From: Armatimonadota bacterium
Lineage (GTDB): Bacteria > Armatimonadota > UBA5829 > DTJY01
Assembly (NCBI GenBank): GCA_963663705.1
Contig: OY760504.1
Span: forward strand, 2,632,063-2,696,062
Direction of reading: 5' to 3'
Length of the DNA stretch: 64,000 bases
The notes under the pieces: generated by a model
What the model was told of the DNA's origin: nothing
The model's input: only the letters and a program-made list of their open reading frames with translations
Database searches by the model: none
Program-made: the position numbers and the translations under genes
Part shown: positions 1 through 64,000 of the stretch, one piece after another
Numbering within the stretch: position 1 is the stretch's first letter
Layout of the letters: each line of letters opens with the position of its first letter

Positions 1-14
1 AGGCATTCGAAGTC

Positions 15-2267
15 TTGCACTCACCCAGGGTTCTCACAACCAATTCCGACTTCTCCATCACTCTGCAATCATACAGAAAAATTCATGATCTTGATATCGA
101 ATGCACAGGTCCAATTGAACTTGTCGACCCTGCGGATGGATGTGAAATCGGTGAGAACGATTTCTTCTTTCGGACATTGGGGGATGCAGGCAAGTGCAGT
201 GTTTCCTTTGCATCAGGCAACGAACGATTTAAAGTAAATCTTCCGACTGTTTTAGATTTGCCCAAGGGACTGCCGTGTTATGTCGGCTCCGATTCCGACG
301 ATCATCCGCATGATGGCACCGGAACTATGGAGGAGATCATATCGCATCTCTTCCGCTCTGAAACCGGCAACATGGTGATGTTTAGACCGAAAGAGACGCG
401 CAATTGCGTTGTTTCACCGTCGGAATCGCTATGCCGCTCATGGATAGACTTATGCCATCGTTTCCATGCGAAATACTTTGTCTGCGACTGGGTTCCCTCC
501 GGAAAATTTCCTGATGCGTTACAACCAGCTATGGCAGAAGATCCGGATTTTCTGGGCTACCATGTACATGAGCCTTACTTCATGATGCATGATCGTAACA
601 GCAACGAGGAGTTTAAATCAGCAACCGATTATAACTCGGCAAAAAACGCCTATATACGAATGCTTAGTGATATGGCCGAGCGCTATCATTCCAGGGGAGC
701 GAAGGTTGCAGCAGGGGAAGCCTCATGGATTGCTGCATACGACGGAGAGGCCGGTTTCGACATTATAAATGCCGAAGCGGTGACTGGTTTTGGTCCGTTG
801 TTTGGCTCAGCTAGAGGAGCGATGCGAGGCCGGTCAGAGATGACTTTTGGGCATCACATAGCTATAGAGTGGTACTTGGGTTTTCCATACGACGATCTCA
901 AGTCGCATAGGTTCTGGCTCATGATGCTTCTTACCTTTACTCATGGTGGAACCTATATATATGCAGAGAACTCCCTTTTCTTCACGAATAGCTATGAGCG
1001 TCATGATCCTGAAGACAAGTTCACCTCCGACAACCGAGAGCTCATGCGGCGATTTTACGATATGACAAGACTGCAGCCCAGATTCGGGGAACCATGTGCA
1101 GAGTTGGCAGTGGCGTATGGCAACCTGGAATCCATTCTCTGGCATCACGATGACCTGTTGCCGGAAGAGGAGGATGGCAGTACATGGATGGAAAGCAGTT
1201 GGTATAAATGGGATGGTGCGCCGTATAAACCGGCATGGCGTGCATTGGATGCATGGCTTACCCCTGTGGAAATAGAGCGATATAACGCCAATAAATCGAT
1301 ACTCAAGTGGTTCTCAGGCAATCCGTATGGCAATGTGGATATTGTATCTACAGATCGTTCATCGGAGATATTCTCCATGTACAAGGTTCTGGCATTCCTT
1401 GGATGGAATACAATGACCGAAGATGTGCTGGATAAGCTCAAAACTTACGTGTCCGGCGGTGGCGCTCTCTTTATCGGTGGCTGCCAATTTGACAAGCGGA
1501 CGTTATCTCTGGGCGATTATGAAATAGATACGTCAGGTGCGGAAGATCTCCTTGGGCTGGCAGTAACGGGTGTAGGCAACAGTATTGGCGACGTGGTCTG
1601 GAACGGGAGCCTGCTCTCTCAATCAAATGAGACAAGGCTTTGTTCGCTGAACATCAAAGAGGCTGAAGTAGTGGCTTCTGATGAGTTAGGTAATCCTGTG
1701 CTGCTGCATCATAAATACGGTGATGGAGAAGTTTACTTCTACAACTTATGGGATCATCCTGTTACGGCGGAATCAATTGAACTGATTAAGGCATTCATGG
1801 CGCATTTGGGCAATGAGAACAAGTGCAGTTTCGGGGTTGAGGATGGTTACGGCGTCAACTGCTCTCACTGGTATGATTCTGACAGCGGTATTCGCAGACT
1901 GTATCTGGTGAATACTAATTGGCAGAGAGAACGAACATCCAGGGTATGTACGGTCAGATTATGGGGAAATTCGTATCCCATAAGTATTAAGGATGACAAT
2001 ATGACTGTAGTTACTGTCAAGGGCAGAACCGCAGTTATAACAGATAATCCATATGTTTATGTGAAAGATATCACCGTAGATCCATCAGAATGCCATGTAA
2101 CCATGACAGGTAACAGCAACTGTACAGTTCGGCTGTTGTTTGTAGATTCCAACATTAAGGTAGCGCCTCAGCCGATGTCCGGGCCTGCCGATTTGATGGA
2201 TGAATGCATAATCAGTTGCAGTCCTCAAGGCACGCTGGAATTGATGTTCGATCTGCAGCAAGCTTGA
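15..2267 (+). CDS. Hypothetical protein, probably 5'-partial. The frame is open to the window start and the ORF track begins on TTG. The C-terminal region has a GGALFIGG segment reminiscent of the beta-galactosidase trimerisation/GATase-like fold.
   Basis: 750-aa ORF with coding-like composition. No strong family motif recognised by eye. Frame stays open upstream of position 15. Confidence 0.45.
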   Translation: MHSPRVLTTNSDFSITLQSYRKIHDLDIECTGPIELVDPADGCEIGENDFFFRTLGDAGKCSVSFASGNERFKVNLPTVLDLPKGLPCYVGSDSDDHPHDGTGTMEEIISHLFRSETGNMVMFRPKETRNCVVSPSESLCRSWIDLCHRFHAKYFVCDWVPSGKFPDALQPAMAEDPDFLGYHVHEPYFMMHDRNSNEEFKSATDYNSAKNAYIRMLSDMAERYHSRGAKVAAGEASWIAAYDGEAGFDIINAEAVTGFGPLFGSARGAMRGRSEMTFGHHIAIEWYLGFPYDDLKSHRFWLMMLLTFTHGGTYIYAENSLFFTNSYERHDPEDKFTSDNRELMRRFYDMTRLQPRFGEPCAELAVAYGNLESILWHHDDLLPEEEDGSTWMESSWYKWDGAPYKPAWRALDAWLTPVEIERYNANKSILKWFSGNPYGNVDIVSTDRSSEIFSMYKVLAFLGWNTMTEDVLDKLKTYVSGGGALFIGGCQFDKRTLSLGDYEIDTSGAEDLLGLAVTGVGNSIGDVVWNGSLLSQSNETRLCSLNIKEAEVVASDELGNPVLLHHKYGDGEVYFYNLWDHPVTAESIELIKAFMAHLGNENKCSFGVEDGYGVNCSHWYDSDSGIRRLYLVNTNWQRERTSRVCTVRLWGNSYPISIKDDNMTVVTVKGRTAVITDNPYVYVKDITVDPSECHVTMTGNSNCTVRLLFVDSNIKVAPQPMSGPADLMDECIISCSPQGTLELMFDLQQA

Positions 2268-2428
2268 CATCGACTGAACATCTTAAAACGGAAACTCAGT
2301 TGAATCAGTAACACAAACGAATGATGTAAATACATAATGAGCTAGCTATGAAATTGGCACAGTGGGGTGATATTCCTCCTGCAGTAAGTAAAAGCTGGCA
2401 TAATAACCATTGTATAGAGGAGATCAAA

Positions 2429-3754
2429 ATGGCAAAAAAGATAGCATTTATAGGTGCCGGTAGTTTCGGTTTCACAAGAGATCTTGTAAGAGATATTCTG
2501 ACATTTCCGGCCCTGGCAGACAGTACACTCTGCCTCATGGATATTGACGGTGAGAGGCTTGCGTTCATTAAAACCGCAGTCGATAACATCGTGAAGGCTG
2601 GAAACTATCCTGCAAAGGTAGTAGCGACTAATGACAGAGTTGAGGCTCTGAAAGGTGCGGATGGCGTGGTCTGTACCATCCTGCAAGGTGGGGTCCAGAC
2701 ATTCACGAACGATATAGATATCCCGAAGAAATACGGCGTCGATATAAACGTCGGCGACACGCGCGGCCCGGCTGGAATCTTCAGGGCACTCAGAACAATC
2801 CCTGTGATGCTCGATATCTGCAAGGACATCGACCGCTATTGCCCGGATGCCATATTCCTGAACTACACGAATCCCATGGCAATGCTGTGCAGGGCAATGC
2901 AGGGACAGTATCCGAATATCAAGACCACCGGTCTATGTCATAGTGTGCAGGGAACCTCTGAGATGCTTGCAAAGTGGATAGGTGCCCCTATGGACGAAGT
3001 CACTTACAGATGTGCAGGTATCAACCATCAGGCCTTCTATCTCGATTACAAATGGAACGGTAAAGATGCCTATCCACTAATTCGCGAAGCAATGGATAAG
3101 CCTGAGATCTACAATGAGGAGCTGGTGAGAAACGAGATGTTCCTGCACCTCGGATATTATGTCACCGAATCGAGCGGGCACAACTCCGAATACAACGCAT
3201 GGTTCAGAAAGCGCCCTGACCTGATAGAAAAGTACTGCACCCACGGCACCGGATGGAATCCCGGAGTGCACGCATATATCAGGGATGAATTCTTGGAAGT
3301 AGCGGATACATGGCGTGACAATATCAAAGACGAGCTTGCCAAACCGATAGATCTTGAGCGAGGCAAAGAATACGCGTCAAGGATCTTCAACGCAACATTT
3401 GGAGACGGCACGCTCTACGAGTTCAACGGTAACGTACGGAACTTTGGGTTGATCGACAACCTACCAGAGGGTTGCTGTGTAGAAGTGCCTGTACTGGCAT
3501 CGAAGAGGGGATTTGACGCTATCCACATTGGCGAGCTTCCTGCACAGCTGGCAATCCTGAATAACACAAGCGCAAGATGCGAAGAGCTTGCCGTAGAGGG
3601 TGCTATAGAGGGCGATGCCACCAAAGTCTTCCATGCGGTCCTGTTCGATCCGCTAACATCTGCAGTGCTGTCTATGGCCGAAATTAAACAGATGGTAGAT
3701 GAAATGCTCGCAGCCAACAAGGATTGGCTCCCTCACTTCAATTTGCAAGGATAA
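2429..3754 (+). CDS. Glycoside hydrolase family 4, an NAD+/Mn2+-dependent alpha-galactosidase/alpha-glucosidase (MelA-like).
   Basis: N-terminal Rossmann motif [16 protein letters not shown]. Conserved GLCHSVQGT (the catalytic Cys-His region of GH4). RBS AGGAGA sits 8 nt upstream of the ATG at 2429. The ORF-track start at 2348 is probably too long. Confidence 0.8.
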
Positions 3755-5055
3755 GGGTATTATCGTTGAAGAAATTCGCACAAAAGCTCCATAATCGCCG
3801 TAGAGCGCTGCTTGTAGTAGCATTAATGAATATCCTTTATGCTTTTTCGTATTTTCAGCGAATAGCAGTCCCAGGTACCATCTTTAATGAACTCCAGTCA
3901 GAACTGGCGCTTCCATCAACTGCCGTCGCGCTGCTCGGAGGCCTGTATCTATACGTTTACGGTGGAATGCAGATCTTCTCCGGCATGTTTGTCGACCGCT
4001 TTGGTTCCGTGCGCATTATTCTCTCGGGAGGTGTGCTGCTTGCCATTGGTTCGATACTCTTTCCGATGTCGCATAGCCTCGCTATGTTATACATCACACG
4101 GGTGATTATCGGCCTTGGCGCCAGTCTGATGTTCCTCTCGCTGATCAAGGAAATTGATTCCAAGTTCAGCGGCAAGAACTTCTCAGCGCTTCTCAGTTCC
4201 ACCCTGTTCGCAGGATATCTCGGCGGACTCCTGGGGACACGGCCGTTTGAATCGGCGGTTGGGGCTTTTGGGTGGAGATCGTCGCTACTCGCCGTAGGTA
4301 TAACATGCGGAATATTCGTCATTCTGTCTGCAGTTCTTATGTGGCATTCCCGCAATGGGAATCACATCAAGTCAGCAGCCTCAGTTCTATTGGCACTCAA
4401 ACAGGTTACTCGAAATTGGAGTTGCTATCCAGGGGTCTATACCGGAACGGTGATGTTCGGCAACTATTTCATTATGCAAGCTATAATCGGCAAGAAATTC
4501 CTGCAGGATTGCGCCGGTTTCAGTTCCGCTTCCGCAGCCTCACTCACATTCCTGATGATGCTGGTATCCATGTCTGCATCCATCTTCGCGGGAATATTGC
4601 CGCGATGGATCGAAAACCGGCGCAAACCGATACTCATCGCATCAAGTATCGCGACTGTTATTGCACCGGTACTAGCGCTTCTTGTTATATCCGGTGGGCG
4701 CATGTGGGTATTGCCGTGCTATATAATGTTCGGGATATCCACAGCAGGCTCCCCAATTTTCAGCACAGTCATGAAGGAACTGAACGAACCGAACTTCGCC
4801 GCTTCATCCATAGGGGTATCAAACTGTATCGGGTATGTATCAATCGCCGTGCTGACCACAGCGATCGGACGAGCGCTAGATCTGTTCTCTTCACAGGCGG
4901 TCAGAACATCAGCCATCATCCAGTACCCCCCTGCAGCGTACAGGGTGATCTTCATCGGCTTCACAATACTTGCTATTTCGGCACTGATAAGCTGCCTTTT
5001 CGTCAGGGAGACTTACGGCCGGAATATATACCTAGAGAAAGCCGAGTCCAGATAG
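3724..5055 (+). CDS. MFS-type transporter.
   Basis: About 12 hydrophobic helices and typical MFS loop motifs (GxLxDRFG-like at VDRFGSVR). The start is uncertain: ATG at 3724 overlaps the GH4 end, with an alternative TTG at 3766. Confidence 0.65.
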
Positions 5056-5122
5056 TCATCGTTCAGATTGTGTTAGGACTGCTTGCCAACGCGCGGTAGC
5101 AACGATTTATAAAGAGAGGGCA

Positions 5123-6433
5123 GTGATGATTGCAGGAAGCGCCAAAATAGATATAACGCCGATTGAGAACGTTTGGATGGCAGGCATGCTTCGTGCGCAC
5201 CAATCGGAAGCGGTACACGATCATCTTTATGCGCGGGCGTTGGTGCTGTCTGATACCGAGGATATGTCCGGTGCTTATGCACTGGTATCGGTGGACGTCT
5301 GCTTTCTCAATGAGAAAGTTACAGAAAAGGCAAGATCTCTTATTGAATCAAAGACAGGTATCCCTGCGGGGCATACCGTCATCGCTGCAACACATACACA
5401 CTCAGGACCATCAACCGATGAATCTGGTCAGCTGGCGGAAGAAAGCTACCTTCGCGAACTCGTCGATAAGGTAGTCAATGCAGCCGAGCAAGCTGCGTCG
5501 AAAGCTAAACCGGCGATGGTGGGAACAGGCCATGGCAGTGAGAATACAATCAGCCACTATCGAAGGTTTATTTCCGATGACGGCAAGATCGTCATGATCT
5601 GGGAGCAGAATCCCGATGAGTGCCCTATGCGCTGTCTTGGCAAGATTGACCCGGCGGTCGGCGTGCTGAGAGTTGCTGATGCGGACAATCCCGAACAGAC
5701 CATCGCCGTGCTGTTCAATCATGCAGGTCACCCGAACGTCATGTCGGGTGATAATTACCTTATCAGCGCAGACTATCCCGGCATAACGGTAGAACAGGTA
5801 GAAGCGCACTGTGGATGTAATGCCATGTTCATGAACGGCGCTCAGGGAACGGTGGATATCGACAACTGGAGATATAGAGACTGGGATGGTATGGTTCACA
5901 TCGGCAAAACGCTTGCTGATGAGGTAAATGGTGTTTTGGATGGAATATCAGTGTCGGCAGAGACCGTACGTGGCGCCAGGATCGAATATACGCTGCCTCC
6001 TCGAATGTTATCGGACGAGGAACTGGCGTGGGCTGATAGGATTCTTGCCGAGACCGGCGGCGCTTTCGAGTGCGTTGCAGATGGTGTAGGGGATGACTTC
6101 AAAGCAGTGTTCTATCGCAAGTTGTACGAAAAACAAAGCGTTAATGTAGATGTCGAGCAGATCTGTATAGCGATGGGGGATACGGCATTCATAAGTTTTC
6201 CCGGAGAACTATTCACAGAGATAGGCATGAGAATTAAAGAGCAAAGCCCATTCGCCCACACCTATATCCTTGGCCTGGCAAACGGATACATCGGTTATGT
6301 GCCGACAAGAGATGCAGTTGAACAGGGTGGCTATGAAGTAGATACCAGATGTGTCGGCGACGATGCGGAAGATATAATAGTCGAACACAGTCTGAAGCTG
6401 CTCGACATGGTAAGGCATGAAAGTCGACGGTAA
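5123..6433 (+). CDS. Neutral/alkaline (non-lysosomal) ceramidase-like hydrolase. It covers the N-terminal catalytic domain only and has no signal peptide.
   Basis: N-terminal KIDITP...VWMAGM...VHDHLYARALVL...VSVDVCF pattern and the zinc-site motif AATHTHSGPS, both typical of the neutral ceramidase N-domain (PF04734). Confidence 0.5.
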   Translation: MMIAGSAKIDITPIENVWMAGMLRAHQSEAVHDHLYARALVLSDTEDMSGAYALVSVDVCFLNEKVTEKARSLIESKTGIPAGHTVIAATHTHSGPSTDESGQLAEESYLRELVDKVVNAAEQAASKAKPAMVGTGHGSENTISHYRRFISDDGKIVMIWEQNPDECPMRCLGKIDPAVGVLRVADADNPEQTIAVLFNHAGHPNVMSGDNYLISADYPGITVEQVEAHCGCNAMFMNGAQGTVDIDNWRYRDWDGMVHIGKTLADEVNGVLDGISVSAETVRGARIEYTLPPRMLSDEELAWADRILAETGGAFECVADGVGDDFKAVFYRKLYEKQSVNVDVEQICIAMGDTAFISFPGELFTEIGMRIKEQSPFAHTYILGLANGYIGYVPTRDAVEQGGYEVDTRCVGDDAEDIIVEHSLKLLDMVRHESRR

Positions 6434-6448
6434 ATCTATTATTTACTG

Positions 6449-6746
6449 GGCTCTATGAGAAAGTTTGTGGATAGCGGTATTGTTCCAACAACCGTGCGAA
6501 TAAATTCGCGGCAACAAAAACACGAAGTCGGCCTGCGCCGACTAGATGCAGGCACACCCTTCACGGGTGTGTTGATGCTTCGGTTGCAGAGTCGACGCCG
6601 CCGCTGCCGAAGCCTGGCAGACATGTACCGTCCCTCGATATGCCCTGTGGGCTACTCGGGATAAGCGGCATCCCCCCTCGCCCGAAATCGGGAGAGGGTT
6701 GGGGTGAGGGCGAATCAGATTCATCCGCAAGAAAGCTTATAGAGCC
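6449..6746 (-). repeat. MITE-like structured repeat, copy A. It is inverted relative to copies B-D and carries an extra 20-bp palindromic insertion.
   Basis: Terminal inverted repeats GGCTCTATGAG...CTTATAGAGCC. Reverse-complement matches 24695-24971 over the full length. Insertion ctgcgccgactagatgcagg is present only in this copy. Confidence 0.8.
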
Positions 6747-7071
6747 ATTTACTGATGTTACGCAGAAATACAGATAACTATTCAGGATCGGGACAATCAT
6801 ATCCGGTCGCACTTCATGGGCTTGTCTCCATACCGGAGGAACGAATATCAGCCTGCAATTTCTTCAATACAAAGAAATTCATGACTCATTATTTCTTGCT
6901 CCGATCATTCAACTCGGTATCATGGCGAAAAGAAGTTGGTGAGTCAGCCAGTATCAGTCCTCTATCGATAAGGGAGTGTTAGTGTTATTGTACACTGCTC
7001 TGGGTAAAGAGGAGAAATGGTCTTGCCTTATAAGCCAAATTATGCAGAATATGGGAAATATTATGATAAAT

Positions 7072-8547
7072 ATGCCTGAAATTAAACTTGGAATCGTAGG
7101 AGTAAGCCGTGACTGCTTTCCGGCGGAGCTTACTCAAAACAGACTTAACAAAGTAGTCCAAGCATGCAAAGAGAATGGAATTGAAATCTTCGCATGCGAT
7201 ACAATCCTCGAAGGGGAGAAGGATGCACTCGCCGCCCTGTTGGAGATGGAGAAAGCAGGCGTAAATGCTGCCGTTATCTACCTCGGCAACTTTGGACCTG
7301 AGGGGCCGCTATCCATTTTTGCGCAGAAGTTCAATGGGCCTGTGATGGCTTGTGCCGCGGCAGAGGAGACAGGGGATAACCTGGTTTCCGGTCGTGGCGA
7401 TGCCTTCTGTGGCATGCTAAACGCCTCCTATAACTTCAACTTGAGAGGGGTCACCGTCCATATCCCCCAGATGCCGGTTGGACTTCCTGAAGAGTTGGCT
7501 GAGAAGATAGGGCATTTCGGCAAAGTGGCTAAGGTAGTTGTGGGCGTGCAGAACCTCAAGATATTTGGGTTCGGGCCACGTCCGCATGACTTTTATGCCT
7601 GCAATGCGCCGATCAAGCCGCTGTACGATTTAGGCGTCGAGGTTATGGAGAACAGCGAGCTCGACCTTCTTGCTCTGATGAATGAAGTAAAAGCTGACGA
7701 TCCGAAGGTCATTTCAACTGTCAAGGATATGGAAACCGAGCTAGACGCAGGGAACACATACCCCGATCTCCTTCCAAGGCTTGCGAGGTTTGAGGTCGCG
7801 CTTATGCGGTTCTACAAAAACAACCTCGGGTCAAGGAAGTACGGGGTTTTTGCGGATAAGTGCTGGCCTGCATTTCAGACGCAATTTGGATTCTGCCCAT
7901 GCTATGTAAACTCGAGGCTTGCAGGGAGAGGCATCCCTGTAGCCTGTGAAGTCGATCTGTATGGCGCCGTAAGCGAATACATGTGCCAACTTGCGGCGGA
8001 TATGCCGGCAACACTTCTCGATATAAACAACACTGTTCCCGCAGATATGATCCAGAATACCGATCTTAAGGGAGCAGAGCCGATTGACCTGTTCATGGGT
8101 TTCCACTGCGGGAATACGGCATCATCCTGCATGAAGAATTGCTCAATCCAGTATCAGTACATAATGAAGAGGCTGCTCGAGCCTGAATCAGGGCCTGATA
8201 TCTCGCGAGGAACCCTCGAAGGGCAGATAAAACCGGGAGCGACAACGTTCTTCAGGTTGCAGGGAAATGCGGAGAGCGAGCTTGTGAGCTACGTCGCTGA
8301 AGGGAGTATACTCGATATAGATCCGCGAAGCATCGGAAGCATAGCAGTGTTTGCAATTCCTCATTTCGCCCGGTTCTACAGGCATGTGCTGATTGGCAAA
8401 CAGTTCCCTCATCATGGCGCGGTAGCCTTCGATACCGTGGGCAAAGTGCTCTTTGACGCGTTGAAAATGCTTGGGGTAAAGGATATCAGCCATCCTTTGC
8501 CGAAGGGTGTGATGTATCCTGGAGAGAATCCGTTCGAACTGGGATAA
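7072..8547 (+). CDS. L-fucose/L-arabinose isomerase family protein (FucI/AraA-like sugar isomerase).
   Basis: N-terminal IKLGIVGVSRD...VIYLGNFGPE region plus C-terminal ACEVDLYGAVS and FMGFHCGNTAS motifs of the FucI/AraA fold. ATG at 7072 chosen by the homology onset. Confidence 0.6.
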   Translation: MPEIKLGIVGVSRDCFPAELTQNRLNKVVQACKENGIEIFACDTILEGEKDALAALLEMEKAGVNAAVIYLGNFGPEGPLSIFAQKFNGPVMACAAAEETGDNLVSGRGDAFCGMLNASYNFNLRGVTVHIPQMPVGLPEELAEKIGHFGKVAKVVVGVQNLKIFGFGPRPHDFYACNAPIKPLYDLGVEVMENSELDLLALMNEVKADDPKVISTVKDMETELDAGNTYPDLLPRLARFEVALMRFYKNNLGSRKYGVFADKCWPAFQTQFGFCPCYVNSRLAGRGIPVACEVDLYGAVSEYMCQLAADMPATLLDINNTVPADMIQNTDLKGAEPIDLFMGFHCGNTASSCMKNCSIQYQYIMKRLLEPESGPDISRGTLEGQIKPGATTFFRLQGNAESELVSYVAEGSILDIDPRSIGSIAVFAIPHFARFYRHVLIGKQFPHHGAVAFDTVGKVLFDALKMLGVKDISHPLPKGVMYPGENPFELG

Positions 8548-8591
8548 GAGCAGTTCGGCATAAGCTACATAAAAAAGCGAGATAAAGAATT

Positions 8592-10091
8592 ATGGCATAT
8601 TTTATTGGAATAGATATCGGCACAAGCGGAACCAAGACGCTGCTCATCGATCAGTCTGGAAAGGTCATCGCAACAGCGACGGACACTTATCCGCTAAGCA
8701 CGCCAAGGCCGCTCTGGGCGGAGCAGAACCCTGACGATTGGTGGCGAGCTACGGCTTCGACCATAAGGGAAGTCCTCTCAAGATCAGGCGTTGCTTCATC
8801 GGAGATCAAAGGGATCGGACTCTCAGGCCAGATGCACGGGGCTGTATTCCTCGATGATAGAAACCAGGTTCTCCGTCCGAGTATCCTATGGTGCGATCAA
8901 CGGACAGGTGCCGAATGTGACTGGCTCACCGAGCAGGCGGGAATCGAAAAAGTAGTAGATATTACCTGTAATCCGGTGCTCACTGGATTCACGGCCGGCA
9001 AGATAATCTGGCTCCGAAACCATGAGCCAGAGACCTTCGCAAAAGTGGCAAAGGTTCTGCTGCCAAAAGACTATGTCAGGCTTAAACTGACCGGGGAGTT
9101 TGCAACAGAAGTCTCCGATGCATCGGGTACATCGCTCTTTGATGTCAAGAAACGCAGATGGTCGGAAGAGATGCTGGAGGCAGCACGCATCCCGAAGAGT
9201 TGGATGCCGCCTGTATACGAATCGCCGGAGATATCGGGCAAGATATCGGAAGAAGCTTCGGCTCTGACAGGGCTTAAGGCAGGAACGCCTGTAGTCGGCG
9301 GCGGAGGAGATCAGGCCGCTGGAGCCGTAGGAAACGGAATCGTCGAGACCGGGATAATCTCGTCTACGATAGGCACATCCGGCGTAGTCTTCGCATTCTC
9401 CGAAAAGCCGGTTGTCGACCCAAAACTGAGGTTTCACACTTTTTGCCATGCGGTACCGGGCAAATGGCACATCATGGGAGTAATGCTCTCTGCAGGAGGC
9501 TCACTCCGCTGGTACAGGGATACGTTTGACCCAGATTCATCGTACGATAAGATATGTGCGGAAGCATCCGCTGTCGAACCGGGATGCGAGGGACTATTCT
9601 TCCTGCCGTATCTTACCGGTGAACGGACCCCATATCCTGATCCTAACGCTCGTGGAGCATTCATCGGAGCCACGTTAAGGCATAGTAGACCTCACTTTGC
9701 TCGAGCGGTAATGGAGGGTGTTGCATACGGACTGAACGATTCGTTCGAAATCCTGAAAGAAATGAAAGTAGCGATGAGTGAGGTTCGGGCATCCGGCGGC
9801 GGCGCAAAGAGCGAAACCTGGCGGCAGATTCAATCTGATATCACCGGGCTCGAGCATATGCTTGTAAACGTGGATGAGGGTCCTGCATTCGGTGTTGCAT
9901 TGCTTGCGTCAGTAGGCACCGGGGTATATTCGAGCGTAGAGGAAGCGTGTAAAAGCACGATAAAGGTAGCTTCTTCTACAATGCCTGATGCAGGAAAATC
10001 TCAGCTTTATCAGCGGTATCGCGATGTATATAGATCGCTGTATCCGGCACTGAAAGATCAGTTTGCTCGGATATCCTGCATATCTGGCTAG
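8592..10091 (+). CDS. FGGY-family carbohydrate kinase, xylulokinase-like (could also be a ribulo-, fuculo- or rhamnulokinase).
   Basis: N-terminal YFIGIDIGTSGTKTLLID, then GLSGQMHGAVFLD and C-terminal ASGGGAKS motifs of FGGY kinases. Sits 45 bp downstream of the isomerase, so likely an operon. Confidence 0.75.
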   Translation: MAYFIGIDIGTSGTKTLLIDQSGKVIATATDTYPLSTPRPLWAEQNPDDWWRATASTIREVLSRSGVASSEIKGIGLSGQMHGAVFLDDRNQVLRPSILWCDQRTGAECDWLTEQAGIEKVVDITCNPVLTGFTAGKIIWLRNHEPETFAKVAKVLLPKDYVRLKLTGEFATEVSDASGTSLFDVKKRRWSEEMLEAARIPKSWMPPVYESPEISGKISEEASALTGLKAGTPVVGGGGDQAAGAVGNGIVETGIISSTIGTSGVVFAFSEKPVVDPKLRFHTFCHAVPGKWHIMGVMLSAGGSLRWYRDTFDPDSSYDKICAEASAVEPGCEGLFFLPYLTGERTPYPDPNARGAFIGATLRHSRPHFARAVMEGVAYGLNDSFEILKEMKVAMSEVRASGGGAKSETWRQIQSDITGLEHMLVNVDEGPAFGVALLASVGTGVYSSVEEACKSTIKVASSTMPDAGKSQLYQRYRDVYRSLYPALKDQFARISCISG

Positions 10092-10474
10092 TGCAAAAGC
10101 ATACTTGTGCCAATCGATCCAAAATATATATGGAGAGTTGCCGTTTTGCAGCGCATCATTTTATCATGACTCGCGACCTGCTCGAACTATCTATGCGCTG
10201 CTTCTGCCGACCGGAAGGTAGGGTAAGAGATTGTACATTTGTCAAGTTACAGAGCCATCTGGTAATTTACAAGCATCTGTTTCGCTGATTTGAAGGTGTG
10301 TTAAAATATCCGGAATCGCGATCAGCAGGAAATCCTCGTATCATAAGAGTGCTGTTACCGCCCACGCGCTCTCGAATATAGGCCACAATACCCCGCAAAA
10401 CCATGCGCCGCAAACATGAAAATCATGGTTGGTCCATAATGCGTTGCCGTGATCGCAATCGAGCCATAGACCTA

Positions 10475-13017
10475 TCACACGGGCCTGTGATGGATGCACA
10501 AGCTACTGCCTGCCGGAATCGTGATCATGCCATCCAGTATGATCGACTTGCCATCAGTGCGCGCTGCGAGCCTGCCCGATGGGCCCTCTACATCCACGCA
10601 TGCACCATCAGGCAAATCGGCCAGTTCCAGCGTTTGCAGGCTTTGAACGCCGTATGCCACGTTTAGAGTGTAACGTCCTTCCGACGGTTGTTGCTCGTAT
10701 GTGCCCCATGCGGTTGCAGTGGACCAGAACGTGCGGAAGTTCTCATTATTGATCGCCGGCGCAAATCCGATCCGACCTTCGCTGCAGTTGAATGAAAAGC
10801 CATCAAGGGCAAGTTTGATCGCCCAATTTGCCATGGATCGTGCGTAATGATTGCCCCATTCGATCTCATTCCACGGATTGCGACGTTCCCCATCATGCCG
10901 GTCGCGGACGGCTTTTGTGACAGCAAGACCTTCATCAATCATGCCTTCGTAGATCAGATGGCTTGCCAGTTGATACTCAAACCCGATCATTACCTCATCT
11001 GCATACGGAGTCGGATTGTACGGCCTACCGCCGTGTGGCCAGGTGCATATCACCGTACCAGATTCGTCATTCAGCGCAAATACCCTCGCGGAGTTCAAAT
11101 GATTCCAGAAGTCCAGCTTGAAATTATACCGGTATACGCTCTTAACTGTGCTCAGAACGTGTTCCTGCGGGAGCAAATACCCCAGCCCGTATACGTGAGC
11201 CAATTGCTGACCGATAAGCTGATCGATCAGGCATCCGGGGCCAACCTGATATTTCAGCCCCGAATCGGGATCGTATGGTTGGATATAATATTCGCCATTG
11301 AACAACTGCGCATCCAACTCGCAGGACCCGCTCTCTTCGATCCGGCGGCATTCCAACGCGAAATCGCTTTCGCCAAGATGATCGGCCATCAATGCAGCCG
11401 CTCTCAGCGCTCCGAGGTACATAACTCCGCACATGGCGTTCGGACCGTGAAGCTCGGTGTCATAGGTGTTGTGCTGAACGCCCTCCATGATGCCGTCGCG
11501 ATCGGTGTCCCATTCGAGCCAGGCATATTCGAGCGATCTTTTTACATACGGCCAAATATTTTTCAGCCAGTCGCCGCCTCCTCCCAGTTGCCAGTCGCGG
11601 TAGACTTGCATTATTGCACCCATCTGACCGTCTGCGCATGCGTAGAAATCGTTCGGAGGAGTCCCCAGCGGCAGTTGAAGTCGGAAGCAGACTTTTCCGT
11701 CGGGATGCATGCTGTATTTGTATTCGGCATCACGCATGCTACGTTCAAGCTCCGGATACAGGAAGGCGTGCGTCTGGGCGTAATTCCATACATGCGTGCA
11801 CGATCCTTCACAGGAGCCCGCGTCTGCTCCGCATCCTTCCCAGCCGTAGAATGTACCGTCCGGCAGACGGATGCACGTTGTAGTCTTGATGATGCTTGCC
11901 TGGCTGGAAATTGCATCCAGCACGACAGATGGCAGTGTACTGTCAAACAACGAATCGTGGAAAAGCCGTGTCTCGGTCTCAAGTCTCGAAAGATTGTCTG
12001 CGGTATATTTTGCTGCACTCCGCGCATCGGAAAATTGGCTTGCATAGTAGTTCCGCCAGCGAGGCTTTTCGCACTGACATTCGACATTGCATTCGTGCCA
12101 GTACTTCTCGAATATTGGAAAGCACCATGAGATAAACATCGGCAGGCGCACGGATTGTCCCGGCTTGATGGTCGCCGTCATACCCAGCGAACCGACATCT
12201 GATTTCCCGGATGCGGGTGCATCGCTATCGCTCAGCCGACCATTCGTTTTCATGCAATCTGCCCAGTTCCAGAGCGCAAAAAACCAGTCTTCCGAATGTT
12301 GCCATGCCGTCTGCCAGGTAGTATTCGGCCAGTTGGTCGAGAGCGCTATGGTGCCGAAATTCGGATCATTCGACTTGTCGGCATTCCATTCTGCCTGAAG
12401 CACCGTGAGGCCTTTGTCTCTGTGGATTCTTATCTCACCGGCGCCTGGAACTGCTTCTGTGGGAAGGTTTCCCACAAGGACGATTTCAACGTCCTTCTCG
12501 CTTGGATTGGTCAGTGTCCAGTAGAATATCGCTGTCGGGATGCCGGAATCGTCTGCGTTGTGCGGGATTGTCGGATTCCATGCTTCAAGGGAGACATCGA
12601 CCGGCATGTCGGAATCTTCGAAGTCGATATGCGCGAATGGATAAGAGCCGGTGAATGCTGCCGATCTCATATGCGGCAGGCCGGCGCCGGTATCCCTCGG
12701 CACTCCGAATCCGGATTCTTTTCCGTTCGGGTTGAACGGCGGAAGCGGAGGCGATTGCAGCACCTTCAGCACAGGCGATCCTCCGGCAGATCGCGCGCAC
12801 AACGTGAAGAACGCGAACTGAAGCCTGTTGTCCTTGCCTGGCCGATTAAATATCTCCCAATCCCTAAGCTCTCCGCGCCCTCCCAGGCTTATGGTTCCGG
12901 TGCCGATCCCACCAAGAGGGAATTTGATCTGATCAAGGTGTTTTCCGGTAAAAGTGCGTTGTGGACCCATGCCGTATAAATCATCATGGGAATATGGGAT
13001 GTTTGGGGGATTCATCG
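10475..13017 (-). CDS. Glycoside hydrolase family 116 (GBA2-type beta-glucosidase/glucosylceramidase family).
   Basis: GH116 N-terminal signature FPLGGIGTGTISLGGRGELRDWEIFN followed by a large (alpha/alpha)6-type C-terminal domain. Start moved to ATG 13017 (MNPPNIPY), which has AGGAGAAATCG ahead of it. Confidence 0.75.
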
Positions 13018-13382
13018 ATTTCTCCTCTGAATGTTTGTTCGAGCCAAATACTGGTGTAACCTTTGGATACACTCAACTGAAACCCTGACGCCGGCCAGTT
13101 TGCCGTTTATCAGTCCATTTCTATATAGCAAGTTAGCAAGGCGGTATGACATTTATCAACAATCAGCGCCTCCAAGGACAGCACATTTTATGACAGTATC
13201 AATTTCTTGTTGATGCTCTCCAGCCACCGTCAGTTGAACTTCATCCAGACAGTATGCAAGATTTCGCCTTTTGGCTCCATCGGTGACATGCCGTCATTGC
13301 ACATGTATAATTCTCCTCGAACACATATTACTTTCGGTTTAGAAGTAGCGACCGCCTAAAACGATTTTTTGCAACAAAATTC

Positions 13383-14873
13383 TTACAATTCGGCCTTTTC
13401 TATTTCTGCATTCGTGACGCCGGCCTTATTCTTATTACGGAAGGCTTTTAGCTCAATTTCATCTGCCTCAAACATCGGAGGCACAAAATCATCGTCGCCG
13501 CCGAGTTTGAGCCAGAGTCTGTACAGTTTCACTCGGTAATATAGGGCGGCAATAACAAATAATACCTGCCAAACGAATATCAACCTGTAGTAATAGTCAC
13601 CCTGAATATGAAGAGTATTTTGACAAAGAGACTTCAGCCCATCCAGGAACAAACCGCAGATAACTCCGGCCATGATCATCATAAAAGATCTGACCAATGC
13701 GTTTGCACTGCAAAACTGACCGTATCTGGAGTGCGGCAGAAGCCTCATAAACATCGGCAGATCTGCCGCCATGAAGACCACTCCCGCAGGCAGAGTCACA
13801 GCTGTAGTTATAATCGTAAGCCACAATACGGTTCCGTGAGGCCAGTTCCATAGAAACACAATGTTAGTCGGAATAAAGATCAACGTCCAGATCATTGCCG
13901 TCAGCCCAACTCTTATCGGATGCTTCTTGTCCACATAATAGCCCGATGGTATCAACAGCAGCGTAGCTACAATACCACTTATTCCACCTATGACCCCCAT
14001 TTCCTTCATGGTTAGCCCAATACTCAGATTCCTGAAATTGCCAAAAGGGGCTATCGCACCTGATGCAGCCCAAAATCCAAACGACAGGTAGAAATACCAG
14101 TAAAATTTGTGGCAGTACGATTCCTTGAAAAATGTTTTGACCCCGTCCAGCACGGCGTTCTTGCGCTTAGCGGGTGCAGGTGGCGGCGGATACTCGCCTT
14201 CCTTGACCTTCAAACACATCATCATAAAACCAACAAAGTACAAAATACCGAATCCAACAAATATCAGCTTGGAGTGGCTTTGGGCATACGGAAATATAAA
14301 GAAGCTAAACAGCGCTCCGGCCCCGGTCCCGATGGCACGGAAAAGCGACATGAACCTGCCGAGATACTGCTCCGGCACAACATCATTGAACAAGTAATAG
14401 TAGACTGAGGCAACGATCATATGAAAAGACTGGTAACAAACCACCAAAACGGCGATGATTCCAATTGTAACCGCCGCCTCGGAACTTGCGCTATGATGCA
14501 GGAAGTGCTTGAAGAAAAAGCCCCCAATCTCCCTGCAAAATCCGGTCAAAACAAGGAACACCCCCACAAACGGCGTGGAAAAGGCAAGGAAGGGTATTCT
14601 TCTACCCCACTTGCTTCGATGCCGATCACTCATAAAGCTCGCTATAGGACAGATGGTAAGATTAAATATATTAGTGATCGTCGTGATATACATTGATATA
14701 ATCAGGTTGGATGCCCCAAGTCCCTTGAGGATAAACGGCAACACTGAAGGTTCCACCGTCTCCATCAGAGTAAAGCAGAAGTCGCCCCAGAGCAGCCACA
14801 TGAATGTGATAATGAGGGCGCGCTTCGTGTATTCGAGCGTTCCTACGCTGTATTTGATTGCAGATTCAGACAT
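13383..14873 (-). CDS. Membrane transporter, MFS/GPH-like sugar:cation symporter.
   Basis: Multiple TM helices. Start set at ATG 14873 (MSESAIKYSVGTLEYTKR) because a decayed duplicate of this exact 5' end and its RBS exists at 31760-31920. Confidence 0.6.
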   Translation of the reverse strand: MSESAIKYSVGTLEYTKRALIITFMWLLWGDFCFTLMETVEPSVLPFILKGLGASNLIISMYITTITNIFNLTICPIASFMSDRHRSKWGRRIPFLAFSTPFVGVFLVLTGFCREIGGFFFKHFLHHSASSEAAVTIGIIAVLVVCYQSFHMIVASVYYYLFNDVVPEQYLGRFMSLFRAIGTGAGALFSFFIFPYAQSHSKLIFVGFGILYFVGFMMMCLKVKEGEYPPPPAPAKRKNAVLDGVKTFFKESYCHKFYWYFYLSFGFWAASGAIAPFGNFRNLSIGLTMKEMGVIGGISGIVATLLLIPSGYYVDKKHPIRVGLTAMIWTLIFIPTNIVFLWNWPHGTVLWLTIITTAVTLPAGVVFMAADLPMFMRLLPHSRYGQFCSANALVRSFMMIMAGVICGLFLDGLKSLCQNTLHIQGDYYYRLIFVWQVLFVIAALYYRVKLYRLWLKLGGDDDFVPPMFEADEIELKAFRNKNKAGVTNAEIEKAEL

Positions 14874-15026
14874 AATACCTCTTCTCATTAACCAATGCGG
14901 GTATATGGACTTTACCACACATTTTCTAACATGGTGCTAAGCCGCTTACAAGGGAAGTTCCAGATGCTCTGATTTTTGCACATCCTGCATTAACCTTCCA
15001 ATTGAATCTATTCCATTGGATTGATT

Positions 15027-17048
15027 TCAGCTGAGCCGGAAGTCGATCAGCTCTGGCACGGCAATGTATTCAGAGGATTGCTTTTCATCCGCCAAATCGT
15101 TGGTCGACCGACCACGCTCCCTAGCATGGATTGCAAGCCACAAGTCGGCCAGCCGACCGTCGCCTTCTCGCACACCAGCGAACTCGCGCAGCAGGAGCTC
15201 TTTGGCTTTGGGGTATTCACCCTGCTCCATAGCCAGGTGCGCACGAATGATTATCAGATCCTCTTGCTCCCGGATATCACTCGGGAGATGCTCGATGAAG
15301 GCTGCCAGATCCGACCATTTGGATTCCTCCATCAGGGCCTTTGCATACTCCAGTGCAAAATGCCACGTGATGGGACGGAGTTCCACGGCCCGCCTCAGGT
15401 GATGCAGCAGCCCATCCTGATCTTTCCGACGGTCAGCCAGCACCGCCAAATTCCGTTCTGCCCATGCGGATGGTTTACGCTCTACAGATATCTGCCAGGC
15501 CTCTTTCGCGCCGTCTTCATCGCGAGCTTCCATGCGCATGTTGCCCAGATGGTACCATGCAAACCAGTGATCATTTTCCCCGGACTTGAGGCTCTCTTCC
15601 AGCATCATCCGCCACTCCGCCTGCACCATGAAGGCTCCAGGCTCAGCGCATGTGTCCCGTTCGGCGAGCAGACTCGTCACCAAAAAATCCTGCCACAGAC
15701 GCTCATCTTCGCCCAGCTTTGCCGAGCTGAAGTCGAGCTCCGACGGGGTATGGTCGGGCTCACCTGCGGCTGCTTTTCGCTTTCTCTCAAGTTCACCCCA
15801 ACCGCTGCCGCTTGTGATGAGAGCGGCGTTCGGCTTTATGGATATGCCGGACAACAACTCATCGACTCCGTAGAGCTCATCTGCCGGAAGTTGAGTAAGT
15901 ACGGCTTCTTCTGCGGCGACCCGGGCGACTGTCCAATCCTCTGATTGAACTTTCCCGGCATCCGCGTGCAGGAGACCGCAAGCCTCCGTCCAAGTCCATT
16001 CGGTGCGCGGCGGCATGGGGATGCTTTCCAGTTGCGTCTGGCACAGGCCCGCCTGAATCTCGGCATATGCACATCCTGGTTCTGCAAGATGCCCCTGGAA
16101 TCGCCTTCCGCCTGTAGACCTTCCCCAGGCAAAGAGCTTGCGTCCCTTAAGTCTGGCCGTAGATACCTGGAAAAACCCTGTGCCCGTGCTGTCCAAAGCG
16201 GCTATCCAGGGAGTCTGTTTCTGCATTACTTTGTAAAAGAACTCCCGCGATTTTGGCATGCGCGCAGGCAGGGTGACATCTACGCCTTGGTCGATAGGGA
16301 GCTGTCTGCATGTAAACTTGTTATCGGACGTATTTGTGATGGCCGCATCCGCAGGGACCAGAACTCTGGTGTCTTCGCTCTCCTCTACGGCTATGTTCGT
16401 CCACCAGTACATCGGCACTTCGTGCTCATGAGGGTTCACTATGCGCACTCGCCAGTACAACTGTGATGAGCCGTCCGGCAGGTAGAAATCCACCTGCCAG
16501 GAGATGCCTTTCACACGGTCCCATTCGTATATGCGATATACCGGTTCTCCGTTCGGACCTTCCACCCGGGCCGAGAAGATTGTCGAGCATGTGTAATAAT
16601 GGTGTCCGAATTGCCCGCAGTTCCACTCGATTCCACCACTCGTCCAGGCGTTTCGAAGCGCTAGGTTGGCAGGCTGCCAGACCGGGTTTTTGTGCAAAAT
16701 CTCCCGTGCCGATGGCTTGTGGTACAACGAGTAGAGCTTCCCGCCCAAGTCAGGGAGGAACGTCGCCACGAGAACATCGTTTTCCAGCACAACGGCGTCA
16801 TGCGGGGTTGTGATTCGATCTCTAGTATATGAATCCTGCATTCTGTGCGGCAGCACCCGGCTTCCGCAATCCTTACCAAGGTAGCGCATATCTTCCTTTG
16901 ACAGCGATCCATCGGTGGGTGCCGTGAGATCCGCCTCACCGCGGAACATCGGCAGGGGATTCTCTGCTCCGATCCGGGCAGTAGGTATGGTCAGTAACTC
17001 TAATCGCAATTCAGTCATTTGATTCTCCGTATGATAATTGGCTCTCAA
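15027..17048 (-). CDS. Hypothetical protein with C-terminal TPR-like helical repeats (possibly DUF5107-type).
   Basis: 673-aa ORF. The N-terminal beta-rich region NPVWQPANLALRNAWTSGGIEWN shows no firm family assignment. The C-terminus has WFAWYHLGNMRMEARDEDGAKEAW-type TPR-like repeats. Confidence 0.45.
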   Translation of the reverse strand: MRANYHTENQMTELRLELLTIPTARIGAENPLPMFRGEADLTAPTDGSLSKEDMRYLGKDCGSRVLPHRMQDSYTRDRITTPHDAVVLENDVLVATFLPDLGGKLYSLYHKPSAREILHKNPVWQPANLALRNAWTSGGIEWNCGQFGHHYYTCSTIFSARVEGPNGEPVYRIYEWDRVKGISWQVDFYLPDGSSQLYWRVRIVNPHEHEVPMYWWTNIAVEESEDTRVLVPADAAITNTSDNKFTCRQLPIDQGVDVTLPARMPKSREFFYKVMQKQTPWIAALDSTGTGFFQVSTARLKGRKLFAWGRSTGGRRFQGHLAEPGCAYAEIQAGLCQTQLESIPMPPRTEWTWTEACGLLHADAGKVQSEDWTVARVAAEEAVLTQLPADELYGVDELLSGISIKPNAALITSGSGWGELERKRKAAAGEPDHTPSELDFSSAKLGEDERLWQDFLVTSLLAERDTCAEPGAFMVQAEWRMMLEESLKSGENDHWFAWYHLGNMRMEARDEDGAKEAWQISVERKPSAWAERNLAVLADRRKDQDGLLHHLRRAVELRPITWHFALEYAKALMEESKWSDLAAFIEHLPSDIREQEDLIIIRAHLAMEQGEYPKAKELLLREFAGVREGDGRLADLWLAIHARERGRSTNDLADEKQSSEYIAVPELIDFRLS

Positions 17049-17090
17049 AAGATGGGTTTACTACTTATGGCCTGCAGCCCTGATCCTTTG

Positions 17091-18998
17091 TTACTTCTGA
17101 CACCCGAGAAGGTCGGTCGAAGTACTCTTGCAACTGGGCGTGCACAAGTCCCGGATCCGTAGTGCGGTCCTCAGCATAGCCTCTCTGATGCGAAACAGCT
17201 CTGACTCTTTGCTTCGCCTTCTCCAAAGCCCGGCATACTCGTCGTAAAGCCGCTCGAACTCACAAGCAAGGGCCTCACGTGCCTGGATCCCTTCGCCTAG
17301 CAAGAGCAGGGCATATCTGTTTGCAGCACATATCATGGATGCCGACCAGATGAACTCGTCATAATCCATGCGCACACCGGCACGGGCAGATACCCTCAGG
17401 TGTGCAAGTTCGCGCGATATCTCAGAGGCGGTGTCAAGATGCTGTCGCAGAGTCTCCACGTCTAAGTCGGGGCTGCTCTGCAGATCTTTCCTCAACTCAT
17501 CGACCGGTTTGTCATCCATTGTCAAATAACGATACGGGTCAGCGTCCCCAAGTCTGCGAAGCAGATCGCCAAGTCTTCGGCTGCTATCTCCATATGCCAC
17601 TGTGGAGAAGGCTGTATCGAAATCGCTCTGTACCGGTGTGCCTTCTACATTCCAGCTGTACGAGGCCCCCATGATAAGCCCATGCATGGACGCCGATAGC
17701 AGATTCATATGGCCGTGATCCCCCCAGTTGGTATTGAGCAGACCCGATGCATGGTACTTCTTTCCGTACATTGCCATGTGCCCAATGTTGCTCTCCGCAT
17801 CCTGAATCTTGGCGGCAAAACTCTCCCAGACATGAACCCCGGGACAGACATACTGGGTCAGCCCTGCAGCCTCGAACCGAGCGGCATTCGCCTCCGGTGG
17901 AGTAGGTGGAACGGTACCGTAGTGCCAGTTCAAAACGACGATATCTTTTGGCAGTGTCGCAAGCAGCTCGCCATACTCCAGAACCATATCGCCCCAGAAC
18001 ATCGCACGTTTTCCTCTGGCTCTGACGAGGTCGACCACAGCCGTGAGATGCTTTATATACAAATCTTTCGGTCGCGCATTAGAATTTTTGCCCTTACCCA
18101 GATCAAAGGTCTCGTCGCAGCATATATTAACAAAGTCTGACGAGAAAAGCGGGAGAAATTCGTCGAACATTCGCTCAACGAGTTTTATCGATTCCGGATC
18201 GTTCACGTCCAGCGTGTAATGGAGGTGTCTGTCATACCAGTTATACGGCAGGTTCCCGGCCTCTATAGGGAGTTCATTCAGATGTTGAAAAGACCGCGTG
18301 CGAAGGACTTCGTACATGTGACCGAAAGTGGAGATGGATGGAACAAGGTCTATGTGCCGTTCGCGGCAATATCTATCCAGCTCCAGAATCTCCACTGCCG
18401 TGAGTGGATCCATCCCCGCTCCTATCTCTCGCATGGATTGGAACAGGAAGCTGTGCTCTATGTAAAGCTGAAGGTGGTTTATCTTATAGGCGACGCACGA
18501 ATCGGCTATGTGCTTCAGGGTCGAAAGGGTGGGAACCTGTCCGCGCGTGACATCGTGGTAGAATCCCCGGACAGCAAAGTCGGGGGCATCCTCTATTTCC
18601 ATGGCGGAGAGGTCTATGCCAAACTGGTTTACGATCTGGAGCAGCGTTTCCACCCCGTAACGCAGCCCTGCCGAGGACGCACCCTCCACACAGACGCAAT
18701 CCCCTGCGATGTGAATTCGGTACGATTCGGCGTTCATGCCATCCGGCACAATTCTGAGGATGAAATCATGCGCGCGGCAGTCATGCTCAGCTCTTGTTAC
18801 TGGGAGATCATACCCTGTGGCTTCAAGGAGACCGCACTTCAGGCGATTGGCGGTTATGACGTCCGCGTAAGAGGTCCCTGCCTCCAGTGAGATAGAAGTG
18901 TGGACATCAATTTCAAAGACGCCATCCAGTGGCCTTATGGATTTGGGCTGTGGCAGCAGACAGGGTATACAATCTGAAAACATCATGAAACCTTTCAA
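17091..18998 (-). CDS. GH20-like (beta-hexosaminidase fold) protein with a divergent catalytic motif.
   Basis: Segment DAPDFAVRGFYHDVTRG...KHIADSCVAYKINHLQLYIEHSF follows the GH20 pattern DxPRFxxRG...HxHLTDDQ, but the DDQ is replaced. N-terminal zincin-like domain. Confidence 0.4.
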   Translation of the reverse strand: MKGFMMFSDCIPCLLPQPKSIRPLDGVFEIDVHTSISLEAGTSYADVITANRLKCGLLEATGYDLPVTRAEHDCRAHDFILRIVPDGMNAESYRIHIAGDCVCVEGASSAGLRYGVETLLQIVNQFGIDLSAMEIEDAPDFAVRGFYHDVTRGQVPTLSTLKHIADSCVAYKINHLQLYIEHSFLFQSMREIGAGMDPLTAVEILELDRYCRERHIDLVPSISTFGHMYEVLRTRSFQHLNELPIEAGNLPYNWYDRHLHYTLDVNDPESIKLVERMFDEFLPLFSSDFVNICCDETFDLGKGKNSNARPKDLYIKHLTAVVDLVRARGKRAMFWGDMVLEYGELLATLPKDIVVLNWHYGTVPPTPPEANAARFEAAGLTQYVCPGVHVWESFAAKIQDAESNIGHMAMYGKKYHASGLLNTNWGDHGHMNLLSASMHGLIMGASYSWNVEGTPVQSDFDTAFSTVAYGDSSRRLGDLLRRLGDADPYRYLTMDDKPVDELRKDLQSSPDLDVETLRQHLDTASEISRELAHLRVSARAGVRMDYDEFIWSASMICAANRYALLLLGEGIQAREALACEFERLYDEYAGLWRRRSKESELFRIREAMLRTALRIRDLCTPSCKSTSTDLLGCQK

Positions 18999-19044
18999 TG
19001 CTTGTGCTTCATACCGGGAAAGAACTTGACATCTTTAAACTCAG

Positions 19045-19079
19045 AATTGTGGCAGACCCGGAATGGGTCCGCCACAATT
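19045..19079 (-). terminator. Hairpin downstream of the DUF1559 gene. It is homologous to the terminator at 31691-31730.
   Basis: aattgtggc...gccacaatt inverted repeat. The stem sequence is related to the ctgtggcgg/ccgccacag terminator after the paralogue at 30904-31653, but the T-run here is weak. Confidence 0.4.
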
Positions 19080-19142
19080 ATTACCATTCGTTTATATTGC
19101 AGTATCTCAGTTGCTGGCTACTTCCAGAGTCTATAACGGATA

Positions 19143-19898
19143 TTAATACCCTTGTCCCCAGGCATTTCCGCTTACGTTGTTGCCGGCATCGATGCACTGC
19201 TGCCCGAGTGTCTGCAACTGAATCCATTTTGCATGACCGTCAGCAAAGGCGACATTAATTCCCCCACTATGTCGGGGTGTGGAATAGCTTGGGTCGCTGG
19301 TCGGAGCAGACACACCATTGTATGCCCCCTCACCAGGGAAGTAGTAAGCGCTATTCGGCGACGACCAGTTCACGAAACCGCAACCGGGGCAGTTGGCGTC
19401 ATAGATGAGATATGTACTCGCCGGGCTGGTTACTGATCCCAAGCTCCTGCAGGTTTCGCCCCAGGGCACGCGGCCGCATAACGTAGTGTTCAAACCGTAC
19501 CCGCCGTACCAGGCATTTGTGTCGCCTGCATTGGGCTGGCTTGGACAGACAAAAACAGTATCTTTATGATAGTGGTTGCCCTTTATATAAGGATAAAGCC
19601 CAGCTTGGAAATAATAAAAGTTGTTACCATTGCCATCATCCCATACCGGCCAAAAGTCGCCATCGAGCGGGCACTGATTACTCGACATCACGCAGGGAGG
19701 GAAGACTTCGTCGTAATCCTGCATGTACATCATGGTAGCCACGCCTAACTGTTTGAGGTTCGATAGGCAAGTGATCTGCCGTGCCTTTTCACGGGCTTTG
19801 GCAAAAACAGGGAATAGTATAGCTGCCAAGATGGCTATTATAGCTATGACAACTAGCAACTCAATCAGAGTGAAACCAGATCTCTTTGCGGTCTTCAT
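19143..19898 (-). CDS. Prepilin-type N-terminal cleavage/methylation domain protein of the DUF1559 / H-X9-DG family.
   Basis: N-terminus [41 protein letters not shown] and C-terminal [16 protein letters not shown] (H-X9-DG). About 95% identical at the amino-acid level to 30904-31653. Confidence 0.85.
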
Positions 19899-20332
19899 GG
19901 TGTTCCTCCTATTTATTGTTCGAGCGTAAAAGTTGGCTCGAAGGTTGCCGACATTAATGCATTCTCTCTTTTGTTGATTCCGCGGTACTACCGGATGAAC
20001 AAAACCACTTGCCCTGTCTGTAAGAATAACTCAATTTGCAAGCAGAAGTGCACATTCCATGAGCACTGAAGATTCGAGTACGCTTCAGGACACACATTCA
20101 ATGTAACTCTACATTACGATACAAGCGCATTATATAGCTCGTTCTGCTTGTTGTCAACATTTTTTTGCGCATTGAACCGCATACTTTACCATGCCGTCCA
20201 AACCCATTTAATTCATTCGGGCATCCGCTCAACATACAATTTACCTGGAGCACACGGCCGATTCATCCTACGAGCTGCGCATAAGGTTAAATGCGATGGC
20301 ATATTCACAGAGTGGATTCCAATATTTAGAGA

Positions 20333-20361
20333 TTGACAGCCACACTGGAGAATGATACAAT
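20333..20361 (+). promoter_or_regulatory. Sigma70-type promoter for the regulator gene at 20410.
   Basis: TTGACA (20333-20338), 17-nt spacer, TACAAT (20356-20361), about 48 nt before the ATG. Confidence 0.5.
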
Positions 20362-20409
20362 ACGGTAAGTAAATGCAATAGTGCTGCATTGAGTTGAAGG
20401 ACGGAACGA

Positions 20410-21552
20410 ATGGGCGGTATACTTTCAGATAACGTCGCAAAATCTATCACGCAGGATTTCATTGAAAATGGCGCTTTTGTTCAAGGCGATCGCATGCCTA
20501 CGGTTAAAGCGCTTGCAGATAAATACAATACTTCCTGCAGTACTGTCAGAAAAGCCCTCGATATACTGGAAGGCTATGGGGCCATTGTAAAACGTCAGGG
20601 CAGTGGAATTTATATAGCCGACCATGTACAGACCGACGCAAATAACAGCATGCTTATCGGATATATCGGCCCGGTCAGCAGCGATTACATAAATATGGAA
20701 CTATACAGAGGAATTGAACTAGTCGCCAAAAACAAAGGTTATCAGGTGACGGTCAACTCCAGCAGGTACGACTATGAAGAAGAGCGGGCACAAGTACTGC
20801 GTATGGCGCAATCCGGATGCCAGGCAGTGATCGTCACGCCAAGCTTCGTGCGCACCGATGAGCAATTTGAAAACGACTATCTAAAAAACGAATTGCAGGA
20901 TTTCCCGATAATTCTAGTTGATATCGCAGATCCGGAGCAGCATAGGCCAATGGTTTTATTCGATAACTACAGGGCCGGCTATGATATGACACAGCTCCTC
21001 ATCTCCAAGGGTCACGAGCGAATCGCCTTCATGCGAAGTGACATATCAGAGGGTTGCCACCATTTGCGCTCCAATATGGAACGATTCCGCGGTTACTGCG
21101 ATGCCATGTCGAGCAACGGGTTACAAGTTATAGATGAAGACACCTGGATCATACCGCTTCCATTGTCCCCGGAAGAAACGAATATCATGCGATATTTGAT
21201 GCAATGGCAGAATGCCGCTTCCCGGCCCTCTGCCGTGATCTGCACGGAGGACAATGCAGTCATACGGACGATATCGATAGCCAGAGAGATGGGCATATGC
21301 GTACCAAAGGATCTTTGCATGGTAGGATTTGACAATCTTCCTCACGGCCGCATTTTCCGGCCAACCTTTCATACCACAGGGCCGGATTTCGCACGCGCGG
21401 GTCAAATCGCAGCGGAAACCGCCTTCGAAGCCATAGACAAAGGTGTGGATGCAATCGCAGGAAGAATATATATTTTGCCAGTGCCTATAATCAAGCGAAC
21501 GGATTTCGACCTGTACGTGCAAGATCTTGTGTCCAAAGCTGAAGCACAATAA
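20410..21552 (+). CDS. Hybrid transcriptional regulator: GntR-type winged HTH fused to a LacI/periplasmic-binding-protein-like sugar-binding domain.
   Basis: N-terminal HTH GDRMPTVKALADKYNTSCSTVRKALDILEGYGAIVKRQGSGIYIA. The rest is a LacI-type PBP fold (MVGFDNLPHG...). Paralogue of 25297-26445. Confidence 0.8.
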   Translation: MGGILSDNVAKSITQDFIENGAFVQGDRMPTVKALADKYNTSCSTVRKALDILEGYGAIVKRQGSGIYIADHVQTDANNSMLIGYIGPVSSDYINMELYRGIELVAKNKGYQVTVNSSRYDYEEERAQVLRMAQSGCQAVIVTPSFVRTDEQFENDYLKNELQDFPIILVDIADPEQHRPMVLFDNYRAGYDMTQLLISKGHERIAFMRSDISEGCHHLRSNMERFRGYCDAMSSNGLQVIDEDTWIIPLPLSPEETNIMRYLMQWQNAASRPSAVICTEDNAVIRTISIAREMGICVPKDLCMVGFDNLPHGRIFRPTFHTTGPDFARAGQIAAETAFEAIDKGVDAIAGRIYILPVPIIKRTDFDLYVQDLVSKAEAQ

Positions 21553-21622
21553 ACACCAGTACAACCAAGTCCCATTTGGCTTGTTTGCTTGCGGTAATCT
21601 AAGTTAAGGAGGGTTAACATTT

Positions 21623-23437
21623 ATGTTGCAGCAACCGATAGACATTCATAATCCTCGACAGCTCAGACTTCCACCGACAGCACAAAATATCGGTATAGAT
21701 AGACGCGCCACGGTGGATTCACGCGTCAGAAGGTACATATCACCCAAGCGAGTGATCTGGCAGAGCGCCAGGCAGCCTGCTGTCTGCGATATCGACGCGC
21801 TTCTAACAGATAGGTGCGGACAGCTCCTGGGAGGCAATTCGCCTGAGAACAACTTCGTGCTGGATAGCAGCGCGGGAACTCCTGGGATTCTGCTTGATTT
21901 CGGCATACAATTGCACGGCGGCATTCAAATCTCCGTCGTAGATTCCACACACAAACCCGTGCGTATGCGCATCCGTTTCGGAGAATCCGCGATGGAGGCG
22001 ATGAGTGAGGTCGGAAAAGCAACTAATGCAACCAACGACCACGCCCAACGAGACGGAATCATTGAGATCGGTCAGCTGAGTACGCGAGAAGTTGGCCAGA
22101 CAGGTTTCCGCTTTGTTCGGCTTGACCTCGTGGAGCCGAACGCACGCGTCGAGATACGCAGCATACAGGCCGTTTTAATCTATAAAGAATTGGAATACGC
22201 GGGCTCTTTCCGCTGTAACGACGAACTTTTGAACCTCATCTGGAACACGGGCGCGTACACAGTCCACCTCAACATGCAAGAATACCTCTGGGACGGCATC
22301 AAGCGAGATCGGCTGGTCTGGATAGGCGATATGCACCCGGAAACCTCCACCATTCAGGCTGTTTTCGGCTACGATGAGAGCGTTCCACTAAGCCTTGATC
22401 TGGCCAGAGATTCCACTCCTTCGCCGAAGTGGATGAACAATATCGCATCATATTCCATGTGGTGGCTGATTATACAGCATCAATGGTATCTCCAAAATGG
22501 CAACATACTCTATCTGCAGGAGCAGAAATCCTACCTGAGCGAACTGCTCGCAAACCTGCTGACCTGTGTTGGGGATGACGGCAGGGAGCAAGTGCCGGAC
22601 ACTCGATTCCTGGATTGGGATTCGGAAGGAGATGCTCACGCGCAGCATGTAGGACTCCAAGCCCTCCTCATACTGGCGATGGAAGCAGGAGAGGCTCTCT
22701 CGAATGAACTCGGCATGCCGGATCTGGCGGCCAAATGCACGAGCGCCGTACAAAAACTGCGCACCCACAGGCCGGATCATCTTGGAAACAAGCAACCTGC
22801 GGCGTTGATGGTTCTGGCAGGACTGGCCGATCCGCAGCAGACCAATACGGAAGTGCTGGCTGTAGACGGGACCAGAGGGATCTCCACATTCTACGGATTC
22901 TACGTGCTGCAGGCCAGAGCGTTGGCCGGCGATATAACAGGAGCATTGGATTGCATCCGCCAGTTCTGGGGCGGAATGATATCACTTGGTGCCACAACGT
23001 TCTGGGAAAGTTTCAACATAGACTGGCTTGCCAACGCCGCAAGAATAGATGAGCTGACGCCATATGGAAAGGTGGATGTTCACGGCAATTTCGGTGATCA
23101 CTGCTTTCAGGGATACCGTCACAGTCTCTGCCACGGCTGGGCATCCGGACCAACCGCCTGGCTCACACAACACGTGCTAGGGGTGAGTATCCTGGAACCG
23201 GGCTGTCGAAAGGTACTCATCGCTCCCAACCTCGGCGATCTGAAATGGGCAGAGGGGACATATCCCACTCCGCTGGGCGTAATTTCCATACGCCACGAAA
23301 AGAACGCCGATGGGAAGATCCAAAGCAGCATCTCCGCTCCAACAGGCATAGAAATCGTCCAAAACCTGACCGATATCGATACGAGTGTTTCACAAGAGCA
23401 TTGGGGACAACATCTGGTCGGTCTCTCACCACATTGA
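21623..23437 (+). CDS. GH78-like alpha-L-rhamnosidase family protein (short form).
   Basis: Central motif DGIKRDRLVWIGD resembles the GH78 catalytic DCPxRERxGWxGD. N-terminal beta-sandwich plus (alpha/alpha)6 layout. RBS AAGGAGGG precedes the ATG. Confidence 0.45.
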   Translation: MLQQPIDIHNPRQLRLPPTAQNIGIDRRATVDSRVRRYISPKRVIWQSARQPAVCDIDALLTDRCGQLLGGNSPENNFVLDSSAGTPGILLDFGIQLHGGIQISVVDSTHKPVRMRIRFGESAMEAMSEVGKATNATNDHAQRDGIIEIGQLSTREVGQTGFRFVRLDLVEPNARVEIRSIQAVLIYKELEYAGSFRCNDELLNLIWNTGAYTVHLNMQEYLWDGIKRDRLVWIGDMHPETSTIQAVFGYDESVPLSLDLARDSTPSPKWMNNIASYSMWWLIIQHQWYLQNGNILYLQEQKSYLSELLANLLTCVGDDGREQVPDTRFLDWDSEGDAHAQHVGLQALLILAMEAGEALSNELGMPDLAAKCTSAVQKLRTHRPDHLGNKQPAALMVLAGLADPQQTNTEVLAVDGTRGISTFYGFYVLQARALAGDITGALDCIRQFWGGMISLGATTFWESFNIDWLANAARIDELTPYGKVDVHGNFGDHCFQGYRHSLCHGWASGPTAWLTQHVLGVSILEPGCRKVLIAPNLGDLKWAEGTYPTPLGVISIRHEKNADGKIQSSISAPTGIEIVQNLTDIDTSVSQEHWGQHLVGLSPH

Positions 23438-23568
23438 CTGACCCTTTTTGAATTGTGGGGTCCCCGAGAAGATTCGCGAGCATAAAGTAAAACTCAATTT
23501 CGGGAGAAATGACTCCCGGATAAAACACAGTGGTAACTGTGAAACATCGAAAAGAAAGGTGAAAAAAG

Positions 23569-24510
23569 ATGAGAAACACAATGAAACTCGCAGTCGTTCT
23601 ATCTCTAGTTGCATCCGTTGGATGCGCCAGCATTGCCTTGGCGGGGACTCCCACCAAGATATGGGAAGAAAGCAGCCCATGGGTGGCAGGGAATGTTTAC
23701 TATGGTGACGTAGTAAATGATGTCTACTACGCAGGACAGATTGATTCCGGTGTGTTGAGCTACACCGCAGCGCAGACCGCTGGTACTGCTCTTGTGAACA
23801 GCTATCAATACGGTGTGGCTGCAGGTACCAAGTCTGCAACAAAGATCGGGGACTCTGTCTATTTCGGAGGTGTCGCATCCGCGACCGACAGCATCAAACG
23901 ACTCGACTCTTGGAATGCAGTGACTACCATGACTACCAGCACTGGTGCTCCTGACGCAATAGTTACAGACGGAACCTATATTTACGCTAACGAATACCCC
24001 TCCGGCAACAGGAATATTGTCCGCAGATACAGCATCAGCGGTGCGAATCTTACAGCCGATTGGTCCATCGCGACAGGCGCAACCAGGATAAGAGGAGTCA
24101 GCTACTATAACGGTAAAGTCTACGCAGCAGACGGTACAAATGGTATATATGAGCTGAACGCAAGCGACGGCAGCAATGCTACAAAGATCATAAGCTGGAG
24201 TGGTCGCACAGGTTATCATGCTGCTCGCAGTGGCAACACGATTTTCGCGACAGGAGATAATGGCAGCCTTTATCAGTATACCCTGAGTGGAGGCACTTGG
24301 AATCTGACTGATACCACTGACCTCGGAATGGGTGCTCTCTATGGCATCGGCGTAAACAGCGCCGGTACAGGTTTGTGGGTAAGCGCTGCTAACAACAAGG
24401 TAGCTTATTTTAGCACTGGTGCCCCTGTTCCTGAGCCCTCAAGCATATTGGCAATGGCAAGTGGCTTGATCGGCCTCGTTGGATTTGGCATCAGGCGAAA
24501 AATAGCGTAG
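23569..24510 (+). CDS. Secreted PEP-CTERM-anchored repeat protein.
   Basis: Signal peptide MRNTMKLAVVLSLVASVGCASIALA. Internal YY/NG-rich beta-propeller-like repeats. C-terminus GAPVPEPSSILAMASGLIGLVGFGIRRKIA is the PEP-CTERM sorting motif. Confidence 0.75.
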   Translation: MRNTMKLAVVLSLVASVGCASIALAGTPTKIWEESSPWVAGNVYYGDVVNDVYYAGQIDSGVLSYTAAQTAGTALVNSYQYGVAAGTKSATKIGDSVYFGGVASATDSIKRLDSWNAVTTMTTSTGAPDAIVTDGTYIYANEYPSGNRNIVRRYSISGANLTADWSIATGATRIRGVSYYNGKVYAADGTNGIYELNASDGSNATKIISWSGRTGYHAARSGNTIFATGDNGSLYQYTLSGGTWNLTDTTDLGMGALYGIGVNSAGTGLWVSAANNKVAYFSTGAPVPEPSSILAMASGLIGLVGFGIRRKIA

Positions 24511-24694
24511 TCAAACAGACTAAGATATTCAATCCGATTGATTATGGATACTTGCAGGCAGAGCGTGATACTGATCATGCTCTGCCTGTTTGTCGACTGC
24601 CATGATGTGATCCTCGCTCCTGAAACTGTTATCCGCTGCATAAAGCAGAGGTCGCCCTGCAGTATCTTCCTCCACCATTGCGCTTATAAAGAGG

Positions 24695-24971
24695 GGCTCT
24701 ATAAGCTTTCTTGAGGGTGAATCTGATTCGCCCTCACCCCAACCCTCTCCCGATTTCGGGCGAGGGGGGATGCCGCTTATCCCGAGTAGCCCACAGGGCA
24801 TATCGAGGGACAGTACATGTCTGCCAGGCTTCGGCAGCGGCGTCGTCGACTCTGCAACCGAAGCATCAACACACCCGTGAAGGGTGTGCCGACTTCGTGT
24901 TTTTGTTGCCGCGAATTTATTCGCACGGTTGTTGGAACACTACCGCTATCCACAAACTTTCTCATAGAGCC
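24695..24971 (+). repeat. MITE-like structured repeat, copy B (reference copy, 277 bp).
   Basis: TIRs GGCTCTATAAGC...CTCATAGAGCC. Dense internal hairpins, for example ccctctcccgatttcgggcgagggg and gcgaatttattcgc. The same element occurs at 6449-6746 (inverted), 39676-39994 and 42351-42649. Confidence 0.8.
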
Positions 24972-25296
24972 TAAAGAGGAATCGCTCAGGCAGATACTGT
25001 CCGATATAGCCAAAGAAGAAGAAAAGCACCGCAAGGGTATCAAACACTAACTGCAGGGGTGAAAATGAGAGAGTTGTTATTGGAAGCTGAATCTGAAGCG
25101 AAACGTGTATTGATGGATTTACAGCTTAAGCCACCGATAGACATTCGAATGATAGCAGAATTCTCCACACGCCTCTTGAAGTAATTCCGGTCTTCCAATA
25201 CGGTGAAACCTTTACCACGGCTCAACTGTTCCGTCTTCCTTTATCGCAGGGGGCTTGGCCCCAAGTCGAGTACATGTATGGAAAATGTGGCTGCCA

Positions 25297-26445
25297 TTAA
25301 ACGCCGGATTGGGCCGGGGCTTTTTCTTCGCACAGGTTGTAATCTACGCGTCGGATGACGGGTACCGGCAGTATGTATATCCTCCCGGAGATGGCCTCCA
25401 CGCCTTTCTCCATGGCCTCGAAGGCAGTTTCTGCCGCTATCTGGCCTGCCCGCGAGAAATCCGGGCTGGTGGTGTGGAAATTGGGCCGGAAGATGCGTCC
25501 GTGTGGGAGGTTATCGAACCCTACCATGCAGAGGTCTTTGGGGACGCTTATGTCCATCTCCCTGGCTATCGATATGGTTCGTATCACCGCGTTGTCCTCC
25601 GTGCAGATCACGGCGGTGGGGCGGCTGGCGGCGTTTTGCCATTGCATCAGATATCGCGTTATATTCGTCTCTTCCGGAGAGAGCGGGTAGGGTATGTTCC
25701 AGATGTCGTCCTCAGCCACCGTCAGACCGACGCTCGCCATGGCGTCGCAGTAGCCGCGGAACCGCTCCATGTTGGAACGCAGGTGGTGGTGGGAACCCTC
25801 AGCCAGCATGTCACTGCGCATAAAGGCGATCCGTTTGTGACCCTCCGAGATGGTGAGCCGGGTCATGTCATAACCGGCTCTGTAGTTGTCGAAGAGTACC
25901 ATCGGTCTGTGCTGGTTTGGGTATGCTATATCGACCAGGATTATCGGGAAATCCTGCAATTCGGTTTTGAGGTAGTCGTTTTCGAACTGTTCATCATTGC
26001 GCGTGAAGCTTGGCGTGACTATCACTGCCTGGCAGCCTGATTGCGCCAGACGCAGAACCTGGGTGCGCTCTTCATCATAGTCGTACCGACTGGATGTGAC
26101 CGTTACCTGGTACCCTTTGTTCTTGGCGACCAGTTCGATCCCCCTGTATACTTCCATGTTTATATGGTCGCCGCTGGCCGGACCGATGTACCCTATGAGC
26201 GCGTTGCCAGTGGGTTCGGTGGCCTGCGCGCGGTCGGCTATGTAGATGCCGCTTCCCTGACGCTTGACAATGGCCCCATAGCCCTCAAGGATATCGAGCG
26301 CTTTCCTGACTGTGCTGGATGATGCCTGGTATCTATCGGCAAGCGCTTTGACGGTAGGCATGCGATCACCCTGTGCAGAAGTGCCGTTCTCGATGAAATC
26401 CTGCATTATGGCTTTTGCAATGTTGTCCGAAAGTATCCCGCCCAT
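25297..26445 (-). CDS. Hybrid GntR-HTH/LacI-type sugar-binding transcriptional regulator, paralogue of 20410-21552.
   Basis: MGGILSDNIAKAIMQDF...GDRMPTVKALADRYQASSSTVRKALDILEGYGAIVKRQGSGIYIA, about 75% identical to the paralogue. Start set at ATG 26445 (RBS AAGGA), matching the paralogue N-terminus. Confidence 0.8.
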   Translation of the reverse strand: MGGILSDNIAKAIMQDFIENGTSAQGDRMPTVKALADRYQASSSTVRKALDILEGYGAIVKRQGSGIYIADRAQATEPTGNALIGYIGPASGDHINMEVYRGIELVAKNKGYQVTVTSSRYDYDEERTQVLRLAQSGCQAVIVTPSFTRNDEQFENDYLKTELQDFPIILVDIAYPNQHRPMVLFDNYRAGYDMTRLTISEGHKRIAFMRSDMLAEGSHHHLRSNMERFRGYCDAMASVGLTVAEDDIWNIPYPLSPEETNITRYLMQWQNAASRPTAVICTEDNAVIRTISIAREMDISVPKDLCMVGFDNLPHGRIFRPNFHTTSPDFSRAGQIAAETAFEAMEKGVEAISGRIYILPVPVIRRVDYNLCEEKAPAQSGV

Positions 26446-26492
26446 TGACGCATCCTTTAACACAATGTAACACTATGTTGCAAGCTTCACGT

Positions 26493-26521
26493 ATTGTATC
26501 ACGCTATAGCGTAGCTGTCAA
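26493..26521 (-). promoter_or_regulatory. Sigma70-type promoter on the minus strand for the regulator at 25297-26445.
   Basis: Reverse complement reads TTGACA, 17-nt spacer, TACAAT. Same architecture as the promoter of the paralogous regulator. Confidence 0.5.
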
Positions 26522-26710
26522 TCATGAATATGTTGCAGGTGGAAGCAGCTTCTATATGAGTTGTATTCAAGCTGGATGGTTGGCCTGCAAGCTCAAACCC
26601 TCTATACTATATGTAAAACCCGGGCTGACTCATGACGGCGTGCATTCTCGAATAAATTTGTCGTGTATCGAATAACGTAGAAATGTGTGCGGCACAATAT
26701 GAAAAAACTG

Positions 26711-26739
26711 TTGACATAGCGAGAAAAGAGCTATATAAT
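26711..26739 (+). promoter_or_regulatory. Sigma70-type promoter for the DUF1559 gene at 26844.
   Basis: TTGACA (26711-26716), 17-nt spacer, TATAAT (26734-26739). Confidence 0.55.
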
Positions 26740-26843
26740 GCGCTTGTACAGGAAATTAGGTTACATTGAGCGCGGCGTGGAGCATATCTTCCTGGTGCCC
26801 TTGTGGAAATGGATTTTACAAATATGAAAAGGTGTACAAGATA

Positions 26844-27506
26844 ATGAAGTGTCCGATTTACTCGACTGATGAAAGATGTAAGCGGCATGGTTTTACATTG
26901 ATCGAGCTGTTAGTTGTTATAGCCATCATAGCTATACTGGCTGCTATCCTCTTCCCGGTTTTCGCCAAGGCTCGTGAAAAGGCCCGGCAGACCACCTGCG
27001 CCAGTAACATGAAGCAGATCGGCACAGCGCTGATGATGTATGTGCAGGATTACGACGAAACCATGCCCTATGGAGATGTATATGCTCTCAACAGCTACTA
27101 TGACGTGTGGACGGTGCTTCAGCCCTACATCAAGAACTGGAATGTCTACGCATGCCCCAGCGACTCTCTGAAAAACTGTGTAAGCCTTGCAGCTGCGAGC
27201 GGTAAGTGGCCTGCCTCCTGGGAAAGCGTGCAGCTCAGTTATGGTTACAACTATGTAAATGAAGGTGATACCCTGGCGCAATTCACCGCACCGTCCGACA
27301 CCTGCGTATTCGCAGAGATGATCGAGCGGCCCTACTTCTATCAGCAGGGTAACACGCTTTCCGACGGCTCCGTAGGCGTCGGCTACACGGATGCTCCCGC
27401 CCGCCTGGCTTCCCGTCACAGTGATGGGATGAATATGTGCTTCTACGATGGTCATGTCAAGTGGGTCAAATCAACAAATGTTGCCAATGTGCGAGCCACT
27501 CCGTAG
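26844..27506 (+). CDS. Prepilin-type N-terminal cleavage/methylation domain protein, DUF1559 / H-X9-DG family.
   Basis: [49 protein letters not shown] and C-terminal [16 protein letters not shown]. The ORF-track start at 26766 would leave an implausibly long leader. Confidence 0.8.
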
Positions 27507-27536
27507 AATTGTGGAATCAATAAATAGAGAAAGCAC

Positions 27537-29990
27537 ATGAGGAATTCTAGCATGAAACGTTATTTGCAGTTATGTATCATCGCCTGTTCCCTCGCGATTG
27601 GGAGTCTCGTCCCAGTCGGTGCGGCAGTGCCTGCGTTCGATCTGGCCACGCCGCAGGGGATTAAGGCGTGGGAGTTGCGGACGCCTGCCACGGACACCCT
27701 GGCGCTCTCGCAGAAATACGCGACGGATGGGAAGCTCGCACTCGAGTTTACCACCCCCAAGTTCTACACTGGTATGCAGGAATGGCCTGCGTTTGAGGCG
27801 AAACCGCTTGTCTCGGATTGGAGTGGCTTCGATCGACTGGTGGTAGACATAACCAACCCGACCGGAAATATCCCCAGTCTCGTCGCTACTGCTTCTGATA
27901 ACAATATACCTACTCCGCATGGGCTCTACTACGAATGCATGCAGATGCCTGCGTATGGTTTTCGGCGGTATGTCATACCGCTCACAAAGTTCCCCGCCGA
28001 GATCGACCGGAAGAATATCTCGGTAGTGCATTTCTTCCTGGGCACTCCGGCGCTCTACGGCGACCTGAAGATCTATGTCAGCAACATCTCCCTTCTAAAA
28101 CCCGGGGAGCCGGAGCCGCCGATTACATCCGGTTATCTTGCGCAGATACGTCCGTTCCTCCGGGAGTATCCTCTCAAAAAGGCCCGGACGGCGCTTGCTG
28201 AGTGCCGGGTTGTCTGTGCGGATAAAAAACAAACGGTGGGGCTTGGCAAGCGGTATTCATCGCTGGCGGCCTTGCTCGATGCGGGTAACATCTCCTCCGC
28301 CGATATCTCAGGGTTTATGGATAACGCGAATATTTTGACCAGAGACTGCCGTAGGGTCTCTTCCATCGAGTCGTTGCGCAACGCCCAGAAAAACCTGGGT
28401 ATCCCTACCGATACCATGCTCGTCGGGTTCGTGCCATCCACGGAGAAGGTGCTGCCTCGGGATGTGCCGTCTGATTTGCGAGCGTCTCGCAAGGTGAGCA
28501 TCAGCGCCTCGCGAAACGAGTGGGAGAGTTTCCAGGTGGCGGTTACGCCATCGGGTAAGAATACCCTCAAGGGCGTGAAGGTGGCTGTCTCGGATTTGCT
28601 CGCCGGGAACGGGGATCGGCTGGCAAAGTCGAATATCAACTGTGATGTGGTAGGCTATGTCCAGCTCAAAAAGAGCTCTCCGTATCTTGGTTGGTGGCCT
28701 GACCCTATCTTGAACTTCCTTGGCCCGGTTGATGTCAAGCCCGGTGACGTGCAGACGTTCTGGGTGCGCGTGCGGATTCCCAAGGAGCAAAAGCCTGGGG
28801 TGTACAAAGGGAAGCTCACCGTGTATGCGGACGGCAAGCCCATAAGTGTAGCACTCTCCGTCAAGGTGCGGTCGTTCAAATTGCCGGATTTCAGCCCCAT
28901 GCCGACCGCCGTCACCGTTCTGGGACACTGTGACAGTCCAGGGTACCTCGAGAAAATGGGCGGCTTGGAGTATTGGAACCGCACGCTCAAGTACACCTGG
29001 GCAGATTTCTCGGTGGATTACAAGATAGGTTACGACGATCTCTATGCCGAAAAGCCGGCCGATTGGGATTTGATAAAGTATCTGCATGATAAAGGGGAGC
29101 TGGTCTCCTTTGACCTGGGAAATTTCTTTGATTGGCCGAACACCAACCTCAAACCGTCCTATGACAAATGCAAAGAGCTAGGTCTGCTCCCATATGCCTA
29201 CGTTTATGGTTTCGACGAGGCCTTGAAACCGGAGGAGTTCCAAGCTTTGGAGACCGCGACGCAAACCGTGAAGAGCGCTCTTCCTGGCGTTCTGGTGATG
29301 ACCACGGCGCAAGACCATACCTATGGCCGGGATACCGTCGCCAAGTCCCCTGACGCCTGGGCTCCGCTGACCCCATACTTCGATATGCAACGGGCCGCTG
29401 CCGTCCGTGCCGAGGGGAAAAAGGTCTGGTGGTATGTCTGCTGTGGGCCTGACCTGCCGTACGCTAACCTGCTTATCCAGCGCGACGCCATCGAGCCGAG
29501 GTTGCTTCTGGGCGCAATGTCTGCCAAGTACCGACCGGATGGGTTCCTCTACTACGAGACTACCCTCTGGAATGACAACAAACCGATGGACAGCGGCCCG
29601 TACACAAACTGGGATGCAAGAACCAACGGGGATGGAAACCTCATATATCTAGGGCCTAAGGGGATGCCGGTGCCGACCATACGCCTTGAAAACTATCGGG
29701 ATGGCATGGAAGACTTCGCCTATGCCAAGATCCTGGAAGATATCATAGGCAAGTATGAGGCGAATGGCAAAACACTCACCGCATCTCAGCGCAAATGGCT
29801 GACCCGGGCCAAAGCCGCTCTGTCGGTGCCGGAAACTCTGGTGACCAGCATGACCGAGTATTCGCGCAGTTCCAAAGCCGTGTACGCCTGGCGCGAACGC
29901 GTGGCGGATTGCATCGACTCTTCCGTGATGGCGGACGCCGACCCGTGGGGAAAAGACTTCACGGTGCGGGGCTTTGCGAATAAGCGTTGA
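27537..29990 (+). CDS. Secreted hypothetical protein, glycoside-hydrolase-like (possibly the DUF4091 type).
   Basis: Signal peptide MKRYLQLCIIACSLAIGSLVPVGAA. 817 aa. C-terminal region has YRDGMEDFAYAKILED. No confident family call. Confidence 0.5.
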   Translation: MRNSSMKRYLQLCIIACSLAIGSLVPVGAAVPAFDLATPQGIKAWELRTPATDTLALSQKYATDGKLALEFTTPKFYTGMQEWPAFEAKPLVSDWSGFDRLVVDITNPTGNIPSLVATASDNNIPTPHGLYYECMQMPAYGFRRYVIPLTKFPAEIDRKNISVVHFFLGTPALYGDLKIYVSNISLLKPGEPEPPITSGYLAQIRPFLREYPLKKARTALAECRVVCADKKQTVGLGKRYSSLAALLDAGNISSADISGFMDNANILTRDCRRVSSIESLRNAQKNLGIPTDTMLVGFVPSTEKVLPRDVPSDLRASRKVSISASRNEWESFQVAVTPSGKNTLKGVKVAVSDLLAGNGDRLAKSNINCDVVGYVQLKKSSPYLGWWPDPILNFLGPVDVKPGDVQTFWVRVRIPKEQKPGVYKGKLTVYADGKPISVALSVKVRSFKLPDFSPMPTAVTVLGHCDSPGYLEKMGGLEYWNRTLKYTWADFSVDYKIGYDDLYAEKPADWDLIKYLHDKGELVSFDLGNFFDWPNTNLKPSYDKCKELGLLPYAYVYGFDEALKPEEFQALETATQTVKSALPGVLVMTTAQDHTYGRDTVAKSPDAWAPLTPYFDMQRAAAVRAEGKKVWWYVCCGPDLPYANLLIQRDAIEPRLLLGAMSAKYRPDGFLYYETTLWNDNKPMDSGPYTNWDARTNGDGNLIYLGPKGMPVPTIRLENYRDGMEDFAYAKILEDIIGKYEANGKTLTASQRKWLTRAKAALSVPETLVTSMTEYSRSSKAVYAWRERVADCIDSSVMADADPWGKDFTVRGFANKR

Positions 29991-30106
29991 TAATACCTGC
30001 CATGTGTATTGATATGTGGTATGTGAATGGAGGGGATGCCCAAGAGTTATACATGTCCCGTAGACACTGCAACAACAAACCGGAATAACTTAACAAAGGA
30101 GAAATC

Positions 30107-30757
30107 ATGAAAAAGAGAACAGGATTTACACTGATTGAGCTGCTAGTTGTTATTGCTATAATTGCAATATTAGCTGCTATACTATTCCCTGTATTTGCAA
30201 AAGCCCGTGAAAAGGGCCGTCAGGCGAGTTGCCAGAGTAACTTGAAACAACTTGGTATGGCTGTGGTTATGTATGTTCAGGATTACGAGGCTTACCCCAT
30301 TATGGATGGGAATTATTCGGATGGGACCTACTTCTATTGGCTGAATGAACTCGATTCGTACATCAAGAACGCGAAAGTAAGTGTTTGCCCTACGCTCAAT
30401 CAGGCGTACAGCTACGGTTACAACGGGTACATGCTTGGAGACACGCGCGATCTGACCAGTCGTGGCTGGTACAATGGACTTGCGACCGATTCCAGCTTGA
30501 AATCGCCTGCTGATACCGTGGTCTTGTGCGATACGGATCAGTATTGCCGCTCAAATTGTATCTATCCCACGATGATTGCCGGGTATAACCCGCCTTCGTC
30601 TCAAGGTAGTAACACCGGCTGCGTAGGCGACTATCACAGCGGTGGCGCGAACCTGGCCTTTGCGGACGGTCATGTCAAATGGATGAAGAGAACCGCCTTG
30701 AGCCCCACCTGGGGCAGTGGGGTAGGCGATACGGTCAATATCTGGGACCGAGAATAG
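30107..30757 (+). CDS. Prepilin-type DUF1559 / H-X9-DG protein.
   Basis: [39 protein letters not shown] and C-terminal [16 protein letters not shown]. Shares a roughly 100-nt conserved upstream leader with the next gene. Confidence 0.85.
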
Positions 30758-30903
30758 CGCTGACATATAGTATACAACAGCAAACCTCCAGGAGACTGTT
30801 GTAGGTTTGCTGTGGTATGCGAATGTAGGGAAGGGCCAAGAGTTATACATGTCCCGTATGCACTGCAACAACAAGCCGGAATAACTTCCGCAAAGGAGAA
30901 ATC

Positions 30904-31653
30904 ATGAGAAAGAGAACAGGATTCACACTAATTGAGCTGCTAGTTGTTATAGCTATAATAGCCATCTTGGCAGCTATACTATTCCCTGTTTTTGCCAAAG
31001 CCCGTGAAAAGGCACGGCAGATCACTTGCCTATCGAACCTCAAACAGTTAGGCGTGGCTACCATGATGTACATGCAGGATTACGACGAAGTCTTCCCTCC
31101 CTGCGTGATGTCGAGTAATCAGTGCCCGCTCGATGGCGACTTTTGGCCGGTATGGGATGATGGCAATGGTAACAACTTTTATTATTTCCAAGCTGGGCTT
31201 TATCCTTATATAAAGGGCAACCACTATCATAAAGATACTGTTTTTGTCTGTCCTAGCCAGGCCAACACAAGCGATGCAAATGCCTGGACGAGTGGATACG
31301 GTCTGAACACTACGTTGTGCGGTCGTATACCCTGGGGCGAAACATGCAGGAGCCTGGGCTCCGTAACCAGCCCGGCGAGTACATATCTCATCTATGACTC
31401 CTCTTGCCCCGGTTGCGGTTTCGTGAACTGGTCGTCGCCGAATAGCGCTTACTACTTCCCTGGTGAGGGGGCATACAATGGTGTGTCTGCTCCGACCAGC
31501 GACCCAAGCTATTCCACACCCCGACATAGTGGGGGAATCAATGTCGCCTTTGCCGACGGTCATGCAAAATGGATTCAGTTGCAGACACTCGGACAGCAGT
31601 GCATCGATGCCGGCAACAACGTAAGTGGAAATGCCTGGGGACAAGGGTATTGA
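30904..31653 (+). CDS. Prepilin-type DUF1559 / H-X9-DG protein, near-identical paralogue of 19143-19898.
   Basis: [15 protein letters not shown]...[42 protein letters not shown]. About 95% amino-acid identity to the copy at 19143-19898 on the opposite strand. Confidence 0.85.
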
Positions 31654-31690
31654 TGTAATAAGCTGCACTTTGATATAAGCTAATGTTGTA

Positions 31691-31730
31691 AACTGTGGCG
31701 GCCTCATCTCGAAACCGCCACAGTTTTTTG
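31691..31730 (+). terminator. Rho-independent terminator.
   Basis: aactgtggcgg, loop, ccgccacagtt, followed by TTTTTTG. Confidence 0.65.
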
Positions 31731-31759
31731 TGTATTACAAAGTATTGGATTGAGCCCAT

Positions 31760-31920
31760 CCCATATGTATCATATACCGTTTATTAGTGAAGAGGGAACA
31801 TGCCTGACTCTGGGATCAAATACAGCGTTGGAACGCTGGAGTATACGAAGCGCACACTGGTAATAACATTTTTGTGGCTTCTGTGAAGCGACTTCTGCTT
31901 TGAAACAGCCGAATTGTGAT
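31760..31920 (+). pseudogene. Decayed duplicate of the promoter-proximal region and first ~40 codons of the transporter gene at 13383-14873.
   Basis: MPDSGIKYSVGTLEYTKRTLVITFLWLL* matches MSESAIKYSVGTLEYTKRALIITFMWLLWGDFCF. Upstream RBS context is also similar. A frameshift and stop follow. Confidence 0.5.
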
Positions 31921-32002
31921 AACCTTCTAAATGATGTATTATTGAACGATTCTACGACTGATTTTCTTGGTTCCGGCTAGGCCGGGGTAGGGGAGACGAA
32001 CG

Positions 32003-35000
32003 TTGAGCAATACGGATTCTTCGAACAAAAAAGACATATTCGCCCAAATAGGCGCGGAAGGGATGGAGCCCGCCGCGAGTGAGATTAGTGAGCCGCAGCC
32101 TCCGGAACTGCCGGGAATCTTTCTTCGCGCAGATACCCTGGATCCCGGCGCGGTATTCAAACCGCTTCCAAAGCTGGATACCCACCCAAAACTTATGGCG
32201 GAACTAAACCGCCAAAAGCGCGCCTATGCAAAGTTCTTGCGAAATCTGGCTCCGGAACCTGTGCAGACCCGAAAGCGGATTATGCTCGAGTCCTTTTCCA
32301 GACGATTGCAGAATCCGGAAGACCTGAAGGATTTTTCCTCAACACTTAATGGGGCAGGAGATTGGGAAAGCGTGCGAATCCCTGACTTTGGCGGTCCGCT
32401 TGGTCGGGCTACATTGTATTATCGCACCACTTTTGAACTGAACGCCGAAATGATATCCGGCGGCGCCCTGTTTGTTTGCTTTGGCGGGGTGGATTATAAG
32501 GCTGACGTCTTTATGAATAATACCCATCTGGGCTCGCATGAAGGCTTCTTTGCTCCGTTTGAGTCTGATTTTACCCGAGTCGCCAGAGATGGTCAGAATA
32601 CGCTGGTGGTGGTGGTGGAGAATGACGCCGTATGCATGAGCAACGATTCGTGGGGAACCGATGGGGATAAGTATGAAGGGGATAAGATATACGCTGCTAC
32701 CGGGCCCGGCTATGACGAGCCGGAGGTTGGCTGGCATCATTGCCCACCGGGGATGGGGATTTATCAGGATGTATATGTAGAAGCCCGCTCGTCGATATAT
32801 GTGCATGACATCTTTGTCAGGCCGCTTCCGGAAAGCTCCCGCGCAGAGGTCTGGGTCGAGGTGAACTCCTGCCATACGATCAGGCAGGAGATAGGTTTGG
32901 AGCTGTCCGTATATGGACAGAACTTCCGGCGGACCGTACTGCGTGGAAAAAAGTTTGAGTCGGTCGGCCAGGCTGGCCCCGGAATCAACTACTACAAGCA
33001 GATTTTTGAGATCCCGGACGCCAGGCTTTGGGAACTCGATGAACCCTGGCTTTATCAGGCGCAGGTGAAGGTGCTCGATTCCGGTGGCGGGTTGCTGGAT
33101 GCCGCTAGTCGACAGTTCGGTATGCGTTCATTCACAATGGATGAGACGGGTACCCCCAAAGGGCGTTTGTCATTGAATGGCCGAGAGATCCGCTTGCGCG
33201 GTGCGAATACCATGGGCTTTGAGCAGCAGGACGTAATGCGCAAAGATTGGGATCAACTGATCGATGATATCCTGCTGGCCAAGATATGCCATATGAACTT
33301 TTGGCGCTTAACTCAGCGTCCGGTACAGCCCGAGGTGTACGATTATTGCGACAAGCTTGGGCTCATGACCCAGACGGATCTGCCGCTTTTTGGCGTACTT
33401 CGCCGCACTCAGTTTGCGGAGGCTGTCAGGCAGTCGGACGAAATGGAACACTTGGTGCGGGCTCACCCATGCAACATAATGGTTACTTATATAAACGAAC
33501 CCATTCCAAACGCTTGGGACAAGCCGCATCGCCATCTGCCCCGACCGGAGCTGGAGAGATTCTTTGTTGCTGCGAGTGCAGTGGTAAAGGTTATGAATCC
33601 CGACAGAGTTATAAAGCCTGTGGATGGAGATTACGACCCACCGGCCCCCGGTCTGCCGGATAACCATTGCTACAACGGCTGGTATAACGGCCACGGGCTG
33701 GATCTGGGGAAGCTGCACAAAGGTTATTGGCAGAGGGTCAAACCTGACTGGATGTATGGGTGCGGAGAGTTTGGGGCCGAAGGTCTGGATTATGCGGATC
33801 TCATGCGCAGGCGATATCCTCAGCACTGGCTCCCCGGATCGCACTGTCAGGAGAAAGACTGGAGCCCGAGCTCGATCCCGCTGGCTCAGACGGGACGATT
33901 CCATTATATGTGGTTTGATACCAGGCATTCCATGCAGGATTGGGCGGATGCAAGTCAGGCTCATCAGGCATGGGTGACCCGCATTATGACTGAGGCGTTC
34001 AGACGCGACAATCGTATGGTCAGCTTTGCGATACATCTCTTTATCGACGCATTTCCTTCAGGCTGGATGAAGACCATTATGGATGTGGAACGACATCCCA
34101 AACCGGCGTATTTTGAGTATCGTGAGGCTCTTACTCCGCTCATGGCGTGCTTGAGATCCGACAGGTATGCTTTTTTTGCGGGTGAAAACATCTGCTTTGA
34201 AGGCTGGGTGTGCAACGATCTTTGTACTGTTCCGGCGAATCTTCGGTTGCATTATCAGTTTGAGCTGGATGGCAAGGTGATGTTTGCCAAAAAAACAGAC
34301 GCTAACGTGCCGGTTTGCGCAAGCGAGTTTCAAGGATATCTTTCTATCCCCGCTCCGAATGTGGAAACGCGAACTTCTGGGACAATCCGGCTCGCGCTTG
34401 TGAAGGGCGACGGCACCGTTTTGCATGATTCTCAATCTCAAATAGAGATTTTCCCCTCTACGAAGACGGGAAAAATGCCCCGCTTTTATATCCTTGGGGC
34501 CAAAGACGGGGTGGCGACCAAGCTGACCGAAGAACTGGGACATGAAGGCGGACTCGCAGCCGTTTTTTCCGGGAAGATTCGTTCGTCTGATACGATACTT
34601 ATCGATGATTATACCCTGTTTGCAGAGAAGCGAGAGGTGGTCTTGGCGGCGGTAGAGAGCGGAGCCACGGCCGTTTTCCTGGAGCTGCCGGAGGGCAAAT
34701 ACGATATTGCCGGCGATGAGATCAGGGTCGAAGGATGCGGTATGGGGCCACGACATTTCGTCTCAAGAGACACCGGTCATCCTCTGGTGGCAGGTTTTGC
34801 CCCGAACGATTTCAGGTTCTGGTTCGATCAGGATGCGGGATATGTTACACCGCTTTTTGCGGCAGAGTTTGTTGCTGATGGCTGGAAGGCTATCCTTACA
34901 AGCGGCAGTGGGGGGTGGGCCTCGCTTGATTGGAAGCCGACTCTTGCCGCCGCAGAAAAGCCGCATGGAAACGGTATGCTTAGGCTGTGTCAGGTGAAAT

Positions 35001-35077
35001 TGGCAGGCAGGACTTTGACTAATCCGGTTGCAGACATCTTCGCACGCAGATTGAGTCGTTTAGCCTTGGCAAAGTAA
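32003..35077 (+). CDS. Glycoside hydrolase family 2 protein (beta-galactosidase, beta-mannosidase or beta-glucuronidase-like).
   Basis: GH2 N-terminal sugar-binding domain YYRTTFELNAEMISGGALFVCFGGVDYKADVFMNNTHLGSHEGFFAPFESDFT. TIM-barrel region GREIRLRGANTMGFEQQDVM. TTG start at 32003 with GGAGA upstream. Confidence 0.75.
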   Translation: MSNTDSSNKKDIFAQIGAEGMEPAASEISEPQPPELPGIFLRADTLDPGAVFKPLPKLDTHPKLMAELNRQKRAYAKFLRNLAPEPVQTRKRIMLESFSRRLQNPEDLKDFSSTLNGAGDWESVRIPDFGGPLGRATLYYRTTFELNAEMISGGALFVCFGGVDYKADVFMNNTHLGSHEGFFAPFESDFTRVARDGQNTLVVVVENDAVCMSNDSWGTDGDKYEGDKIYAATGPGYDEPEVGWHHCPPGMGIYQDVYVEARSSIYVHDIFVRPLPESSRAEVWVEVNSCHTIRQEIGLELSVYGQNFRRTVLRGKKFESVGQAGPGINYYKQIFEIPDARLWELDEPWLYQAQVKVLDSGGGLLDAASRQFGMRSFTMDETGTPKGRLSLNGREIRLRGANTMGFEQQDVMRKDWDQLIDDILLAKICHMNFWRLTQRPVQPEVYDYCDKLGLMTQTDLPLFGVLRRTQFAEAVRQSDEMEHLVRAHPCNIMVTYINEPIPNAWDKPHRHLPRPELERFFVAASAVVKVMNPDRVIKPVDGDYDPPAPGLPDNHCYNGWYNGHGLDLGKLHKGYWQRVKPDWMYGCGEFGAEGLDYADLMRRRYPQHWLPGSHCQEKDWSPSSIPLAQTGRFHYMWFDTRHSMQDWADASQAHQAWVTRIMTEAFRRDNRMVSFAIHLFIDAFPSGWMKTIMDVERHPKPAYFEYREALTPLMACLRSDRYAFFAGENICFEGWVCNDLCTVPANLRLHYQFELDGKVMFAKKTDANVPVCASEFQGYLSIPAPNVETRTSGTIRLALVKGDGTVLHDSQSQIEIFPSTKTGKMPRFYILGAKDGVATKLTEELGHEGGLAAVFSGKIRSSDTILIDDYTLFAEKREVVLAAVESGATAVFLELPEGKYDIAGDEIRVEGCGMGPRHFVSRDTGHPLVAGFAPNDFRFWFDQDAGYVTPLFAAEFVADGWKAILTSGSGGWASLDWKPTLAAAEKPHGNGMLRLCQVKLAGRTLTNPVADIFARRLSRLALAK

Positions 35078-35448
35078 CAACCTGTAACATGGGATCTATG
35101 CCAACGTGTATCGGATGAGAAGTCCGGAACATCAGTTTCGTAAATGTGGCGGGCGTTCCCTTTTCACAATGTAGTTGTGTTAATGTCAGTTCTGCCGGAG
35201 GAACTAGCGCCTTTGGACTTTTCAGAAAATCAGGAATTATTCCATGCGGGCAAGGCAATGGTGGATGGTTTTATGAAAGAATCGGCAGCTGTCCCCGCCA
35301 TCCTTGATAACGCTGCAATGTCTACCGGTCTGTTGACAAAATGCAACGTATTTCGTGTTGCGAATCAGACCACGATATATAACTTCCAAAGACAAAATAC
35401 CAGCAGCCTGGAGCCGTTGGGCCATGAGATTGGAGAATTGAATATAAA

Positions 35449-36834
35449 ATGCCTGCAATCGCATCTTTATCGAAATCATCTACATCAGCCGTGCCATCGA
35501 CGCTGAAGGTTGGAGTGGCCTCGTTATCCAGCCCGTTGGAAGTTGGCGCGGGCAACGCCCACAAAGCCGCGAGCGACCTGCACGCACTCCTTGAGTCTAT
35601 CGGTTGCACGGTTGTGGACGTTGGCCCGATAAACGGCTCAAATCAGGCCATAGCAGCCGGTAGACAAATGGCAGAAGCCCATGTTAATGCCATAGCGCTG
35701 ATAGCAACCAGTTGGTATGAAGATTACCTGGTGCTCGATCTGCTGGAAGAGTGCTCTGCGCCGGTAATGATCTGGTCGCTTCCGGGAATGGAGACCGGTG
35801 CTCTGTGTGGGACGCAGCAACTGACTTCATACCTCAAATATCTGGGCATACACGCCTGTTGCATATACGGAGATCTGGGAAATCCTGAATGTATACGCAA
35901 AACCTCAACCTTCCTGCGAGCCGCAGCCCTCAAATATACTCTGCGGCGAACACGCGTCGGTCTCATGGGAAGCAGGGTCAATGGGATGACTCACACGGCG
36001 GCAAATGAGTTTGCGCTTAAGAAGAGTATTGGCCCTCGGGTAGTCTTTCTGGATTCTCAACTTATTCTTGAACGCGTCAAGAATGTATCGGAGAAGGAAG
36101 CTGCTTTGGTATGGCAGAATATTTTGGGCAAGTCTGCTAAGTGCTGTGTTGCCCAGGCGGATGGCCTTTATTCCGCACAAATGTATCTGGCGTTAAGAGA
36201 AGTTATCGCGGAATACAATCTCAACGCAATCGCTATCGGCTGCTATCCCAATCTCATGGGTAAGGTCTGTCTGGCGGCATCGCTTCTGGCCGATGAAGGC
36301 ATCCCGCTGGCCTGCGAAGGAGATTTGAATGGGGCTGTAGGGCAGGTCATACTTACCACGCTTACCGGGCAGCCAACTCACAACACTGACTGGCTGGAAC
36401 CTCTGGATGATGGCACGGTGATTTTCACTCATTGCGGCTCAGGATCGTTCAGCCTGGCAGCCCCAAAAGAGAAAATCACTCTTAGTCCGGTAAGGCTTAT
36501 GGAGCAGGGCGCATGCGTTCTTTTCCCTGCAAAGGTCGGGCCTGTCACCCTTATAAGCCTGACACCTGCTCAGGATGGATACCAGTGCGCAATTTTGGAA
36601 GGGGAAGCATTGCCTGTGGAGATGGTGTTCCCCGGCAATCCGGTAAGGGTTCATTTCGATCAACCGGTGGAATCAATCATGTCGTGGATTCACGAACAAG
36701 GTATCTCGCATCACTGGATGATCGGGTATGGACATGTAGGAGAAGAGGTGCGAGAGTGGAACAGAATCGCGGGCTCTGCTTTGCATGTGATAAGCTTAAA
36801 CAATGAAGCACACATCATACCTGCCCAAAACTGA
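35449..36834 (+). CDS. L-fucose/L-arabinose isomerase family protein, paralogue of 7072-8547.
   Basis: LKVGVASLSS...NAIALIATSWYED and C-terminal ACEGDLNGAVGQ...FTHCGSGSFS motifs parallel those of the isomerase at 7072-8547. Confidence 0.5.
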   Translation: MPAIASLSKSSTSAVPSTLKVGVASLSSPLEVGAGNAHKAASDLHALLESIGCTVVDVGPINGSNQAIAAGRQMAEAHVNAIALIATSWYEDYLVLDLLEECSAPVMIWSLPGMETGALCGTQQLTSYLKYLGIHACCIYGDLGNPECIRKTSTFLRAAALKYTLRRTRVGLMGSRVNGMTHTAANEFALKKSIGPRVVFLDSQLILERVKNVSEKEAALVWQNILGKSAKCCVAQADGLYSAQMYLALREVIAEYNLNAIAIGCYPNLMGKVCLAASLLADEGIPLACEGDLNGAVGQVILTTLTGQPTHNTDWLEPLDDGTVIFTHCGSGSFSLAAPKEKITLSPVRLMEQGACVLFPAKVGPVTLISLTPAQDGYQCAILEGEALPVEMVFPGNPVRVHFDQPVESIMSWIHEQGISHHWMIGYGHVGEEVREWNRIAGSALHVISLNNEAHIIPAQN

Positions 36835-36978
36835 AAATTGTGTCCGGCAACTAGAGCTGCGTCGGTTGAATGAAGTCGCCGCCTCTAAAAAAGCTTCTGT
36901 CTGTAGCTATGTGGGAAAAGCTCGTTGAGTAGTGCAAAACCTTCTCACATATATATATAATAATGGAAAGGATTGAAA

Positions 36979-39300
36979 ATGAACGCACACAAGCAGAGTC
37001 GCCCCTGGGAGATATATCTTGTTCATCACAGTCATGTGGATATCGGCTATACCGACCCACAACCGATAGCAATGAGGAAACAGGCTGACTTCATAGCTCA
37101 GGCATTGGATTACTGCACGGCAACGGATCATCTCCCTAGCGGCGAACGTTTTGTCTGGACTTGCGAAGTATCATGGACTGTTAAGGCTTTCTTGAAACGG
37201 TATCCTGAACGCGCCGAAGAGTTCTTCCGCCGTGTCCGAGAGGGACGCATTGAAGTTACCGGCATCTACCTCAACCTGACTGATCTTTTTGATGAAGACC
37301 TGCTGAAACATTCTATATCGTATGCGCATGATCTGGCGGATGATCATGGCTTCAGCGTTGAAACCGCCATGCAGAGCGATGTAAATGGCTGGGCGTGGGG
37401 ATTGCCGAAAATGTTGTCGGAGCAGGGGATACGATACTTCGACATTGGGATCAACCAAACCCGATCCTTGGTATTTAGCCCAAGACCTCGGCCTTTTTAT
37501 TGGGTCTCTCCTGGCGGAGAGCGCGTGCTGCTGTGGCATGGCGAAAGCTACATGCATGGGAATAACTTTTTGATCGATCCGGCTGACGGAATAGGCAAGG
37601 TAAGAGAATACCTTAAATCACTTGAAACGTCCGGTTATCCGCATTCTGCGGTAGCCATGCGAGTTCACGGCGCGACGCGCGACAACGCTCCTCCCGCTCT
37701 GTGGCTTTGTGATTTCGTGCGAGAGTGGAACGCCCATCAGGATTACCCCAAACTCCGACTCTGCACATCGCGAGAATGGTTCCAGCATCTGGAATCCTCC
37801 TGGCCGGAGCCGATCGAGGAGCTGCAAAAAGCATGGCCGGACTGGTGGACGGATGGCATAGGTTCAGCCGCGTATGAATCTGCCCTGGTGCGTACGGCAG
37901 AGGCAAACCTGAAATCCGCAAAGGCGATAGAGGCTTCAGGCGGGCGACTGGATCAAGAGACTCTCTCTGATGCTCAAGAGTCATCAATGTTCTTTGCTGA
38001 ACATACCTGGGGAGCCTGGTGCAGCACTGACTCGCCGGATTCTCTGGAAAGCAAGGCCGGATGGAACGTCAAATCAGGCTTTGCATATACGGCGGCAGTG
38101 GAATCCTCTGCGTTGGTTTACGATGCATTGCGTACATACGCTGGTGAGGCCAAAACAGAGCCTGCCGTGCTGGTATTCAACCCTCTGCCTCATACCCGAA
38201 CCGATATAGCTGAAATTTCGATCCCAAACGCCGCCATAACAGGGCATAGCGAGCAGGTGCTCAGTAAAGAGATAGAGGAAAGCTGCCCACCTTTGCATCT
38301 TGTCGACCTGGAATCGGGGACAAAGATTCCGGTGTCTCGACGGCCTGTGATCCTGGGTAGCGACCGTATGCCGGGCCAGATAATCCGGTTTGTCGCAAAT
38401 GACGTGCCGGGGTCGGGCAGCCGCAGATATGGTATTGTCCCGGGAGCGCTGGAAATGGAGGCGGCATCTGTTTGCAGTGGCTCTACAATTCAAAACGCCT
38501 TCTTCAAAGTCGAGGTAGACCCTGTTACCGGTGGCATCAGGAGCCTGTACGACAAGCGGCTTGGGCGCGAGTTGGTAGCATGCGGGGAATATACGCTGAA
38601 TCAGCTTATCCATGAAACGGTCGACTCGCCGGAAGGGCGCGAGGCGTTGAGTACCTGGGCCGAATTGCGAAAAGATACGCCATTTATCAGGCAGACCGAG
38701 GAGATGAGTCTGGAAGTTGGCCCGGTGATGCCTTTTGGAGCATCTCTAATTGTAGAAGGGAAAGGCAAATTCCATAGTGTAAAGAACTCAATCACCCTCT
38801 ACGATAATCTGCCCAGGATCGATATACAAAACTGCATATGCAGATTACCATCCGAATACACAGAGTCATTCTATCAGGCTTTCCCTATTGGGAAAAGTGG
38901 ATGCACGGTATATCTGGATACGCCAGGCGCGGTCATGCGGCCGGGGATAGATCAACTGCCCGAGACTGCAACCGACTGGCATGGCTTGCAGAACTATTTT
39001 GCAGCATCGGATGGGAGTAACACTACAACCGTAGCGTCACCGGATATCCCGATAGTGCAGGTGAATGGTATAAATACAGGGAAGTGGCAGAAGACTTTGC
39101 CTGCGCATAATGGCCTTGTAATGTCCTGGGTAATGAACAACTACTGGTTCACAAATTTCCCGGCGACTCAAAGGGGTGAACTCTCATACCGGTATAGCAT
39201 AAGCAGTTATGCAGGCGGATTTGATCCTGAAGCATCAAGTGGTTTCGCCTCTTCAATCCGCCAACCGCTAGCCTGTATCTTAATATCTCACCGTCCATAG
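36979..39300 (+). CDS. Glycoside hydrolase family 38 alpha-mannosidase-like protein.
   Basis: N-terminal GH38 motif EIYLVHHSHVDIGYT (HxHxDxGW/Y type). 775 aa. RBS AAAGGA sits 8 nt upstream of ATG 36979. Confidence 0.7.
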   Translation: MNAHKQSRPWEIYLVHHSHVDIGYTDPQPIAMRKQADFIAQALDYCTATDHLPSGERFVWTCEVSWTVKAFLKRYPERAEEFFRRVREGRIEVTGIYLNLTDLFDEDLLKHSISYAHDLADDHGFSVETAMQSDVNGWAWGLPKMLSEQGIRYFDIGINQTRSLVFSPRPRPFYWVSPGGERVLLWHGESYMHGNNFLIDPADGIGKVREYLKSLETSGYPHSAVAMRVHGATRDNAPPALWLCDFVREWNAHQDYPKLRLCTSREWFQHLESSWPEPIEELQKAWPDWWTDGIGSAAYESALVRTAEANLKSAKAIEASGGRLDQETLSDAQESSMFFAEHTWGAWCSTDSPDSLESKAGWNVKSGFAYTAAVESSALVYDALRTYAGEAKTEPAVLVFNPLPHTRTDIAEISIPNAAITGHSEQVLSKEIEESCPPLHLVDLESGTKIPVSRRPVILGSDRMPGQIIRFVANDVPGSGSRRYGIVPGALEMEAASVCSGSTIQNAFFKVEVDPVTGGIRSLYDKRLGRELVACGEYTLNQLIHETVDSPEGREALSTWAELRKDTPFIRQTEEMSLEVGPVMPFGASLIVEGKGKFHSVKNSITLYDNLPRIDIQNCICRLPSEYTESFYQAFPIGKSGCTVYLDTPGAVMRPGIDQLPETATDWHGLQNYFAASDGSNTTTVASPDIPIVQVNGINTGKWQKTLPAHNGLVMSWVMNNYWFTNFPATQRGELSYRYSISSYAGGFDPEASSGFASSIRQPLACILISHRP

Positions 39301-39347
39301 CGGAGCAGCCCTGCGAGATGTCGGAGGGAAGCGATAAGACTTTTTAT

Positions 39348-39391
39348 GGCGGTATACTGACAACCCAATATCAGTATACCGCCATATTTTT
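39348..39391 (+). terminator. Rho-independent terminator after the GH38 gene.
   Basis: Perfect 13-bp stem ggcggtatactga / tcagtataccgcc with a 10-nt loop, followed by ATATTTTT. Confidence 0.65.
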
Positions 39392-39675
39392 GCACTGTTG
39401 GCTGCTATCTCCGATTCGTTTGCAAGCGCCGTGACGCCGAATCTCGCGCGAGAGGATATCGTCGGTTTGCTGGAGCATCCCCCTTGTGATATTCGGCCTT
39501 TCCTTTATAATACTGGCTGGTGAAGGGGCACTTCTCGCCGGTTACGGTCAGTTGGTTTAGTAGCTGTTCCATGTTGTTGTAGACGTGCCAGCCGGATTTG
39601 TCCACGGTCTGTATCCGTTCCGGTAATCCTCATGGGTCTCCCCACGCTCATACAGGCGTATTCCTATCAGATATT

Positions 39676-39994
39676 GGCACTATAAGCTTTTTTGTGGGTG
39701 AATCTGATTAGGCCCTCACCCCAACCCTCTCCCGATTTCGGGCGAGGGGGGATACCGCTTATCCCGAGTAGCCCACAGGGCATATCGAGGGACGGTACAT
39801 GTCTACCAGGCTTCGGCAGCGGCGTCTTCAGGAATTCAATAATGTAGCCGCAGGCTTTACGCTGCGATCTACGCGCCCATAAAGGGTGCGCCTACATCTA
39901 GTCGGCGCAGGGCGACTTAGTGTTTTTGTTGCCGCGAATTTATTCGCACGGTTGTTGGAACACTGTCGATATCCACAAACTTTCTCATAGAGCC
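39676..39994 (+). repeat. MITE-like structured repeat, copy C (319 bp, the most diverged internal segment).
   Basis: TIRs GGCACTATAAGC...CTCATAGAGCC. Shares the 5' 150 bp and the 3' 80 bp with copies B and D. Confidence 0.75.
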
Positions 39995-40002
39995 CAGATA
40001 TT

Positions 40003-41238
40003 TTATCTGCCAAGAAATGTCCGATAGTTTCCTGCAAAAAGGCATTTAACATCTCGGCGAATCTCAGCATCTGAGACTTTCCATCCTGCGGCGGTCAGGT
40101 TTGCGTACTCATCCACAAGAACCTGGCCGATTATTTCTCTTGAGTGCGACCACTTGTAGACAAGTTGATCCAGCACCCTGGCATCCGAATGCTGGGGGAT
40201 CACGCTCATGCCGAGCATCTCCAGCCTCATCCTGGTAATCTCTTCAATCAGACTGGGGTTGTTCAAGAACCACCAGCATCCAAACACCATGAGATTCCGA
40301 AACTTCCTTGCAGTCACGCACAGTTCATGTTGATTTTCACGCGACAGCATTGTGAGCATAAACTTATTCTGCGGGTAAGCGGCACATATGCGCTCAACGG
40401 CTTCTATGCTGCCTTTGCCCATGGAGTCGCCGGATTGCCTGAGTTCCGGATTACATAGCCTTTTCACTCCTATCATCATAGCGAGTGGGATACCCGACGC
40501 TTCTGCAACAGGTAGTACGCACGACTCCAGCAGGCGCCCGCGAGGGGAATTCTCAGGAAACGTAAAGTTGGGTGGGAGCGAGACTGCCATGTAATGCGCA
40601 TCTATTCGACCTACCCAGTCGCGGAGGAATCGCTGTACCTCGGCTATGGTGCGCCCGCCGAAGTCTGCATTGGCATCATAGCCCCATTCCCTGAGACGAA
40701 TGCACGCCGATTCCCACGAATTCAGAAGCACATCGAGCCTCAATGACGCATGAAACCTCGCGTCAAACCGTGCTGTGTTTTCCCAGACCTTGCGCTCCGC
40801 ATCGTCGAACGGATCGTTCGTCATCACCAACGATTCGATTTTCGCAAGCTCGAAAACTTTATCGATATGCTCATCTACGCTCATATTGCGAAAGAATGCC
40901 CGGTATTTATTCAGATCACGGCTGAGCGTATCCAGCCCGAAGTGATGCAGCACGGTGATCACCCCACGGCACGACTCGCTAATTGGCGAGTGCTCGATGA
41001 AGAGGGTTTTCCATATCAGGTCCGCCTGGTCGCATTTGGGGAGCAGCCAGAAGTCGCTGTACGGCATATCCAGCCAGCGAACTGCCTCTGCTATCAGGTA
41101 ATGATAAGTAAGCAGTTCATCTATCCCCCGAAGCAGAAACGATCCAAACTCCGGTGCATACAGATGGGTATGCATGTCCATGACTTTGACATCTGCAACA
41201 GCACGCATCACCATTTCTTTAGTAGAAGGCTTATTCAT
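40003..41238 (-). CDS. Uronate (glucuronate) isomerase-like protein, UxaC family in the amidohydrolase superfamily.
   Basis: MDMHTHL...LLTYHYLIAEAVRW parallels the UxaC N-terminal DYHCHL...GDHYKWRAMR. C-terminal MVFGCWWFLNN...DSR...DEY parallels UxaC FGSGWWFND...DSRSF...HEY. Confidence 0.55.
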   Translation of the reverse strand: MNKPSTKEMVMRAVADVKVMDMHTHLYAPEFGSFLLRGIDELLTYHYLIAEAVRWLDMPYSDFWLLPKCDQADLIWKTLFIEHSPISESCRGVITVLHHFGLDTLSRDLNKYRAFFRNMSVDEHIDKVFELAKIESLVMTNDPFDDAERKVWENTARFDARFHASLRLDVLLNSWESACIRLREWGYDANADFGGRTIAEVQRFLRDWVGRIDAHYMAVSLPPNFTFPENSPRGRLLESCVLPVAEASGIPLAMMIGVKRLCNPELRQSGDSMGKGSIEAVERICAAYPQNKFMLTMLSRENQHELCVTARKFRNLMVFGCWWFLNNPSLIEEITRMRLEMLGMSVIPQHSDARVLDQLVYKWSHSREIIGQVLVDEYANLTAAGWKVSDAEIRRDVKCLFAGNYRTFLGR

Positions 41239-41397
41239 CTTAAGAAATCGACCCGGGTAATTCCCGCGCGAACCTGTCTACCCCGGATAGCCCTTTCAAA
41301 TATATCGTTGTGTTCATGTCTGGACAAAATGGTCATCTGCTGCAAACAGATGAATATCAAATTAACTTAAGTATACAAGCACAATAGTCTGTTTGAA

Positions 41398-42204
41398 ATG
41401 GACTATCTGAGCGAATTGTTGTACTATATATTCATGGTGATTGAGTCTTTGGAGTTTCTTGCTGCCAACGCTGTTCCAGATCACAGGCTTACGGTTGACA
41501 GGGTCTTCGATGGATACTATGGCTTGCAGTTTGTGGGCTCGGGTGGCGTGGCGCTATCAATAGATGATCGTGACTATGAGCTTGAGGGGCAGTGGATGTG
41601 GTGCACGTATCCCGGCCCGCACTTCGTCTACAAACCGCTTGAGATCCACGGATTCTGGTCGCATAGTTACGTCACTTTTCGAGGCCCGCGGGTGGATGAG
41701 TGGGTATGGGAAGGTCTGCTGCCGTTTGTCCCTCAGCAGGTACGCCCTTCGGCGGATTTCGGAGCACGCCTTGATTTCCTTCGCTCACTGATCGATGCCG
41801 GCGACAGGTTGTCGTTCCTCTCCGCGGCGAATGAACTCGAACGGGTAGTGCTGGATCTGGCGAGATGCCGCGCTGACCGGGTGGATCGTCCATTGTGGCT
41901 TCAGGACATTATCGAGCAACTAAACAATATATCATTGAATCAGCCTGACTACGCATCGCTGGCCGCAGAGCATTTCATGTCTGTAAGTACCTTGCGCCGC
42001 CAGTTCAAGGCTTTTACTGGTGTGCCTATCCATACTTACCTTGTGCGCAGACGCATTCACACTGCCTGCGAGCTCCTGATTCACACTGATCTGCCGCTCA
42101 AAACGATAGCAGAGCAGCTTGGTTACCGGGATATCTACTTCTTCAGCCGACAGTTTCGCCAGTTGACGGGCCTCTCTCCAAGCCACTTCAGACAGTCCAA
42201 ATAG
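41398..42204 (+). CDS. AraC-family transcriptional regulator.
   Basis: C-terminal double HTH LAAEHFMSVSTLRRQFKAFTGVPIHTYLVRRRIHTACELLIHTDLPLKTIAEQLGYRDIYFFSRQFRQLTGLSPSHFR. N-terminal cupin-like sensor. Confidence 0.8.
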   Translation: MDYLSELLYYIFMVIESLEFLAANAVPDHRLTVDRVFDGYYGLQFVGSGGVALSIDDRDYELEGQWMWCTYPGPHFVYKPLEIHGFWSHSYVTFRGPRVDEWVWEGLLPFVPQQVRPSADFGARLDFLRSLIDAGDRLSFLSAANELERVVLDLARCRADRVDRPLWLQDIIEQLNNISLNQPDYASLAAEHFMSVSTLRRQFKAFTGVPIHTYLVRRRIHTACELLIHTDLPLKTIAEQLGYRDIYFFSRQFRQLTGLSPSHFRQSK

Positions 42205-42282
42205 CATCCGACCCGGATTCAATCGGTACCTACCGAGCATCTACTGTATCTGTCATAATGCTTTGTTCTAAACCGTTTGTGG

Positions 42283-42310
42283 GCTTATCCACAAACGGTT
42301 TCGTAGAGCC
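42283..42310 (+). repeat. Partial MITE right-end fragment immediately upstream of copy D.
   Basis: ccgtttgtgggcttatccacaaacggtttcgtagagcc resembles the element terminus atccacaaactttctcatagagcc. Confidence 0.45.
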
Positions 42311-42350
42311 CAATAAAGCCTGGCAACAGAAGAATAAATGATTATTTTAC

Positions 42351-42649
42351 GGCTCTATAAGCTTTCTTGTGGGTGAATCTGATTCGCCCTCACCCCTACC
42401 CCTCTCCCGATTTCGGGCGAGGGGGGATGCCGCTTATCCCGAGTAGCCCACAGGGCATATCGAGGGACGGTACATGTCTGCCAGGCTTCGGCAGCGGCGT
42501 CTTCGACTCTGCAACCGAAGCATCAACATACCCGTGAAGGGTGTGCATACACGAAGTCGGCGCAGGCCGATTTAGTGTTTTTGTTGCCGCGAATTTATTC
42601 GCACGGTTGTTGGAACACTACCTCTATCCACAAACTTTCTCATAGAGCC
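42351..42649 (+). repeat. MITE-like structured repeat, copy D (299 bp).
   Basis: TIRs GGCTCTATAAGC...CTCATAGAGCC. Near-identical to copy B. Confidence 0.8.
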
Positions 42650-42712
42650 TTATTTTTACTTGACAGCCGAAGATTCCGGTGTTAAGATAACAACTTGATT
42701 TTCGAGGGGAAT

Positions 42713-42997
42713 ATGCAGGATACAGCCAGCGCAAAGTTTGCTAGTGGCAGCCTCGCGATAGGGGATCGTCTCCCCTCCATCCGTGATTTGCAGAAGAAAT
42801 ACACTGCGAGCGGGCACACCATCGTTCATGGCCTCACCTATCTGGCGAACCAGGGGATACTCGCCAAGCATCCGGGGAAGGGTTACTTCCTGGCTGAGAT
42901 CAAGGATATGTTCCAGGCAGAGCCCAAGTTCATAGGTTTTATCGCCCTGTTAGAAGGAACGCGATCATGTGAAGAACATGAACCCAGCCGGTTGTAA
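42713..42997 (+). pseudogene. Truncated GntR-type HTH regulator fragment: N-terminal domain only, then a stop at the onset of the LacI-like domain.
   Basis: GDRLPSIRDLQKKYTASGHTIVHGLTYLANQGILAKHPGKGYFLAE is a GntR winged HTH. It continues FIGFIALLEG (like LIGYIGP in the intact paralogues) and then terminates. Confidence 0.45.
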
Positions 42998-43190
42998 GGC
43001 GATAGCGCTCTTTGCAGTCACCCGAATGAGCCGCCCGTCAAGCGTATACCTCGCGCCGGGCCTTGATGGGCTCACCTGGGATTGGAGTGACGGCCTGCTT
43101 AAGGTGCATGTGCGCGGTGTCGGCATAATGGATAGCGTAGTGATTGAGAGCAGAGGCGAATAGTTCATAAAATAGATTAGGAGTGACAGA

Positions 43191-45329
43191 GTGCAATTTA
43201 ATCCTGACATGTACGATGTGGTTTGGACTGAACCCAGCCTCGACAGTTCAGGTTCAATGCCGCTTGGGAATGGTGATACAGGCTTGAATCTCTGGGTCGA
43301 ACCCAATGGCGACATCGTTTTCTATATATCCAAGACTGACTCGTGGAGTGAAACAGGCAGGCTTCTTAAGCTTGCTCGTGTGAGGATTTCATTCACGCCT
43401 GCGATACCAATCGGGGCTGGATTCGTGCAGGCTCTTCATCTTGGACAGGGTGAGATAGAGATCCGATCCGGCAGCTTGGATCAACTTGACGTCATACGGA
43501 TTTGGGTGGATGCCAATCACCCCGTGATATGTGTCGAAGCCGAGCTGAGCCGGGCCGCGTCCGTGAATGTGAGCCTTGAAAACTGGCGAGACAAGGAGCG
43601 CGTGCTCGAGGGTAAAGAACTCGAGAGCGCTTACGGTCTGGTGGATGCACCTTTTCCAGTGGTTGAATGCGCCGATGTCATATCAAACGATAATAACTCA
43701 ATTACCTGGTATCACAGAAACCCGACTTCCATTGTGCCTCTCACCCTTAGCCTTCAAGGATTGAATTCGATATCGGATACAGTGGATGATCCGTTGCTTA
43801 ACCGAACGTTTGGCGGCATGATAACCGGCGCGGGAATGCAGCGCAGCGGAACGCATTCGTTGAGAAGCGCAAACCCTGCATGCGAGCATCTTATTCAGAT
43901 TCACATATTGACGGATCAGACTCCTGCAAGTTCGGAGTGGCTCCATAGGCTGTGTGTTCGTGCTCAAGATATCGGGGCGATCCCGATATCGACCCGCCGG
44001 AAAAATCACCGGCAGTGGTGGGATGAATTCTGGAATCGCAGTTACATCGTAGTTCATGGCGATGTTGATGCGGAAACCGTTTCACGCGGTTATGCGCTGC
44101 AGCGGTTTATGAATGCCTGCGCTGGTCGAGGGGCTTATCCCATCAAGTTCAACGGAAGCATCTTTACGGTAGATGCCAGAGAGCCAAACGAAGAGTTCAA
44201 CGCCGACTATCGTCGCTGGGGTGGAGCGTACTGGTTCCAAAACACAAGGCTGATCTATTGGCCGATGCTCGCATCCGGCGATTTCGATCTTATGTTACCT
44301 CTATTTGCAATGTACAGAAAAATGCTGCCCTTTGCCCTTGCTCGCACAAGTGTTTATTTTGGCCATGAAGGAGCATTTTTTCCTGAGACACTATACCCTT
44401 GGGGAGCCTATGTCAACGATAATTACGGTTGGAATCGCGAAGGCAAGGATGCATCGCATGTAAACAATACGTACATTCGCTACTACTGGCAGGGCGGGAT
44501 TGAATTGGTGGCAATGATGCTTGCATATTACGATTACACTCAGGAGCAGGCATTTCTTGAAACCACACTACTGCCAATCGCTGAGGCCGTTATCGACTTC
44601 TACATGCAACATTATGGAAGGGATGACCACGGTAAAATTGTCATGAACCCGGCATCCTCTCTTGAAACATGGCAGGACGTAATCAATCCGGCTCCGGATA
44701 TCGCAGGATTGCAGTGGATAATAGATGGATTGTTGAGATTACCTCACGAGGTTGTCATGGAAAACAGGCGTGCCAAATTGAATCGTATCATGGCTGAACT
44801 TCCCGAGATACCAAGCGGCAGCTCGGACGGCGAAAGATATCTTACTGCGGCAGAGCAGATATTGGGACCTTCGATGAACAGCGAGAATCCCGAACTCTAT
44901 GCAGTATTCCCATACCGGTTATTCGGTGTATCCAGCCATAATGATGTCGGCGTTCTGACATTCAGAAAACGCCTGAACAGCACCAACGCAGGGTGGACAC
45001 AAGACCCGATACAAGCGGCCTGCCTTGGGCTTGCCCATGAAGCGAAAACGATGGTAGTCGATCGTTTTGCATCGAAGCATGCAGGCAGCAGGTTTCCAGC
45101 ATTCTGGGGGCCTAACTTCGACTGGATACCGGATCAGGACCACTGTTCAGTGGCAGCTACAGCACTGCAGTGTATGCTTTTTGATACATCCAAAGAAGAG
45201 GTAGTCCCGCTTCCTACCTGGCCGAAAGAATGGAATGTAGACTTCAAATTGCATGCGTGTGGAGGCATTGTTGTCGAAGGAAGCTATGTGGATGGGGAAC
45301 TTTCTCTTTCCAAGTATCGTGAGGAGTAA
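43191..45329 (+). CDS. Putative glycoside hydrolase, GH95-like N-terminal domain (DUF5703-type) with a helical barrel.
   Basis: N-terminal PLGNGDTGLNLWVEPNGDIVFYISKTDSWSE resembles the GH95 PIGNGRLGAMVFG...LNEDTLWSG motif. GTG start with RBS AGGAG. Confidence 0.4.
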   Translation: MQFNPDMYDVVWTEPSLDSSGSMPLGNGDTGLNLWVEPNGDIVFYISKTDSWSETGRLLKLARVRISFTPAIPIGAGFVQALHLGQGEIEIRSGSLDQLDVIRIWVDANHPVICVEAELSRAASVNVSLENWRDKERVLEGKELESAYGLVDAPFPVVECADVISNDNNSITWYHRNPTSIVPLTLSLQGLNSISDTVDDPLLNRTFGGMITGAGMQRSGTHSLRSANPACEHLIQIHILTDQTPASSEWLHRLCVRAQDIGAIPISTRRKNHRQWWDEFWNRSYIVVHGDVDAETVSRGYALQRFMNACAGRGAYPIKFNGSIFTVDAREPNEEFNADYRRWGGAYWFQNTRLIYWPMLASGDFDLMLPLFAMYRKMLPFALARTSVYFGHEGAFFPETLYPWGAYVNDNYGWNREGKDASHVNNTYIRYYWQGGIELVAMMLAYYDYTQEQAFLETTLLPIAEAVIDFYMQHYGRDDHGKIVMNPASSLETWQDVINPAPDIAGLQWIIDGLLRLPHEVVMENRRAKLNRIMAELPEIPSGSSDGERYLTAAEQILGPSMNSENPELYAVFPYRLFGVSSHNDVGVLTFRKRLNSTNAGWTQDPIQAACLGLAHEAKTMVVDRFASKHAGSRFPAFWGPNFDWIPDQDHCSVAATALQCMLFDTSKEEVVPLPTWPKEWNVDFKLHACGGIVVEGSYVDGELSLSKYREE

Positions 45330-45334
45330 TTTAA

Positions 45335-45931
45335 TCAGATGGCGGAATTTGAATGATCGCAGATAAAACTAAATGTCTCAACGGTTGGTGGGATTTCATT
45401 CCGGTTTAGCGAGCTTTTATCCAACCTTCCGCCGTGACGTGAGACGAAGAGATAATTATGTCTACATTCGGGCCGGAGTTCCATCCAGTCCTTAATCGCA
45501 TCGTATGCACTGGAGTTAAGAGGAATAAGTCGCATCTTATTTCCCTTCCCCTTCGTCACCTGCATTACGCTATTTTCCAAATCTATGTCTTCCAGCTTGA
45601 GATCGAGCAGTTCCTGCCTGCGGACACCGGTATGTATGAGCACTGACATAATCGCTCTGTTACGGAATGCCTGGTTGATAGATCTGCCCTGCTCGGAAGC
45701 GGAGATCAGAGCTTCCATCTCTACGGTGGTAAGACAAATGGGTACTTTGTATTCCTTCTTTGGTGTAGGGATTCGTCGAAGTGGAGAACGGTCGATATAC
45801 TCCGCATCCACAAGGTAATTCCACATGGATTTCAGGCTGTTAACCTTTCGGCGTATATAGGCCGACTTATAGTCGCTCCCATTCAAGTATGCCAGGTATT
45901 GCCGGATAACGGGAGTGGTGATGGATTCCAT
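45335..45931 (-). pseudogene. Truncated tyrosine recombinase (phage-integrase / XerD-like) lacking the N-terminal ~50 aa and the C-terminal catalytic H-x-x-R...Y region.
   Basis: Core-binding domain VIRQYLAYL...SLKSMWNYL. Catalytic-domain start RAIMSVLIHTGVRRQELLDLKLEDIDLENSVMQVTKGKGNKMRLIPL. Ends in non-homologous sequence before the HxxR and Tyr. Confidence 0.6.
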
Positions 45932-46155
45932 TTCATGCGGAATGCCCCGCTCACCCAGGGCTTATGTGCCTACTCCAAGACCATTTTGCCAACATAATTC
46001 TGTCTGGCCGAGACATAACCCGTTACATAATGTGAAAAAGCGTGGGGTTATGTCTCGGTGAGCAAAAATATTCAGCTACGACAGAACCCCCTGTTATTTT
46101 CCACTGACATCCCACATGATCGATGGCCTAATTCTAGTTTTAGGAGATAGGCACT

Positions 46156-46281
46156 ATGTTATTAACACCATTGGCCGAAGAGTTTTATGCCTACTTGAAG
46201 AATGAACGAGGATCAAGCGAACTGACTATCAGTTCATACAAGTATGATTTTCGCCGATTCTTGAGGTTATATTGGGACTAA
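46156..46281 (+). pseudogene. Isolated N-terminal 41-aa fragment of a tyrosine recombinase, on the strand opposite to the larger fragment.
   Basis: MLLTPLAEEFYAYLKNERGSSELTISSYKYDFRRFLRLYWD* matches the XerD N-terminus (LxxFLxxLxxERgLSxNTLxAYRRDL). RBS AGGAGATAG. Its stop lies inside the direct repeat at 46265. Confidence 0.5.
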
Positions 46282-46990
46282 CCCGACGTTTTTGTTGCGT
46301 ATTACTTTGTGTTGTAGGTACATAACCGTGTAGAATATCAAGTTTGACCCTGGTTGGCAGGACTTGGGCGTGAGTATGATGGCATACATAACAGTCCCAT
46401 GCAAGCATCTTGACCCAGGGCTTTTACATATTAACGGCTTGTAGCAAATTCGTCTAATGATATTATATCTATCACGAGGAAATAATACTACACATATCAA
46501 ACACCACATAAAACCGGTGAGGAGTCTGATATGGAAGAATACGAAAACCTGATTGCACACTTGAAGCTAATCCCTGACATGAGGGCCGAGAGATGCAAGA
46601 AGCACAAACTCATAGATGTGCTGTTCATCGCTTTGTGAACTATTCGTTCAGATGGCGAGGATTCAGTGATATTATCGACTTTGCAACGCGTCGAGAGAAT
46701 GGTTGCGAAAGTATATTGAGCTCCCTTGTGGCATACCATAGTATTACACCTTACGAAGGGTATTTCAAATACTCGATCCAAAGGCCCTTAAGGAAGGATT
46801 GATGAGTTGGATGGAGAGCCTGAGGAGTGCAACTTCGGGGCAAGTGATAGCTCTGGATGTTACGATGAACGAGGATATGAATCGAATCCGAAAAGATAAC
46901 GCCCCGGAGAATCTGGCGGTTATAAGAAGAATAGCCGTAAGTATGGTAAATCAGGGTCGGCCATAGATAACTGTAAACATAATGCAAAAG
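46265..46990 (+). mobile_element. Degenerate ISAs1-family IS remnant: left-end repeat, transposase N-terminus (frameshifted) and C-terminal tail. The DDE core is deleted.
   Basis: 46530-46640 encodes MEEYENLIAHLKLIPDMRAERCKKHKLIDVLFIAL*, an ISAs1 Tnp N-terminus. The next frame continues NYSFRWRGFSDIIDF. 46803-46970 encodes ...VTMNEDMNRIRKDNAPENLAVIRRIAVSMVNQ, an ISAs1 Tnp C-terminus. Confidence 0.55.
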
Positions 46991-47077
46991 CACTGATTTC
47001 CTCTTGACTGGATACCGGCTTTGATGTAAAATGACTAAACGTGATTGATATTTTGAGTAAACGTGAGTTAAAATCCG

Positions 47078-47857
47078 ATGCTTAATTCAACTAGGCAACA
47101 GAAACTTTATGCGCTCCTTCGGCAGCGCGGTGAACTCCGACTGCGTGATGTGATGTCGGAATTGGGGGTTGCGCGGGCGACTGCACAGCGTGACCTCGAT
47201 CAATTGAGCCAACAGCCGGGGGTGCAGCGTACCCATGGTGGGGCAATGCTGGCCGAGACACAAAACGGATTTGCTGCCATTCGTCTGGGCGACCGTCAGC
47301 AAGTCACTTCGGAGGAGAAGAAGCAGATTGCCAGGACGGCGGTTACATTATTCAACGCAGATGCGGCGAGTCTATACATCGATGCTGGAACTACTACCAT
47401 AGCCTTCACCAAGGAGTTGGTTTTGTCTGGATGGCGTCCGGTATGGGTGGTCACGAACTGCTGGCATGTGGCCGAACAGCTGAGCCTTGCCGGGATACGG
47501 CATGAGCTTCTAGGCGGAGAGGTCGATTGCCGAAGTCTGGCTATTTCCGGCCCGACTGCAGAAAACAGCGTGGCCGCATACCATTTTGATTGGGCGATTC
47601 TGTCGGCCGATGCCGTCACGGCGACCGGGTCTGTCAGAGTGGCCCGACCGCCTGAAGCTTCTCTGAAACGTGCGGCGGCATTGGCGAGCACGCAGAAGAT
47701 GCTCCTGGCCGATGCCGGCAAGTTCGGGCGCGATTCGCACGTCGAGGCCCTGAAGTTGGGCGACTTCGACATCTGGGTGACGGAGCGGCAAGACCGCTCC
47801 GTCGAGCAGGTCTGCGCAGACAGCGGCGTGCAGTTGGTTACATCTGCCAACGAATAG
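47078..47857 (+). CDS. DeoR-family transcriptional regulator (HTH plus DeoR C-terminal sugar-phosphate sensor).
   Basis: N-terminal RQQKLYALLRQRGELRLRDVMSELGVARATAQRDLDQL (DeoR HTH). C-terminal DeoR-C fold. Confidence 0.85.
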   Translation: MLNSTRQQKLYALLRQRGELRLRDVMSELGVARATAQRDLDQLSQQPGVQRTHGGAMLAETQNGFAAIRLGDRQQVTSEEKKQIARTAVTLFNADAASLYIDAGTTTIAFTKELVLSGWRPVWVVTNCWHVAEQLSLAGIRHELLGGEVDCRSLAISGPTAENSVAAYHFDWAILSADAVTATGSVRVARPPEASLKRAAALASTQKMLLADAGKFGRDSHVEALKLGDFDIWVTERQDRSVEQVCADSGVQLVTSANE

Positions 47858-47867
47858 AGGAGATGCA

Positions 47868-49289
47868 GTGAAATCGATCTTACTCGGATTGGATATCGGC
47901 ACTACCAAGCTGTGTGCGGTTGCCGTAGAGTCGGAGACCGGCAGACTTGTTGCTGTGGAATCTGCTCCCAATGACGCACACATACCGACAGAGGCTGGCG
48001 GGGCCGAACAAGACCCTGCCGTAGTCATGATGCGCATTCAGGAGGTGGCGCGACGCCTTAGCACACGACCGGAGCTCGATGGGTACTCCATCGACGGTCT
48101 TGGTGTCACAGGGCAGATGCACGGCGTGCTCCTGATAGATGCGGATGGCAGTCCGGTTTCCCCTCTGGTCTCCTGGCAGGATCAGCGTGGTCATCGCAAA
48201 TCCACCAGGTGCGGCCGTACATATGTCGAGGAACTCCGCGAGCGGATTCAAACCGAGGATACAGGATGCGAACCGTCGACAGGTTACGGCGCCGTCACAC
48301 TCCTCCGCCTCAAAGACGAAGACCTGATACCGGCGAACTCCCGTGCGCTTACCATTCATGATTTCGTCGTGATGCAGCTTTGTGATGTAGCCGCCACTGA
48401 TCCGACCGATGCCGCGAGTTGGGGGATTTTCGATGTGCGCGACGGCCAACGGTGGCTGCCATCAGCGTTAGTAAGTTTTCCCTTCATGAGGGATCTACTG
48501 CCAAGCGTTCTCGGTACGGGCACTGTCGCGGGAAGGATAAGTTCGAGTGCAGCACGAGTGACAGGATTTCCTCACGGCTTGCCGGTCGCCGTCGCGTTGG
48601 GAGACAACCAGGCATCGTTTTTGGGGAGTGTTCCTTCCGCCCACGAGTCGCTGCTCCTGAATCTGGGGACGGGCGGGCAGATATCCGTGCCTATCGATCG
48701 GTTTGCTTCACTTCCTTTACTGGAGACACGACCATTACTGCCGGGACTCTGGCTGCTCGTCGGCGCTAGTCTCTGCGGGGGGCGGGCATACCAGATTCTC
48801 GCAGACTTCTTTGCCGATGTCGGACGTGAACTCTTCGGCTGCGATGTCGGCGATGCACTATACGAGCGGATGAACGTGCTTGCGGATGAGGCTACAGAGG
48901 ACTGCGATCACCTGTGCGCCCATACGCTATTTGAGGGTACCCGCAAAGACCCAACCATCCGGGGTGACTTCATCGGCATCAGTTCGCAGAATTTCACTCC
49001 TGCCAATCTGACACGCGCCTGCATTGCAGGCATGGTCGATGAACTGGTCTCCATGTATGCGCAGGCGGAGGATGCCGGAGCGAATATCGGCACCGTCGTC
49101 GGAGCAGGGAATGCTATTCGACGCAATCCCATAGTCCGTTATGAGATTGAGAGACGGCTTTCGATGCCATTGTACCTCTCGTCACGTACCGAGGAGGCTG
49201 CGGTTGGAGCGGCTCTGGTCGGCGGAGTGGCTGCCGGAGTCTATTCTGACTGGCGGATGGCTGTGTCTCACTCGGCCGCAAAAGAATGA
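47868..49289 (+). CDS. FGGY-family carbohydrate kinase, a divergent xylulokinase-like member.
   Basis: GTG start 10 nt after AGGAGA. ILLGLDIGTTKLCAVAVE and GVTGQMHGVLLID motifs. C-terminal GAGNAIRRN. Confidence 0.7.
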   Translation: MKSILLGLDIGTTKLCAVAVESETGRLVAVESAPNDAHIPTEAGGAEQDPAVVMMRIQEVARRLSTRPELDGYSIDGLGVTGQMHGVLLIDADGSPVSPLVSWQDQRGHRKSTRCGRTYVEELRERIQTEDTGCEPSTGYGAVTLLRLKDEDLIPANSRALTIHDFVVMQLCDVAATDPTDAASWGIFDVRDGQRWLPSALVSFPFMRDLLPSVLGTGTVAGRISSSAARVTGFPHGLPVAVALGDNQASFLGSVPSAHESLLLNLGTGGQISVPIDRFASLPLLETRPLLPGLWLLVGASLCGGRAYQILADFFADVGRELFGCDVGDALYERMNVLADEATEDCDHLCAHTLFEGTRKDPTIRGDFIGISSQNFTPANLTRACIAGMVDELVSMYAQAEDAGANIGTVVGAGNAIRRNPIVRYEIERRLSMPLYLSSRTEEAAVGAALVGGVAAGVYSDWRMAVSHSAAKE

Positions 49290-49319
49290 CTTGGTAGATT
49301 ACCGGAAGGAGCTCGGATC

Positions 49320-51758
49320 ATGGTTCGCATCGTTGAGAAAACCGTGGGATTTGACCCAAAACGCCTGGCACAGCAGTTACTCTCTGTGCAGTCGCAGAAT
49401 CAACACACTACACGCCTGGATGGCTGGTTCCTTACTATGGAGATTCGCATGCGGGCGCTCGCGGTGTTGCGCAAGACCGCTACCGATTTGCCGAACATCA
49501 TAGTGCAGGCCAGGCTTTTTGCGGCAGTCTGTGAGCAACTACCTCTCACCATCCGAGACGATGAAGTCTTTGCCGGAACGCAGGACGATGCCTTTGCTCG
49601 TACCTATGCGTTGATCAACCCCGAGTTCAAAGTCGAAACCTTCGCAGGATACTGCGACCCGATGGCGGTCTACGGCGACATCACTTGCGCACCTGAGCTC
49701 GGTTTCACGGCCGAACGTATCAAGGCGGTCCGCGACTTTTGGGCTATGGAGCCGTTTGCCAGTGTACTCAAGGCAGCCTACGCAGAGACTGGTGATGAGT
49801 TGTCTGAGGTTGCATACTTTGTCGAGCAGGTTACCGGTCACACAATCTGCGATTTCCGTCCGGCTCTCCAGAACGGACTGGTGCCGCTCATCGAGGAAGC
49901 GCAGTCCAGAGCCCGGGAAACCAGCGGAAGCCAGAAGGATTTCTATACGGCCGCGGAGATCTCACTCACGGCTGTGCTTGCGCTGGGTGACCGCTATGCG
50001 AGGTTGGCCGCAGATATGGCGAGCGGTGAGACCGATCCGCTCCGCAAACATGAACTCAAACGAATTGCCGAGACATGTGGAAGAGTGCTGCATTCCGGCG
50101 CGAGTTCGCTCTACGATGCCATCCAGGCATTCATGCTTCTGTGGATGGGAATGACCCTCGAACAAGCACCAAATCCCTATGCGTTCAGCGTCGGAAACCT
50201 CGATCGGATTCTGCAGCCCTACTTCGCACAGGACGCAATCGATCGGGAAGTCGCCATCGAACTGACACGCCATTTGCTCGCACTCTTTAACGTCGGAGAC
50301 CGAAACTGGGCGATCAGCCAGAACATCATGGTCGGCGGTCGTGACGAGAACGGCAAAGACCTGACCTGCGATATGACCACCATCGTGCTCGCGGCATTCT
50401 ATCGCAGCAACTACCCGCAGCCGGCACTCTCGGTAAAACTCCATTCGCGAACTCCCGATGAGGTCTATTCCGCACTCGCACCGTTTTTCACCACGCCGGG
50501 GAGTCTGACACCGAGCTTCTTCAATGACGACGTGCTCTTCCCTATTCTTACGAAGAAAGGAATCGCCCGCGAAGACCTGCCTCTGTATTCCATCGCCGGA
50601 TGCCAGGAGCCGTTGATCATGGGCAAGGAATCGGGAAACACTACCAATAGCTGGCTGAATCTTGGGAAGATCCTGGAACTGACCATCCACGGCGGCAAGA
50701 GCGCTATCACGGGGAGGCGGATCGGCCTATCATACGAAGAACTCGGTCTGAATCCCGATGAGCCCGTCAAAGATATGGAGCAGGTCAAGACGGCGTTCTG
50801 GAAGCAGTTGGACCATATGCTGCCGAGAATGGAAAAGGCTGCCAATGCGTGCACTAAGGCGCTCTCTCTCCTCCCGGTGCCGTTCCTCTCGTGCTTCATG
50901 GGAGGGTTTGAGAGCGGTATCGATATGCGGGATAACACCGCTCAGGGGACGAAGTATAATGCATCCGGATGCCTAATTCACGGACTGAGCGTAGTCGCGG
51001 ATAGTCTGTCTGCTATTGCCCATCTTCAGGGAACCGCGCCCGATCAGTTGGCAGATCTACCGAGGGCACTGCTCGCCAAATTCGAGGGATTTGACGCACT
51101 GCGCTCGCGTTGTCTTGCAGCACCCAAGTATGGGAACCGTCTGGGGCTGCCGGAGAAGCTAGCCGCGGAGATCGCCGAGGGAACGTCGAGCCGGGTGACG
51201 GCGTTGACTAACCCTTGGGGAAACCATTTTCTCCCTGACTGGAGCACTCCCAGCACACATTTGCTGTATGGTTACTGGGTCGGCGCTACTCCGGATGGGA
51301 GAATGGCAAGACAGATGCTTGGATACGGCATCGACCCCACGGCAGGTATGGCTACACACGGACTTCCTCCACGTATACTCAGCATGCATGCGCTGCCCTA
51401 CGAGGCATTCCTCGGAGGTTATGCCAGCCACATCGGGTTGGAACCGGCTATGGTCCGAGCCGCCGAAGATGGCAAGGGTTTCGTCGATACAATTCGCGGC
51501 TGCGTCATCGATCCGCTCTTCGGGTTCAACGGCGAGGGTATGAATGGTGGGTATTACGTCTACTTCAACGTCGACTCTGCGGAGCATCTCAGAAAGATAC
51601 TGGCGAACCCGATGGAACTCGTGCCCAGCGGAATCTACATTATGCGCATACACGGGACTTTCGTGAACTTCCTCGATCTCTCACCGGCGATCCAGGAAGA
51701 TATAATCACTCGGCTCGATGAGGAATCGACCAGCTTTTCAAAGACTTGCTTTGCATGA
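49320..51758 (+). CDS. Glycyl radical enzyme (pyruvate formate-lyase fold), eliminase/dehydratase-type, with non-canonical motifs.
   Basis: GRE hallmarks ATPDGRMARQMLGYGIDPTAGMATHG and NASGCLIHGLSVVADSL. Active-site loop SIAGCQEPLIMGKE (Cys428). C-terminal glycyl-radical segment IYIMRIHGTFVNFLDLSPAIQEDIITR aligns to [26 protein letters not shown] (Gly779). Confidence 0.8.
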   Translation: MVRIVEKTVGFDPKRLAQQLLSVQSQNQHTTRLDGWFLTMEIRMRALAVLRKTATDLPNIIVQARLFAAVCEQLPLTIRDDEVFAGTQDDAFARTYALINPEFKVETFAGYCDPMAVYGDITCAPELGFTAERIKAVRDFWAMEPFASVLKAAYAETGDELSEVAYFVEQVTGHTICDFRPALQNGLVPLIEEAQSRARETSGSQKDFYTAAEISLTAVLALGDRYARLAADMASGETDPLRKHELKRIAETCGRVLHSGASSLYDAIQAFMLLWMGMTLEQAPNPYAFSVGNLDRILQPYFAQDAIDREVAIELTRHLLALFNVGDRNWAISQNIMVGGRDENGKDLTCDMTTIVLAAFYRSNYPQPALSVKLHSRTPDEVYSALAPFFTTPGSLTPSFFNDDVLFPILTKKGIAREDLPLYSIAGCQEPLIMGKESGNTTNSWLNLGKILELTIHGGKSAITGRRIGLSYEELGLNPDEPVKDMEQVKTAFWKQLDHMLPRMEKAANACTKALSLLPVPFLSCFMGGFESGIDMRDNTAQGTKYNASGCLIHGLSVVADSLSAIAHLQGTAPDQLADLPRALLAKFEGFDALRSRCLAAPKYGNRLGLPEKLAAEIAEGTSSRVTALTNPWGNHFLPDWSTPSTHLLYGYWVGATPDGRMARQMLGYGIDPTAGMATHGLPPRILSMHALPYEAFLGGYASHIGLEPAMVRAAEDGKGFVDTIRGCVIDPLFGFNGEGMNGGYYVYFNVDSAEHLRKILANPMELVPSGIYIMRIHGTFVNFLDLSPAIQEDIITRLDEESTSFSKTCFA

Positions 51759-52648
51759 GTGACATCGCTGTTACCATATTCGATATAGGTTTCACCTATA
51801 ACATCGACGGCCCGGGACAACGGATGGTCGTGTACTTCAAGGGCTGCAATCTCCGCTGTCCCTGGTGCGCGTCGCCGGAGTCTATCGCTGCCGCTTCGGA
51901 AGTCCTGCTGTATCCTGACCGCGCACCCTCTCAGGTATCGCTGATCGACGCCTGTCCCTACGGTGCAGTGAGCGCGATAGGCGGAGAAGTATTGCGTGAT
52001 ACGGACAGATGCCGATTATGCGAACTGCATCCGTGTACCGATTCCGGCACACCTGCCTTTGAGCTGTGCGGCCGAACGGTTTCGGTGAGTGAGATTATCA
52101 GTCAAGCCGAGGAGTACCGGCCATTCTTTGGAAGCAATGGGGGAATAACGATCGGTGGAGGGGAGTCGACCTGTCAGTTTCAGGCTCTCGAAGGGATTCT
52201 GGCTGAACTCCACAAACGCTCTATCGATACGGCTTTGGAGACAAACGGAACACATCTCAGGTTGCCGGAGATTTTCCCACTGCTGGACATGCTGCTGATC
52301 GATCTCAAGCATCCCTTATCCGAGCAGTGCAGAGAGATAGTCGGTCTCGGAAACGAGGTAACTCTGGCCAATATCGCCGCCAGGTGGAAACACGGTGGCG
52401 ATATGGTGGTACGCATACCTCTTGTTCCTGGATACAATTCTGATGAGGCCGTTCTCTACGAATTCGGTAAGGTCCTGGCATCGATTGGGCCGTTGTGCGT
52501 TGAGATATTGCCTTTTCACCGACGAGGGGAAATAAAGTGGCGGTCACTTGGGCTTAGAATGCCTGCCGAATCAGCGAAGGAACCCTCCCGGCATTTGCTA
52601 GGCCAGGCTTATGATATTCTACAGAGTTATGGATTACATGTGAAATGA
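51755..52648 (+). CDS. Glycyl-radical-enzyme activating enzyme (radical SAM).
   Basis: CxxxCxxC motif GCNLRCPWC. SAM-binding GGITIGGGES. Cys-rich insert CPYGAVSA...CRLCELHPC. Its ATG overlaps the GRE stop as ATGA, indicating translational coupling. Confidence 0.8.
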   Translation: MSDIAVTIFDIGFTYNIDGPGQRMVVYFKGCNLRCPWCASPESIAAASEVLLYPDRAPSQVSLIDACPYGAVSAIGGEVLRDTDRCRLCELHPCTDSGTPAFELCGRTVSVSEIISQAEEYRPFFGSNGGITIGGGESTCQFQALEGILAELHKRSIDTALETNGTHLRLPEIFPLLDMLLIDLKHPLSEQCREIVGLGNEVTLANIAARWKHGGDMVVRIPLVPGYNSDEAVLYEFGKVLASIGPLCVEILPFHRRGEIKWRSLGLRMPAESAKEPSRHLLGQAYDILQSYGLHVK

Positions 52649-52721
52649 AATACGCGATCTTCTTCGAAAGATGACCGGCTCTTCGAGTGCGCAAGCCGGG
52701 CTATGCAGGATGTAATTTAGA

Positions 52722-53534
52722 ATGTACCAGATTAGACAGTTCTTTTTTCCATACCCGATAGATACCCCGGAGCTGAGTATACATGCGGTCGGAATACGGG
52801 AAGCGGTGCCTCCCACGGTTACCCACAGGCCCGGCAGCACAGGGGACTGGCTCTTCATGTTCCTCTATGAGCCGAATTTCGTGGACGGCTATGGTGAGCA
52901 GCCGGGGAATACGCTGATAGTCTGGGATCCCGAGCACGGGCATTGTTTTGGCCGGCAGGATATTCCGTGGACACACTCCTGGCTTCATTGCGATGGCAGT
53001 TGCTTGGCTCCGATGCTCGCAGAGTGCGCCATTCCATTGAACGAGCCCTTGCGGATAAGTGCTCCTGAGATGATGGATCATTACCTGGTGCAGATACACC
53101 GGGAGGCTGCATTCTTTTCGTCCCCGGACCCACGCATAGCACGAAACATCCTGCAAAACTGGATCTATGAGATCGGCCGAGATATCCACGGAAGAGACGA
53201 AGCGCCGGCTGTACCCCCTGAGTACCTGGCTGCCAAGCGCCATATTTCCGAGCATTTTGACGAACCGACGAGGCTTGCTGACCTCGCTGAAATCGCCCAT
53301 GTCTCCGTGCCCCATTTCTGCAACCTGTTCAAGCGCTATTTTAATCAATCGCCGATAAGTATGCTGATAGAACACAGGATGCGCTATGCTGCTTATCTGC
53401 TGAGAGATGTTAGCTTATCGATCACTGAGATAGCTGTCATGGTCGGGTATCGGGACCTCTATCAGTTCTCCAAATTGTTTAGTAACCGCTATCACATGTC
53501 GCCTCGGCTCATGCGTGAGCGGCTCATGAGATGA
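52722..53534 (+). CDS. AraC-family transcriptional regulator.
   Basis: C-terminal HTH pair LADLAEIAHVSVPHFCNLFKRYFNQSPISMLIEHRMRYAAYLLRDVSLSITEIAVMVGYRDLYQFSKLFSNRYHMSPRLMRER. Confidence 0.8.
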   Translation: MYQIRQFFFPYPIDTPELSIHAVGIREAVPPTVTHRPGSTGDWLFMFLYEPNFVDGYGEQPGNTLIVWDPEHGHCFGRQDIPWTHSWLHCDGSCLAPMLAECAIPLNEPLRISAPEMMDHYLVQIHREAAFFSSPDPRIARNILQNWIYEIGRDIHGRDEAPAVPPEYLAAKRHISEHFDEPTRLADLAEIAHVSVPHFCNLFKRYFNQSPISMLIEHRMRYAAYLLRDVSLSITEIAVMVGYRDLYQFSKLFSNRYHMSPRLMRERLMR

Positions 53535-53610
53535 TTCCAACTGATGTGACTGGACATCGGCGGGTATGTTTTGATGGCCCGGACGAAATCCGGGCCCATT
53601 TGCGCGTGTG

Positions 53611-54726
53611 CTATATCACTTCGAGGTAGTCTCTGTCCGGTAGCACCGGGAACGCACCGTGTGGCTCGGACTGATACCAGTATGCGACGGACGATATATC
53701 ATCCCGCAAAGGGAGATACCGGCCTTCACTATGCCAGCCCAGACCTTGTACTGTCAGTTTCAGGTCTTGCTTGAAGCGGATCGGATCCATGATGTGGAAG
53801 CGATACATGAGGTGACGATCGCCGGCTTTCCCAAATGATGTTCCTACAGGATAACCCAGGAACGGGGCCGAGAAGTTTTCGCCGAAGCCCCACGCACCGC
53901 CGATGTAGTCCTCTGTGCCGGTTGCGACGATTGTTGGAAACTCCCCGTCACCATCCAGGAAGAACTTGGTCTCTCCTTCACCCCACCAGCCGTTGTTGTT
54001 CTGCTGCCAGGCGAGGGATGTGCCGACGTAGTGCCCCTGGCCGTGCACACCATCGAGGATGGTATAGACTTCCTTGTAAGGGAGCGGGTTTGTACGTCGG
54101 AACTGAGCGTGAAAACGAGCATCCTCGTCTGTCACCTCAGTTATGGCGTAGGTGATGTTGTACACGATCTCCTCGTCCTTTACGGGATTTCTGTTTTCGA
54201 TGGTTATACGGGCGTGCTTGCCGAAAGGCATGGGGAAATAACAGTTCATTGCTCTGGTAGGATTGACATTTATGGGCAACGACAGGATGGGAGTTTGTAT
54301 TCCAAGGCCGTTACAGAAGAAGTCGGCTATGGGAGATTCGACACTGGGAGTCTCTTCGTTATCCCAGTACATACGCAGTATCAGGTCGCGCATAAACACC
54401 GGCTCCTGACTAAACGTGAGGAAGAGGTGCTGAATGCAGCCGGGACCGTCTACGTCCATTATTGTGGTGGTTGTTCCGGCAGGGAATATTGGGTGTATGC
54501 GAACCTTCCACCCGCGTCCCAAATCACGAGCCGCGTGTTCAGCAATATCCTTATCCGTGAACCATGTCTGCCCTATACGCTCAACATCGGGTGGCGGCGT
54601 TGTCGTAATTTCCGCCATGCATGCGCGTCCCTTCTCTCCGTATACGTTCTCGGCGTTGATCGATCGTGTCTCCGCGTTGGAGAGTCGAAATATGTTACCC
54701 AACCCCATTCCCATTCCTGAAAACAT
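53611..54726 (-). CDS. DUF2961 / GH172-like protein, a putative glycoside hydrolase.
   Basis: Motifs RMYWDNEETPSVESPIADFFCNG, YFPMPF and GEGETKFFLDGDGEFPTIVATGTEDYIGGAWGF resemble the DUF2961 family. Recalled from memory, not searched. Confidence 0.4.
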   Translation of the reverse strand: MFSGMGMGLGNIFRLSNAETRSINAENVYGEKGRACMAEITTTPPPDVERIGQTWFTDKDIAEHAARDLGRGWKVRIHPIFPAGTTTTIMDVDGPGCIQHLFLTFSQEPVFMRDLILRMYWDNEETPSVESPIADFFCNGLGIQTPILSLPINVNPTRAMNCYFPMPFGKHARITIENRNPVKDEEIVYNITYAITEVTDEDARFHAQFRRTNPLPYKEVYTILDGVHGQGHYVGTSLAWQQNNNGWWGEGETKFFLDGDGEFPTIVATGTEDYIGGAWGFGENFSAPFLGYPVGTSFGKAGDRHLMYRFHIMDPIRFKQDLKLTVQGLGWHSEGRYLPLRDDISSVAYWYQSEPHGAFPVLPDRDYLEVI

Positions 54727-54789
54727 GTTTAAAGCTCCTGCAAGTTAGTGTTACTGACAATATTGTACCTCTTACATTGAGCCTTTGGA

Positions 54790-54936
54790 ATGGCGGATGT
54801 TAAGCAGTATTTGTGGAATCTTAAGGTTGTATGTGGAAGTGTTGCCCAAGTTGCGAGAGATCTTGGGGTAAATGCAGAGGCTCTACGCCGCTGGGTAAGG
54901 CAAGCCGGATGGCGGCGTGGGCATTACTCCAGATGA
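54790..54936 (+). pseudogene. IS3-family transposase OrfA N-terminal HTH fragment (48 aa).
   Basis: MADVKQYLWNLKVVCGSVAQVARDLGVNAEALRRWVRQAGWRRGHYSR* contains the IS3/IS911 OrfA HTH SVAxVARxLGVNxxxLxRWV. Confidence 0.5.
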
Positions 54937-55099
54937 GCCTGGGGACGCCTAAAACACGAAGAGCAGAGAGCACGCAGAGATGCCACTTTCCACTGTGATC
55001 TTGCCCTGAATTTTCGGGCACCGATTACCTATGCCGCATACGCGGCTAGTTGGAACTGAAACTCGAACTCAGCCGGGGTTGGAGTAGGCACATGAGCCG

Positions 55100-55133
55100 G
55101 GTTATATTGGGACAACCCGACGTTATTGTTACC
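55100..55133 (+). repeat. Direct-repeat copy of the motif at 46265-46299. Patchy homology extends about 300 bp downstream (agggcttttRcatattaac at 46411 and 55393).
   Basis: ggttatattgggacaacccgacgttattgtt versus ggttatattgggactaacccgacgtttttgtt, about 30/33 identical. Confidence 0.55.
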
Positions 55134-55920
55134 TTTTGTGCTGGTACTACAGGACAGATTCCAGGTTATTTTCTCTGTTGTCATCTTTGTGTAGTCGATA
55201 ACCATAAAATTCTGCCACGTTTTTTGATGCAATGCAACGCCAACTAAAATGCTGAACTGATCCATGCTTTGCATCACGTTGCGTGCACTCGATATTGCGA
55301 TTCCGGAAGGCGAAGATACGAAACTCGCCTGATAGTATCACCACTAAGCAGACATCTTCCAGTGCTAACCTTGAGGCAATTCGCATCGTTGCAGGGCTTT
55401 TGCATATTAACTCTTTATTATCGCTTACCACCTGGCAATTCATAAGCGGCATCCGCTGATATAACCTGGAGATACGTCGATCTACTGCGGATGATTAATG
55501 CCTGCTGGGCAATTATTAGCTGTATGCCTACAGGTAACTGACCTCGGCCGCTGCAAAGCAGGCATTTTTTGCGTTAAAATTGCGTTTTTTGGAAGAGAAT
55601 CTGTACTTATCAATATGGGTGTATCCTCAAAATGAAAAGGCCCCGACAAAACGGTTTGTTGACAAATCTGGCAATTGCCGGTATACTGCATCCAATGCGC
55701 TGAAACGTTTCGCGCACGTCGATTTTGCGTCGGCTGTAGATGTGCATCAGCTTCGAGGAGTGTCCAACGATTTTGGAGATGGTCGTCGTAGATTGCAGCT
55801 CAGGGTAAAGATAATCCGCATCCCATATTCCATGCAATGCGAAATAACCATCTGGCTACCAGACCGGAAGATCACTGGATTATATATCATCGCATATCCA
55901 AAGAAGAAACTTAAGACGGT

Positions 55921-56246
55921 TTGATGAGTAATCTGGCTGACTGTCTGCACAAGTGGCTTGACGACGAGTGTCCGACCAGCGCTCTGCTTGCCCGTGAGTT
56001 GGGAATTCATATGCCTTACCAGCTGGAAGTGGTTGGATTTGACAATCTGAGGGTCGGCAAGTCATGCATCCCGCCGTTTTCTACCACGAACCTGATTTCA
56101 CCTATGCCGGAAAGATCGCCGCCAGAATGGCTATCAAGCAGGTAGAATGCATTCAAACAACCGTTCCTATCATACGGGTGCTTCCGGTTCCGCTGAAGGT
56201 ACCAAGCTCAGACGAGGTCGAAAGAATTACCGAATGCGTGCGATAA
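55921..56246 (+). pseudogene. Frameshifted C-terminal remnant of a LacI-type sugar-binding domain, probably a decayed GntR/LacI-hybrid regulator paralogue.
   Basis: LEVVGFDNLRVGKSCIPPFSTTNLISPMPERS and, in a second frame, YHEPDFTYAGKIAARMAIKQVECIQTTVPIIRVLPVPLKVPSSDE. These parallel MVGFDNLPHGRIFRPTFHTTGPDFARAGQIAAETAFEAIDKG...ILPVPII of the intact regulators. Confidence 0.45.
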
Positions 56247-56534
56247 TCTCTCCAGTGGCTTCTAGTCCAGCGGATATGTTTTCGTGCAGTTCTGAATATG
56301 TTGCTGGAAGACAAGACGACCGATCTGCTTAAGCTTCTCACGCAGCTCCAGCTTTATTCGTGAGCCTTTGCAAAAGTTGGGAATGGTCTTGTAGCTTAGA
56401 TTACTATAATTGCTATTCAATGACTGCTATACAGAGGTTGAGTTTCCTGCCGCACCACAAAACGCCACTTGGTTGTAATGCAGGCAGCAAAAATCCTTTT
56501 GTAAGGACGGCCCATTGCAACTTGGAGAAATAAG

Positions 56535-57866
56535 ATGATTAACATCCGATCGAGCAGGCGGTGGCACCTGAGACTATGCGTATTGGTTGCAACCTGCTTG
56601 GGGCTTTTGCTCTTTACCAGTGGATGTTCTAGGCCTCCGAAAGAAGCTAAGAATACGGTTCATTTGCGCTTCAGCGTCCTTGGCTGCAAGCAGGAATCAG
56701 ACTTGGCGGAGGCTTTTGCCAGGGGGTTTGAGAGAACTCATCCCAATATTAAAATAGATATAGAACCGGTGGCTGGGATGAGCTATGATATGAAGCTTAT
56801 CATGCAATCGGCTGCTGGGACTGTTGCGGACGTTCTCTTTCTTTCTGACTCGCTTGTCCCGGAGTTTTCGAAATTCCATGTCGTCCGCGATCTTTCCCAG
56901 GATATAAAAAGAGACAAAACCTTTGACATCAACAGCATATATCCGCAGATGATGGTTACCGGAATGGATGATCAACGTCATGTTTATATGATTCCCAGGG
57001 AACTGAGTGTTGTTTCGCTTTTCTATAACCGCACACTGTTTAAGCGGGCGCATGTTCCCTGCCCAAATGAAAACTGGACCTATGAGGACTTCACCAAAGC
57101 TGCCAAAAAGCTAACTATCAAGGATGCGGACGGGCATATCAAACAGTATGGTTTTTTCGGATCTTACGCCTGGCCACAGATTTACGTCTCTTGGATTGAA
57201 GCCAATGGTGGACACGCAATGACAAACGGCAAGTCTACCTTGTCTTCTCCGGAATCGATGAAGGCATTGAACTCGCTTCTGGACATGGTGTGCAAAGATA
57301 AGTGTGCAATGTCTCCCAATACTGCCCGAGCGAATCCGCAGATAGACCCGTTTGTGGGCGGACAGGCCGCAATGACAGCGCAGGTCTTTTCGCAGGTTCC
57401 GCAATTCCGCACCACTATGAAGCAATTCGACTGGGATGTGGAGATGATGCCTATTGGGACCGTCAGCCGTGTGATAAGCATCGGTTCGGCCGGCTATGGG
57501 ATTTATGCCAGGACTAAGCATCCGAAAGAGGCTTGGGAGTTTCTCAAGTATATTGAGAGCAAGCAAGGGCAGAGGTTACTGGGCAACGCCGGGAGCGGAA
57601 CCCCCGCTGTCAAATCCCTGGCGTATGACAAATGCTGGCGCAAACCGGGTCTTCCGCCCAAAAATCTGGACGCTTTTATCAAGGGCGTCAAATATGGAAT
57701 CCAGTGGAATAAGATTAGTCCGTTTTCTTCGCCGGAGATATCCGACAGTGTCGCGGAAGCTTTTGAAAAAGTCTTTGTCGGCATGGAGTCGCCGGAACAG
57801 GCTTTTAAGAAAGCTGATGAGAAGATAAATATCCTTCTAGCCAAGGAGCGTGCTGGTGATGATTAA
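56535..57866 (+). CDS. ABC transporter substrate-binding lipoprotein (carbohydrate, family-1 solute-binding protein).
   Basis: Lipoprotein signal LLLFTSGCS. SBP_bac_1-like sequence throughout. Confidence 0.8.
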   Translation: MINIRSSRRWHLRLCVLVATCLGLLLFTSGCSRPPKEAKNTVHLRFSVLGCKQESDLAEAFARGFERTHPNIKIDIEPVAGMSYDMKLIMQSAAGTVADVLFLSDSLVPEFSKFHVVRDLSQDIKRDKTFDINSIYPQMMVTGMDDQRHVYMIPRELSVVSLFYNRTLFKRAHVPCPNENWTYEDFTKAAKKLTIKDADGHIKQYGFFGSYAWPQIYVSWIEANGGHAMTNGKSTLSSPESMKALNSLLDMVCKDKCAMSPNTARANPQIDPFVGGQAAMTAQVFSQVPQFRTTMKQFDWDVEMMPIGTVSRVISIGSAGYGIYARTKHPKEAWEFLKYIESKQGQRLLGNAGSGTPAVKSLAYDKCWRKPGLPPKNLDAFIKGVKYGIQWNKISPFSSPEISDSVAEAFEKVFVGMESPEQAFKKADEKINILLAKERAGDD

Positions 57867-58761
57867 AAAGACGAACAAAAACTCTGGCAGAGAGGCGATC
57901 GAAGGTATACTTTTCGCCATGCCGCTGCTCATCGGCCTCCTGGTATTTACTTTCTGGCCCGTCTATCGCTCGTTCATGATAAGCCTGTGCAGGTATAACA
58001 TAATTACTCCTGCCAGGTACATTGGGGCTAGCAATTATATCGAGCTCATGCACGACACCTTCTTCTGGCAGTCGCTCAAGGTGACTACTATCTACTCGGT
58101 CATCAGCGTGCCGGTCGGATTGGTGGTGTCGCTGGCGATAGCCGTGTTGATGAATCAAAAGGTGCGAGGGATAGCGATCTTCAGGACTATCTACTACCTT
58201 CCGGCCGTTGTCTCCGGGGTCGCGGTCTCTTTGTTGTGGGTCTGGATATTCAATCCTGACTATGGGCTGGCCAACATCGCATTGAAGGCTGTGCATATTC
58301 CTCCCCAGCAGTGGCTCGCTTCTCCGAAGACTGCTCTGGGCTCCCTCATACTCATGAGCCTTTGGGGGACAGGCGGCGGAATGGTGATCTATCTGGCCGG
58401 ACTCCAGGGGATTCCGCAGCAGCTCTATGAAGCAGCTGAGCTTGACGGGGCGAACAGTTGGCAGCAGTTCATCAATGTGACCGTGCCTATGCTGACTCCT
58501 GTTATCCTATACAACCTGATAATGGGGATAATCGGCTCCTTCCAGGTTTTTACGCAAGCTTTTGTTATGACCAGCGGAGGACCGGCAAACTCTACCCTCT
58601 TTTATGTGTATTATATCTTCCGGCAAGCATTTAGCTACTTCCATATGGGCTATGCCTCCGCCATGGCTTGGATACTCTTTGCTATCATACTGTTGCTGAC
58701 ATTGCTGGTGCTTAAGTCGTCCAGCGCATGGGTTTATTATGAAAGCGAGAGGAAAGGTTAA
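57850..58761 (+). CDS. Carbohydrate ABC transporter permease (MalF-like).
   Basis: Six TM helices. EAA motif YEAAELDGANSWQQFINVTVPML. Confidence 0.85.
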   Translation: MLVMIKKTNKNSGREAIEGILFAMPLLIGLLVFTFWPVYRSFMISLCRYNIITPARYIGASNYIELMHDTFFWQSLKVTTIYSVISVPVGLVVSLAIAVLMNQKVRGIAIFRTIYYLPAVVSGVAVSLLWVWIFNPDYGLANIALKAVHIPPQQWLASPKTALGSLILMSLWGTGGGMVIYLAGLQGIPQQLYEAAELDGANSWQQFINVTVPMLTPVILYNLIMGIIGSFQVFTQAFVMTSGGPANSTLFYVYYIFRQAFSYFHMGYASAMAWILFAIILLLTLLVLKSSSAWVYYESERKG

Positions 58762-58764
58762 ATA

Positions 58765-59610
58765 ATGCCTGCTGGTGTAAGACAAACAAAGACCTGGAAG
58801 AAGGTCGCGACATATGTCGTATTGCTCTTAGGAGCCTGCGTGCTGATGCTCCCGTTTTTGTGGATGGTTTCCACCTCGCTTAAGACAGCGGATAAGGTGA
58901 TGATATTTCCACCACAATGGATTCCGCATCCAGTTGTCTGGCGCAACTTCATAGCAGGCTGGAAGACGATGCCGTTTAACCGGTATCTGGTGAACACCTG
59001 CATCATCACTTTCACGGTGATATTGGGGAATCTCTTTACAGCCTCGCTTGCGGCCTACAGCTTTGCAAGGCTGCGGTGGCCTGGGAGAAACCTTGTTTTT
59101 ATGGTGACGCTTGCTACCATGATGCTCCCGGCGCAGGTAACTATGATTCCGGTCTTCCTGATGTTCCGCGATTTTGGATGGCTCAATACATTTAAGCCGC
59201 TCACCGTTAGCGCGTGGCTCGGTGGCGGAGCTGTAAATATCTTCTTGTTGCGTCAGTTCATAATGGGGATCCCAATCGAACTGGAAGAGGCGGCGCGTCT
59301 GGATGGATGCAGTACGTTCGGCATTTACTGGCGGATTGTTCTTCCACTGCTCAAACCGTGCCTCGCCGTGGTTGCGATATTTACATTCATGGGTACTTGG
59401 AACGATTTCATGGGGCCGCTAATCTATCTTACAACTCCGGACAAGATGACGCTTGCGTTGGGTTTGCAGTTCTTCTCAGGGCATTATGGGGTGACGCTTC
59501 ACTATTTGATGGCGGTATCACTGCTGGTGATGATGCCGTGTCTTGTGATCTTCCTGTGCGCTCAGAGGACGTTTATTTCCGGAGTGAATATGTCTGGGAT
59601 TAACAGGTGA
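58765..59610 (+). CDS. Carbohydrate ABC transporter permease (MalG-like).
   Basis: TM helices. EAA motif LEEAARLDGCSTFGIYWRIVLPLLKP. Confidence 0.85.
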   Translation: MPAGVRQTKTWKKVATYVVLLLGACVLMLPFLWMVSTSLKTADKVMIFPPQWIPHPVVWRNFIAGWKTMPFNRYLVNTCIITFTVILGNLFTASLAAYSFARLRWPGRNLVFMVTLATMMLPAQVTMIPVFLMFRDFGWLNTFKPLTVSAWLGGGAVNIFLLRQFIMGIPIELEEAARLDGCSTFGIYWRIVLPLLKPCLAVVAIFTFMGTWNDFMGPLIYLTTPDKMTLALGLQFFSGHYGVTLHYLMAVSLLVMMPCLVIFLCAQRTFISGVNMSGINR

Positions 59611-59700
59611 TTCCATTTGGCCTATCCCGGTTCTCCGGACACCTGCTTAAGATGTGTGCACGCATTAACCTTTATTCCATACCTGAAAGGCGACAATAAC

Positions 59701-61878
59701 ATGATCTGGAATACCGTAAGAACTACCGCCATCCTCTTGGCATCAATCTGCTTAGTCTCCGCTGCAAAGGCAGCCGATGCAGGTGATTTGAAAAACGGCT
59801 TCTTCCGTCTTTGCACATCTGATAACGGACACATCACATCCCTTCAGGTCGACCCAAACGGTAAAGGCAATTACAGCCGCAGCTTTCTTACCAGCATGGG
59901 ATTCGATTATTCCGCCACGCAATCAACCAGCATAAGCGCATCTCGAAACAGCATTGAAGTATCCGGTCTGACCACCAAAGGAGGTAAATCAGCCACAGTC
60001 AGCATATTCCTGAAGGGTCCCGACTTGCTGATATCAGCTACCACACCTAAAGGCGAAGAGGCAGCTCCATTAGGTGCAGACATCTATTGGAACAACTCCG
60101 GATATGACATTTCGTCCAAATCCACTCCTTTCTCTCGATTTTTCACAGACATCCAATTTTACATGGACGCCAGACAGCTCAAACGCTGGAGAGACAACAA
60201 CGGATGGTATGATCATCCTATAATTGGAAAGAACTGGATAGAATTAGAAGGAACCGGCAATTGGGACATGAGGCTGTCCTCAGATAACCCAACCCTAACC
60301 TGGCATATTGAAGAAAACAAAAACACACTGATATTCAACTCAAGCCCCCAAGTCAGCTCGGATATGAGCAAAACGCTCTTCAAATTCACAGCCCAAAAAA
60401 GGGCAGATAGAATTCCTGCCGACTGGCCTAAATTCGTGCTTCCCAACAAGAAGGCCGGGGAAGAAGCTACGACTCTTTTTTACGAGAGAGCATTCTCATA
60501 CCAGCCGGTATGGGGAAACGCAGCTTGGGCTGAGTGGATGGCTATCGGCGAAGTATGGCATGCCGGGCCACGGCTGAAAGCATTGAAAGACTACCTGTCG
60601 AAATATCCTATGAGCGACGAAGGATATGTAAACACATGGGGTGACCACGCCGGTTGGCCTTTTCCTGATAACAGCAAATATGATACTCGTCATTTCGACA
60701 CCAATGCACGCTTCATTCTGGCCTGCTTCCGATATGCAGCCTGGACGGGAGATACTGATTTCCTGAGAAATCAGGCGCAAAGACTCCGTAAAGCAATGAA
60801 TTATCAACTTACGACTCTCCATGGAGAAGATGGCCTTATCATCGCGGCAGGCAAAGACAGCACCGGACGTCATAAAGCCCTTGGAAACAACTACTGGGAC
60901 GTCCTCCCCTTCGGGCATCTGGACGCCTATGCCAACATAGTATGGTATGCTTCCTGTGAAGCGATGGCGCAGATTGAGGATACTCTGGCTTCATCCGGGG
61001 GAATCAAAACACCAGGAAAAATACATTCGCCGGAGTTTTACCGAAGTCTGGCAGAAAAAGTCCGTAAAACATACAACGACACATTCTGGGACGACCGGGC
61101 CGGACGCTATATCGGCTGTATAGATATAGACGGGATAAAGCACGATTATGGATTCACATTCATCAATCTGGAGGCAATTGCATACGGGCTGACAAGTGAA
61201 GATAAAGCCAAAAGAATTTATCACTGGTTGGAGACCGAACCAACCAGCACCGGCAAAGCTGACACATACAGCACTTTTGTTTTTGCGCCGCGAGCCAACA
61301 CTATACACGACCCTATGTGGGAGGACAATACTGGTAAAAAGGAAGATTGCCCCGAAGATCCGTGGTGGCATTTCGGATGGCACGGAACCCCTTACGGAAT
61401 ACAGTGTGAGGACGGAGGCGGTATCTTCTACCTCAGCTACTTCGACCTGATGGCACGCCTCCGCTTTATGGGGATAGATAACGCCCAAAAACGTTGGCAG
61501 GAGATAATGGACCGCTGGCGGCTTCCAGATCACATTTGCGGTGGGGCGCCGCTTGTAACCGGAGAAACTCCTCAGCAGTTCAGTCCAGGAATGACGGGAA
61601 CGGATATCCCATTCCCTGAAAGCGGATTGGTTCCATGCTGGCTGGTATACGGAGTATTGGGAGCCTCGGCAGACACGCGCGGGCTAAGCATACATCCAAA
61701 CCTACCGACAGGCATTCCCTGGATCGAAATCGACAACATGAAATTCCACGGAATCCAGTTCAATATCAGAGCAACCCGCAAAGATGTGACAATCAAATGC
61801 ACACAACCCGGGCATAAGTTCAATATCACAAAGAAACTGGACGCAAACGGTTCTGTGACATTCGAGTCATTGAGATAA
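59701..61878 (+). CDS. Secreted hypothetical protein, possible (alpha/alpha)6-barrel glycosidase-like.
   Basis: Signal peptide MIWNTVRTTAILLASICLVSAAKA from the ATG at 59701. No confident family. Confidence 0.5.
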   Translation: MIWNTVRTTAILLASICLVSAAKAADAGDLKNGFFRLCTSDNGHITSLQVDPNGKGNYSRSFLTSMGFDYSATQSTSISASRNSIEVSGLTTKGGKSATVSIFLKGPDLLISATTPKGEEAAPLGADIYWNNSGYDISSKSTPFSRFFTDIQFYMDARQLKRWRDNNGWYDHPIIGKNWIELEGTGNWDMRLSSDNPTLTWHIEENKNTLIFNSSPQVSSDMSKTLFKFTAQKRADRIPADWPKFVLPNKKAGEEATTLFYERAFSYQPVWGNAAWAEWMAIGEVWHAGPRLKALKDYLSKYPMSDEGYVNTWGDHAGWPFPDNSKYDTRHFDTNARFILACFRYAAWTGDTDFLRNQAQRLRKAMNYQLTTLHGEDGLIIAAGKDSTGRHKALGNNYWDVLPFGHLDAYANIVWYASCEAMAQIEDTLASSGGIKTPGKIHSPEFYRSLAEKVRKTYNDTFWDDRAGRYIGCIDIDGIKHDYGFTFINLEAIAYGLTSEDKAKRIYHWLETEPTSTGKADTYSTFVFAPRANTIHDPMWEDNTGKKEDCPEDPWWHFGWHGTPYGIQCEDGGGIFYLSYFDLMARLRFMGIDNAQKRWQEIMDRWRLPDHICGGAPLVTGETPQQFSPGMTGTDIPFPESGLVPCWLVYGVLGASADTRGLSIHPNLPTGIPWIEIDNMKFHGIQFNIRATRKDVTIKCTQPGHKFNITKKLDANGSVTFESLR

Positions 61879-62033
61879 TATACAACTTGGGCTTGGGAGC
61901 CAGGCCATCTAATGATGTAATTACGCCGTCCAGCAGCATAACAAACCGATGCAAATTGATATACTATTAGGCGATGTGCCGAATTGATGCACTTCCTTAA
62001 GAAATTGCATCAATTTATTATCGACAGGAGAGA

Positions 62034-64000
62034 CTATGGTTGCAGGCAACACTATAAAAGAATTGAAATGCGAATACAGAATTGATCCGCAAGGGATAGA
62101 TATAATCCGCCCCAGGCTTAGCTGGATTCTTGAATCAAATGAGCGCGGCCAGACCCAAACCGCCTATCAAATATTGGTTTCGGAAAACCGCGAGGATCTC
62201 CTGCACGGCAAGGGTGAGTTATGGGACAGCGGAAAAGTTATTTCCAGTCAGTCCGTCAATGTAATTTATAGCGGCGTCGATCTGCAATCTCGGCAGCGCT
62301 GCTATTGGAAAGTCCGAAGCTGGGATAAAAATGATACAGCTTCGCCATGGAGCAAGATCGCTTCCTGGTCTATGGGGCTGCTGTCGGCTTCCGATTGGAA
62401 GGCGAAATGGATAGGCTTGGACGCAGGAGGAAACCAGGACTATTTCTCAGAGGCGAACTGGATATGGTTGCCGGACGAAAATAGTGTGCCTGCTGTGAAA
62501 AGATATTTTCGTTGCGAAATTCACATTCCCGAAGATGCCGAACTCTACGGCGCACGTTTGACTATCGCTACCAGCAGCCTGTTTTCCATATGGGTGAATG
62601 GGAAAAAAATCAAAAACGGCGCCAAAACTATTTTTGCACCGTCTTTTGAAACGGATCTGGAAAAATACCTCCTTTCGGGCAGTAACGTTATAGGGATAGA
62701 AGCCGACGGGAATGAAAAAGAGGATGAACCTTCTGGTCTTATCTGCACGATTTCCGCCGAGTTGAATTCCGGCGAGACCCTGCTGATTACCTCTGGAGCG
62801 AATTGGAAGACTTCCGCTTGCTGCAGCGATATAGGATATGATGATTCCTCCTGGATTCCTGCATGCGAGCTTGGGATAAACGGGAAGGCTCCGTTCAAAA
62901 AAGTCTTAGGAAACGATTTCAAACGGTTGCCGGCCCGTATGCTTCGAAAAGACTTCTTTGCGGGCAAAGGAGTCAAGCGTGCTACGGCTTACATGTGCGG
63001 CCTGGGCTTGTCTGAACTTTATATAAACGGCTGCAAAATAGGTGATAGCGTACTCTCACCCGGGCTGACGGATTATAATAAGCGCGCCTTATATATTACG
63101 CGCGATGTAACTGCCGACATCAAGCCGGGCGATAACGCAGTAGGCGTGACTCTTGGAAACGGCCGTTATTATTCCATGAGAGAGAATACTCCCACCGACA
63201 CGGTCAGCTTTGGGTATCCTAAACTCATACTGCAAATCGAAACTGAATACAATGACGGTTCCGTGGATGCGATCGTCAGCGATGATTCATGGAAAATCAC
63301 CTCAGATGGTCCTATAAGAGGAAACAGCGAATATGACGGAGAGATATACGATGCCCGCCTAGAGATGGATGGCTGGAACGAATACGGTTTCCCTGCTTCC
63401 GGTTGGCGGCAGGCAGAGCTTGTCGAGCCTCCCAAAGGGATCCTTTCCTCCGAAATGGCAGAGCCGATAAAAGTGGTGGAAACCCTGCATCCATTATCTA
63501 TGAAGAATACCGCGCCCGGTACGTATGTCTTCGATATGGGACAGAATATGGCCGGGTGGTGCCGCTTGAAAGTTGAGGGGTCTAGGGGCACTCGGGTATA
63601 TATCAGGTATGCAGAAAAGATCGATTCTGATGGTAATCTTGTTACGGACAACCTGAGATCGGCAAAGGCTGTAGATTCGTATATTCTCGATGGAAATGGG
63701 CTTGAAGTATACGAACCGAGGTATACTTATCACGGCTTCAGATATGTGGAACTGACCGGTTTCCCTGGCGAGCCAAATCTTTTGTCGGTGGAAGGCCGGG
63801 TCATTTGCGATTCGCTGAGCCGTTCGGGAGATTTCTCATGCGCGGACAGCCTGGTCAATAAGATTTACCACAATATCTACTGGAGCGTCAGGGGTAACTA
63901 CAGAAGCATACCGACAGATTGCCCTCAGAGAGATGAACGCCAGGGATGGTTTGGAGATAGATGCCAGGTATCCAGGGGGGAAATGTACCTTTTCGATACG
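62034..64000 (+). CDS. Glycoside hydrolase family 78 alpha-L-rhamnosidase, 3'-truncated by the window end.
   Basis: Own translation: MVAGNTIKELKCEYRIDPQGIDIIRPRLSWILESNERGQTQTAYQILVSE...LWDSGKV...YWKVRSWDKNDTASPWSKIASWSMGLL matches the GH78 N-terminal consensus. It also has DCPQRDERQGWFGD (catalytic motif). No stop before 64000. Absent from the ORF track for that reason. Confidence 0.85.

Follow-up and report, generated by a model that had tools for sequence, protein, structure and literature searches.

The closest described counterpart of the repeat family reported here is a 187-bp MITE of Microcystis aeruginosa PCC 7806 (BMC Genomics 2024, PMC11448079): a short, non-coding, mostly intergenic element in many copies, mobilised by ISL3 elements, with GGCTCT inverted termini held in common with ISL3-family transposase genes. 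GGCTCT... ends and 8-nt target duplications are reported there both for the ISL3 elements themselves and for the MITE. More distant are the classical MITEs (Correia, RUP, ERIC, MITEAba12; reviewed in PMC10969869), which are likewise small, non-coding and intergenic, with terminal inverted repeats (TIRs), target-site duplications (TSDs) and strong folding, but which differ from the present family in transposase family, duplication length and sequence and are set apart from it by description.

A second line of background concerns the BoxC/PIT/TMECO intrastrand-triplex motif (Holder et al., NAR 2015, PMC4666352), published as the pattern CCCTCNCCC-N3-6-GGGNGAGGG-N3-GGGNGAGGG. In vitro, single-stranded DNA of the E. 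coli motif formed a triplex, whereas the duplex did not. The 2015 survey counted 3,610 occurrences in 262 proteobacterial genomes, with related GC-rich motifs in cyanobacteria; the motif was found as stand-alone copies or inverted pairs, with the strict pattern in proteobacterial genomes, and has been linked to genome rearrangement and instability (PMC4666352). The survey reported no case in which the motif accompanied a transposon, plasmid, phage or transposase remnant, and it offered no explanation of how the motif spreads (PMC4666352). In the later literature, no paper was found that ties the BoxC/TMECO motif to MITEs.

The repeat described here was found in a 64-kb stretch of DNA ("the window") from the 3.78-Mb genome of an Armatimonadota bacterium. 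It is very probably a non-autonomous ISL3-family MITE, moved in trans by an ISL3 DDE transposase, with a BoxC/PIT/TMECO motif in its core.

Repeat copies, boundaries and target sites

Four copies of 277–319 bp are present in the window (Table 1), and alignment bears out both the coordinates and the single inverted copy given in the initial annotation. Pairwise identity is 90.3–98.2% with gaps excluded: copies 1 and 2 are 98% identical, while copy 3 is ~90–91% identical to the others. Among the differences are a 21-bp indel and a replaced middle segment in copy 3. A profile search (nhmmer) found no further copies in the 64-kb window, degenerate ones included. When the copies were aligned (MAFFT) with 20 nt of flank on each side, similarity ended abruptly at GGCTCTATAAG on the left and CTCATAGAGCC on the right. 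The shared, near-perfect termini described in the initial annotation also hold up: with one mismatch or fewer allowed, GGCTCTATRAG occurs 10 times in the window, against 1.6 expected, and eight of these are the eight element ends. Orientation relative to the neighboring genes is inconsistent from copy to copy. Copy 1 lies 8–15 bp downstream of the stop codon of a ceramidase-like gene (5123-6433), and the right-hand target duplication of copy 3 directly abuts the stop codon of a minus-strand gene (40003-41238).

Table 1. Coordinates of the repeat copies and associated features in the window.
Feature	Position	Strand	Description
MITE copy 1	6449-6746	-	298 bp; inverted relative to the other three; nhmmer E = 2.9e-112
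MITE copy 2	24695-24971	+	277 bp; lacks 21-bp internal segment; between convergent genes
MITE copy 3	39676-39994	+	319 bp; most divergent, long middle-region variant; left terminus GGCACTAT
MITE copy 4	42351-42649	+	299 bp; between AraC-type regulator gene and next gene
TSD, copy 1	6441-6448 and 6747-6754		+ strand reads ATTTACTG; element orientation CAGTAAAT; perfect 8/8
TSD, copy 2	24687-24694 and 24972-24979		TAAAGAGG; perfect 8/8
TSD, copy 3	39668-39675 and 39995-40002		CAGATATT; perfect 8/8
TSD, copy 4	42342-42350 and 42650-42659		TTATTTTAC vs. TTATTTTTAC; imperfect, one T differs within T run
Triplex motif, copy 1	6675-6710	+	CCCTCGCCC-GAAATC-GGGAGAGGG-TTG-GGGTGAGGG
Triplex motif, copy 2	24731-24766	-	matches published pattern
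Triplex motif, copy 3	39713-39748	-	matches published pattern
Triplex motif, copy 4	42387-42423	-	4-nt second loop, GGGAGAGGG-GTAG-GGGTGAGGG; just outside strict pattern
Degenerate 5' remnant of full-length ISL3 IS	42211-42310	-	local alignment to contig L014, 1510-1618
Terminator-like hairpin with T-rich tail, in core	42554-42583	+	consensus scan: 1 vs. 0.6 expected, not significant

Three of the four copies are flanked by perfect 8-bp direct duplications, and the fourth by a near-perfect one. At fixed positions the chance of each perfect duplication is 4^-8, so that coincidence is excluded for the three. All of the duplicated targets are AT-rich, in a genome of ~51% GC. Absence of such duplications would have counted against the original suggestion of a MITE-like family; their presence supports it.

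Repetition by itself might also be produced by an assembly artefact or by segmental duplication, and the repetition is all that speaks for either. Outside the 8-bp duplications the flanks of the four copies have nothing in common, and the copies differ from each other by substitutions and indels. An independent Logan assembly of run ERR12015701 (contig ERR12015701_263832) is 100% identical to window positions 6697-13190, giving the copy 1 junction at full identity, and breaks inside copy 1; since this is how a multi-copy repeat behaves, an artefact can be discounted, and for explanations of this kind together the probability left is almost nil.

Relationship to ISL3 insertion sequences

When JGI metagenome contigs were scanned for the invariant right end of the element, CCACAAACTTTCTCATAGAGCC, four matched; they share its termini only and not its core. 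One of these, L014, carries at 319-1615 a complete 1,297-bp insertion sequence (IS) encoding a 412-aa ISL3-family DDE transposase (Pfam DDE_Tnp_ISL3, E = 5.6e-68; Zn_ribbon_ISL3, 4.5e-12). The left end of the MITE agrees with the end on the C-terminal side of this transposase at 23 of 26 positions, and the right end with that on the N-terminal side at 24 of 26; the crossed comparisons are poorer (19/26 and 20/26). On its other strand, the left MITE end can still be read as ...PQE..stop, a decayed transposase-gene tail. Against contigs L015 and L016 the MITE end matches at 22 of 22 positions. The second IS, on L015 (170-1480), ends in the same 22 nt, although the transposase it encodes is only 51% identical. 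A related full ISL3 element was found at the contig end of an Armatimonadota MAG (L023). An element with the same inverted repeats that encodes a transposase, the partner a non-autonomous element would need, does therefore exist, and together with the target-site duplications it supports the transposable-element reading put forward in the initial annotation. Because its ends match those of ISL3 elements, and because the GGCTCT termini and 8-nt duplications are as reported for these (PMC11448079), the repeat can be assigned to the ISL3-type MITEs.

Contig L016 carries at 1234-1503 a different MITE, of 270 bp, derived by internal deletion from an L015-type ISL3 element. A perfect 8-bp TSD, TTAAATTA, flanks this MITE, which, as seen on L016 and L013 (metagenome Ga0105048), retains the last 48 codons of an L015-type transposase. 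The copy on L013 (1197-1280) adjoins a DUF1559-type gene. Unlike the MITEs, neither full IS is flanked by an 8-bp duplication, whether on L014 (307-318, 1616-1627) or on L015; recombination between copies and chimeric metagenome contigs are both possibilities.

The insertion sequences on L014, L015, and L023 thus resemble the MITE in their ~26-bp TIRs (23–24 of 26 positions) and in the C-terminal codons left at one of its ends, and differ in that their ~1.2 kb of coding sequence is replaced in the MITE by ~200–250 bp of unrelated, hairpin-rich DNA. The Microcystis MITE differs in its cyanobacterial host, in its length (187 vs. 277–319 bp), and in its terminus (GGCTCTTCG vs. GGCTCTATRAG), and is set apart by description; the triplex motif is not reported in it (PMC11448079).

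The initial annotation listed an extra end fragment at 42283-42310. The fragment is real (84% identity over 25 nt), but it is not a MITE end: it belongs to a ~100-bp remnant of the 5' end of an ISL3 element (Table 1), for which the alignment score is 88 to the transposase-proximal end of L014 vs. 36 to the MITE end. The remnant comprises a terminal inverted repeat (GGCTCTACGAAACCGTTTGTGG), a subterminal hairpin (TTTGTGGGCTTATCCACAAAC; TTTGTGGGCTTAYCCACAAAC in the region aligned to L014), a leader, an ATG, and a few decayed codons. It sits 40 bp from copy 4, between that copy and the AraC-type regulator gene. With an ISL3 stump and a MITE copy side by side, this intergenic region must have been hit at least twice. 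On the other side of copy 4, 11 bp past its right end, is a good match to a sigma-70-like promoter (42660-42688; TTGACA-17-TAAGAT with TG), which is native flanking sequence outside the MITE.

A search of the window by tblastn with two ISL3 transposases found no ISL3 transposase coding sequence. The L014-type transposase has more than 5,000 homologs, and none of the best 120 is encoded on the host's 3.78-Mb contig. The 98% identity of copies 1 and 2 implies recent activity. We infer mobilisation in trans, the presence of a working partner in the genome now or in the recent past, and capture of the core from another source; with no partner on the host contig among the best 120 homologs, the family could by now be orphaned.

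Capture may be questioned, as the MITE might instead be a simple internal deletion of the host's own ISL3 element, with its core derived from the leader or passenger region of that parent. Both MITE ends do match the corresponding IS ends, older copies from L020, a second locus in this organism, have ~11 nt of IS subterminal sequence beyond what the window copies retain (TCAGTTTAC), and passenger DNA is found in some ISL3 members (ISPpu12a; PMC4133298). Outside the ends, however, the core does not resemble L014, L015, L016, or L023, and the IS remnant in the window has a short leader of L014 type rather than the MITE core. An origin by simple deletion accordingly seems unlikely.

In the favored scheme of an ISL3-mobilised MITE with a captured core, the DDE transposase of a full-length element would recognise the ~26-bp TIRs (GGCTCTATRAG.....TTGTGGRT) in trans and insert the MITE into AT-rich 8-bp targets, duplicating them in the process. 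Two stretches of the IS would persist in the MITE: ~34 bp from its transposase-distal end, with the last codons in decayed form (...PQE..stop), and ~26 bp from the transposase-proximal one; the ~200–250 bp of GC-rich, hairpin-dense DNA between these, unrelated to the IS, would have been captured rather than IS-derived. The triplex motif is the first module of this core, and each transposition would copy it to a new intergenic site.

Folding, coding potential, and possible sources of the core

The core is GC-rich and hairpin-dense, as first described, and folds far better than shuffled sequences (z-scores of -6.7 and -5.5 for the two strands). One of the hairpins originally proposed does not exist: ggtgagggcg and cgccctcacc are a single sequence, read on opposite strands in copies that are inverted relative to each other.

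Stable folding raises the possibility, also considered in the initial annotation, that the copies are structured ncRNA genes or cis-regulatory RNAs, with the hairpins as the functional product and the terminal repeats as a closing stem. Besides the z-scores, a hairpin ACACCC-GTGAA-GGGTGT stays paired despite three changes, one compensatory and two one-sided, and a T/V to A/A swap in the ORFs of other copies suggests that the same hairpin change occurs elsewhere. On the other hand, stability is about equal on the two strands, which is the behavior of DNA palindromes. No Rfam family is matched, at gathering thresholds or at E-values up to 10. Covariation among the four copies, a comparison of low power, amounts to one compensatory pair among 90 predicted, with about a dozen cells broken; this is not above control (127 of 500 shuffles score as high), and the alifold covariation term is +1.75. 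A scan found no promoter-like site inside the element. Inconsistent orientation relative to genes is a further difficulty, and an RNA function would leave the 8-bp duplications and the ISL3 ends unexplained. The ncRNA alternative is therefore considered very unlikely, with a small probability left for an exapted RNA.

Two narrower roles for the core were rejected. An ORF of 69–88 aa had been thought to be conserved across the copies, but it is open only in copies 1 and 2; the frames of the other two differ, so that the core has no conserved ORF and a conserved small protein is not indicated. The terminator-like hairpin in copy 4 (Table 1) does not exceed chance in the consensus scan, copy 2 lacks the left arm, and the copies are inconsistently oriented.

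No source of the core was detected in the collections searched, and the MITE family was found in no other genome among them. Enterobacterial-looking GC-rich motifs prompted consideration of an E. coli origin, which was dismissed when 5,426 E. coli genomes yielded no match to the element. The phage collection gave no match; in viral contigs, the end pattern had one irrelevant match and two core patterns had none. Twelve single right-end matches in an exact-pattern scan of GTDB species genomes were put down to chance resemblance; in several Gastranaerophilales/Melainabacteria genomes (L003, L009, L012, L002, and L001), for example, the 25-nt end pattern falls in a conserved stretch of a ROK-family kinase gene, which is unrelated to the element. 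The plasmid collection produced just three short, weak matches, from Stanieria, Pseudanabaena, and Cupriavidus, all to element positions 23–77, where the triplex motif lies.

The triplex motif

Every copy contains the BoxC/PIT/TMECO intrastrand-triplex motif, 35–75 nt from one end. The strict published pattern has three exact matches in the window, against none expected in shuffled sequences, and these are in copies 1–3; all matches fall inside MITE copies, and there is no stand-alone motif in the 64-kb window. The 9-nt blocks CCCTCGCCC, GGGAGAGGG, and GGGTGAGGG are identical to those of the E. coli TMECO form "type A mm," the commonest in that species. Given this identity in all three blocks, the MITE motif may form an intrastrand purine-motif triplex. 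Its loops, of 6 and 3 nt, are within the published pattern, and its location is likewise intergenic; the loop sequences themselves differ, and here the motif is a module of a larger transposon with inverted repeats and target duplications, in contrast to the stand-alone copies or inverted pairs of the 2015 study (PMC4666352).

The whole repeat might accordingly be viewed as a palindromic repeat of REP/BIME or BoxC type that spreads through recombination or the action of a RAYT-type enzyme, with its inverted termini incidental. The core does contain a true BoxC/TMECO motif and several short GC-rich palindromes. A possible resemblance of one core module, GGATGCCGCTTATCC...GTAG, to E. coli REP is not counted as support. 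Stand-alone copies of the motif do occur in other bacteria: inverted repeats were sought around those of Stanieria and Cupriavidus, and none were found. The unit repeated in the window, however, is the entire 277–319 bp, with ISL3-type inverted repeats at its ends and 8-bp duplications outside them, and the motif is never found there on its own. Spread as a REP- or BoxC-like repeat is thus highly improbable.

If the repeat is instead an ISL3-mobilised MITE, it may be a mobile vehicle that copies the BoxC/PIT/TMECO motif, which would be the first such case. The patchy distribution of the motif across phyla could then be due at least in part to cargo or relics of MITEs mobilised by insertion sequences. 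This whole reading, the vehicle included, is speculative and offered with considerable doubt.

Copy number and genomic setting

The host's 3.78-Mb genome contains at least 11 members of the family, of differing ages. A 77-aa ORF (24817-25050) that begins in copy 2 and runs into its flank is annotated as a protein on the 3,780,622-bp NCBI/ENA contig. A search of 5.8 billion protein clusters with this MITE-derived ORF returned six proteins, all on the host contig, and from these five extra copies were deduced beyond those in the window and at L020. In most of the five, the middle region is of the long type seen in copy 3. The 77-aa ORF and its five annotated counterparts are almost certainly spurious genes. 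The L020 locus starts within a diverged copy (1-64) and includes a degenerate half copy at 1595-1743 (79% identity); the ~11 nt of IS subterminal sequence still present in its copies have been lost from those in the window, which indicates subfamilies of different age. Short-read contigs from the same organism (L019, the Logan contig, and L020) and from the Armatimonadota MAG (L023) end inside MITE or IS copies, so that these elements fragment assemblies.

Neighboring genes in the window encode DUF1559/N-methyl prepilin-type proteins, a PEP-CTERM protein, and many glycoside hydrolases; the best named homologs of a flanking isomerase are from Armatimonadota, at no more than 75% identity, which points to an uncultured host in that phylum or close to it. 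The window also contains large direct and inverted duplications unrelated to the MITE (19142-19887/30909-31654; 20409-21517/25329-26446; and 26861-27055, 30094-30288, and 30891-31085). One pair, of 746 nt at 95% identity, represents paralogous DUF1559/N-methyl prepilin-type genes, and pairs of 76–80% identity cover GntR/LacI-type regulator genes, which suggests a duplicated and inverted gene cluster.

Significance

The MITE family is real, clearly delimited and specific to its lineage, and belongs to a kind already known. Its description as new-looking in the initial annotation is correct for the family, whose core is unmatched in the collections searched, but not for the type of element, since ISL3-mobilised MITEs are known (PMC11448079), nor for all of its modules, one of which is BoxC/TMECO (PMC4666352). 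For a phylum that has been little studied, it supplies a new entry at family level; it also provides clean insertion markers for the host genome, and accounts both for breaks in short-read assemblies and for the spurious gene call at 24817-25050 in the public annotation. As an ISL3-type MITE it is an ordinary element; the embedded BoxC/TMECO motif is the one feature that specialists might find notable. The presence of this motif, in a distant phylum, within a transposon that was active recently makes one route for its dispersal directly testable.

Follow-up and report, generated by a model that had tools for sequence, protein, structure and literature searches.

How a glycyl radical enzyme (GRE) gene cluster came to lie between pieces of a recombinase gene, transposase remnants and a short direct repeat is the question raised by this locus, which was analysed in the window (the whole 64-kb stretch of DNA under study). 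An earlier note on this DNA had read the enclosed genes as horizontally acquired cargo, and the repeats as either att-like duplications or matching ends of two decayed IS copies. All the features listed in it were found, at or close to the positions given. The answer we favour, with a probability of roughly 0.65, is that the segment survives as a dead piece of integrative islands arrayed in tandem, which target the 3' end of rnpB (the RNase P RNA gene), and that the GRE block is most likely island cargo.

The enclosed genes and their surroundings

The following features, identified by Pfam matches unless stated otherwise below, make up the bracketed segment and its right-hand edge.

46532–46966, plus strand: ISAs1-family transposase pseudogene, frameshifted and internally deleted
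47078–52648, plus strand: conserved operon DeoR–FGGY–GRE–activase
from 47078, plus strand: DeoR regulator
47868–49289, plus strand: FGGY kinase
49320–51758, plus strand: GRE
51746–52648, plus strand: radical-SAM activase
52722–53534, plus strand: AraC regulator
53611–54726, minus strand: GH172/DUF2961 protein
54790–54936, plus strand: short transposase HTH_Tnp_1 fragment
55834–56195, plus strand: GntR/LacI-type regulator pseudogene, only the C-terminal third of which is left

The FGGY–GRE–activase genes recur in two relatives (L006 and L008) with 68–70% GRE amino acid identity, accompanied by the DeoR gene only in L006, while the gene contexts place AraC and GH172 inside the bracketed segment and outside the operon conserved in relatives. 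The operon neighbourhoods in L006 and L008 are unrelated and consist of housekeeping genes, with no integrase or IS nearby. Comparing the composition of the enclosed segment with its flanks, as the earlier note had proposed, showed that GC within the window peaks in the operon (0.56–0.59, close to the 0.58–0.61 of the L006/L008 relatives) and that the cargo block is among the most deviant in tetranucleotide usage (z 2.2), but the deviation is modest and only suggestive, since other window genes reach a GC of 0.56 and the 55.8–63.5 kb region matches the block (z 2.4).

IS debris is found at both joints between att sequences and cargo. On the left, the internally deleted ISAs1-family element was confirmed by a translation stitched across frameshifts, which scores 96.7 bits against NF033564 (cutoff 70 bits) and also matches PF13808. 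On the right, what had been called an IS3 OrfA fragment is indeed a transposase piece (PF01527, 26.7 bits over ~23 aa), but not demonstrably of the IS3 family, its best NCBIfam match being IS66 TnpA at 24 bits, below cutoff. The patch of mobile-element DNA covers ~10.4 kb (about 45398–55833) and is bounded by truncated genes, an integrase cut at ~45401 and, at its right edge, the regulator pseudogene starting at ~55834, which tblastn detected when two regulators encoded in the window (20410 and 25297) served as queries (residues ~232–360, E 5e-10).

A split integrase gene

Both ends of the bracketed segment carry attachment-site remains, and the left one is interrupted by an inversion.

45401–45958, minus strand: dead tyrosine integrase body, residues 39–224 of a ~302-aa protein
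45959–45978, plus strand: left att core, right half only (GGCTTATGTGCCTACTCCAA, the last ~17–20 nt of rnpB)
45962–46266, no strand assigned: inverted segment of ~305 bp, with half an att core, the P' arm plus integrase upstream region, and integrase codons 1–37
45979–46155, plus strand: P' arm and integrase upstream region, including the inverted repeat GAGACATAACCC...GGGTTATGTCTC
46156–46266, plus strand: integrase N-terminal 37 codons, inverted relative to the gene body
46265–46440, plus strand: left P arm copy
55079–55103, minus strand: right att core, complete (AACCCGGCTCATGTGCCTACTCCAA, the last 25 nt of rnpB)
55100–55480, plus strand: right P arm copy

The ORF at 45335–45931 (minus strand), previously described as a truncated tyrosine recombinase, is just that: it matches Pfam Phage_integrase over profile positions 3–112 of 172, lacks the last ~80 aa with the catalytic His/Arg/Tyr region, which have been deleted, and runs on for ~21 non-homologous codons to its stop. 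In tblastn with P0002, an intact 72%-identical integrase paralog present in the same 3.78-Mb genome, residues 39–224 align with this body (72% identity) and residues 1–37 (73% identity) with the 41-aa recombinase N-terminal fragment already noted at 46156–46281 (plus strand). The two matches map to opposite strands and are exactly complementary, and the fragments are one gene, split by a ~305-bp inversion (45962–46266). When the window sequence is compared with L003 by blastn it gives two opposite-strand HSPs, and the un-inverted reconstruction gives one colinear HSP of 854 bp at 70.7%. The joined protein aligns without gaps to seven homologs across the join and has a full Phage_int_SAM_1 match (profile positions 2–81 of 83); its lineage is XerC/D-like, the best NCBIfam matches being XerC and XerD, below their cutoffs. 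That the two pieces are halves of one gene had been overlooked in the earlier note.

One breakpoint of the inversion lies in integrase codon 38 and the other in the rnpB-derived core spacer, and the left att core is cut into two half-sites 305 bp apart. The left P arm opens with GG (46265–46266), which is the other half of the core spacer, and when the outer flanks are put back together they restore a core, AACC-GGCTTATG, that has one base fewer than the right copy. The junctions are imperfect, the integrase gene having lost ~5 nt and the core 1 nt, which is not the outcome of a clean conservative exchange. The integrase is dead twice over, by the deletion of ~80 codons and by the inversion, and because the left core is cut into half-sites the GRE segment is no longer excisable by recombination between cores.

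Attachment cores derived from the 3' end of rnpB

The complete right core matches 24 of the 25 nt at the end of an Rfam-called rnpB (L003, 3996–4020) and is the sole match in the window at three mismatches or fewer, with none expected by chance. It has a dif-like form, with a 6-bp GC spacer (CCCGGC) between two arms. The left half-core reads in the rnpB sense on the plus strand after the inversion, and the stretch 45962–46000, which overlaps it, is identical over 39/39 nt to the rnpB end plus P' arm of L003 (4004–4042). The P' arm region shares 82% identity over 125 nt with the sequence directly 3' of rnpB in that locus (4004–4127), and its inverted repeat (arms at 45997–46021 and 46045–46069) has analogues in L003, L004, L010 and L013. 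The two cores, the left one at the inversion and the right one at 55079–55103, are spaced 8.8 kb. No rnpB was found within the 64-kb window, and the array is therefore not seen joined to its target. The rnpB-derived 25-nt block beside the right repeat copy had been missed in the earlier note, from which a 20-nt inverted repeat (45959–45978 and 55079–55098, 19/20 identical), placing the cores in inverted orientation 9.1 kb apart, is also absent.

The direct repeat itself, GGTTATATTGGGAC(T)AACCCGACGTT(T/A)TTGTT, is present as described at 46265–46297 and 55100–55131 (30/32 identical, with one indel). In the window either version occurs a single time, where 100 shuffles give an expectation of none, and no further copy was found there or among 185,579 representative genomes. 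Homology extends to about 50 nt once gaps are allowed (to ~46321 and ~55147), beyond which it is patchy and of borderline significance: the second patch reported downstream does exist (46401–46435 and 55376–55411), but the position quoted as 46411 is really 46416, and the patch alone scores 20.5 against a shuffle mean of 11.2 and a shuffle maximum of 21.5. The repeat (~33 bp) makes up the portion of the island P arm nearest the core. Its interpretation as an att-like duplication is supported by the abutting copy of the rnpB 3' end, but has to be amended in that the repeat is a flank rather than the recombination core. No fetched relative has a match to the P arm, whose label stems from its position beside the core.

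Relatives of the integrase at rnpB

The integrase family is associated with rnpB. In 16 distinct loci from other samples, integrase homologs (37–72% identity) adjoin a full rnpB or its 3' fragment of ~25 nt, which lies 150–200 nt upstream of the homolog and on the same strand in 15 of them. A full rnpB (RF00010), 150–180 nt upstream on the same strand, is found in L003, L004/5, L010/12, L013, L014, L015, L016 and L019, partial rnpB at contig ends in L018 and L023, and only the ~25-nt fragment before the integrase (the P-O-P' arrangement) in L017, L020, L021, L022 and L024/26; the genes upstream of rnpB vary among loci. Two of these loci show complete islands, with rnpB at one end and its 3' end directly repeated at the other: in L019 a 26/27 repeat lies 9.4 kb downstream of rnpB, and in L030 a 27-nt exact repeat is spaced 6.3 kb, sizes comparable to the 8.8-kb core spacing in the window. 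No attR was found within 10–11 kb in L003 or L010. The relatives' mobile-element genes are a second convergent recombinase, a Toprim primase and a DnaB-like helicase; no relatives were found in IMG/VR, and the element is not phage-like.

A tandem array and its alternatives

From these relatives and the standard model for tRNA/tmRNA islands, we infer the following recombination chemistry for rnpB-targeting islands. The XerC/D-like tyrosine integrase, paired in relatives with the second convergent recombinase, would recombine attP with attB, where (i) the attP core copies the last ~25 nt of rnpB (arm, CCCGGC spacer, arm) and (ii) those same nucleotides in the chromosomal rnpB serve as attB. One end of an integrated island would then read rnpB-core-P'-integrase and its other end P-core, and repeated integration would yield tandem arrays with internal P-core-P' junctions. 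In the orientation of the integrase, from high to low coordinates, the window would then read as a P arm (55480 to 55104), a core (55103 to 55079), ~350 bp with a transposase scrap, GH172, AraC, activase, GRE, FGGY, DeoR, the ISAs1 remnant, a second P arm (46440 to 46267), a core, a P' arm and the integrase. The 8.8 kb between cores would most likely be one island whose own recombinase module was lost while its cargo stayed, with the integrase belonging to the next island of the array and not to the enclosed segment. On the P side of a chromosomal P-O-P' junction one expects DNA that came with an island, which makes acquired cargo, as the earlier note had proposed, the most parsimonious though unproven account of the enclosed genes. 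No close relative with an empty site was found in the collections searched.

The most serious alternative, which we consider possible but clearly less probable, is that the att and integrase sequences are real remains of rnpB-type islands and that the GRE cluster is resident or was brought by IS, having been placed between relocated att debris by ISAs1- or IS-mediated deletions, inversions or transpositions. The IS remnants sit exactly at both att–gene joints (46532–46966 and 54790–54936), no recombinase, primase or other mobility-gene remnant was found between the cores, the relatives' operon lies among housekeeping genes away from integrases and IS, and composition is only mildly deviant; large rearrangements are moreover certain, given a patch away from rnpB with truncated genes at its edges. 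However, a chromosomal P-core-P' junction is made only by tandem integration, the core spacing falls within the size range of the complete islands (6.3 and 9.4 kb), the IS remnants come from different families with no composite transposon evident, and the GC of the operon is the highest in the window.

It is very improbable that the repeats are matching termini of two decayed copies of one IS, and the segment a present or former composite transposon, a reading to which the transposase fragments near both repeat copies lend themselves, as does the right P-arm region, which starts with GGTTATAT and has an inverted ATATAACC half-site 360 nt away (55463–55470, in the right P arm copy). The remnants belong to different families (ISAs1 and HTH_Tnp_1), neither overlaps the repeat, and relative to any consistent IS layout they lie on opposite sides of the repeats; directly beside the repeat is a 25-nt copy of the rnpB 3' end, the left repeat copy adjoins an integrase in whose homologs that sequence is always present alongside, and the lack of any further copy in the window or the representative genomes also speaks against an IS terminus. 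Still less credible is a live switch in which P0002 acts in trans to flip the GRE block (via the inverted 20-nt cores) or the integrase 5' end (the 305-bp segment): the 19/20-identical inverted cores, the intact paralog and a Logan contig break at 45976 would suit it, but that break is due to the 39-nt exact repeat common to the window and the rnpB locus, the left core is a half-site without the other arm and half its spacer, the junctions have lost bases, unlike those of a reversible conservative switch, and an independent Logan assembly crosses the 46266 junction and 55079–55103 in one configuration, 100% identical to the window.

Comparison with known systems

The tandem array of rnpB islands favoured here belongs to a kind of element already known, and what is unusual about it is the target gene; no paper naming rnpB as an att site was found in the literature searched. 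In Islander-type islands at the 3' ends of tRNA and tmRNA genes, a tyrosine integrase adjoins the stable-RNA gene, a copy of whose 3' end is carried by the island, so that the target is regenerated and the displaced fragment marks the far end; ~25-nt direct repeats and tandem arrays are typical and cargo can be metabolic (Hudson et al., 2015, PMC4383910). The likeness extends to the integrase beside a stable-RNA gene, the 3'-end copy, the ~25-nt repeats and the tandem arrays. The target, however, is rnpB rather than a tRNA or tmRNA gene, the N-domain of the XerC/D-like integrase is of the Phage_int_SAM_1 type, relatives add a second convergent recombinase, and the array in the window is dead and detached from its target. 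The ssrA (tmRNA)-specific islands of Dehalococcoides, which carry reductive dehalogenase operons in tandem (McMurdie et al., 2011, PMC3146451), share a single-copy stable-RNA target, 3'-end direct repeats, tandem arrangement and anaerobic catabolic operons as cargo, but differ in target gene and integrase lineage, and here there is a decayed fragment only, whose mobility is deduced from relatives. The attB of phage phiEf11 lies inside ffs (4.5S/SRP RNA) and was reported as a novel non-coding-RNA attachment site (PMC12540744). It resembles the present system in a 27-nt identity core within a non-tRNA stable-RNA gene and an integrase gene close to attP, but belongs to an Enterococcus phage with experimental lysogenisation, whereas the evidence here comes from comparison alone, and the element, which does not resemble a phage, targets rnpB.

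A last comparison is with Xer/dif and IMEX. The dif site has 11-bp arms around a 6-bp spacer (...CATAA-N6-TTATG...), and the core shape (ATAA-CCCGGC-TTATG) and XerC/D-like recombinases are shared, the two recombinases in relatives suggesting a heteromeric pair. However, rnpB-type elements encode recombinases of their own and do not rely on host XerCD, and their site lies in rnpB, not at the terminus dif, with P and P' arm sequences accompanying the core.

We infer that the GRE operon travelled as cargo of such an island; with the integrase and one attachment site broken, the cluster is now locked in place.

Repeat copies as probable att junctions derived from rnpB

The features reported in the earlier note stand as observations, and its interpretation is supported in part and can be made much more specific. 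We put at about 0.9 the probability that the repeats flanking the GRE (glycyl radical enzyme) genes are att junctions derived from rnpB, the RNase P RNA gene, and belong to the integrase family represented in the window. The relevant features are as follows.

Features flanking and within the GRE segment
45335-45931 (-), tyrosine recombinase ORF truncated for the last third of its catalytic domain
45959-45978, 20-nt block GGCTTATGTGCCTACTCCAA, inverted relative to 55079-55098 (19/20 identical)
46156-46281 (+), ORF encoding a recombinase N-terminus
46265-46297 and 55100-55131, direct repeat GGTTATATTGGGAC(T)AACCCGACGTT(T/A)TTGTT, 30/32 identical with one indel
46532-46966, frameshifted, internally deleted ISAs1-type transposase gene (NF033564, 96.7 bits against a cutoff of 70, for a stitched translation)
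between the repeats, genes for DeoR, FGGY kinase, PFL-like GRE, radical-SAM activase, AraC and DUF2961/GH172
54790-54936, transposase scrap
55079-55103, last 25 nt of an rnpB gene (24/25 identical)

Each version of the direct repeat occurs once in the window (none expected from 100 dinucleotide shuffles), and the search for further copies, which covered these 64 kb, found none beyond the two. The pattern TATATTGGGACN{0,1}AACCCGACG likewise had no match among 185,579 GTDB representative genomes. Of the roughly 300 bp of patchy homology said to follow both copies, a gapped stretch of ~50 nt stands, but a second ~35-nt patch (46401-46435 and 55376-55411) is of borderline significance taken alone. 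As for the scrap that had been labelled IS3 OrfA, it does encode a transposase HTH, but over ~23 aa only, from which no family can be assigned: these 23 aa match PF01527 (26.7 bits), NCBIfam favours IS66 TnpA (24 bits, below the cutoff of 74), and no OrfB with a DDE (rve) domain follows. A composite transposon is not supported, since the two remnants differ in family (ISAs1 versus an HTH_Tnp_1 fragment) and are not two copies of the same IS.

What had been missed is the 20-nt inverted repeat, which at the right locus directly abuts the direct repeat and at the left locus lies 287 bp from it, in the opposite orientation. When the left locus (flipped), the right locus and the loci of integrase homologs from other samples are aligned, the sequence ahead of the homologs proves to be the RNase P RNA gene. 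Positions 55079-55103 correspond to the end of rnpB in L003, the locus of an intact paralog of the window integrase; this is the sole such match in the window, with 0 expected. The left core keeps 17-20 nt of the rnpB end, and 45962-46000 is identical to L003 over 39 nt, spanning the rnpB end plus the arm after it, an identity that also explains the contig break at 45976 in a short-read assembly made independently from this organism. Identity to rnpB starts within about 3 nt of one position in every copy, and the core resembles dif in shape (...ATAA / CCCGGC / TTATG...). The window itself contains no rnpB at the Rfam gathering threshold and no partial rnpB in 45-57 kb (cmscan, permissive E-value), the latter because just the terminal 25 nt are present around the repeats, too short for the model. 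An intact target gene thus abuts neither end here, whereas a full rnpB does so at 8 relative loci.

An inversion of about 305 bp in the integrase gene

The two recombinase pieces are complementary halves of a single gene, a point overlooked in the earlier note. The intact paralog, P0002 (72% identical and recorded on the same 3.78-Mb contig), aligns by tblastn through residues 1-37 with 46156-46266 (+) and through residues 39-224 with 45958-45401 (-). The joined protein is gap-free across the join against seven homologs, and the re-joined gene yields both Phage_integrase and Phage_int_SAM_1 matches, its N-terminal SAM-like domain being full again. Compared with L003, the unmodified window gives two HSPs on opposite strands, and a reconstruction with 45962-46266 flipped gives one colinear 854-bp HSP. 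The complementary halves, gap-free join and restored colinearity together indicate that an inversion of ~305 bp split the gene. The gene has also lost its last ~80 codons, homology ending near 45401, where the adjoining GH95-like gene has its stop codon some 70 bp away. The window integrase is therefore a pseudogene, both C-terminally truncated and split by inversion.

With the 305-bp segment un-inverted, the cores form a direct repeat at a spacing of 8.8 kb. If the sequences just outside the segment are joined, they give the core AACC-GGCTTATG, which has one base fewer than the right copy; one breakpoint therefore falls within the 6-bp spacer, the expected place of strand exchange. The junctions have also lost some 5 nt of the integrase gene, and this loss (about 6 nt in all) rules out a clean, conservative inversion catalysed by the integrase; the event could have been an aberrant cleavage that was then repaired, or simply illegitimate recombination. 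The left core today consists of two half-sites 305 bp apart, so that core-to-core excision of the segment is no longer possible.

A family of integrases linked to rnpB

In relatives, full-length RNase P RNA genes end 150-180 nt ahead of the integrase start, on the same strand.

Rfam scores (RF00010) of full-length rnpB genes ahead of the integrase
L003, 297 bits
L004, 279 bits
L005, 267 bits
L010, 286 bits
L013, 282 bits
L014, 275 bits
L015, 281 bits
L016, 287 bits
L019, 249 bits

Three further loci (L012, L018 and L023) begin inside rnpB. Upstream of rnpB the genes vary by locus (NlpC/P60, aminotransferase, CdaA/YbbR), so what is conserved next to the integrase is rnpB itself. Five loci (L017, L020, L021, L022 and L024/26) are without rnpB and have only the fragment (A)AC-[CT]CGGCT-TAT...ACTCC before the integrase, with unrelated sequence ahead of it. 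Judged by sequence, this layout (P-core-P'-integrase, where P and P' are the arms on either side of the core) would be that of an attP or of an internal junction of a tandem array, and it matches the un-inverted left locus exactly; the metagenome loci that show it are compatible with attP on free elements. Whole islands were found in L019, where the end of rnpB is repeated directly (26/27) at a distance of 9.4 kb, and in L030, where a perfect 27-nt direct repeat spans 6.3 kb with rnpB at one end. No attR was found in the fetched flanks of the rnpB islands L003, L004, L010, L015 and L018, allowing up to 6 errors.

A second, convergent tyrosine recombinase of 311-370 aa always follows the rnpB-proximal integrase in relatives, which suggests a two-recombinase (XerC/XerD-like) system.

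Convergent second recombinases
L003, 5207-6319
L004, 7968-9065
L010, 10948-12030
L019, 5183-6118

One lineage, L010-L012, also encodes a Toprim primase and a DnaB-like helicase. That the integrases are the housekeeping XerC/XerD is contradicted by the scores of P0002 against the equivalogs TIGR02224 and TIGR02225 (221 and 213 bits, for cutoffs of 335 and 330), and by the location of the family next to rnpB or its fragment plus mobile-element genes. A more distant homolog (L027, 34% identity) adjoins a tRNA gene instead, and no relatives of the integrase were found in IMG/VR.

Several other features of these loci deserve mention. The P' arm contains an inverted repeat (window 45997-46069; L003 ~4050-4100) with a 12-bp stem and core-like half-sites GAGACATAACCC...GGGTTATGTCTC, and analogous CATAACC/GGTTATG inverted repeats recur in diverged relatives, downstream of rnpB in L004, L010 and L013; a role as an operator or as accessory sites for recombinase binding is possible. 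In L014-L016 a terminator-like hairpin followed by a T-run takes that position. The rnpB of the metagenomic locus L019 (3283-3916) is 634 nt long and matches model positions 1-367, so that a class-A RNase P RNA complete in other respects contains roughly 270 additional nt. A c-di-AMP riboswitch lies ahead of the NlpC/P60 gene upstream of rnpB in L003 (2334-2465), L004 (5342-5471) and L010 (5785-5889).

Proposed organisation of the island patch

Read in the orientation of the integrase, from high to low coordinates, the patch would be laid out as follows.

Proposed order of elements
55480 to 55104, P arm
55103 to 55079, complete core
then ~350 bp including the transposase-HTH scrap
then GH172, AraC, activase, GRE, FGGY kinase, DeoR and the ISAs1 remnant
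46440 to 46267, P arm
then core, P' arm, truncated integrase and the stop codon of the GH95-like gene

The direct repeat would thus be the core-proximal portion of the P arm. To our knowledge, a chromosomal P-core-P' junction arises only through tandem integration, so the DNA on the P side is expected to be island. The GRE segment would most simply be a decayed island whose own recombinase module has been lost, the integrase being that of the next island. The 8.8-kb core spacing is within the size range of complete islands in relatives. The patch (about 45398-55833) is bounded by truncated genes, the integrase on the left and a GntR/LacI-type regulator on the right. The latter pseudogene (55834-56195, +) retains the C-terminal third only of a GntR-HTH/periplasmic-binding-domain protein, lies upstream of an SBP (substrate-binding protein)-permease-permease-GH116 operon and has intact paralogs, also regulators, at 20410-21552 and 25297-26463. 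Searching the window by tblastn for the second recombinase, primase, helicase and other genes of L003, L010 and L019 returned nothing beyond the known integrase pieces, and neither the P arm nor the sequence left of the right core matched any fetched locus.

Origin of the GRE cluster

The enclosed genes, proposed in the earlier note to be horizontally acquired, were somewhat more likely than not once island cargo. This is favoured by (i) the att architecture, (ii) the recurrence of the operon and (iii) GC content and tetranucleotide composition, but the composition signal is modest and there is IS debris at both joints of the segment, which counts against acquisition or is neutral. The FGGY-GRE-activase unit recurs in L006 and L008, with 68-70% GRE identity, among unrelated housekeeping genes; the DeoR gene is found in L006 only, and AraC and GH172 are outside the recurring unit. 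GC content in DeoR, FGGY and GRE (0.56-0.59) is the highest in the window (mean 0.51) and resembles that of the L006/L008 relatives (0.58-0.61), but other window genes reach 0.56. Similarly, the GRE block is one of the two most deviant in the window by tetranucleotide composition (z 2.2), but 55.8-63.5 kb is equally so (z 2.4). Also against acquisition, or neutral, is that the segment contains no mobility-gene remnant.

For an empty-site comparison no close relative was found: the nearest SBP homolog is 61% identical with a differing neighbourhood, and the nearest GRE (75%) is on a short contig, L094, that shows neither att nor integrase. No GRE relatives could be confirmed among GTDB representative genomes; as the repeat and GRE scans were both without result, the source species is not represented there. 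Looking up the exact GRE and SBP proteins gave two Logan contigs of a single run, whose identity to the window is 100% wherever the two were compared, and the GH95-like neighbour had no exact-protein record.

The GRE itself is below every NCBIfam equivalog cutoff, the best being the PFL2/glycerol dehydratase subfamily (273 bits against 678). Across Armatimonadota-like MAGs (68-75% GRE identity), the operon, which in L006 adjoins a mannose-6-phosphate-isomerase-like cupin, has these positions.

(DeoR)-FGGY kinase-GRE-activase operons
Window, 47078-52648
L006, 7408-14442
L008, 8540-13359

Other features of the window

The 64 kb contain, between genes, four copies of a ~290-bp MITE-like family, ~90% identical to each other, with terminal inverted repeats GGCTCTATAAGCTTTCTTGTGG...CCACAAACTTTCTCATAGAGCC and 8-bp target-site duplications (e.g. 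TAAAGAGG, CAGATATT and CAGTAAAT). The family has no Rfam match, and the copy in L003 has an extra internal insert of ~150 bp.

MITE-like copies
Window, 6450-6748 (-)
Window, 24697-24970 (+)
Window, 39677-39993 (+)
Window, 42353-42657 (+)
L003, 14471-14914

Three prepilin-type N-methylation/DUF1559 proteins (26766-27506, 30107-30757 and 30904-31653) and one PEP-CTERM protein (23569-24510) are encoded among many interspersed glycoside hydrolases (GH2, GH38, GH95-like, GH116-like, GH123 and rhamnosidase-like). Gene content and the named nearest homologs point to an Armatimonadota-like polysaccharide degrader, a label that here comes from the names borne by nearest named homologs only.

Known systems and implications

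The mechanism proposed follows the standard model of island insertion at tRNA and tmRNA genes (PMC4383910), and a close parallel exists in Dehalococcoides, where tandem islands at ssrA have dehalogenase operons as cargo (PMC3146451). Unlike in these, the target is rnpB, the integrase is XerC/D-like (below equivalog cutoffs) and there is a convergent partner. An attB in ffs, another non-tRNA stable-RNA gene, was published as novel in 2025 (PMC12540744), and the TIGER/Islander resource has only tRNA/tmRNA, CDS or intergenic target classes (PMC12424338). The full-text literature searched does not describe an att site in rnpB (RNase P RNA), and an earlier description may exist.

The locus itself is an ordinary, dead and decayed island remnant; what it adds is an att target, rnpB, for an integrase family that recurs, plus an inversion that splits the core. 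Taken as a whole, the following scenario is tentative, at slightly less than even odds: a clade of XerC/D-like integrases undescribed in the literature searched, usually in convergent pairs and found in Armatimonadota-like and other uncultured bacteria, would (i) insert islands at a palindrome resembling dif within the final ~25 nt of rnpB, (ii) form tandem arrays and (iii) perhaps carry anaerobic metabolic operons such as the GRE cluster, and in the window an inversion through the core spacer would have killed integrase and att, fixing the cargo.

An anonymous repeat has become a defined recombination site, the 3' end of rnpB, and the locus can now be placed with integrative elements of a recognisable family. 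Were rnpB confirmed as a regular target, it would join tRNA, tmRNA and ffs among the stable-RNA att genes, and tools that scan tRNA/tmRNA genes only would not link rnpB islands to an RNA-gene target. As a possible tool, the family would offer a compact, conserved attB that nearly every bacterium has in single copy. The result also argues that the FGGY-GRE-activase operon, which has DeoR ahead of it in the window and in L006, moves as a unit from one genome to another.

What the first reader, a model, noticed from the sequence alone, without database searches (positions are those of the whole stretch)
47078..52648. DeoR regulator, FGGY kinase, glycyl radical enzyme and activase operon: a candidate anaerobic sugar-derived eliminase system of unassigned specificity
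Four co-directional, tightly spaced genes: a DeoR repressor, an FGGY sugar kinase (GTG start 10 nt after the DeoR stop, behind AGGAGA), an 812-aa GRE, and its radical-SAM activase, which overlaps the GRE stop as ATGA.

The GRE has the full fold signatures (ATPDGR...GIDP, NASGC...VADSL) and an eliminase-type Cys loop with a glutamate (GCQEP). That loop type is characteristic of dehydratase/lyase GREs such as glycerol and 1,2-propanediol dehydratases, CutC and HypD, rather than PFL.

DeoR regulators sense sugar phosphates (FucR and GlpR are DeoR-type). FGGY kinases phosphorylate pentuloses, fuculose, rhamnulose and glycerol. The same window carries two FucI-like isomerases and two GH78 rhamnosidases.

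Hypothesis: the GRE processes a deoxyhexose-derived or polyol-derived product, for example a 1,2-diol coming from the rhamnose/fucose route, in a B12-independent way. No BMC shell or aldehyde dehydrogenase genes accompany it here, and its motifs deviate from the known diol dehydratases, so the substrate may be new. This is the leading candidate for an undescribed system in the window.
Basis: partly seen in the sequence, partly recalled or inferred. Interest (0 to 1): 0.8.

Follow-up and report, generated by a model that had tools for sequence, protein, structure and literature searches.

The report
Sugar-linked glycyl radical enzyme with kinase
This operon encodes an oxygen-sensitive radical enzyme of an unstudied but widespread family that always travels with its own sugar kinase. 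It probably lets anaerobes, including many gut bacteria, break down a sugar-like compound whose identity is still unknown.

Summary
The four genes are real and lie where stated: DeoR 47078-47857, FGGY kinase 47868-49289, GRE 49320-51758, activase 51755-52648 (ATGA overlap).

The 812-aa protein is a genuine Cys-x-Glu (eliminase/isomerase-type) glycyl radical enzyme, with Cys428, Glu430, His174 and Gly779. Its AlphaFold model superposes on glycerol, propanediol and hydroxyproline dehydratases (TM about 0.8).

It is not a member of any characterised GRE. Identity is at most 27%, every curated equivalog model scores far below its cut-off, and the small-diol pocket residues of glycerol dehydratase are replaced.

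It belongs to a tight, unnamed family (GCQEP, NTTNSW, RIHGTF) with at least 574 matching loci in a collection holding one genome per species, across about eight phyla and including many gut Bacillota.

The main new result is the conserved partner set. Besides the activase, an FGGY kinase lies nearby in 52 of 60 loci that have enough flanking sequence. In most loci it is one orthologous 'sedoheptulokinase-like' subtype. A 39%-identical sister clade is also kinase-linked.

Accessory neighbours point to mannose/fructose-type sugars and polyols: a PMI-like isomerase, monosaccharide transporters, GH32/GH172/GH38, polyol dehydrogenases and FSA. They do not point to 1,2-propanediol. No recurrent aldehyde-dehydrogenase or microcompartment-shell neighbour was seen.

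Best reading: a kinase-coupled relative, in logic, of the YbiW/PflD 'radical glycolysis' enzymes. The substrate is unknown.

The parts
47004..47074 (+). Putative promoter/operator region of the operon. Two sigma-70-like sites (TTGACT-17-TAAAAT and TTGATA-18-TAAAAT) and a direct repeat TAAACGTGA at 47036 and 47058, 22 bp apart.
   Evidence: These are consensus matches only. The 9-mer occurs 3 times in the window against 0.34 expected. Function is inferred, not shown.
47078..47857 (+). DeoR-family transcriptional regulator, 259 aa, first gene of the operon.
   Evidence: Pfam HTH_DeoR plus DeoRC. No NCBIfam equivalog cut-off is reached. Orthologues at 61% and 51% identity sit in the same modules in L010 and L004.
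47868..49289 (+). FGGY carbohydrate kinase of the 'sedoheptulokinase-like' subfamily, 473 aa, GTG start.
   Evidence: Pfam FGGY_N and FGGY_C. Best NCBIfam hit is XylB at 147 bits against 380; GlpK, FucK and RbsK-type models score far lower. Best PDB hit is 73 bits. Relatives are named sedoheptulokinase by NCBI and JGI. Orthologues at 34-47% identity lie next to family GREs in other phyla, and HMM scores separate this subtype from the other FGGY ORFs.
49320..51758 (+). Glycyl radical enzyme, 812 aa, Cys-x-Glu type. Cys428, Glu430, His174 and Gly779 (RIHG).
51755..52648 (+). Radical-SAM GRE activase, 297 aa. Has CNLRCPWC plus a reduced insert with a single 4-Cys motif.
   Evidence: TIGR02494 at 199.7 bits, above the 174.35 cut-off. 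ATGA overlap. Cys pattern.
52722..53534 (+). AraC-family regulator, 73 nt downstream on the same strand. Possible second regulator. Membership of the system is uncertain.
   Evidence: Pfam HTH_18 and HTH_AraC. No terminator-like site lies between it and the activase. AraC-type regulators flank the module in three other loci.
53611..54726 (-). GH172 (DUF2961) glycoside hydrolase, convergent to the operon. Possibly supplies the sugar. Association is tentative.
   Evidence: Pfam DUF2961, E 2e-89, listed as GH172 domains. A GH172 gene is the first gene of the co-directional module in L004 (27% identity).

Best explanation
This is a dedicated anaerobic catabolic module for a neutral, monosaccharide-sized carbohydrate derivative. 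The substrate is most likely a polyol or anhydro-alditol of the fructose/mannose (D-arabino) family.

Shown by sequence and model:
- The activase carries the CX3CX2C radical-SAM site.
- The GRE has the radical glycine (Gly779), the thiyl cysteine (Cys428), the Cys-x-Glu glutamate (Glu430) and the His (His174) that aligns with the general acid of glycerol dehydratase.

Inferred mechanism:
1. The activase installs a radical on Gly779, and the radical is relayed to Cys428.
2. The thiyl radical abstracts the hydrogen from a carbinol carbon of the sugar.
3. Glu430 deprotonates that hydroxyl, giving a ketyl radical.
4. The C-O bond on the neighbouring carbon (a hydroxyl or a ring ether, protonated by His174) breaks.
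5. Hydrogen return gives a deoxy-ketose.

Inferred pathway, with the order favoured about 60:40:
- The co-inherited sedoheptulokinase-like FGGY kinase phosphorylates the terminal hydroxyl of that ketose.
- The phosphate ester is the likely DeoR effector.
- It enters central metabolism through an aldolase or isomerase. This is encoded elsewhere in this genome, but beside the module in other genomes (PMI-like isomerase, fructose-6-phosphate aldolase).

The logic matches the YbiW/PflD 'radical glycolysis' route, with an importer plus kinase in place of a PTS. The exact substrate is not known.
For: GRE identity and class:
- PFL-like, E 2e-110.
- Full-length alignment to glycerol dehydratase, with Cys, Glu, His and Gly in register.
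- AlphaFold model with pLDDT 85.5 and pTM 0.91.
- Foldseek TM 0.76-0.81 to all eliminase/isomerase GREs.
- Invariant G-C-Q-E-P-L, H174 and R-I-H-G in 43 family members.

Distinct family:
- Family representatives score 760-835 bits, sister clades 336-476, and everything else at most 266, which includes glycerol dehydratase at 226.
- All NCBIfam equivalogs are far below cut-off.

Kinase coupling:
- The activase-GRE-FGGY trio is present in 7 of 7 loci from different phyla that carry precomputed annotation.
- An FGGY gene lies within five genes in 69 of 83 non-redundant loci, and in 52 of 60 loci with at least 3.5 kb on both sides.
- 62-66 of the FGGY ORFs are one orthologous subtype.
- A 39%-identical sister GRE also sits next to an FGGY kinase and an activase.

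Sugar-sized neutral substrate:
- CUT2 binding proteins resembling ribose-binding protein and an XylE-like MFS porter.
- ROK, GntR-PBP and DeoR regulators.
- The pocket residues that close the glycerol site are replaced by Ser, Thr, Ser and Asn.

Fructose/mannose/polyol theme:
- GH32 polysaccharide-utilisation loci, GH172, GH38 and GH130.
- PMI-like isomerase in 24 of 83 loci, including the nearest relative L010.
- A DalD-like polyol dehydrogenase and a psicose-epimerase-like gene.
- Zn-dependent alcohol dehydrogenase and FSA.

Precedent: YbiW and PflD cleave the C1-O5 bond of anhydrohexitol 6-phosphates using the same Cys-x-Glu logic (PMC13450708).

Order (GRE before kinase):
- The kinase subfamily is XylB/sedoheptulokinase-like, that is, ketose kinases.
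- Stand-alone copies exist without a GRE.
- The family has Asn440 where YbiW and the sister clades have Arg.
- The usual gene order is activase-GRE-kinase-isomerase.
Against: - No substrate was tested and nothing here identifies it.
- A deoxy-ketose product does not explain why a PMI-type aldose-ketose isomerase is the commonest accessory gene. That gene would fit a normal hexose 6-phosphate better.
- FSA is adjacent in only 2-3 loci.
- DeoR regulators and a conserved basic residue at position 327/328 would equally fit a phosphorylated GRE substrate, meaning kinase first.
- The strictly conserved segment 644-668, which should line the active site, is modelled with low confidence.
- Model coordinates could not be inspected, so pocket statements rest on sequence alignment plus remembered structural roles of glycerol dehydratase residues.
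- The primary YbiW/PflD paper (Ma et al., JACS 2024) could not be read. I cannot exclude that it mentions kinase-linked variants.
Confidence: 0.55

Rival explanations
1. Isofunctional with YbiW/PflD. The FGGY kinase first makes 1,5-anhydroglucitol or 1,5-anhydromannitol 6-phosphate. The GRE then opens the ring to 1-deoxyfructose 6-phosphate, which an FSA-type aldolase cleaves.
For: - Same Cys-x-Glu plus His catalytic set.
- A DeoR regulator suggests a phosphorylated intermediate.
- FSA with a Zn-dependent alcohol dehydrogenase sits beside family members in Blautia and Dorea loci, recalling fsaB-gldA-pflD in E. coli.
- The substrates are ubiquitous in food and the gut (PMC12441222).
Against: - Only 25-27% identity to YbiW and PflD, no closer than to any other eliminase.
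- The PflD-type NCBIfam model scores 187 against 1109.
- FSA is adjacent in 2-3 of 83 loci.
- The Arg that YbiW and the sister clades carry at position 440 is Asn here.
- FGGY kinases are not known to phosphorylate pyranoid anhydro-alditols (established knowledge of the family).
- The PMI-like partner is unexplained.
Confidence: 0.15
2. One reading: a B12-independent dehydratase for a small 1,2-diol (1,2-propanediol from rhamnose/fucose, or glycerol).
For: - The best sequence and fold matches are glycerol dehydratase and propanediol dehydratase.
- RhaA and RhaD follow the module in L061 and L068, and RhaA plus RhaB in L040.
- GH78-like and FucI-like genes exist elsewhere in the window.
Against: - Identity is only 24-30%.
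- Of the glycerol dehydratase residues, only His164 and the Cys-x-Glu motif are kept. His281, Ser282, Tyr339, Asp447 and Tyr640 are all replaced.
- No aldehyde dehydrogenase, phosphotransacylase or microcompartment-shell gene turned up among recurrent neighbours in the loci examined.
- A conserved sugar kinase, sugar transporters and sugar-sensing regulators have no role in diol dehydration.
- The kinase is not GlpK (73 bits against 590).
Confidence: 0.04
3. A seven-carbon sugar module. The kinase is a true sedoheptulokinase, and the GRE converts a heptitol or anhydro-heptulose into a heptulose. In some genomes the PMI-like enzyme acts as a heptose 7-phosphate isomerase.
For: - Relatives of the kinase are named sedoheptulokinase by two annotation sources.
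- The product, sedoheptulose 7-phosphate, would need no further dedicated enzyme. That fits the minimal three-gene loci.
Against: - The names are similarity-based, and no curated model supports them.
- GRE elimination chemistry yields deoxy products, not a fully hydroxylated heptulose (inference from the known mechanism, PMC13450708).
- The neighbouring glycoside hydrolases act on fructosides and mannosides.
Confidence: 0.07
4. An ordinary pyruvate or 2-ketoacid formate-lyase, as the public annotations say ('pyruvate formate lyase family protein', 'formate C-acetyltransferase').
For: Names given by NCBI and JGI to homologues. PFL-like Pfam domain.
Against: - There is a single Cys followed by Gln-Glu instead of the Cys-Cys pair of PFL.
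- The PFL equivalog TIGR01255 scores 44.5 against 994.
- E. coli PFL scores only 51 bits.
- The gene context is sugar-related.
Confidence: 0.01

Closest known systems
YbiW and PflD of E. coli (1,5-anhydroglucitol-6-P and 1,5-anhydromannitol-6-P C-O lyases; 'radical glycolysis', Ma et al. 2024 as summarised in PMC13450708 and PMC12441222)
   Same: - A GRE with the Cys-x-Glu motif and the conserved His, acting within sugar metabolism.
- The substrate or product is phosphorylated by a dedicated neighbouring function.
- An adjacent activase.
- FSA plus an alcohol dehydrogenase sit next to the module in a few related loci.
   Different: - 25-27% identity.
- Phosphorylation by a soluble FGGY kinase together with ABC or MFS import, instead of a PTS.
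- FSA is usually not adjacent.
- A PMI-like isomerase is a frequent partner.
- Different pocket residues, for example Asn440 in place of the YbiW Arg.
- The Gly loop reads RIHG instead of RVAG.
B12-independent glycerol dehydratase DhaB1 of Clostridium butyricum (PDB 1R8W/1R9D)
   Same: - Best sequence match (226 bits) and best fold match (TM 0.81).
- Cys433, Glu435 and His164 are conserved as Cys428, Glu430 and His174.
- The Gly loop aligns.
   Different: - 24-30% identity.
- His281, Ser282, Tyr339, Trp445, Asp447 and Tyr640 are replaced by Tyr, Ala, Ser, Asn, Thr and Ser.
- A 10-residue deletion before the WAISQN strand.
- An extra N-terminal RLDGWF region.
- Sugar kinase context instead of dha genes.
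GRE 1,2-propanediol dehydratase (Roseburia inulinivorans, PDB 5I2A/5I2G; 9RCO series)
   Same: Same fold and catalytic motif.
   Different: - 21-24% identity.
- Known examples sit in microcompartment loci with an aldehyde dehydrogenase (PMC13450708). None of that is here or in the related loci.
Sedoheptulokinase (SHPK/CARKL-type FGGY kinases)
   Same: The kinase and its orthologues are assigned to this subfamily by NCBI and JGI annotation. It shares the XylB-like motifs GQMHG and WQD.
   Different: - No activity is known for any bacterial member linked to a GRE.
- The assignment is by similarity only.
- In a few Lachnospiraceae loci a XylB-equivalog kinase takes its place.

Membership tests
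Glycyl radical enzyme superfamily (PFL-like branch) | PFL-like ten-stranded barrel fold | tested here: met
   Pfam PF02901 at 370.7 bits. AlphaFold model with pTM 0.91. Foldseek TM 0.76-0.81 to more than 40 GRE structures.
Glycyl radical enzyme superfamily (PFL-like branch) | C-terminal Gly loop (RVxG-type) carrying the radical glycine | tested here: met
   R776-I-H-G779 aligns with RVAG of glycerol dehydratase, YbiW and PflD and is invariant in 43 relatives. Caveat: Pfam Gly_radical scores only 17.9 bits against 22.2.
Glycyl radical enzyme superfamily (PFL-like branch) | Catalytic Cys on the Cys loop | tested here: met
   Cys428 in the invariant motif AGCQEPL.
Glycyl radical enzyme superfamily (PFL-like branch) | Cognate radical-SAM activase encoded alongside | tested here: met
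   TIGR02494 at 199.7 bits, above 174.35. CNLRCPWC motif. ATGA overlap with the GRE stop.
Glycyl radical enzyme superfamily (PFL-like branch) | Formation of a stable glycyl radical (EPR) | not testable with these tools
   Requires anaerobic biochemistry.
GRE 1,2-eliminase / isomerase class | Cys-x-Glu motif on the Cys loop | tested here: met
   C428-Q-E430, invariant. Defining motif as described in PMC13450708.
B12-independent glycerol dehydratase | Glycerol-binding residues (His164, His281/Ser282, Tyr339, Asp447, Tyr640) | tested here: not met
   Only His164 is kept. The others are Tyr, Ala, Ser, Thr and Ser in the phmmer alignment. The residue roles come from my knowledge of PDB 1R9D and.
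PFL2/glycerol dehydratase subfamily (TIGR01774) | Score above the curated cut-off | tested here: not met
   273.1 bits against 678.2.
GRE 1,2-propanediol dehydratase | Microcompartment shell and aldehyde dehydrogenase neighbours | tested here: not met
   None identified among the window ORFs annotated, in seven annotated related loci, or among the recurrent neighbour clusters of 83 loci. Caveat: my ORF calling used a 90-aa minimum, so small shell proteins could have been missed.
CutC, HypD, HpfG/HpsG, IAD, HPAD (curated equivalogs) | NCBIfam equivalog score above cut-off | tested here: not met
   CutC 170.8 against 1050. HypD 179.3 against 1100. HpfG 191.1 against 1000. HpsG 176.7 against 1000. 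IAD 120.3 against 1100. HPAD 72.9 against 1150.
YbiW/PflD anhydrohexitol-6-phosphate C-O lyases | Close sequence relationship to YbiW or PflD | tested here: not met
   25-27% identity. PRK09983 scores 186.9 against 1109. PDB PflD 171 bits and YbiW 133 bits, against at least 760 bits within the family.
YbiW/PflD anhydrohexitol-6-phosphate C-O lyases | PTS plus FSA aldolase neighbourhood | tested here: not met
   No PTS or FSA in the window. FSA is present in 2-3 of 83 related loci.
YbiW/PflD anhydrohexitol-6-phosphate C-O lyases | Ring-opening of AG6P or AM6P to 1-deoxyfructose 6-phosphate | not testable with these tools
   Needs an enzyme assay.
Pyruvate formate-lyase | Adjacent Cys-Cys pair and the PFL equivalog score | tested here: not met
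   G-C-Q-E instead of C-C. TIGR01255 scores 44.5 against 994.2.
Aminoacyl radical enzymes (non-Gly GRE homologues) | Radical glycine replaced by Ala, Ser or Thr | tested here: not met
   Gly779 is retained and invariant.
FGGY carbohydrate kinases | FGGY_N and FGGY_C domains | tested here: met
   127.9 and 38.1 bits, both above cut-off.
Named FGGY specificities (XylB, GlpK, GntK, FucK, AraB, LsrK) | NCBIfam equivalog cut-off | tested here: not met
   XylB 147 against 380. GlpK 73 against 590. GntK 69 against 649. FucK 57 against 471. No RhaB match.
Sedoheptulokinase | Phosphorylation of sedoheptulose at C7 | not testable with these tools
   Only similarity-based names on relatives are available.
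DeoR-family regulators | N-terminal HTH_DeoR and C-terminal DeoRC sensor domain | tested here: met
   47.6 and 112.8 bits. No specific equivalog is reached.

The most novel reading that the evidence does not exclude
The family catalyses a GRE reaction not yet described: radical C-O cleavage (dehydration or ring-opening) of an unphosphorylated, common plant- or diet-derived hexose-family polyol or anhydro-sugar. The deoxy-ketose product is captured by a dedicated ketose kinase. Together with its 34-39%-identical sister clades, it would define a whole superclade of FGGY-kinase-coupled 'radical sugar catabolism' GREs. That would be a second, PTS-independent branch of radical glycolysis, present in at least about 570 species including many uncultured gut Clostridia, Victivallales and Akkermansiaceae.
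Probability: 0.45. Interest if true: 0.8.

Novelty: new variant of a known kind. Interest (0 to 1): 0.62.

Why it matters
Only a few dozen of the thousands of GRE sequences have known functions. Each newly assigned one (CutC, HypD, IslA, YbiW/PflD) has revealed a gut or environmental pathway with consequences for host or ecosystem chemistry.

This family has four features that make it worth pursuing:
- It is large, with at least 574 matching loci in a one-genome-per-species collection.
- It is phylogenetically broad.
- It is enriched in human and animal gut MAGs.
- It has a clean, testable genetic signature (activase, GRE and a dedicated kinase), and cultured carriers are available for experiments.

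Assigning its substrate would show how strict anaerobes use a sugar-like compound that lacks a non-radical route. It would also tell us whether 'radical glycolysis' is a general strategy rather than an E. coli curiosity. For annotation, it shows that labelling hundreds of these genes 'pyruvate formate lyase family protein' is misleading.

Tried and rejected
- **Literature.** Ten full-text searches (GRE with FGGY, kinase, phosphate dehydratase, GH172, sedoheptulose, anhydroglucitol and others) found no paper on a kinase-linked GRE. The 2026 review lists none. The primary YbiW/PflD paper is not held.
- **DeoC lead.** The 'DeoC' aldolase near the Oscillospiraceae locus looked like a deoxyribose lead. 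It is LsrF of an adjacent AI-2 (lsr) operon, so I dropped it.
- **Stand-alone kinases.** Contexts of sedoheptulokinase-like kinases in large genomes were uninformative about substrate. They showed only that the kinase can exist without a GRE.
- **Partner genes in the window.** I looked for PMI-like and FSA genes in the window and found none.
- **RNA elements.** Rfam finds no riboswitch or other RNA family in 45-56.6 kb.
- **Horizontal transfer by composition.** Evidence is weak: operon GC is 0.56-0.59 against 0.51 for the window, but GH123 is also 0.56.
- **Phylogeny.** A maximum-likelihood tree with all characterised GREs was not built, because their sequences other than the E. coli ones could not be brought into the sandbox. 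I used three substitutes: the bit-score hierarchy against 1.84 billion representatives, PDB scores and curated HMM cut-offs.
- **Pocket inspection.** Inspecting the pocket in the model was impossible because coordinates are not returned.
- **Other GRE types.** A non-glycine aminoacyl radical enzyme and PFL were both considered and rejected on motifs.

Full report
**1. The observation**

The region holds four co-directional ORFs, exactly as described.
- The DeoR ORF (47078-47857) ends in TAG. It is followed by AGGAGA, four bases, then the GTG of the kinase at 47868.
- The GRE ATG at 49320 sits behind GGAAGGAG.
- The GRE stop TGA overlaps the activase ATG at 51755 as ATGA. The identical public contig carries the same four gene calls, with a 297-aa activase.

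Domain assignments are unambiguous:
- DeoR: HTH_DeoR plus DeoRC.
- Kinase: FGGY_N plus FGGY_C.
- GRE: PFL-like, 370 bits.
- Activase: Radical_SAM in Pfam, and the GRE-activase model TIGR02494 above its curated cut-off.

A promoter-like pair of sites and a 9-bp direct repeat precede DeoR. No Rfam element is present.

**2. Is it a real glycyl radical enzyme, and of what type?**

The 812-aa protein aligns over residues 54-800 with the B12-independent glycerol dehydratase (E 8e-66). The catalytic residues are in register:
- AGC428-Q-E430-P against IGCVEP.
- H174 against His164.
- MRIHG779TF against VRVAGYS.

An AlphaFold model built on 43 relatives has pLDDT 85.5 and pTM 0.91. The glycine lies between two short strands. 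Foldseek places the model at TM 0.76-0.81 from essentially every solved eliminase or isomerase GRE, at 19-24% identity.

By the motif rule of the 2026 review, it is therefore a Cys-x-Glu GRE, meaning the 1,2-eliminase/isomerase class. It is not a PFL, because it lacks the Cys-Cys pair and scores 44.5 against 994 on the PFL equivalog.

It stays below threshold (17.9 against 22.2 bits) and does not reach the glycine. The loop reads RIHG, with an unusual His before the Gly.

**3. It is not a member of any characterised clade**

- Every curated NCBIfam equivalog (HpfG, HpsG, PflD-type, HypD, CutC, IAD, HPAD, PFL) scores 45-191 bits against cut-offs of about 1000. Even the broad PFL2/glycerol dehydratase subfamily model is missed, at 273 against 678.
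- In an exhaustive HMMER scan of 1.84 billion cluster representatives, full-length family members score 760-835 bits (48-52% identity). Sister clades score 336-476 bits (34-39%). Everything else scores at most 266 bits. Glycerol dehydratase, the best characterised match, scores 226 bits.
- By the same alignment, the glycerol dehydratase residues that I recall as closing the pocket around glycerol are replaced:

| Glycerol dehydratase | This protein |
|---|---|
| His281 | Tyr287 |
| Ser282 | Ala288 |
| Tyr339 | Ser333 |
| Trp445 | Asn440 |
| Asp447 | Thr442 |
| Tyr640 | Ser642 |

These replacements are invariant or nearly invariant in the family. Bulky residues giving way to small hydroxyl or amide side chains argues, by inference, for a larger polyhydroxylated ligand.

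**4. The family and its constant partners**

Homologues at 49-75% identity occur in:
- Armatimonadota (the nearest relatives, so the window is probably from that phylum)
- Sumerlaeota
- Verrucomicrobiota (Akkermansiaceae, Victivallis/Lentisphaeria)
- Bacteroidota
- Spirochaetota
- Anaerolineae
- Phycisphaerae
- one Propionivibrio
- very many Bacillota: Oscillospiraceae, Acutalibacteraceae, Lachnospiraceae, Blautia, Dorea, Christensenella and Ruminococcus

Many of these come from human, ruminant or termite guts. All carry only generic names such as 'pyruvate formate lyase family protein'.

In seven loci from different phyla with precomputed annotation, the GRE is always flanked by an activase and an FGGY kinase. 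In two of them nothing else sugar-related lies nearby.

My own ORF calling and clustering on 83 non-redundant loci gave these counts:

| Neighbour within five genes | All 83 loci | The 60 loci with at least 3.5 kb on both sides |
|---|---|---|
| Activase | 72 | 54 |
| FGGY kinase | 69 | 52 |

The kinases form one orthologous group across phyla. They share 34-47% identity and the motifs TGQMHG, WQD, GDNQASFLGS and EEAA. An HMM separates 62-66 of the 77 FGGY ORFs from the rest.

Relatives of the window's kinase are named sedoheptulokinase by NCBI and JGI. The kinase reaches no curated specificity model and only 73 bits against any solved kinase.

A few Lachnospiraceae loci use a XylB-equivalog kinase instead. 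A 39%-identical sister GRE also sits between an ABC transporter and an FGGY kinase plus activase.

The sister clades share the hallmarks GWF, PNPYAFS, WAxSQN (with the same 10-residue deletion), AGCQEP and R[IV]HG. The GRE-kinase coupling is therefore the defining, inherited feature of a whole superclade.

**5. What the accessory genes say**

Recurrent but non-universal neighbours:
- A PMI-type cupin isomerase in 24 loci, usually in the order activase-GRE-kinase-PMI. It is present in the nearest Armatimonadota relative L010. It scores 81-95 bits on manA (cut-off 116) and shows metal-ligand-like motif conservation against B. subtilis PMI.
- ROK regulators (15 loci), GntR-HTH/periplasmic-binding-protein hybrid regulators (17) and DeoR regulators (5).
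- CUT2 ABC transporters whose binding proteins resemble ribose-binding protein, or an XylE-like MFS porter.

Rarer neighbours:
- GH32 fructan polysaccharide-utilisation loci in Bacteroidota, where the module occupies the place of the usual fructokinase and transporter.
- GH172 as the first gene of the module in L004, and convergent to the operon in the window.
- GH38 alpha-mannosidases and GH130.
- A DalD-like polyol dehydrogenase with a psicose-epimerase-like gene.
- Sorbitol-dehydrogenase-like Zn-dependent alcohol dehydrogenase with fructose-6-phosphate aldolase in Blautia and Dorea.
- RhaA and RhaD behind the module in two loci, and RhaA plus RhaB in a third.

No recurrent microcompartment-shell, aldehyde-dehydrogenase or phosphotransacylase neighbour was seen. 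The common denominator is a free, monosaccharide-sized sugar or polyol of the fructose/mannose/mannitol family.

Within the window itself:
- The surroundings are a glycan-degrading gene set: GH4, GH116, GH20, GH78-like, GH123, GH2, GH38, GH95-like, GH172 and a CUT1 ABC transporter.
- The FucI-like gene is 40 kb away and has its own kinase.

**6. Mechanism**

Shown: the catalytic apparatus of an eliminase/isomerase GRE, a cognate activase, and a co-inherited kinase.

Inferred: the catalytic and pathway steps set out under best explanation. The thiyl radical at Cys428 takes a hydrogen from a carbinol carbon, a ketyl radical forms, and the C-O bond on the neighbouring carbon breaks. That bond can belong to a hydroxyl (dehydration, as in glycerol dehydratase) or a ring ether (isomerisation, as in YbiW and PflD). 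The product is a deoxy-ketose.

I favour GRE first, then kinase, at about 60:40. The reasons:
- The kinase belongs to the ketose-kinase branch.
- The kinase also exists without a GRE.
- The usual gene order is activase-GRE-kinase-isomerase.
- This family has Asn where YbiW and the sister clades have Arg at position 440.

The opposite order is favoured by the DeoR regulator and by the conserved basic residue at position 327/328.

What this model does not explain is the frequent PMI-type isomerase, which would fit a normal hexose 6-phosphate better than a deoxy-ketose phosphate. I leave this as an open contradiction.

**7. Comparison with the known, and novelty**

In logic, the system works most like the YbiW/PflD radical glycolysis route. 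It is not a member of that clade, nor of the glycerol dehydratase, propanediol dehydratase, CutC, HypD, HpfG/HpsG or PFL clades; see the membership table.

Within the searchable literature, no GRE coupled to an FGGY kinase has been described, and the 2026 review lists none. I therefore rate it a new variant of a known kind: a real, large, uncharacterised GRE family with a new conserved partner and an unknown substrate. It is not an ordinary diol dehydratase, and it is not a new enzyme class.

The protein does align across the Gly and Cys loops, and it does not fall inside a characterised clade.

**8. Verdict**

- Interest is 0.62. A GRE specialist would not be astonished by another eliminase-type clade. 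However, the size of the family, its gut prevalence, the strict kinase coupling extending to sister clades, and the availability of cultured carriers make an open question directly testable: which sugars need radical chemistry anaerobically.

Noticed in passing
window 45335-45931 (- strand), 45932-47077, 46265-46303 / 55100-55137 and 46416-46435 / 55392-55411: A truncated tyrosine recombinase (198 aa, matching XerC profile positions 42-220 of 295) abuts a 1.1-kb AT-rich gap (GC 0.43) just upstream of the operon. Two short direct repeats, unique in the window, bracket the 8.8-kb block DeoR-kinase-GRE-activase-AraC-GH172. One is 38 nt with one indel; the other is 20 nt with one mismatch. The block may be an inserted islet. 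GC evidence is weak.
   Followed up: partly
window 47036-47044 and 47058-47066 (also 54411-54419): A direct repeat TAAACGTGA, 22 bp apart, overlaps the two promoter-like sites in front of DeoR. It is a candidate operator. A third copy lies inside the GH172 gene. The nearest relative L010 has a different palindrome (TTCTGATGCA...TGCATCAGAA) at the same place.
   Followed up: partly
window 51755-52648; activases in L055, L060, L061, L081: The activase has only one 4-Cys motif (C-x18-C-x2-C-x4-C) in the insert, where, as I recall, eliminase activases usually carry two ferredoxin-like clusters. Several family activases in Acutalibacteraceae and related Clostridia lack the insert altogether, like PFL-AE.
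   Followed up: partly
L065 4530-8851 (Dorea MAG): A second, different uncharacterised GRE (780 aa, Gly loop RVGGFS, Cys loop GCGEF, 25-27% identity to YbiW/PflD, 22% to the window GRE) sits beside the family member. It has its own activase. The locus also carries two XylB-equivalog FGGY kinases, one Zn-dependent alcohol dehydrogenase and one FSA. This is another kinase-linked GRE of unknown function.
   Followed up: partly
P0251 (representative of a 35%-identical sister cluster): This relative has GDELP in place of GCQEP, so it lacks the catalytic Cys, and RVPG in place of RIHG. It is possibly an inactive or repurposed GRE homologue.
   Followed up: no
window 49320-51758, residues 97-110 and 644-668: Two strictly conserved segments (LINPxFxVETFxGY, and PSTHLLYGYWVGATPDGR with its flank) are modelled with pLDDT below 50 although the rest of the model is confident. 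They may be mobile active-site or gating elements, or a consequence of the shallow alignment.
   Followed up: no
window 6976-8547 and 8592-10091: A FucI-like isomerase (only the C-terminal Fucose_iso_C domain is detected) is followed by a second FGGY kinase with strong domain matches. This looks like a separate ketose pathway unrelated to the GRE operon.
   Followed up: partly
window 2348-45329 and 53611-61878: The window is dense in glycoside hydrolases: GH4, GH116, GH20, GH78-like, GH123, GH2, GH38-like, DUF5703/GH95-like, GH172 and a GH116-like gene. It also holds a ceramidase-like gene (5123-6433), an MFS transporter, a CUT1 ABC transporter and two AraC regulators. This is the genome of a complex-glycan degrader.
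   Followed up: partly
L003 14921-22385 (Oscillospiraceae PP1C4): A likely lsr (autoinducer-2) locus lies immediately next to the GRE module: an LsrF thiolase equivalog at 409 bits, a CUT2 ABC transporter, a SorC-type (Sugar-bind domain) regulator and an FGGY kinase. Only LsrF was tested against a curated model. It is unrelated to the GRE but easy to mistake for part of the module.
   Followed up: yes

Follow-up and report, generated by a model that had tools for sequence, protein, structure and literature searches.

A sugar-kinase-linked glycyl radical enzyme of an Armatimonadota bacterium and the large uncharacterised clade that shares its RIHGT and GCQEP loops

The glycyl radical enzymes (GREs) that most closely resemble the protein described here are the glycerol dehydratase of Clostridium butyricum (1R8W) and the propanediol dehydratases 9RCO/9RCP and 5I2G, which gave its best matches (E 8e-66 and 8e-60, TM 0.82). 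The literature motif at the catalytic Cys of GRE 1,2-eliminases and isomerases is CXE, and in glycerol dehydratase the Glu of this motif and His164, which is proposed to protonate the departing oxygen, are the two groups assigned to the dehydration of glycerol (GRE review). The same Cys motif and His are kept by YbiW/PflD, 1,5-anhydrohexitol-6-phosphate C-O lyases (GRE isomerases of 'anhydroglycolysis') that are encoded in sugar-uptake and phosphorylation operons. To our knowledge, these are the only characterised sugar-acting GREs. In the aminoacyl radical enzymes (AAREs), a recently recognised group that was found by mining metagenome-assembled genomes, many of them from the gut, the radical Gly itself is replaced by Ala, Ser or Thr (AARE paper).

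In this study, we analysed a GRE encoded in a 64,000-nucleotide stretch of an Armatimonadota genome (contig OY760504.1; the window), whose loops around the radical Gly and the catalytic Cys had been singled out as non-canonical. As judged from alignments with its homologues, the odd residues are a conserved signature of a widespread uncharacterised clade, and not a product of error or decay. The protein is probably a working member of this clade that acts on a carbohydrate. The features discussed below are listed in Table 1.

Table 1. Features of the GRE locus, in coordinates of the window
Feature	Position	Strand	Description and basis
DeoR-family transcriptional regulator	47078..47857	+	Pfam HTH_DeoR and DeoRC; first operon gene in this genome
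FGGY-family sugar kinase	47868..49289	+	Pfam FGGY_N and FGGY_C; conserved metabolic partner of the GRE
GRE gene	49320..51758	+	Encodes 812 aa of the RIHGT/GCQEP clade; fold from Pfam, AF2 and Foldseek
His174	49839..49841	+	Counterpart of glycerol dehydratase His164; alignment, invariant in A1 and A2
Pocket segment N285-P-Y-A-F-S290	50172..50189	+	Takes the place of N-G-H-S-I-S of diol dehydratases
Cys loop G427-C428-Q429-E430-P431	50598..50612	+	Putative thiyl radical Cys428 (codon 50601-50603), Gln for Val, CXE Glu430
Gly loop and glycyl radical fingerprint, R776-I-H-G779-T-F...L787...Q792...I795...R798	51645..51713	+	Translation, alignment
Cognate radical-SAM activase	51755..52648	+	TIGR02494 (glycyl-radical enzyme activating protein), 199.8 bits (cutoff 174.35)
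Activase D18-G-P-G-Q-R23 and C31-X3-C35-X2-C38, then Ala39	51806..51871	+	Aligned to 3c8f; PFL-AE has His37
Reduced auxiliary-cluster insert of the activase	51953..52036	+	Only C67, C86, C89 and C94; Cys alignment

Radical loops, fold and conservation

The codons CGC ATA CAC GGG ACT at 51645-51659 encode R776, I777, H778, G779 and T780 and are followed by F781 (51660-51662), while Cys428 stands in the context A-G-C-Q-E-P. On re-reading, the coordinates and residue calls of the original prediction proved exact at both loops (51645-51659 and 50601-50603). Its claim that the C-terminal segment matches the GRE consensus was confirmed by phmmer alignments to 1r8w, 9rco and 5i2a, which set RIHGTF on RVAGYS and GCQEP on GCVEP and paired Cys428 with Cys433 of 1r8w, the Cys of the mid-protein finger loop. 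The strict fingerprint RVxG[FWY] fails at two positions, with Ile for Val and Thr for the aromatic residue; the Gly and its domain are homologous by alignment, and the distal part, x6-8[FL]x4Qx2[IV]x2R, is kept (L787, Q792, I795 and R798).

The body of the protein is that of a PFL-like ten-stranded barrel, as found by Pfam (PF02901, residues 38-651, E 2e-110), by an AF2 model (pLDDT 84.5, pTM 0.90) and by Foldseek, which matched this model to 1,2-propanediol and glycerol dehydratases with a TM of 0.82 and a probability of 1.00 at 25% identity. Family models fared differently. Pfam Gly_radical scored 17.5 bits, below its gathering score of 22.2, and no NCBIfam model reached its cutoff for this GRE or any member of the superclade described below; TIGR01774 gave 273 bits against 678, which places the protein outside the diol dehydratases, and PRK09983 gave 187 against 1109. 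The weak Gly_radical score and the NCBIfam GRE scores far below cutoff count against the explanation that we favour. No paper on the RIHGT/GCQEP clade turned up in full-text literature searches, and the clade falls under no curated family and has no solved structure.

Whether such a clade occurs in metagenomes had been raised together with the original prediction; it does exist, and it is large. Among the best 120 homologues, which are 50-100% identical to the GRE and come from Armatimonadota, Sumerlaeota, Spirochaetes, Bacillota, Bacteroidota, Lentisphaerae and others, RIHG is present in all (RIHGTF 117, RIHGTY 1, RIHGQY 2) and GCQEP in 119. In the alignment of clade homologues (A1), G779, C428 and E430 are invariant, so the CXE signature (C428-Q-E430) is complete; a wider alignment (A2) takes in YbiW and the sister clades. 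Several AAREs are among the distant matches of the GRE, but the change is of the opposite kind: AAREs have a changed radical residue between canonical flanks (RVATY, RVAAY), whereas here the flanks are changed and the Gly is retained, as in 120/120 of the best homologues.

The flanking residues had been described as His and Thr in place of a near-invariant Ser and Tyr. This holds for Thr at +1, which departs from an aromatic residue (Y, F or W) found in 112 of 123 GRE representatives and is limited to the RIHGT/GCQEP clade. It does not hold for Ser at -1 (A 59, S 30, H 10, T 9, G 5 among the 123): RVxG[FWY] leaves this position variable (x), so that His, rare as it is there, breaks no invariant Ser. 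Similarly, the Gln that follows the catalytic Cys is real, but the Val that it was said to replace occurs in only 73 of 125 representatives, the motif being CXE.

Gene neighbourhood and proposed reaction

At least 80 loci, one per species-level genome, encode GREs at least 49% identical to ours; gene neighbourhoods were counted over 78 loci. In 63 of these 78, an FGGY kinase gene is found no more than three genes from the GRE and in the same orientation, and in 27 a mannose-6-phosphate-isomerase-like (PMI-like cupin) protein is encoded there. The activase is within three genes in 66 of the 78. The kinase is itself far from described enzymes, with XylB as its best NCBIfam match (147 bits against a cutoff of 380) and PDB matches of only E 1e-19 at best. 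A DeoR regulator accompanies the GRE in only 4 related loci, and the Moorella locus of a sister clade has DeoR regulators too; other clade loci carry GntR/LacI or ROK regulators. GH32, GH38, GH130 and mannitol-dehydrogenase-family genes occur nearby, and in 3 loci the operon is followed by RhaA and a class II aldolase. No conserved PTS genes or aldolase were found in the clade loci surveyed, nor small subunits in the operons such as accompany decarboxylases or X-succinate synthases. The sister clades adjoin FGGY, or PfkB and PMI, which also fits a link to carbohydrates. The fixed kinase pairing of the clade suggests a route of anaerobic carbohydrate use that has gone unrecognised.

The dehydratases share with the GRE the catalytic Cys, the Glu of CXE, the His164 equivalent and an adjacent activase, but they are only 25% identical to it, read RVAGYS and GCVEP in place of RIHGTF and GCQEP, and have microcompartment or 1,3-propanediol genes where our GRE has a sugar kinase. 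YbiW and PflD are more weakly related by sequence (E 1e-37 to 3e-49; 25% identity for YbiW), and YbiW has canonical loops (GCIE and RVAGYS). Their substrates are phosphorylated by a PTS and fsaA (F6P aldolase) is adjacent, whereas our GRE is paired with an FGGY kinase, with or without the PMI-like protein, and with no conserved aldolase. None of the three marks of YbiW/PflD (close sequence, PTS genes and an F6P aldolase) is thus conserved here.

On the most likely reading of the sequences, the GRE is active and works on a carbohydrate as a C-O eliminase or isomerase. This reaction type is suggested because the protein retains the CXE motif and a counterpart of His164, as YbiW does. In the proposed mechanism, the coupled downstream activase would use S-adenosylmethionine to take a hydrogen from Gly779, and the radical would then move to Cys428. 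The thiyl radical would abstract hydrogen at a carbinol carbon in the carbohydrate substrate, Glu430 would deprotonate the hydroxyl, and His174 would protonate the neighbouring oxygen, which would leave. The outcome would be that water is eliminated (1,2-elimination) or an ether is opened, like the reactions of glycerol dehydratase and YbiW/PflD. The dedicated FGGY kinase may act on the substrate or, alternatively, on the deoxy-carbonyl product, phosphorylating it for entry into central metabolism, and in many genomes the PMI-like protein may also be involved. Against this scheme, a PMI has no obvious place after an eliminase, the products of which are deoxy-carbonyl compounds.

We also sought the substrate in the neighbouring genes. 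These carry fructose, mannose, mannitol and anhydro-sugar themes (GH32, GH38, GH130, GH172/DUF2961, PMI), which no single compound fits, and the candidates that we weighed (a pentitol giving 2-deoxyribose, a hexitol giving 1-deoxyfructose, unphosphorylated 1,5-anhydrohexitols and difructose anhydrides) could not be told apart.

The active site itself differs from that of the dehydratases. Their pocket includes NGHSIS, Y339, D447 and Y640 (1R8W numbering). Of the positions mapped, only His164 is kept, and the others are changed (H281Y/F, with Y in our GRE, S282A, Y339S, D447T and Y640S). A loop of 11 residues is also deleted in the GRE relative to the dehydratases. As these pocket positions are replaced, the chemistry could differ. 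An active GRE might instead cleave, for instance, a C-N or C-S bond of an amino or sulfo sugar, a C-C bond in place of an aldolase that would follow an isomerase and a kinase, or a glycosidic or ketal bond. Apart from the five changed pocket positions and the lost loop, the isomerase, FGGY kinase and GRE form a trio reminiscent of the fucose and rhamnose pathways with their isomerase, kinase and aldolase, as the loci with RhaA and class II aldolase recall, and the GH32, GH172 (DUF2961) and beta-helix proteins encoded nearby may point to fructosides or anhydro-fructose compounds. However, the Glu of CXE and the His164 equivalent, hallmarks of eliminases and isomerases, are invariant, the second Cys of PFL is absent, and the operons are without the small subunits of decarboxylases and X-succinate synthases. 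We therefore regard these other chemistries as unlikely.

The His/Gln superclade and its activating enzymes

His at -1 of the radical Gly and Gln after the catalytic Cys occur together. Among the representatives, the coupling stands at 10/10 against 0/113, and it recurs in at least 41 of 43 sequences from sister clades, in which the Gly loop is RVHG[YF]S or RVHGM[SN] and the Cys loop GCQE (e.g., P0136, P0288 and P0278 of Moorella naiadis). In a re-rooted NJ tree (the midpoint root is misleading), all of these sequences form one monophyletic group, although its members are only 29-47% identical. The sister clades, 29-39% identical to our GRE, share with it the two residues, NPYAFS (in most of their members) and the absence of the 11-residue loop. 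They too are encoded near sugar kinases, and they are likewise uncharacterised and below all NCBIfam cutoffs. They differ in having Y, F or M at +1 where our GRE has T, and in a radical domain that Pfam recognises at 54-102 bits rather than 17.5. Thr at +1 is thus the younger and narrower feature, and the His/Gln pairing is older than the RIHGT clade. By this distribution, His778 and Gln429, each at the tip of a finger loop, are a coupled pair as old as the kinase-linked superclade itself, while Ile777, Thr780 and Phe781 are a later change that is confined to the RIHGT clade and coincides with an altered activase.

The activase begins inside the stop codon of the GRE (ATG at 51755, within ATGA), an overlap from which the original prediction had argued that the enzyme is still activated. 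The overlap is confirmed, and we uphold the argument at the level of a probable activation. The activase has the expected CX3CX2C motif (C31, C35 and C38), but the residue after the third Cys is Ser or Ala in 64 of 66 clade activases (Thr in 1, His in 1), whereas both of the sister-clade activases examined (n=2) have His. When 44 clade activases were aligned, 34 had the four auxiliary Cys of Table 1 and the others lacked the insert. The usual number of auxiliary Cys in such activases is eight (GRE review). Sister-clade activases, unlike those of the RIHGT clade, keep both CHN and all eight.

It may be asked whether the pair His778 and Gln429 takes a direct part in the radical chemistry or catalysis, either as a hydrogen-bonded bridge between the loops that tunes the transfer or lifetime of the radical or with His778 as an acid or base, rather than serving in packing or specificity. 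Their strict coupling across so divergent a superclade would fit such a role. In addition, the AF2 secondary structure places both in hairpin turns (E774-777/E780-783 and E423-426/E430-433), and by mutual information the strongest covariation of either residue is with pocket position 442. However, since the sequences with the pair form a single monophyletic group, the coupling counts as one event, and having arisen once it is no independent sign of physical contact. We rejected independent origins of the pair on the same tree. Mutual information was likewise rejected as proof of a contact: position 778 is the sixth-ranked partner of 429 overall, but it leaves the top partners once the His/Gln clade is removed, and the signal tracks 442. 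Steric compensation between the residues at Cys+1 and Gly-1 across GREs was also rejected (Spearman correlation of side-chain volumes, rho 0.03). On balance, a direct role for the two residues seems quite unlikely.

A broader proposal, which we put forward tentatively, is that the superclade is a new functional class of GREs acting on free, unphosphorylated sugars, polyols or anhydro- or keto-glycosides, in which a His-Gln bridge tunes the storage and transfer of the radical, and that the RIHGT clade has in addition remodelled how enzyme and activase interact, with the +1 aromatic residue, the His after CX3CX2C and half of the ferredoxin domain all lost.

The suggestion that the protein might be a degenerate, non-radical paralogue with a binding or regulatory role draws on the Gly_radical score below threshold and on P0133, a relative inside the superclade that has really lost its Cys (GDELP) and has the Gly loop RVPGAI. 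For our GRE it is very improbable and fails on conservation: the Gly, Cys, Glu and His are invariant over hundreds of sequences, the dedicated activase is retained and translationally coupled, and the distal fingerprint is intact. Sequencing or assembly error in the variant codons has a negligible chance, as an identical protein (P0001) lies on an independent 3.78 Mb contig, the same residues recur in all 120 best homologues, and turning RVSGY into RIHGT takes changes in three separate codons.

Occurrence and significance of the clade

In all, 583 relatives were confirmed, sister clades included, and many of them come from Clostridia of the human, mouse and ruminant gut. The family, presumably of oxygen-sensitive enzymes, is spread over anaerobes of the gut and of the environment, and its cultured carriers include Christensenella tenuis NSJ-35 and Sunxiuqinia sp. 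A32. GRE mining usually relies on RVxG[FWY] or Pfam Gly_radical, and because both searches fail on the RIHGT clade, its members carry no annotation beyond 'pyruvate formate lyase family protein'. A carbohydrate route built on these enzymes would sit beside the recently found enzymes of 'anhydroglycolysis'. The clade also offers a natural experiment on which residues of the Gly loop an activase needs, on whether the aromatic residue after the radical Gly is dispensable, and on the role of the residues that flank the Gly/Cys pair.

The variant loops and their conservation

Read codon by codon, the gene of the glycyl radical enzyme (GRE) specifies RIHGT and GCQEP where the original prediction had placed them, and phmmer alignments to 1r8w, 9rco, and 5i2a, which are solved glycerol and 1,2-propanediol dehydratases, pair RIHGTF with RVAGYS and GCQEP with GCVEP. 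Because these alignments set both loops on their dehydratase counterparts, Gly779 and Cys428 can securely be regarded as homologous to the radical glycine and the thiyl cysteine. Compared with the GRE fingerprint in general use, RVxG[FWY]x6-8[FL]x4Qx2[IV]x2R, the protein keeps the distal half (L787, Q792, I795, and R798) and departs at V, which is I, and at [FWY], which is T; His778 fills the free 'x'. Of the flanking residues described as near-invariant, the aromatic one at +1 deserves the term (Y, F, or W in 112 of the 123-125 family representatives), but serine at -1 does not, as the counts there are A 59, S 30, H 10, T 9, and G 5. The residue after the catalytic Cys is V in 73 of these representatives.

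A sequencing error is contradicted by an identical protein on another contig, of 3.78 Mb, and by the same residues in 119 homologues at 50-75% identity (the best 120 from 5.8 billion proteins searched). Among these 120, the Gly loop reads RIHGTF in 117, RIHGTY in 1, and RIHGQY in 2, and GCQEP is found in 119, so that an RIHGT/GCQEP clade (here the window clade) does exist; loop conservation of this extent rules out error and decay alike as the source of the variant codons. In a 43-sequence alignment, G779, C428, Q429, E430, H778, R776, I777, and H174 are invariant, and the retention of G779, C428, E430, and H174 speaks against a degenerate, non-radical paralogue. Beyond the identical protein, the closest carriers among the matches listed are from Armatimonadota (~70% identity). 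Others belong to Sumerlaeota, Verrucomicrobiota, Lentisphaerae/Victivallis, Spirochaetes, Anaerolineae, and Bacteroidota, and above all to gut and rumen Clostridia (among them Acutalibacteraceae, Oscillospiraceae, Lachnospiraceae, and Christensenella tenuis). Scanning species-representative genomes yielded 583 confirmed relatives; the best 80 loci, every one at least 49% identical to the query, were retained. GRE residues 644-676, which comprise the highly conserved PSTHLLYGYWVGATPDGR segment and the loop that follows, have an AF2 pLDDT below 50, although the sequence of this region is conserved across the window clade.

Features of the GRE operon and its surroundings
Feature	Position	Strand	Remark
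GRE ORF	49320-51758	+	812 residues
Gly loop R776-I-H-G779-T, then F781	51645-51659	+	CGC ATA CAC GGG ACT, codons read
Cys428 within A-G-C-Q-E-P	50601-50603	+	codon read
PSTHLLYGYWVGATPDGR segment and following loop	51249-51347
Activase start ATG	51755	+	overlaps GRE stop TGA (51756-51758) as ATGA, sequence read
Activase residue after CX3CX2C	51869-51871	+	Ser/Ala in 64/66 clade activases
Activase auxiliary-cluster insert	51953-52036	+	C67, C86, C89, C94
GH116-like proteins	10478-13072 and 59617-61875
GH20	17094-18998
GH123	27537-29987
GH2	32003-35074
GH38	36973-39297
DUF5703/GH95-like protein	43191-45329
Mobile-element remnant cluster	45335-47077		directly upstream of GRE operon
Phage_int_SAM_1 fragment	46156-46281		41 aa
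DDE_Tnp_1_assoc transposase fragment	46531-46638		35 aa
DUF2961	53611-54726
Sugar ABC binding protein	56535-57866
GH78 rhamnosidase	62036 to window end

Origin of the variants and the His778-Gln429 relation

When 50%-identity representatives were searched exhaustively, the window clade came out sharply bounded, at 692 bits or more; the next matches are a handful of relatives with 29-39% identity, followed by ordinary GREs with about 30%. His at -1 is accompanied by Gln directly after the Cys in 10 of 10 sequences, and the two occur together in 0 of 113 others. A sister-seeded search returned GCQE together with RVHG or RIHG in 41 or more of the 43 closest matches. Since the H/Q sequences form one group in a neighbour-joining tree and the sister clades have RVHG[YF]S or RVHGM[SN] as Gly loops, the pair is, on sequence grounds, an old signature, with a single origin, of a superclade that comprises the window clade and its sisters. 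The +1 residue Thr (in rare cases Gln), Ile at -2, and an aromatic residue at +2 are specific to the window clade. Common to the superclade are NPYAFS for NGHSIS and an 11-residue loop deletion. The window clade scores 17.5 bits with Pfam Gly_radical (gathering score 22.2), compared with 54-102 bits for the sisters, and no NCBIfam model reached its cutoff for any superclade member.

The superclade member P0133, 34% identical to the window GRE, has GDELP for GCQEP, RVPGAI at the Gly loop, and no Gly_radical match; apparently this is a truly degenerate paralogue without the Cys. More distant matches of the aminoacyl radical enzyme (AARE) type (P0183, P0186, P0247, P0334, P0347, P0355, P0372, P0381, and P0383) carry RVAAY, RVSTY, RVATW, or RVATY, with Ala or Thr replacing the radical Gly. 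P0197 and P0241 represent a further GRE lineage without the +1 aromatic residue (RISGLS with GCYE); given this lineage and the Met at +1 in the RVHGM[SN] sisters, the aromatic residue was lost more than once.

Every GRE brings its Gly and Cys hairpins together at the active site, and in the AF2 model of the window GRE (pLDDT 84.5, pTM 0.90) His778 and Gln429 lie in the turns of hairpins E774-777/E780-783 and E423-426/E430-433. A contact between them is plausible. Independent statistical support came from neither of two tests: side-chain volumes at the two positions show no compensation in other GREs (rho 0.03), and 778, the 6th-ranked mutual-information partner of 429, drops out when the H/Q clade is excluded. 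For either residue the strongest covariation is with pocket position 442, which corresponds to D447 of glycerol dehydratase; the two behave like specificity-linked positions.

The activase and the genomic setting

The predicted translational coupling to an activase is borne out by the ATGA overlap of start and stop. The activase scores above the TIGR02494 cutoff and carries DGPGQR and C31-X3-C35-X2-C38. The position after the third Cys, occupied by His in PFL-AE (His37) and in both sister-clade activases compared, holds Ser in 42, Ala in 22, Thr in 1, and His in 1 of 66 clade activases. Most GRE activases have eight auxiliary Cys, as do those of the sister clades; clade activases have four in 34 of 44 aligned, and the rest are without the insert. 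Because the specificity of an activase is believed to rest on the sequence of the Gly loop, a reasonable reading is that loop and activase changed jointly.

Within three genes of the GRE, an activase is found in 66 of 78 related loci, an FGGY sugar kinase on the same strand in 63, a class I phosphomannose isomerase (PMI)-like cupin in 27, and a GntR/LacI regulator in 17. The typical operon order is activase, GRE, FGGY, PMI-like. Occasional neighbours include GH32 fructosidases, a GH38 mannosidase, GH130, sugar transporters, mannitol-dehydrogenase-family and Zn-dependent dehydrogenases, and RhaA with a class II aldolase. The sister clades adjoin FGGY, or PfkB kinases with PMI. A Dorea sp. MAG locus (L063) has two closely spaced clade GRE/activase pairs in the order GRE, activase, Zn-dehydrogenase, activase, GRE, and in a Blautia sp. 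MAG locus (L038) the GRE precedes three FGGY kinase genes and then L-rhamnose isomerase.

The window is dense in glycoside hydrolases and constitutes a glycan-degradation region; directly downstream of the GRE operon lie a DUF2961 (GH172) gene and a sugar ABC system. The DeoR-FGGY-GRE genes have 56-59% GC against 51% for the window, a difference that suggests horizontal acquisition of the operon. The mobile-element spacer has 42.7% GC; its remnants include a cut-down XerC/D-type tyrosine recombinase of 198 aa that matches only part of the model.

Likely chemistry

The AF2 model superposes on the GRE 1,2-propanediol and glycerol dehydratases with a TM of 0.82 at 25% identity. In glycerol dehydratase, the Glu of CXE deprotonates the carbinol OH and His164 protonates the leaving oxygen; both equivalents are invariant in the window clade, and the sugar C-O lyase YbiW has them as well. 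Mapped from the alignment to solved dehydratases, the replaced pocket positions are Y339 to S, Y640 to S, D447 to T, H281 to Y/F, and S282 to A, several of them to smaller residues. The 1R8W work reportedly assigns these five residues roles in the dehydratase pocket. Such changes would fit a larger substrate. The window GRE probably acts on a carbohydrate, as a radical C-O eliminase or isomerase, and the FGGY kinase would phosphorylate its substrate or product. A PMI is difficult to place after an eliminase.

The enzyme resembles GRE eliminases and isomerases in its expected action, but falls outside the glycerol/propanediol dehydratase, YbiW/PflD, and AARE groups, because it lacks their defining features among those tested. 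Neither these loops nor this gene context is described for any GRE in the literature searched, including a 2026 superfamily review and the 2024 AARE paper. The window GRE is ordinary in its fold and probable mechanism and unusual in the sequence of its radical domain and activase, and the clade to which it belongs is, judging from its sequence relatives, widespread.
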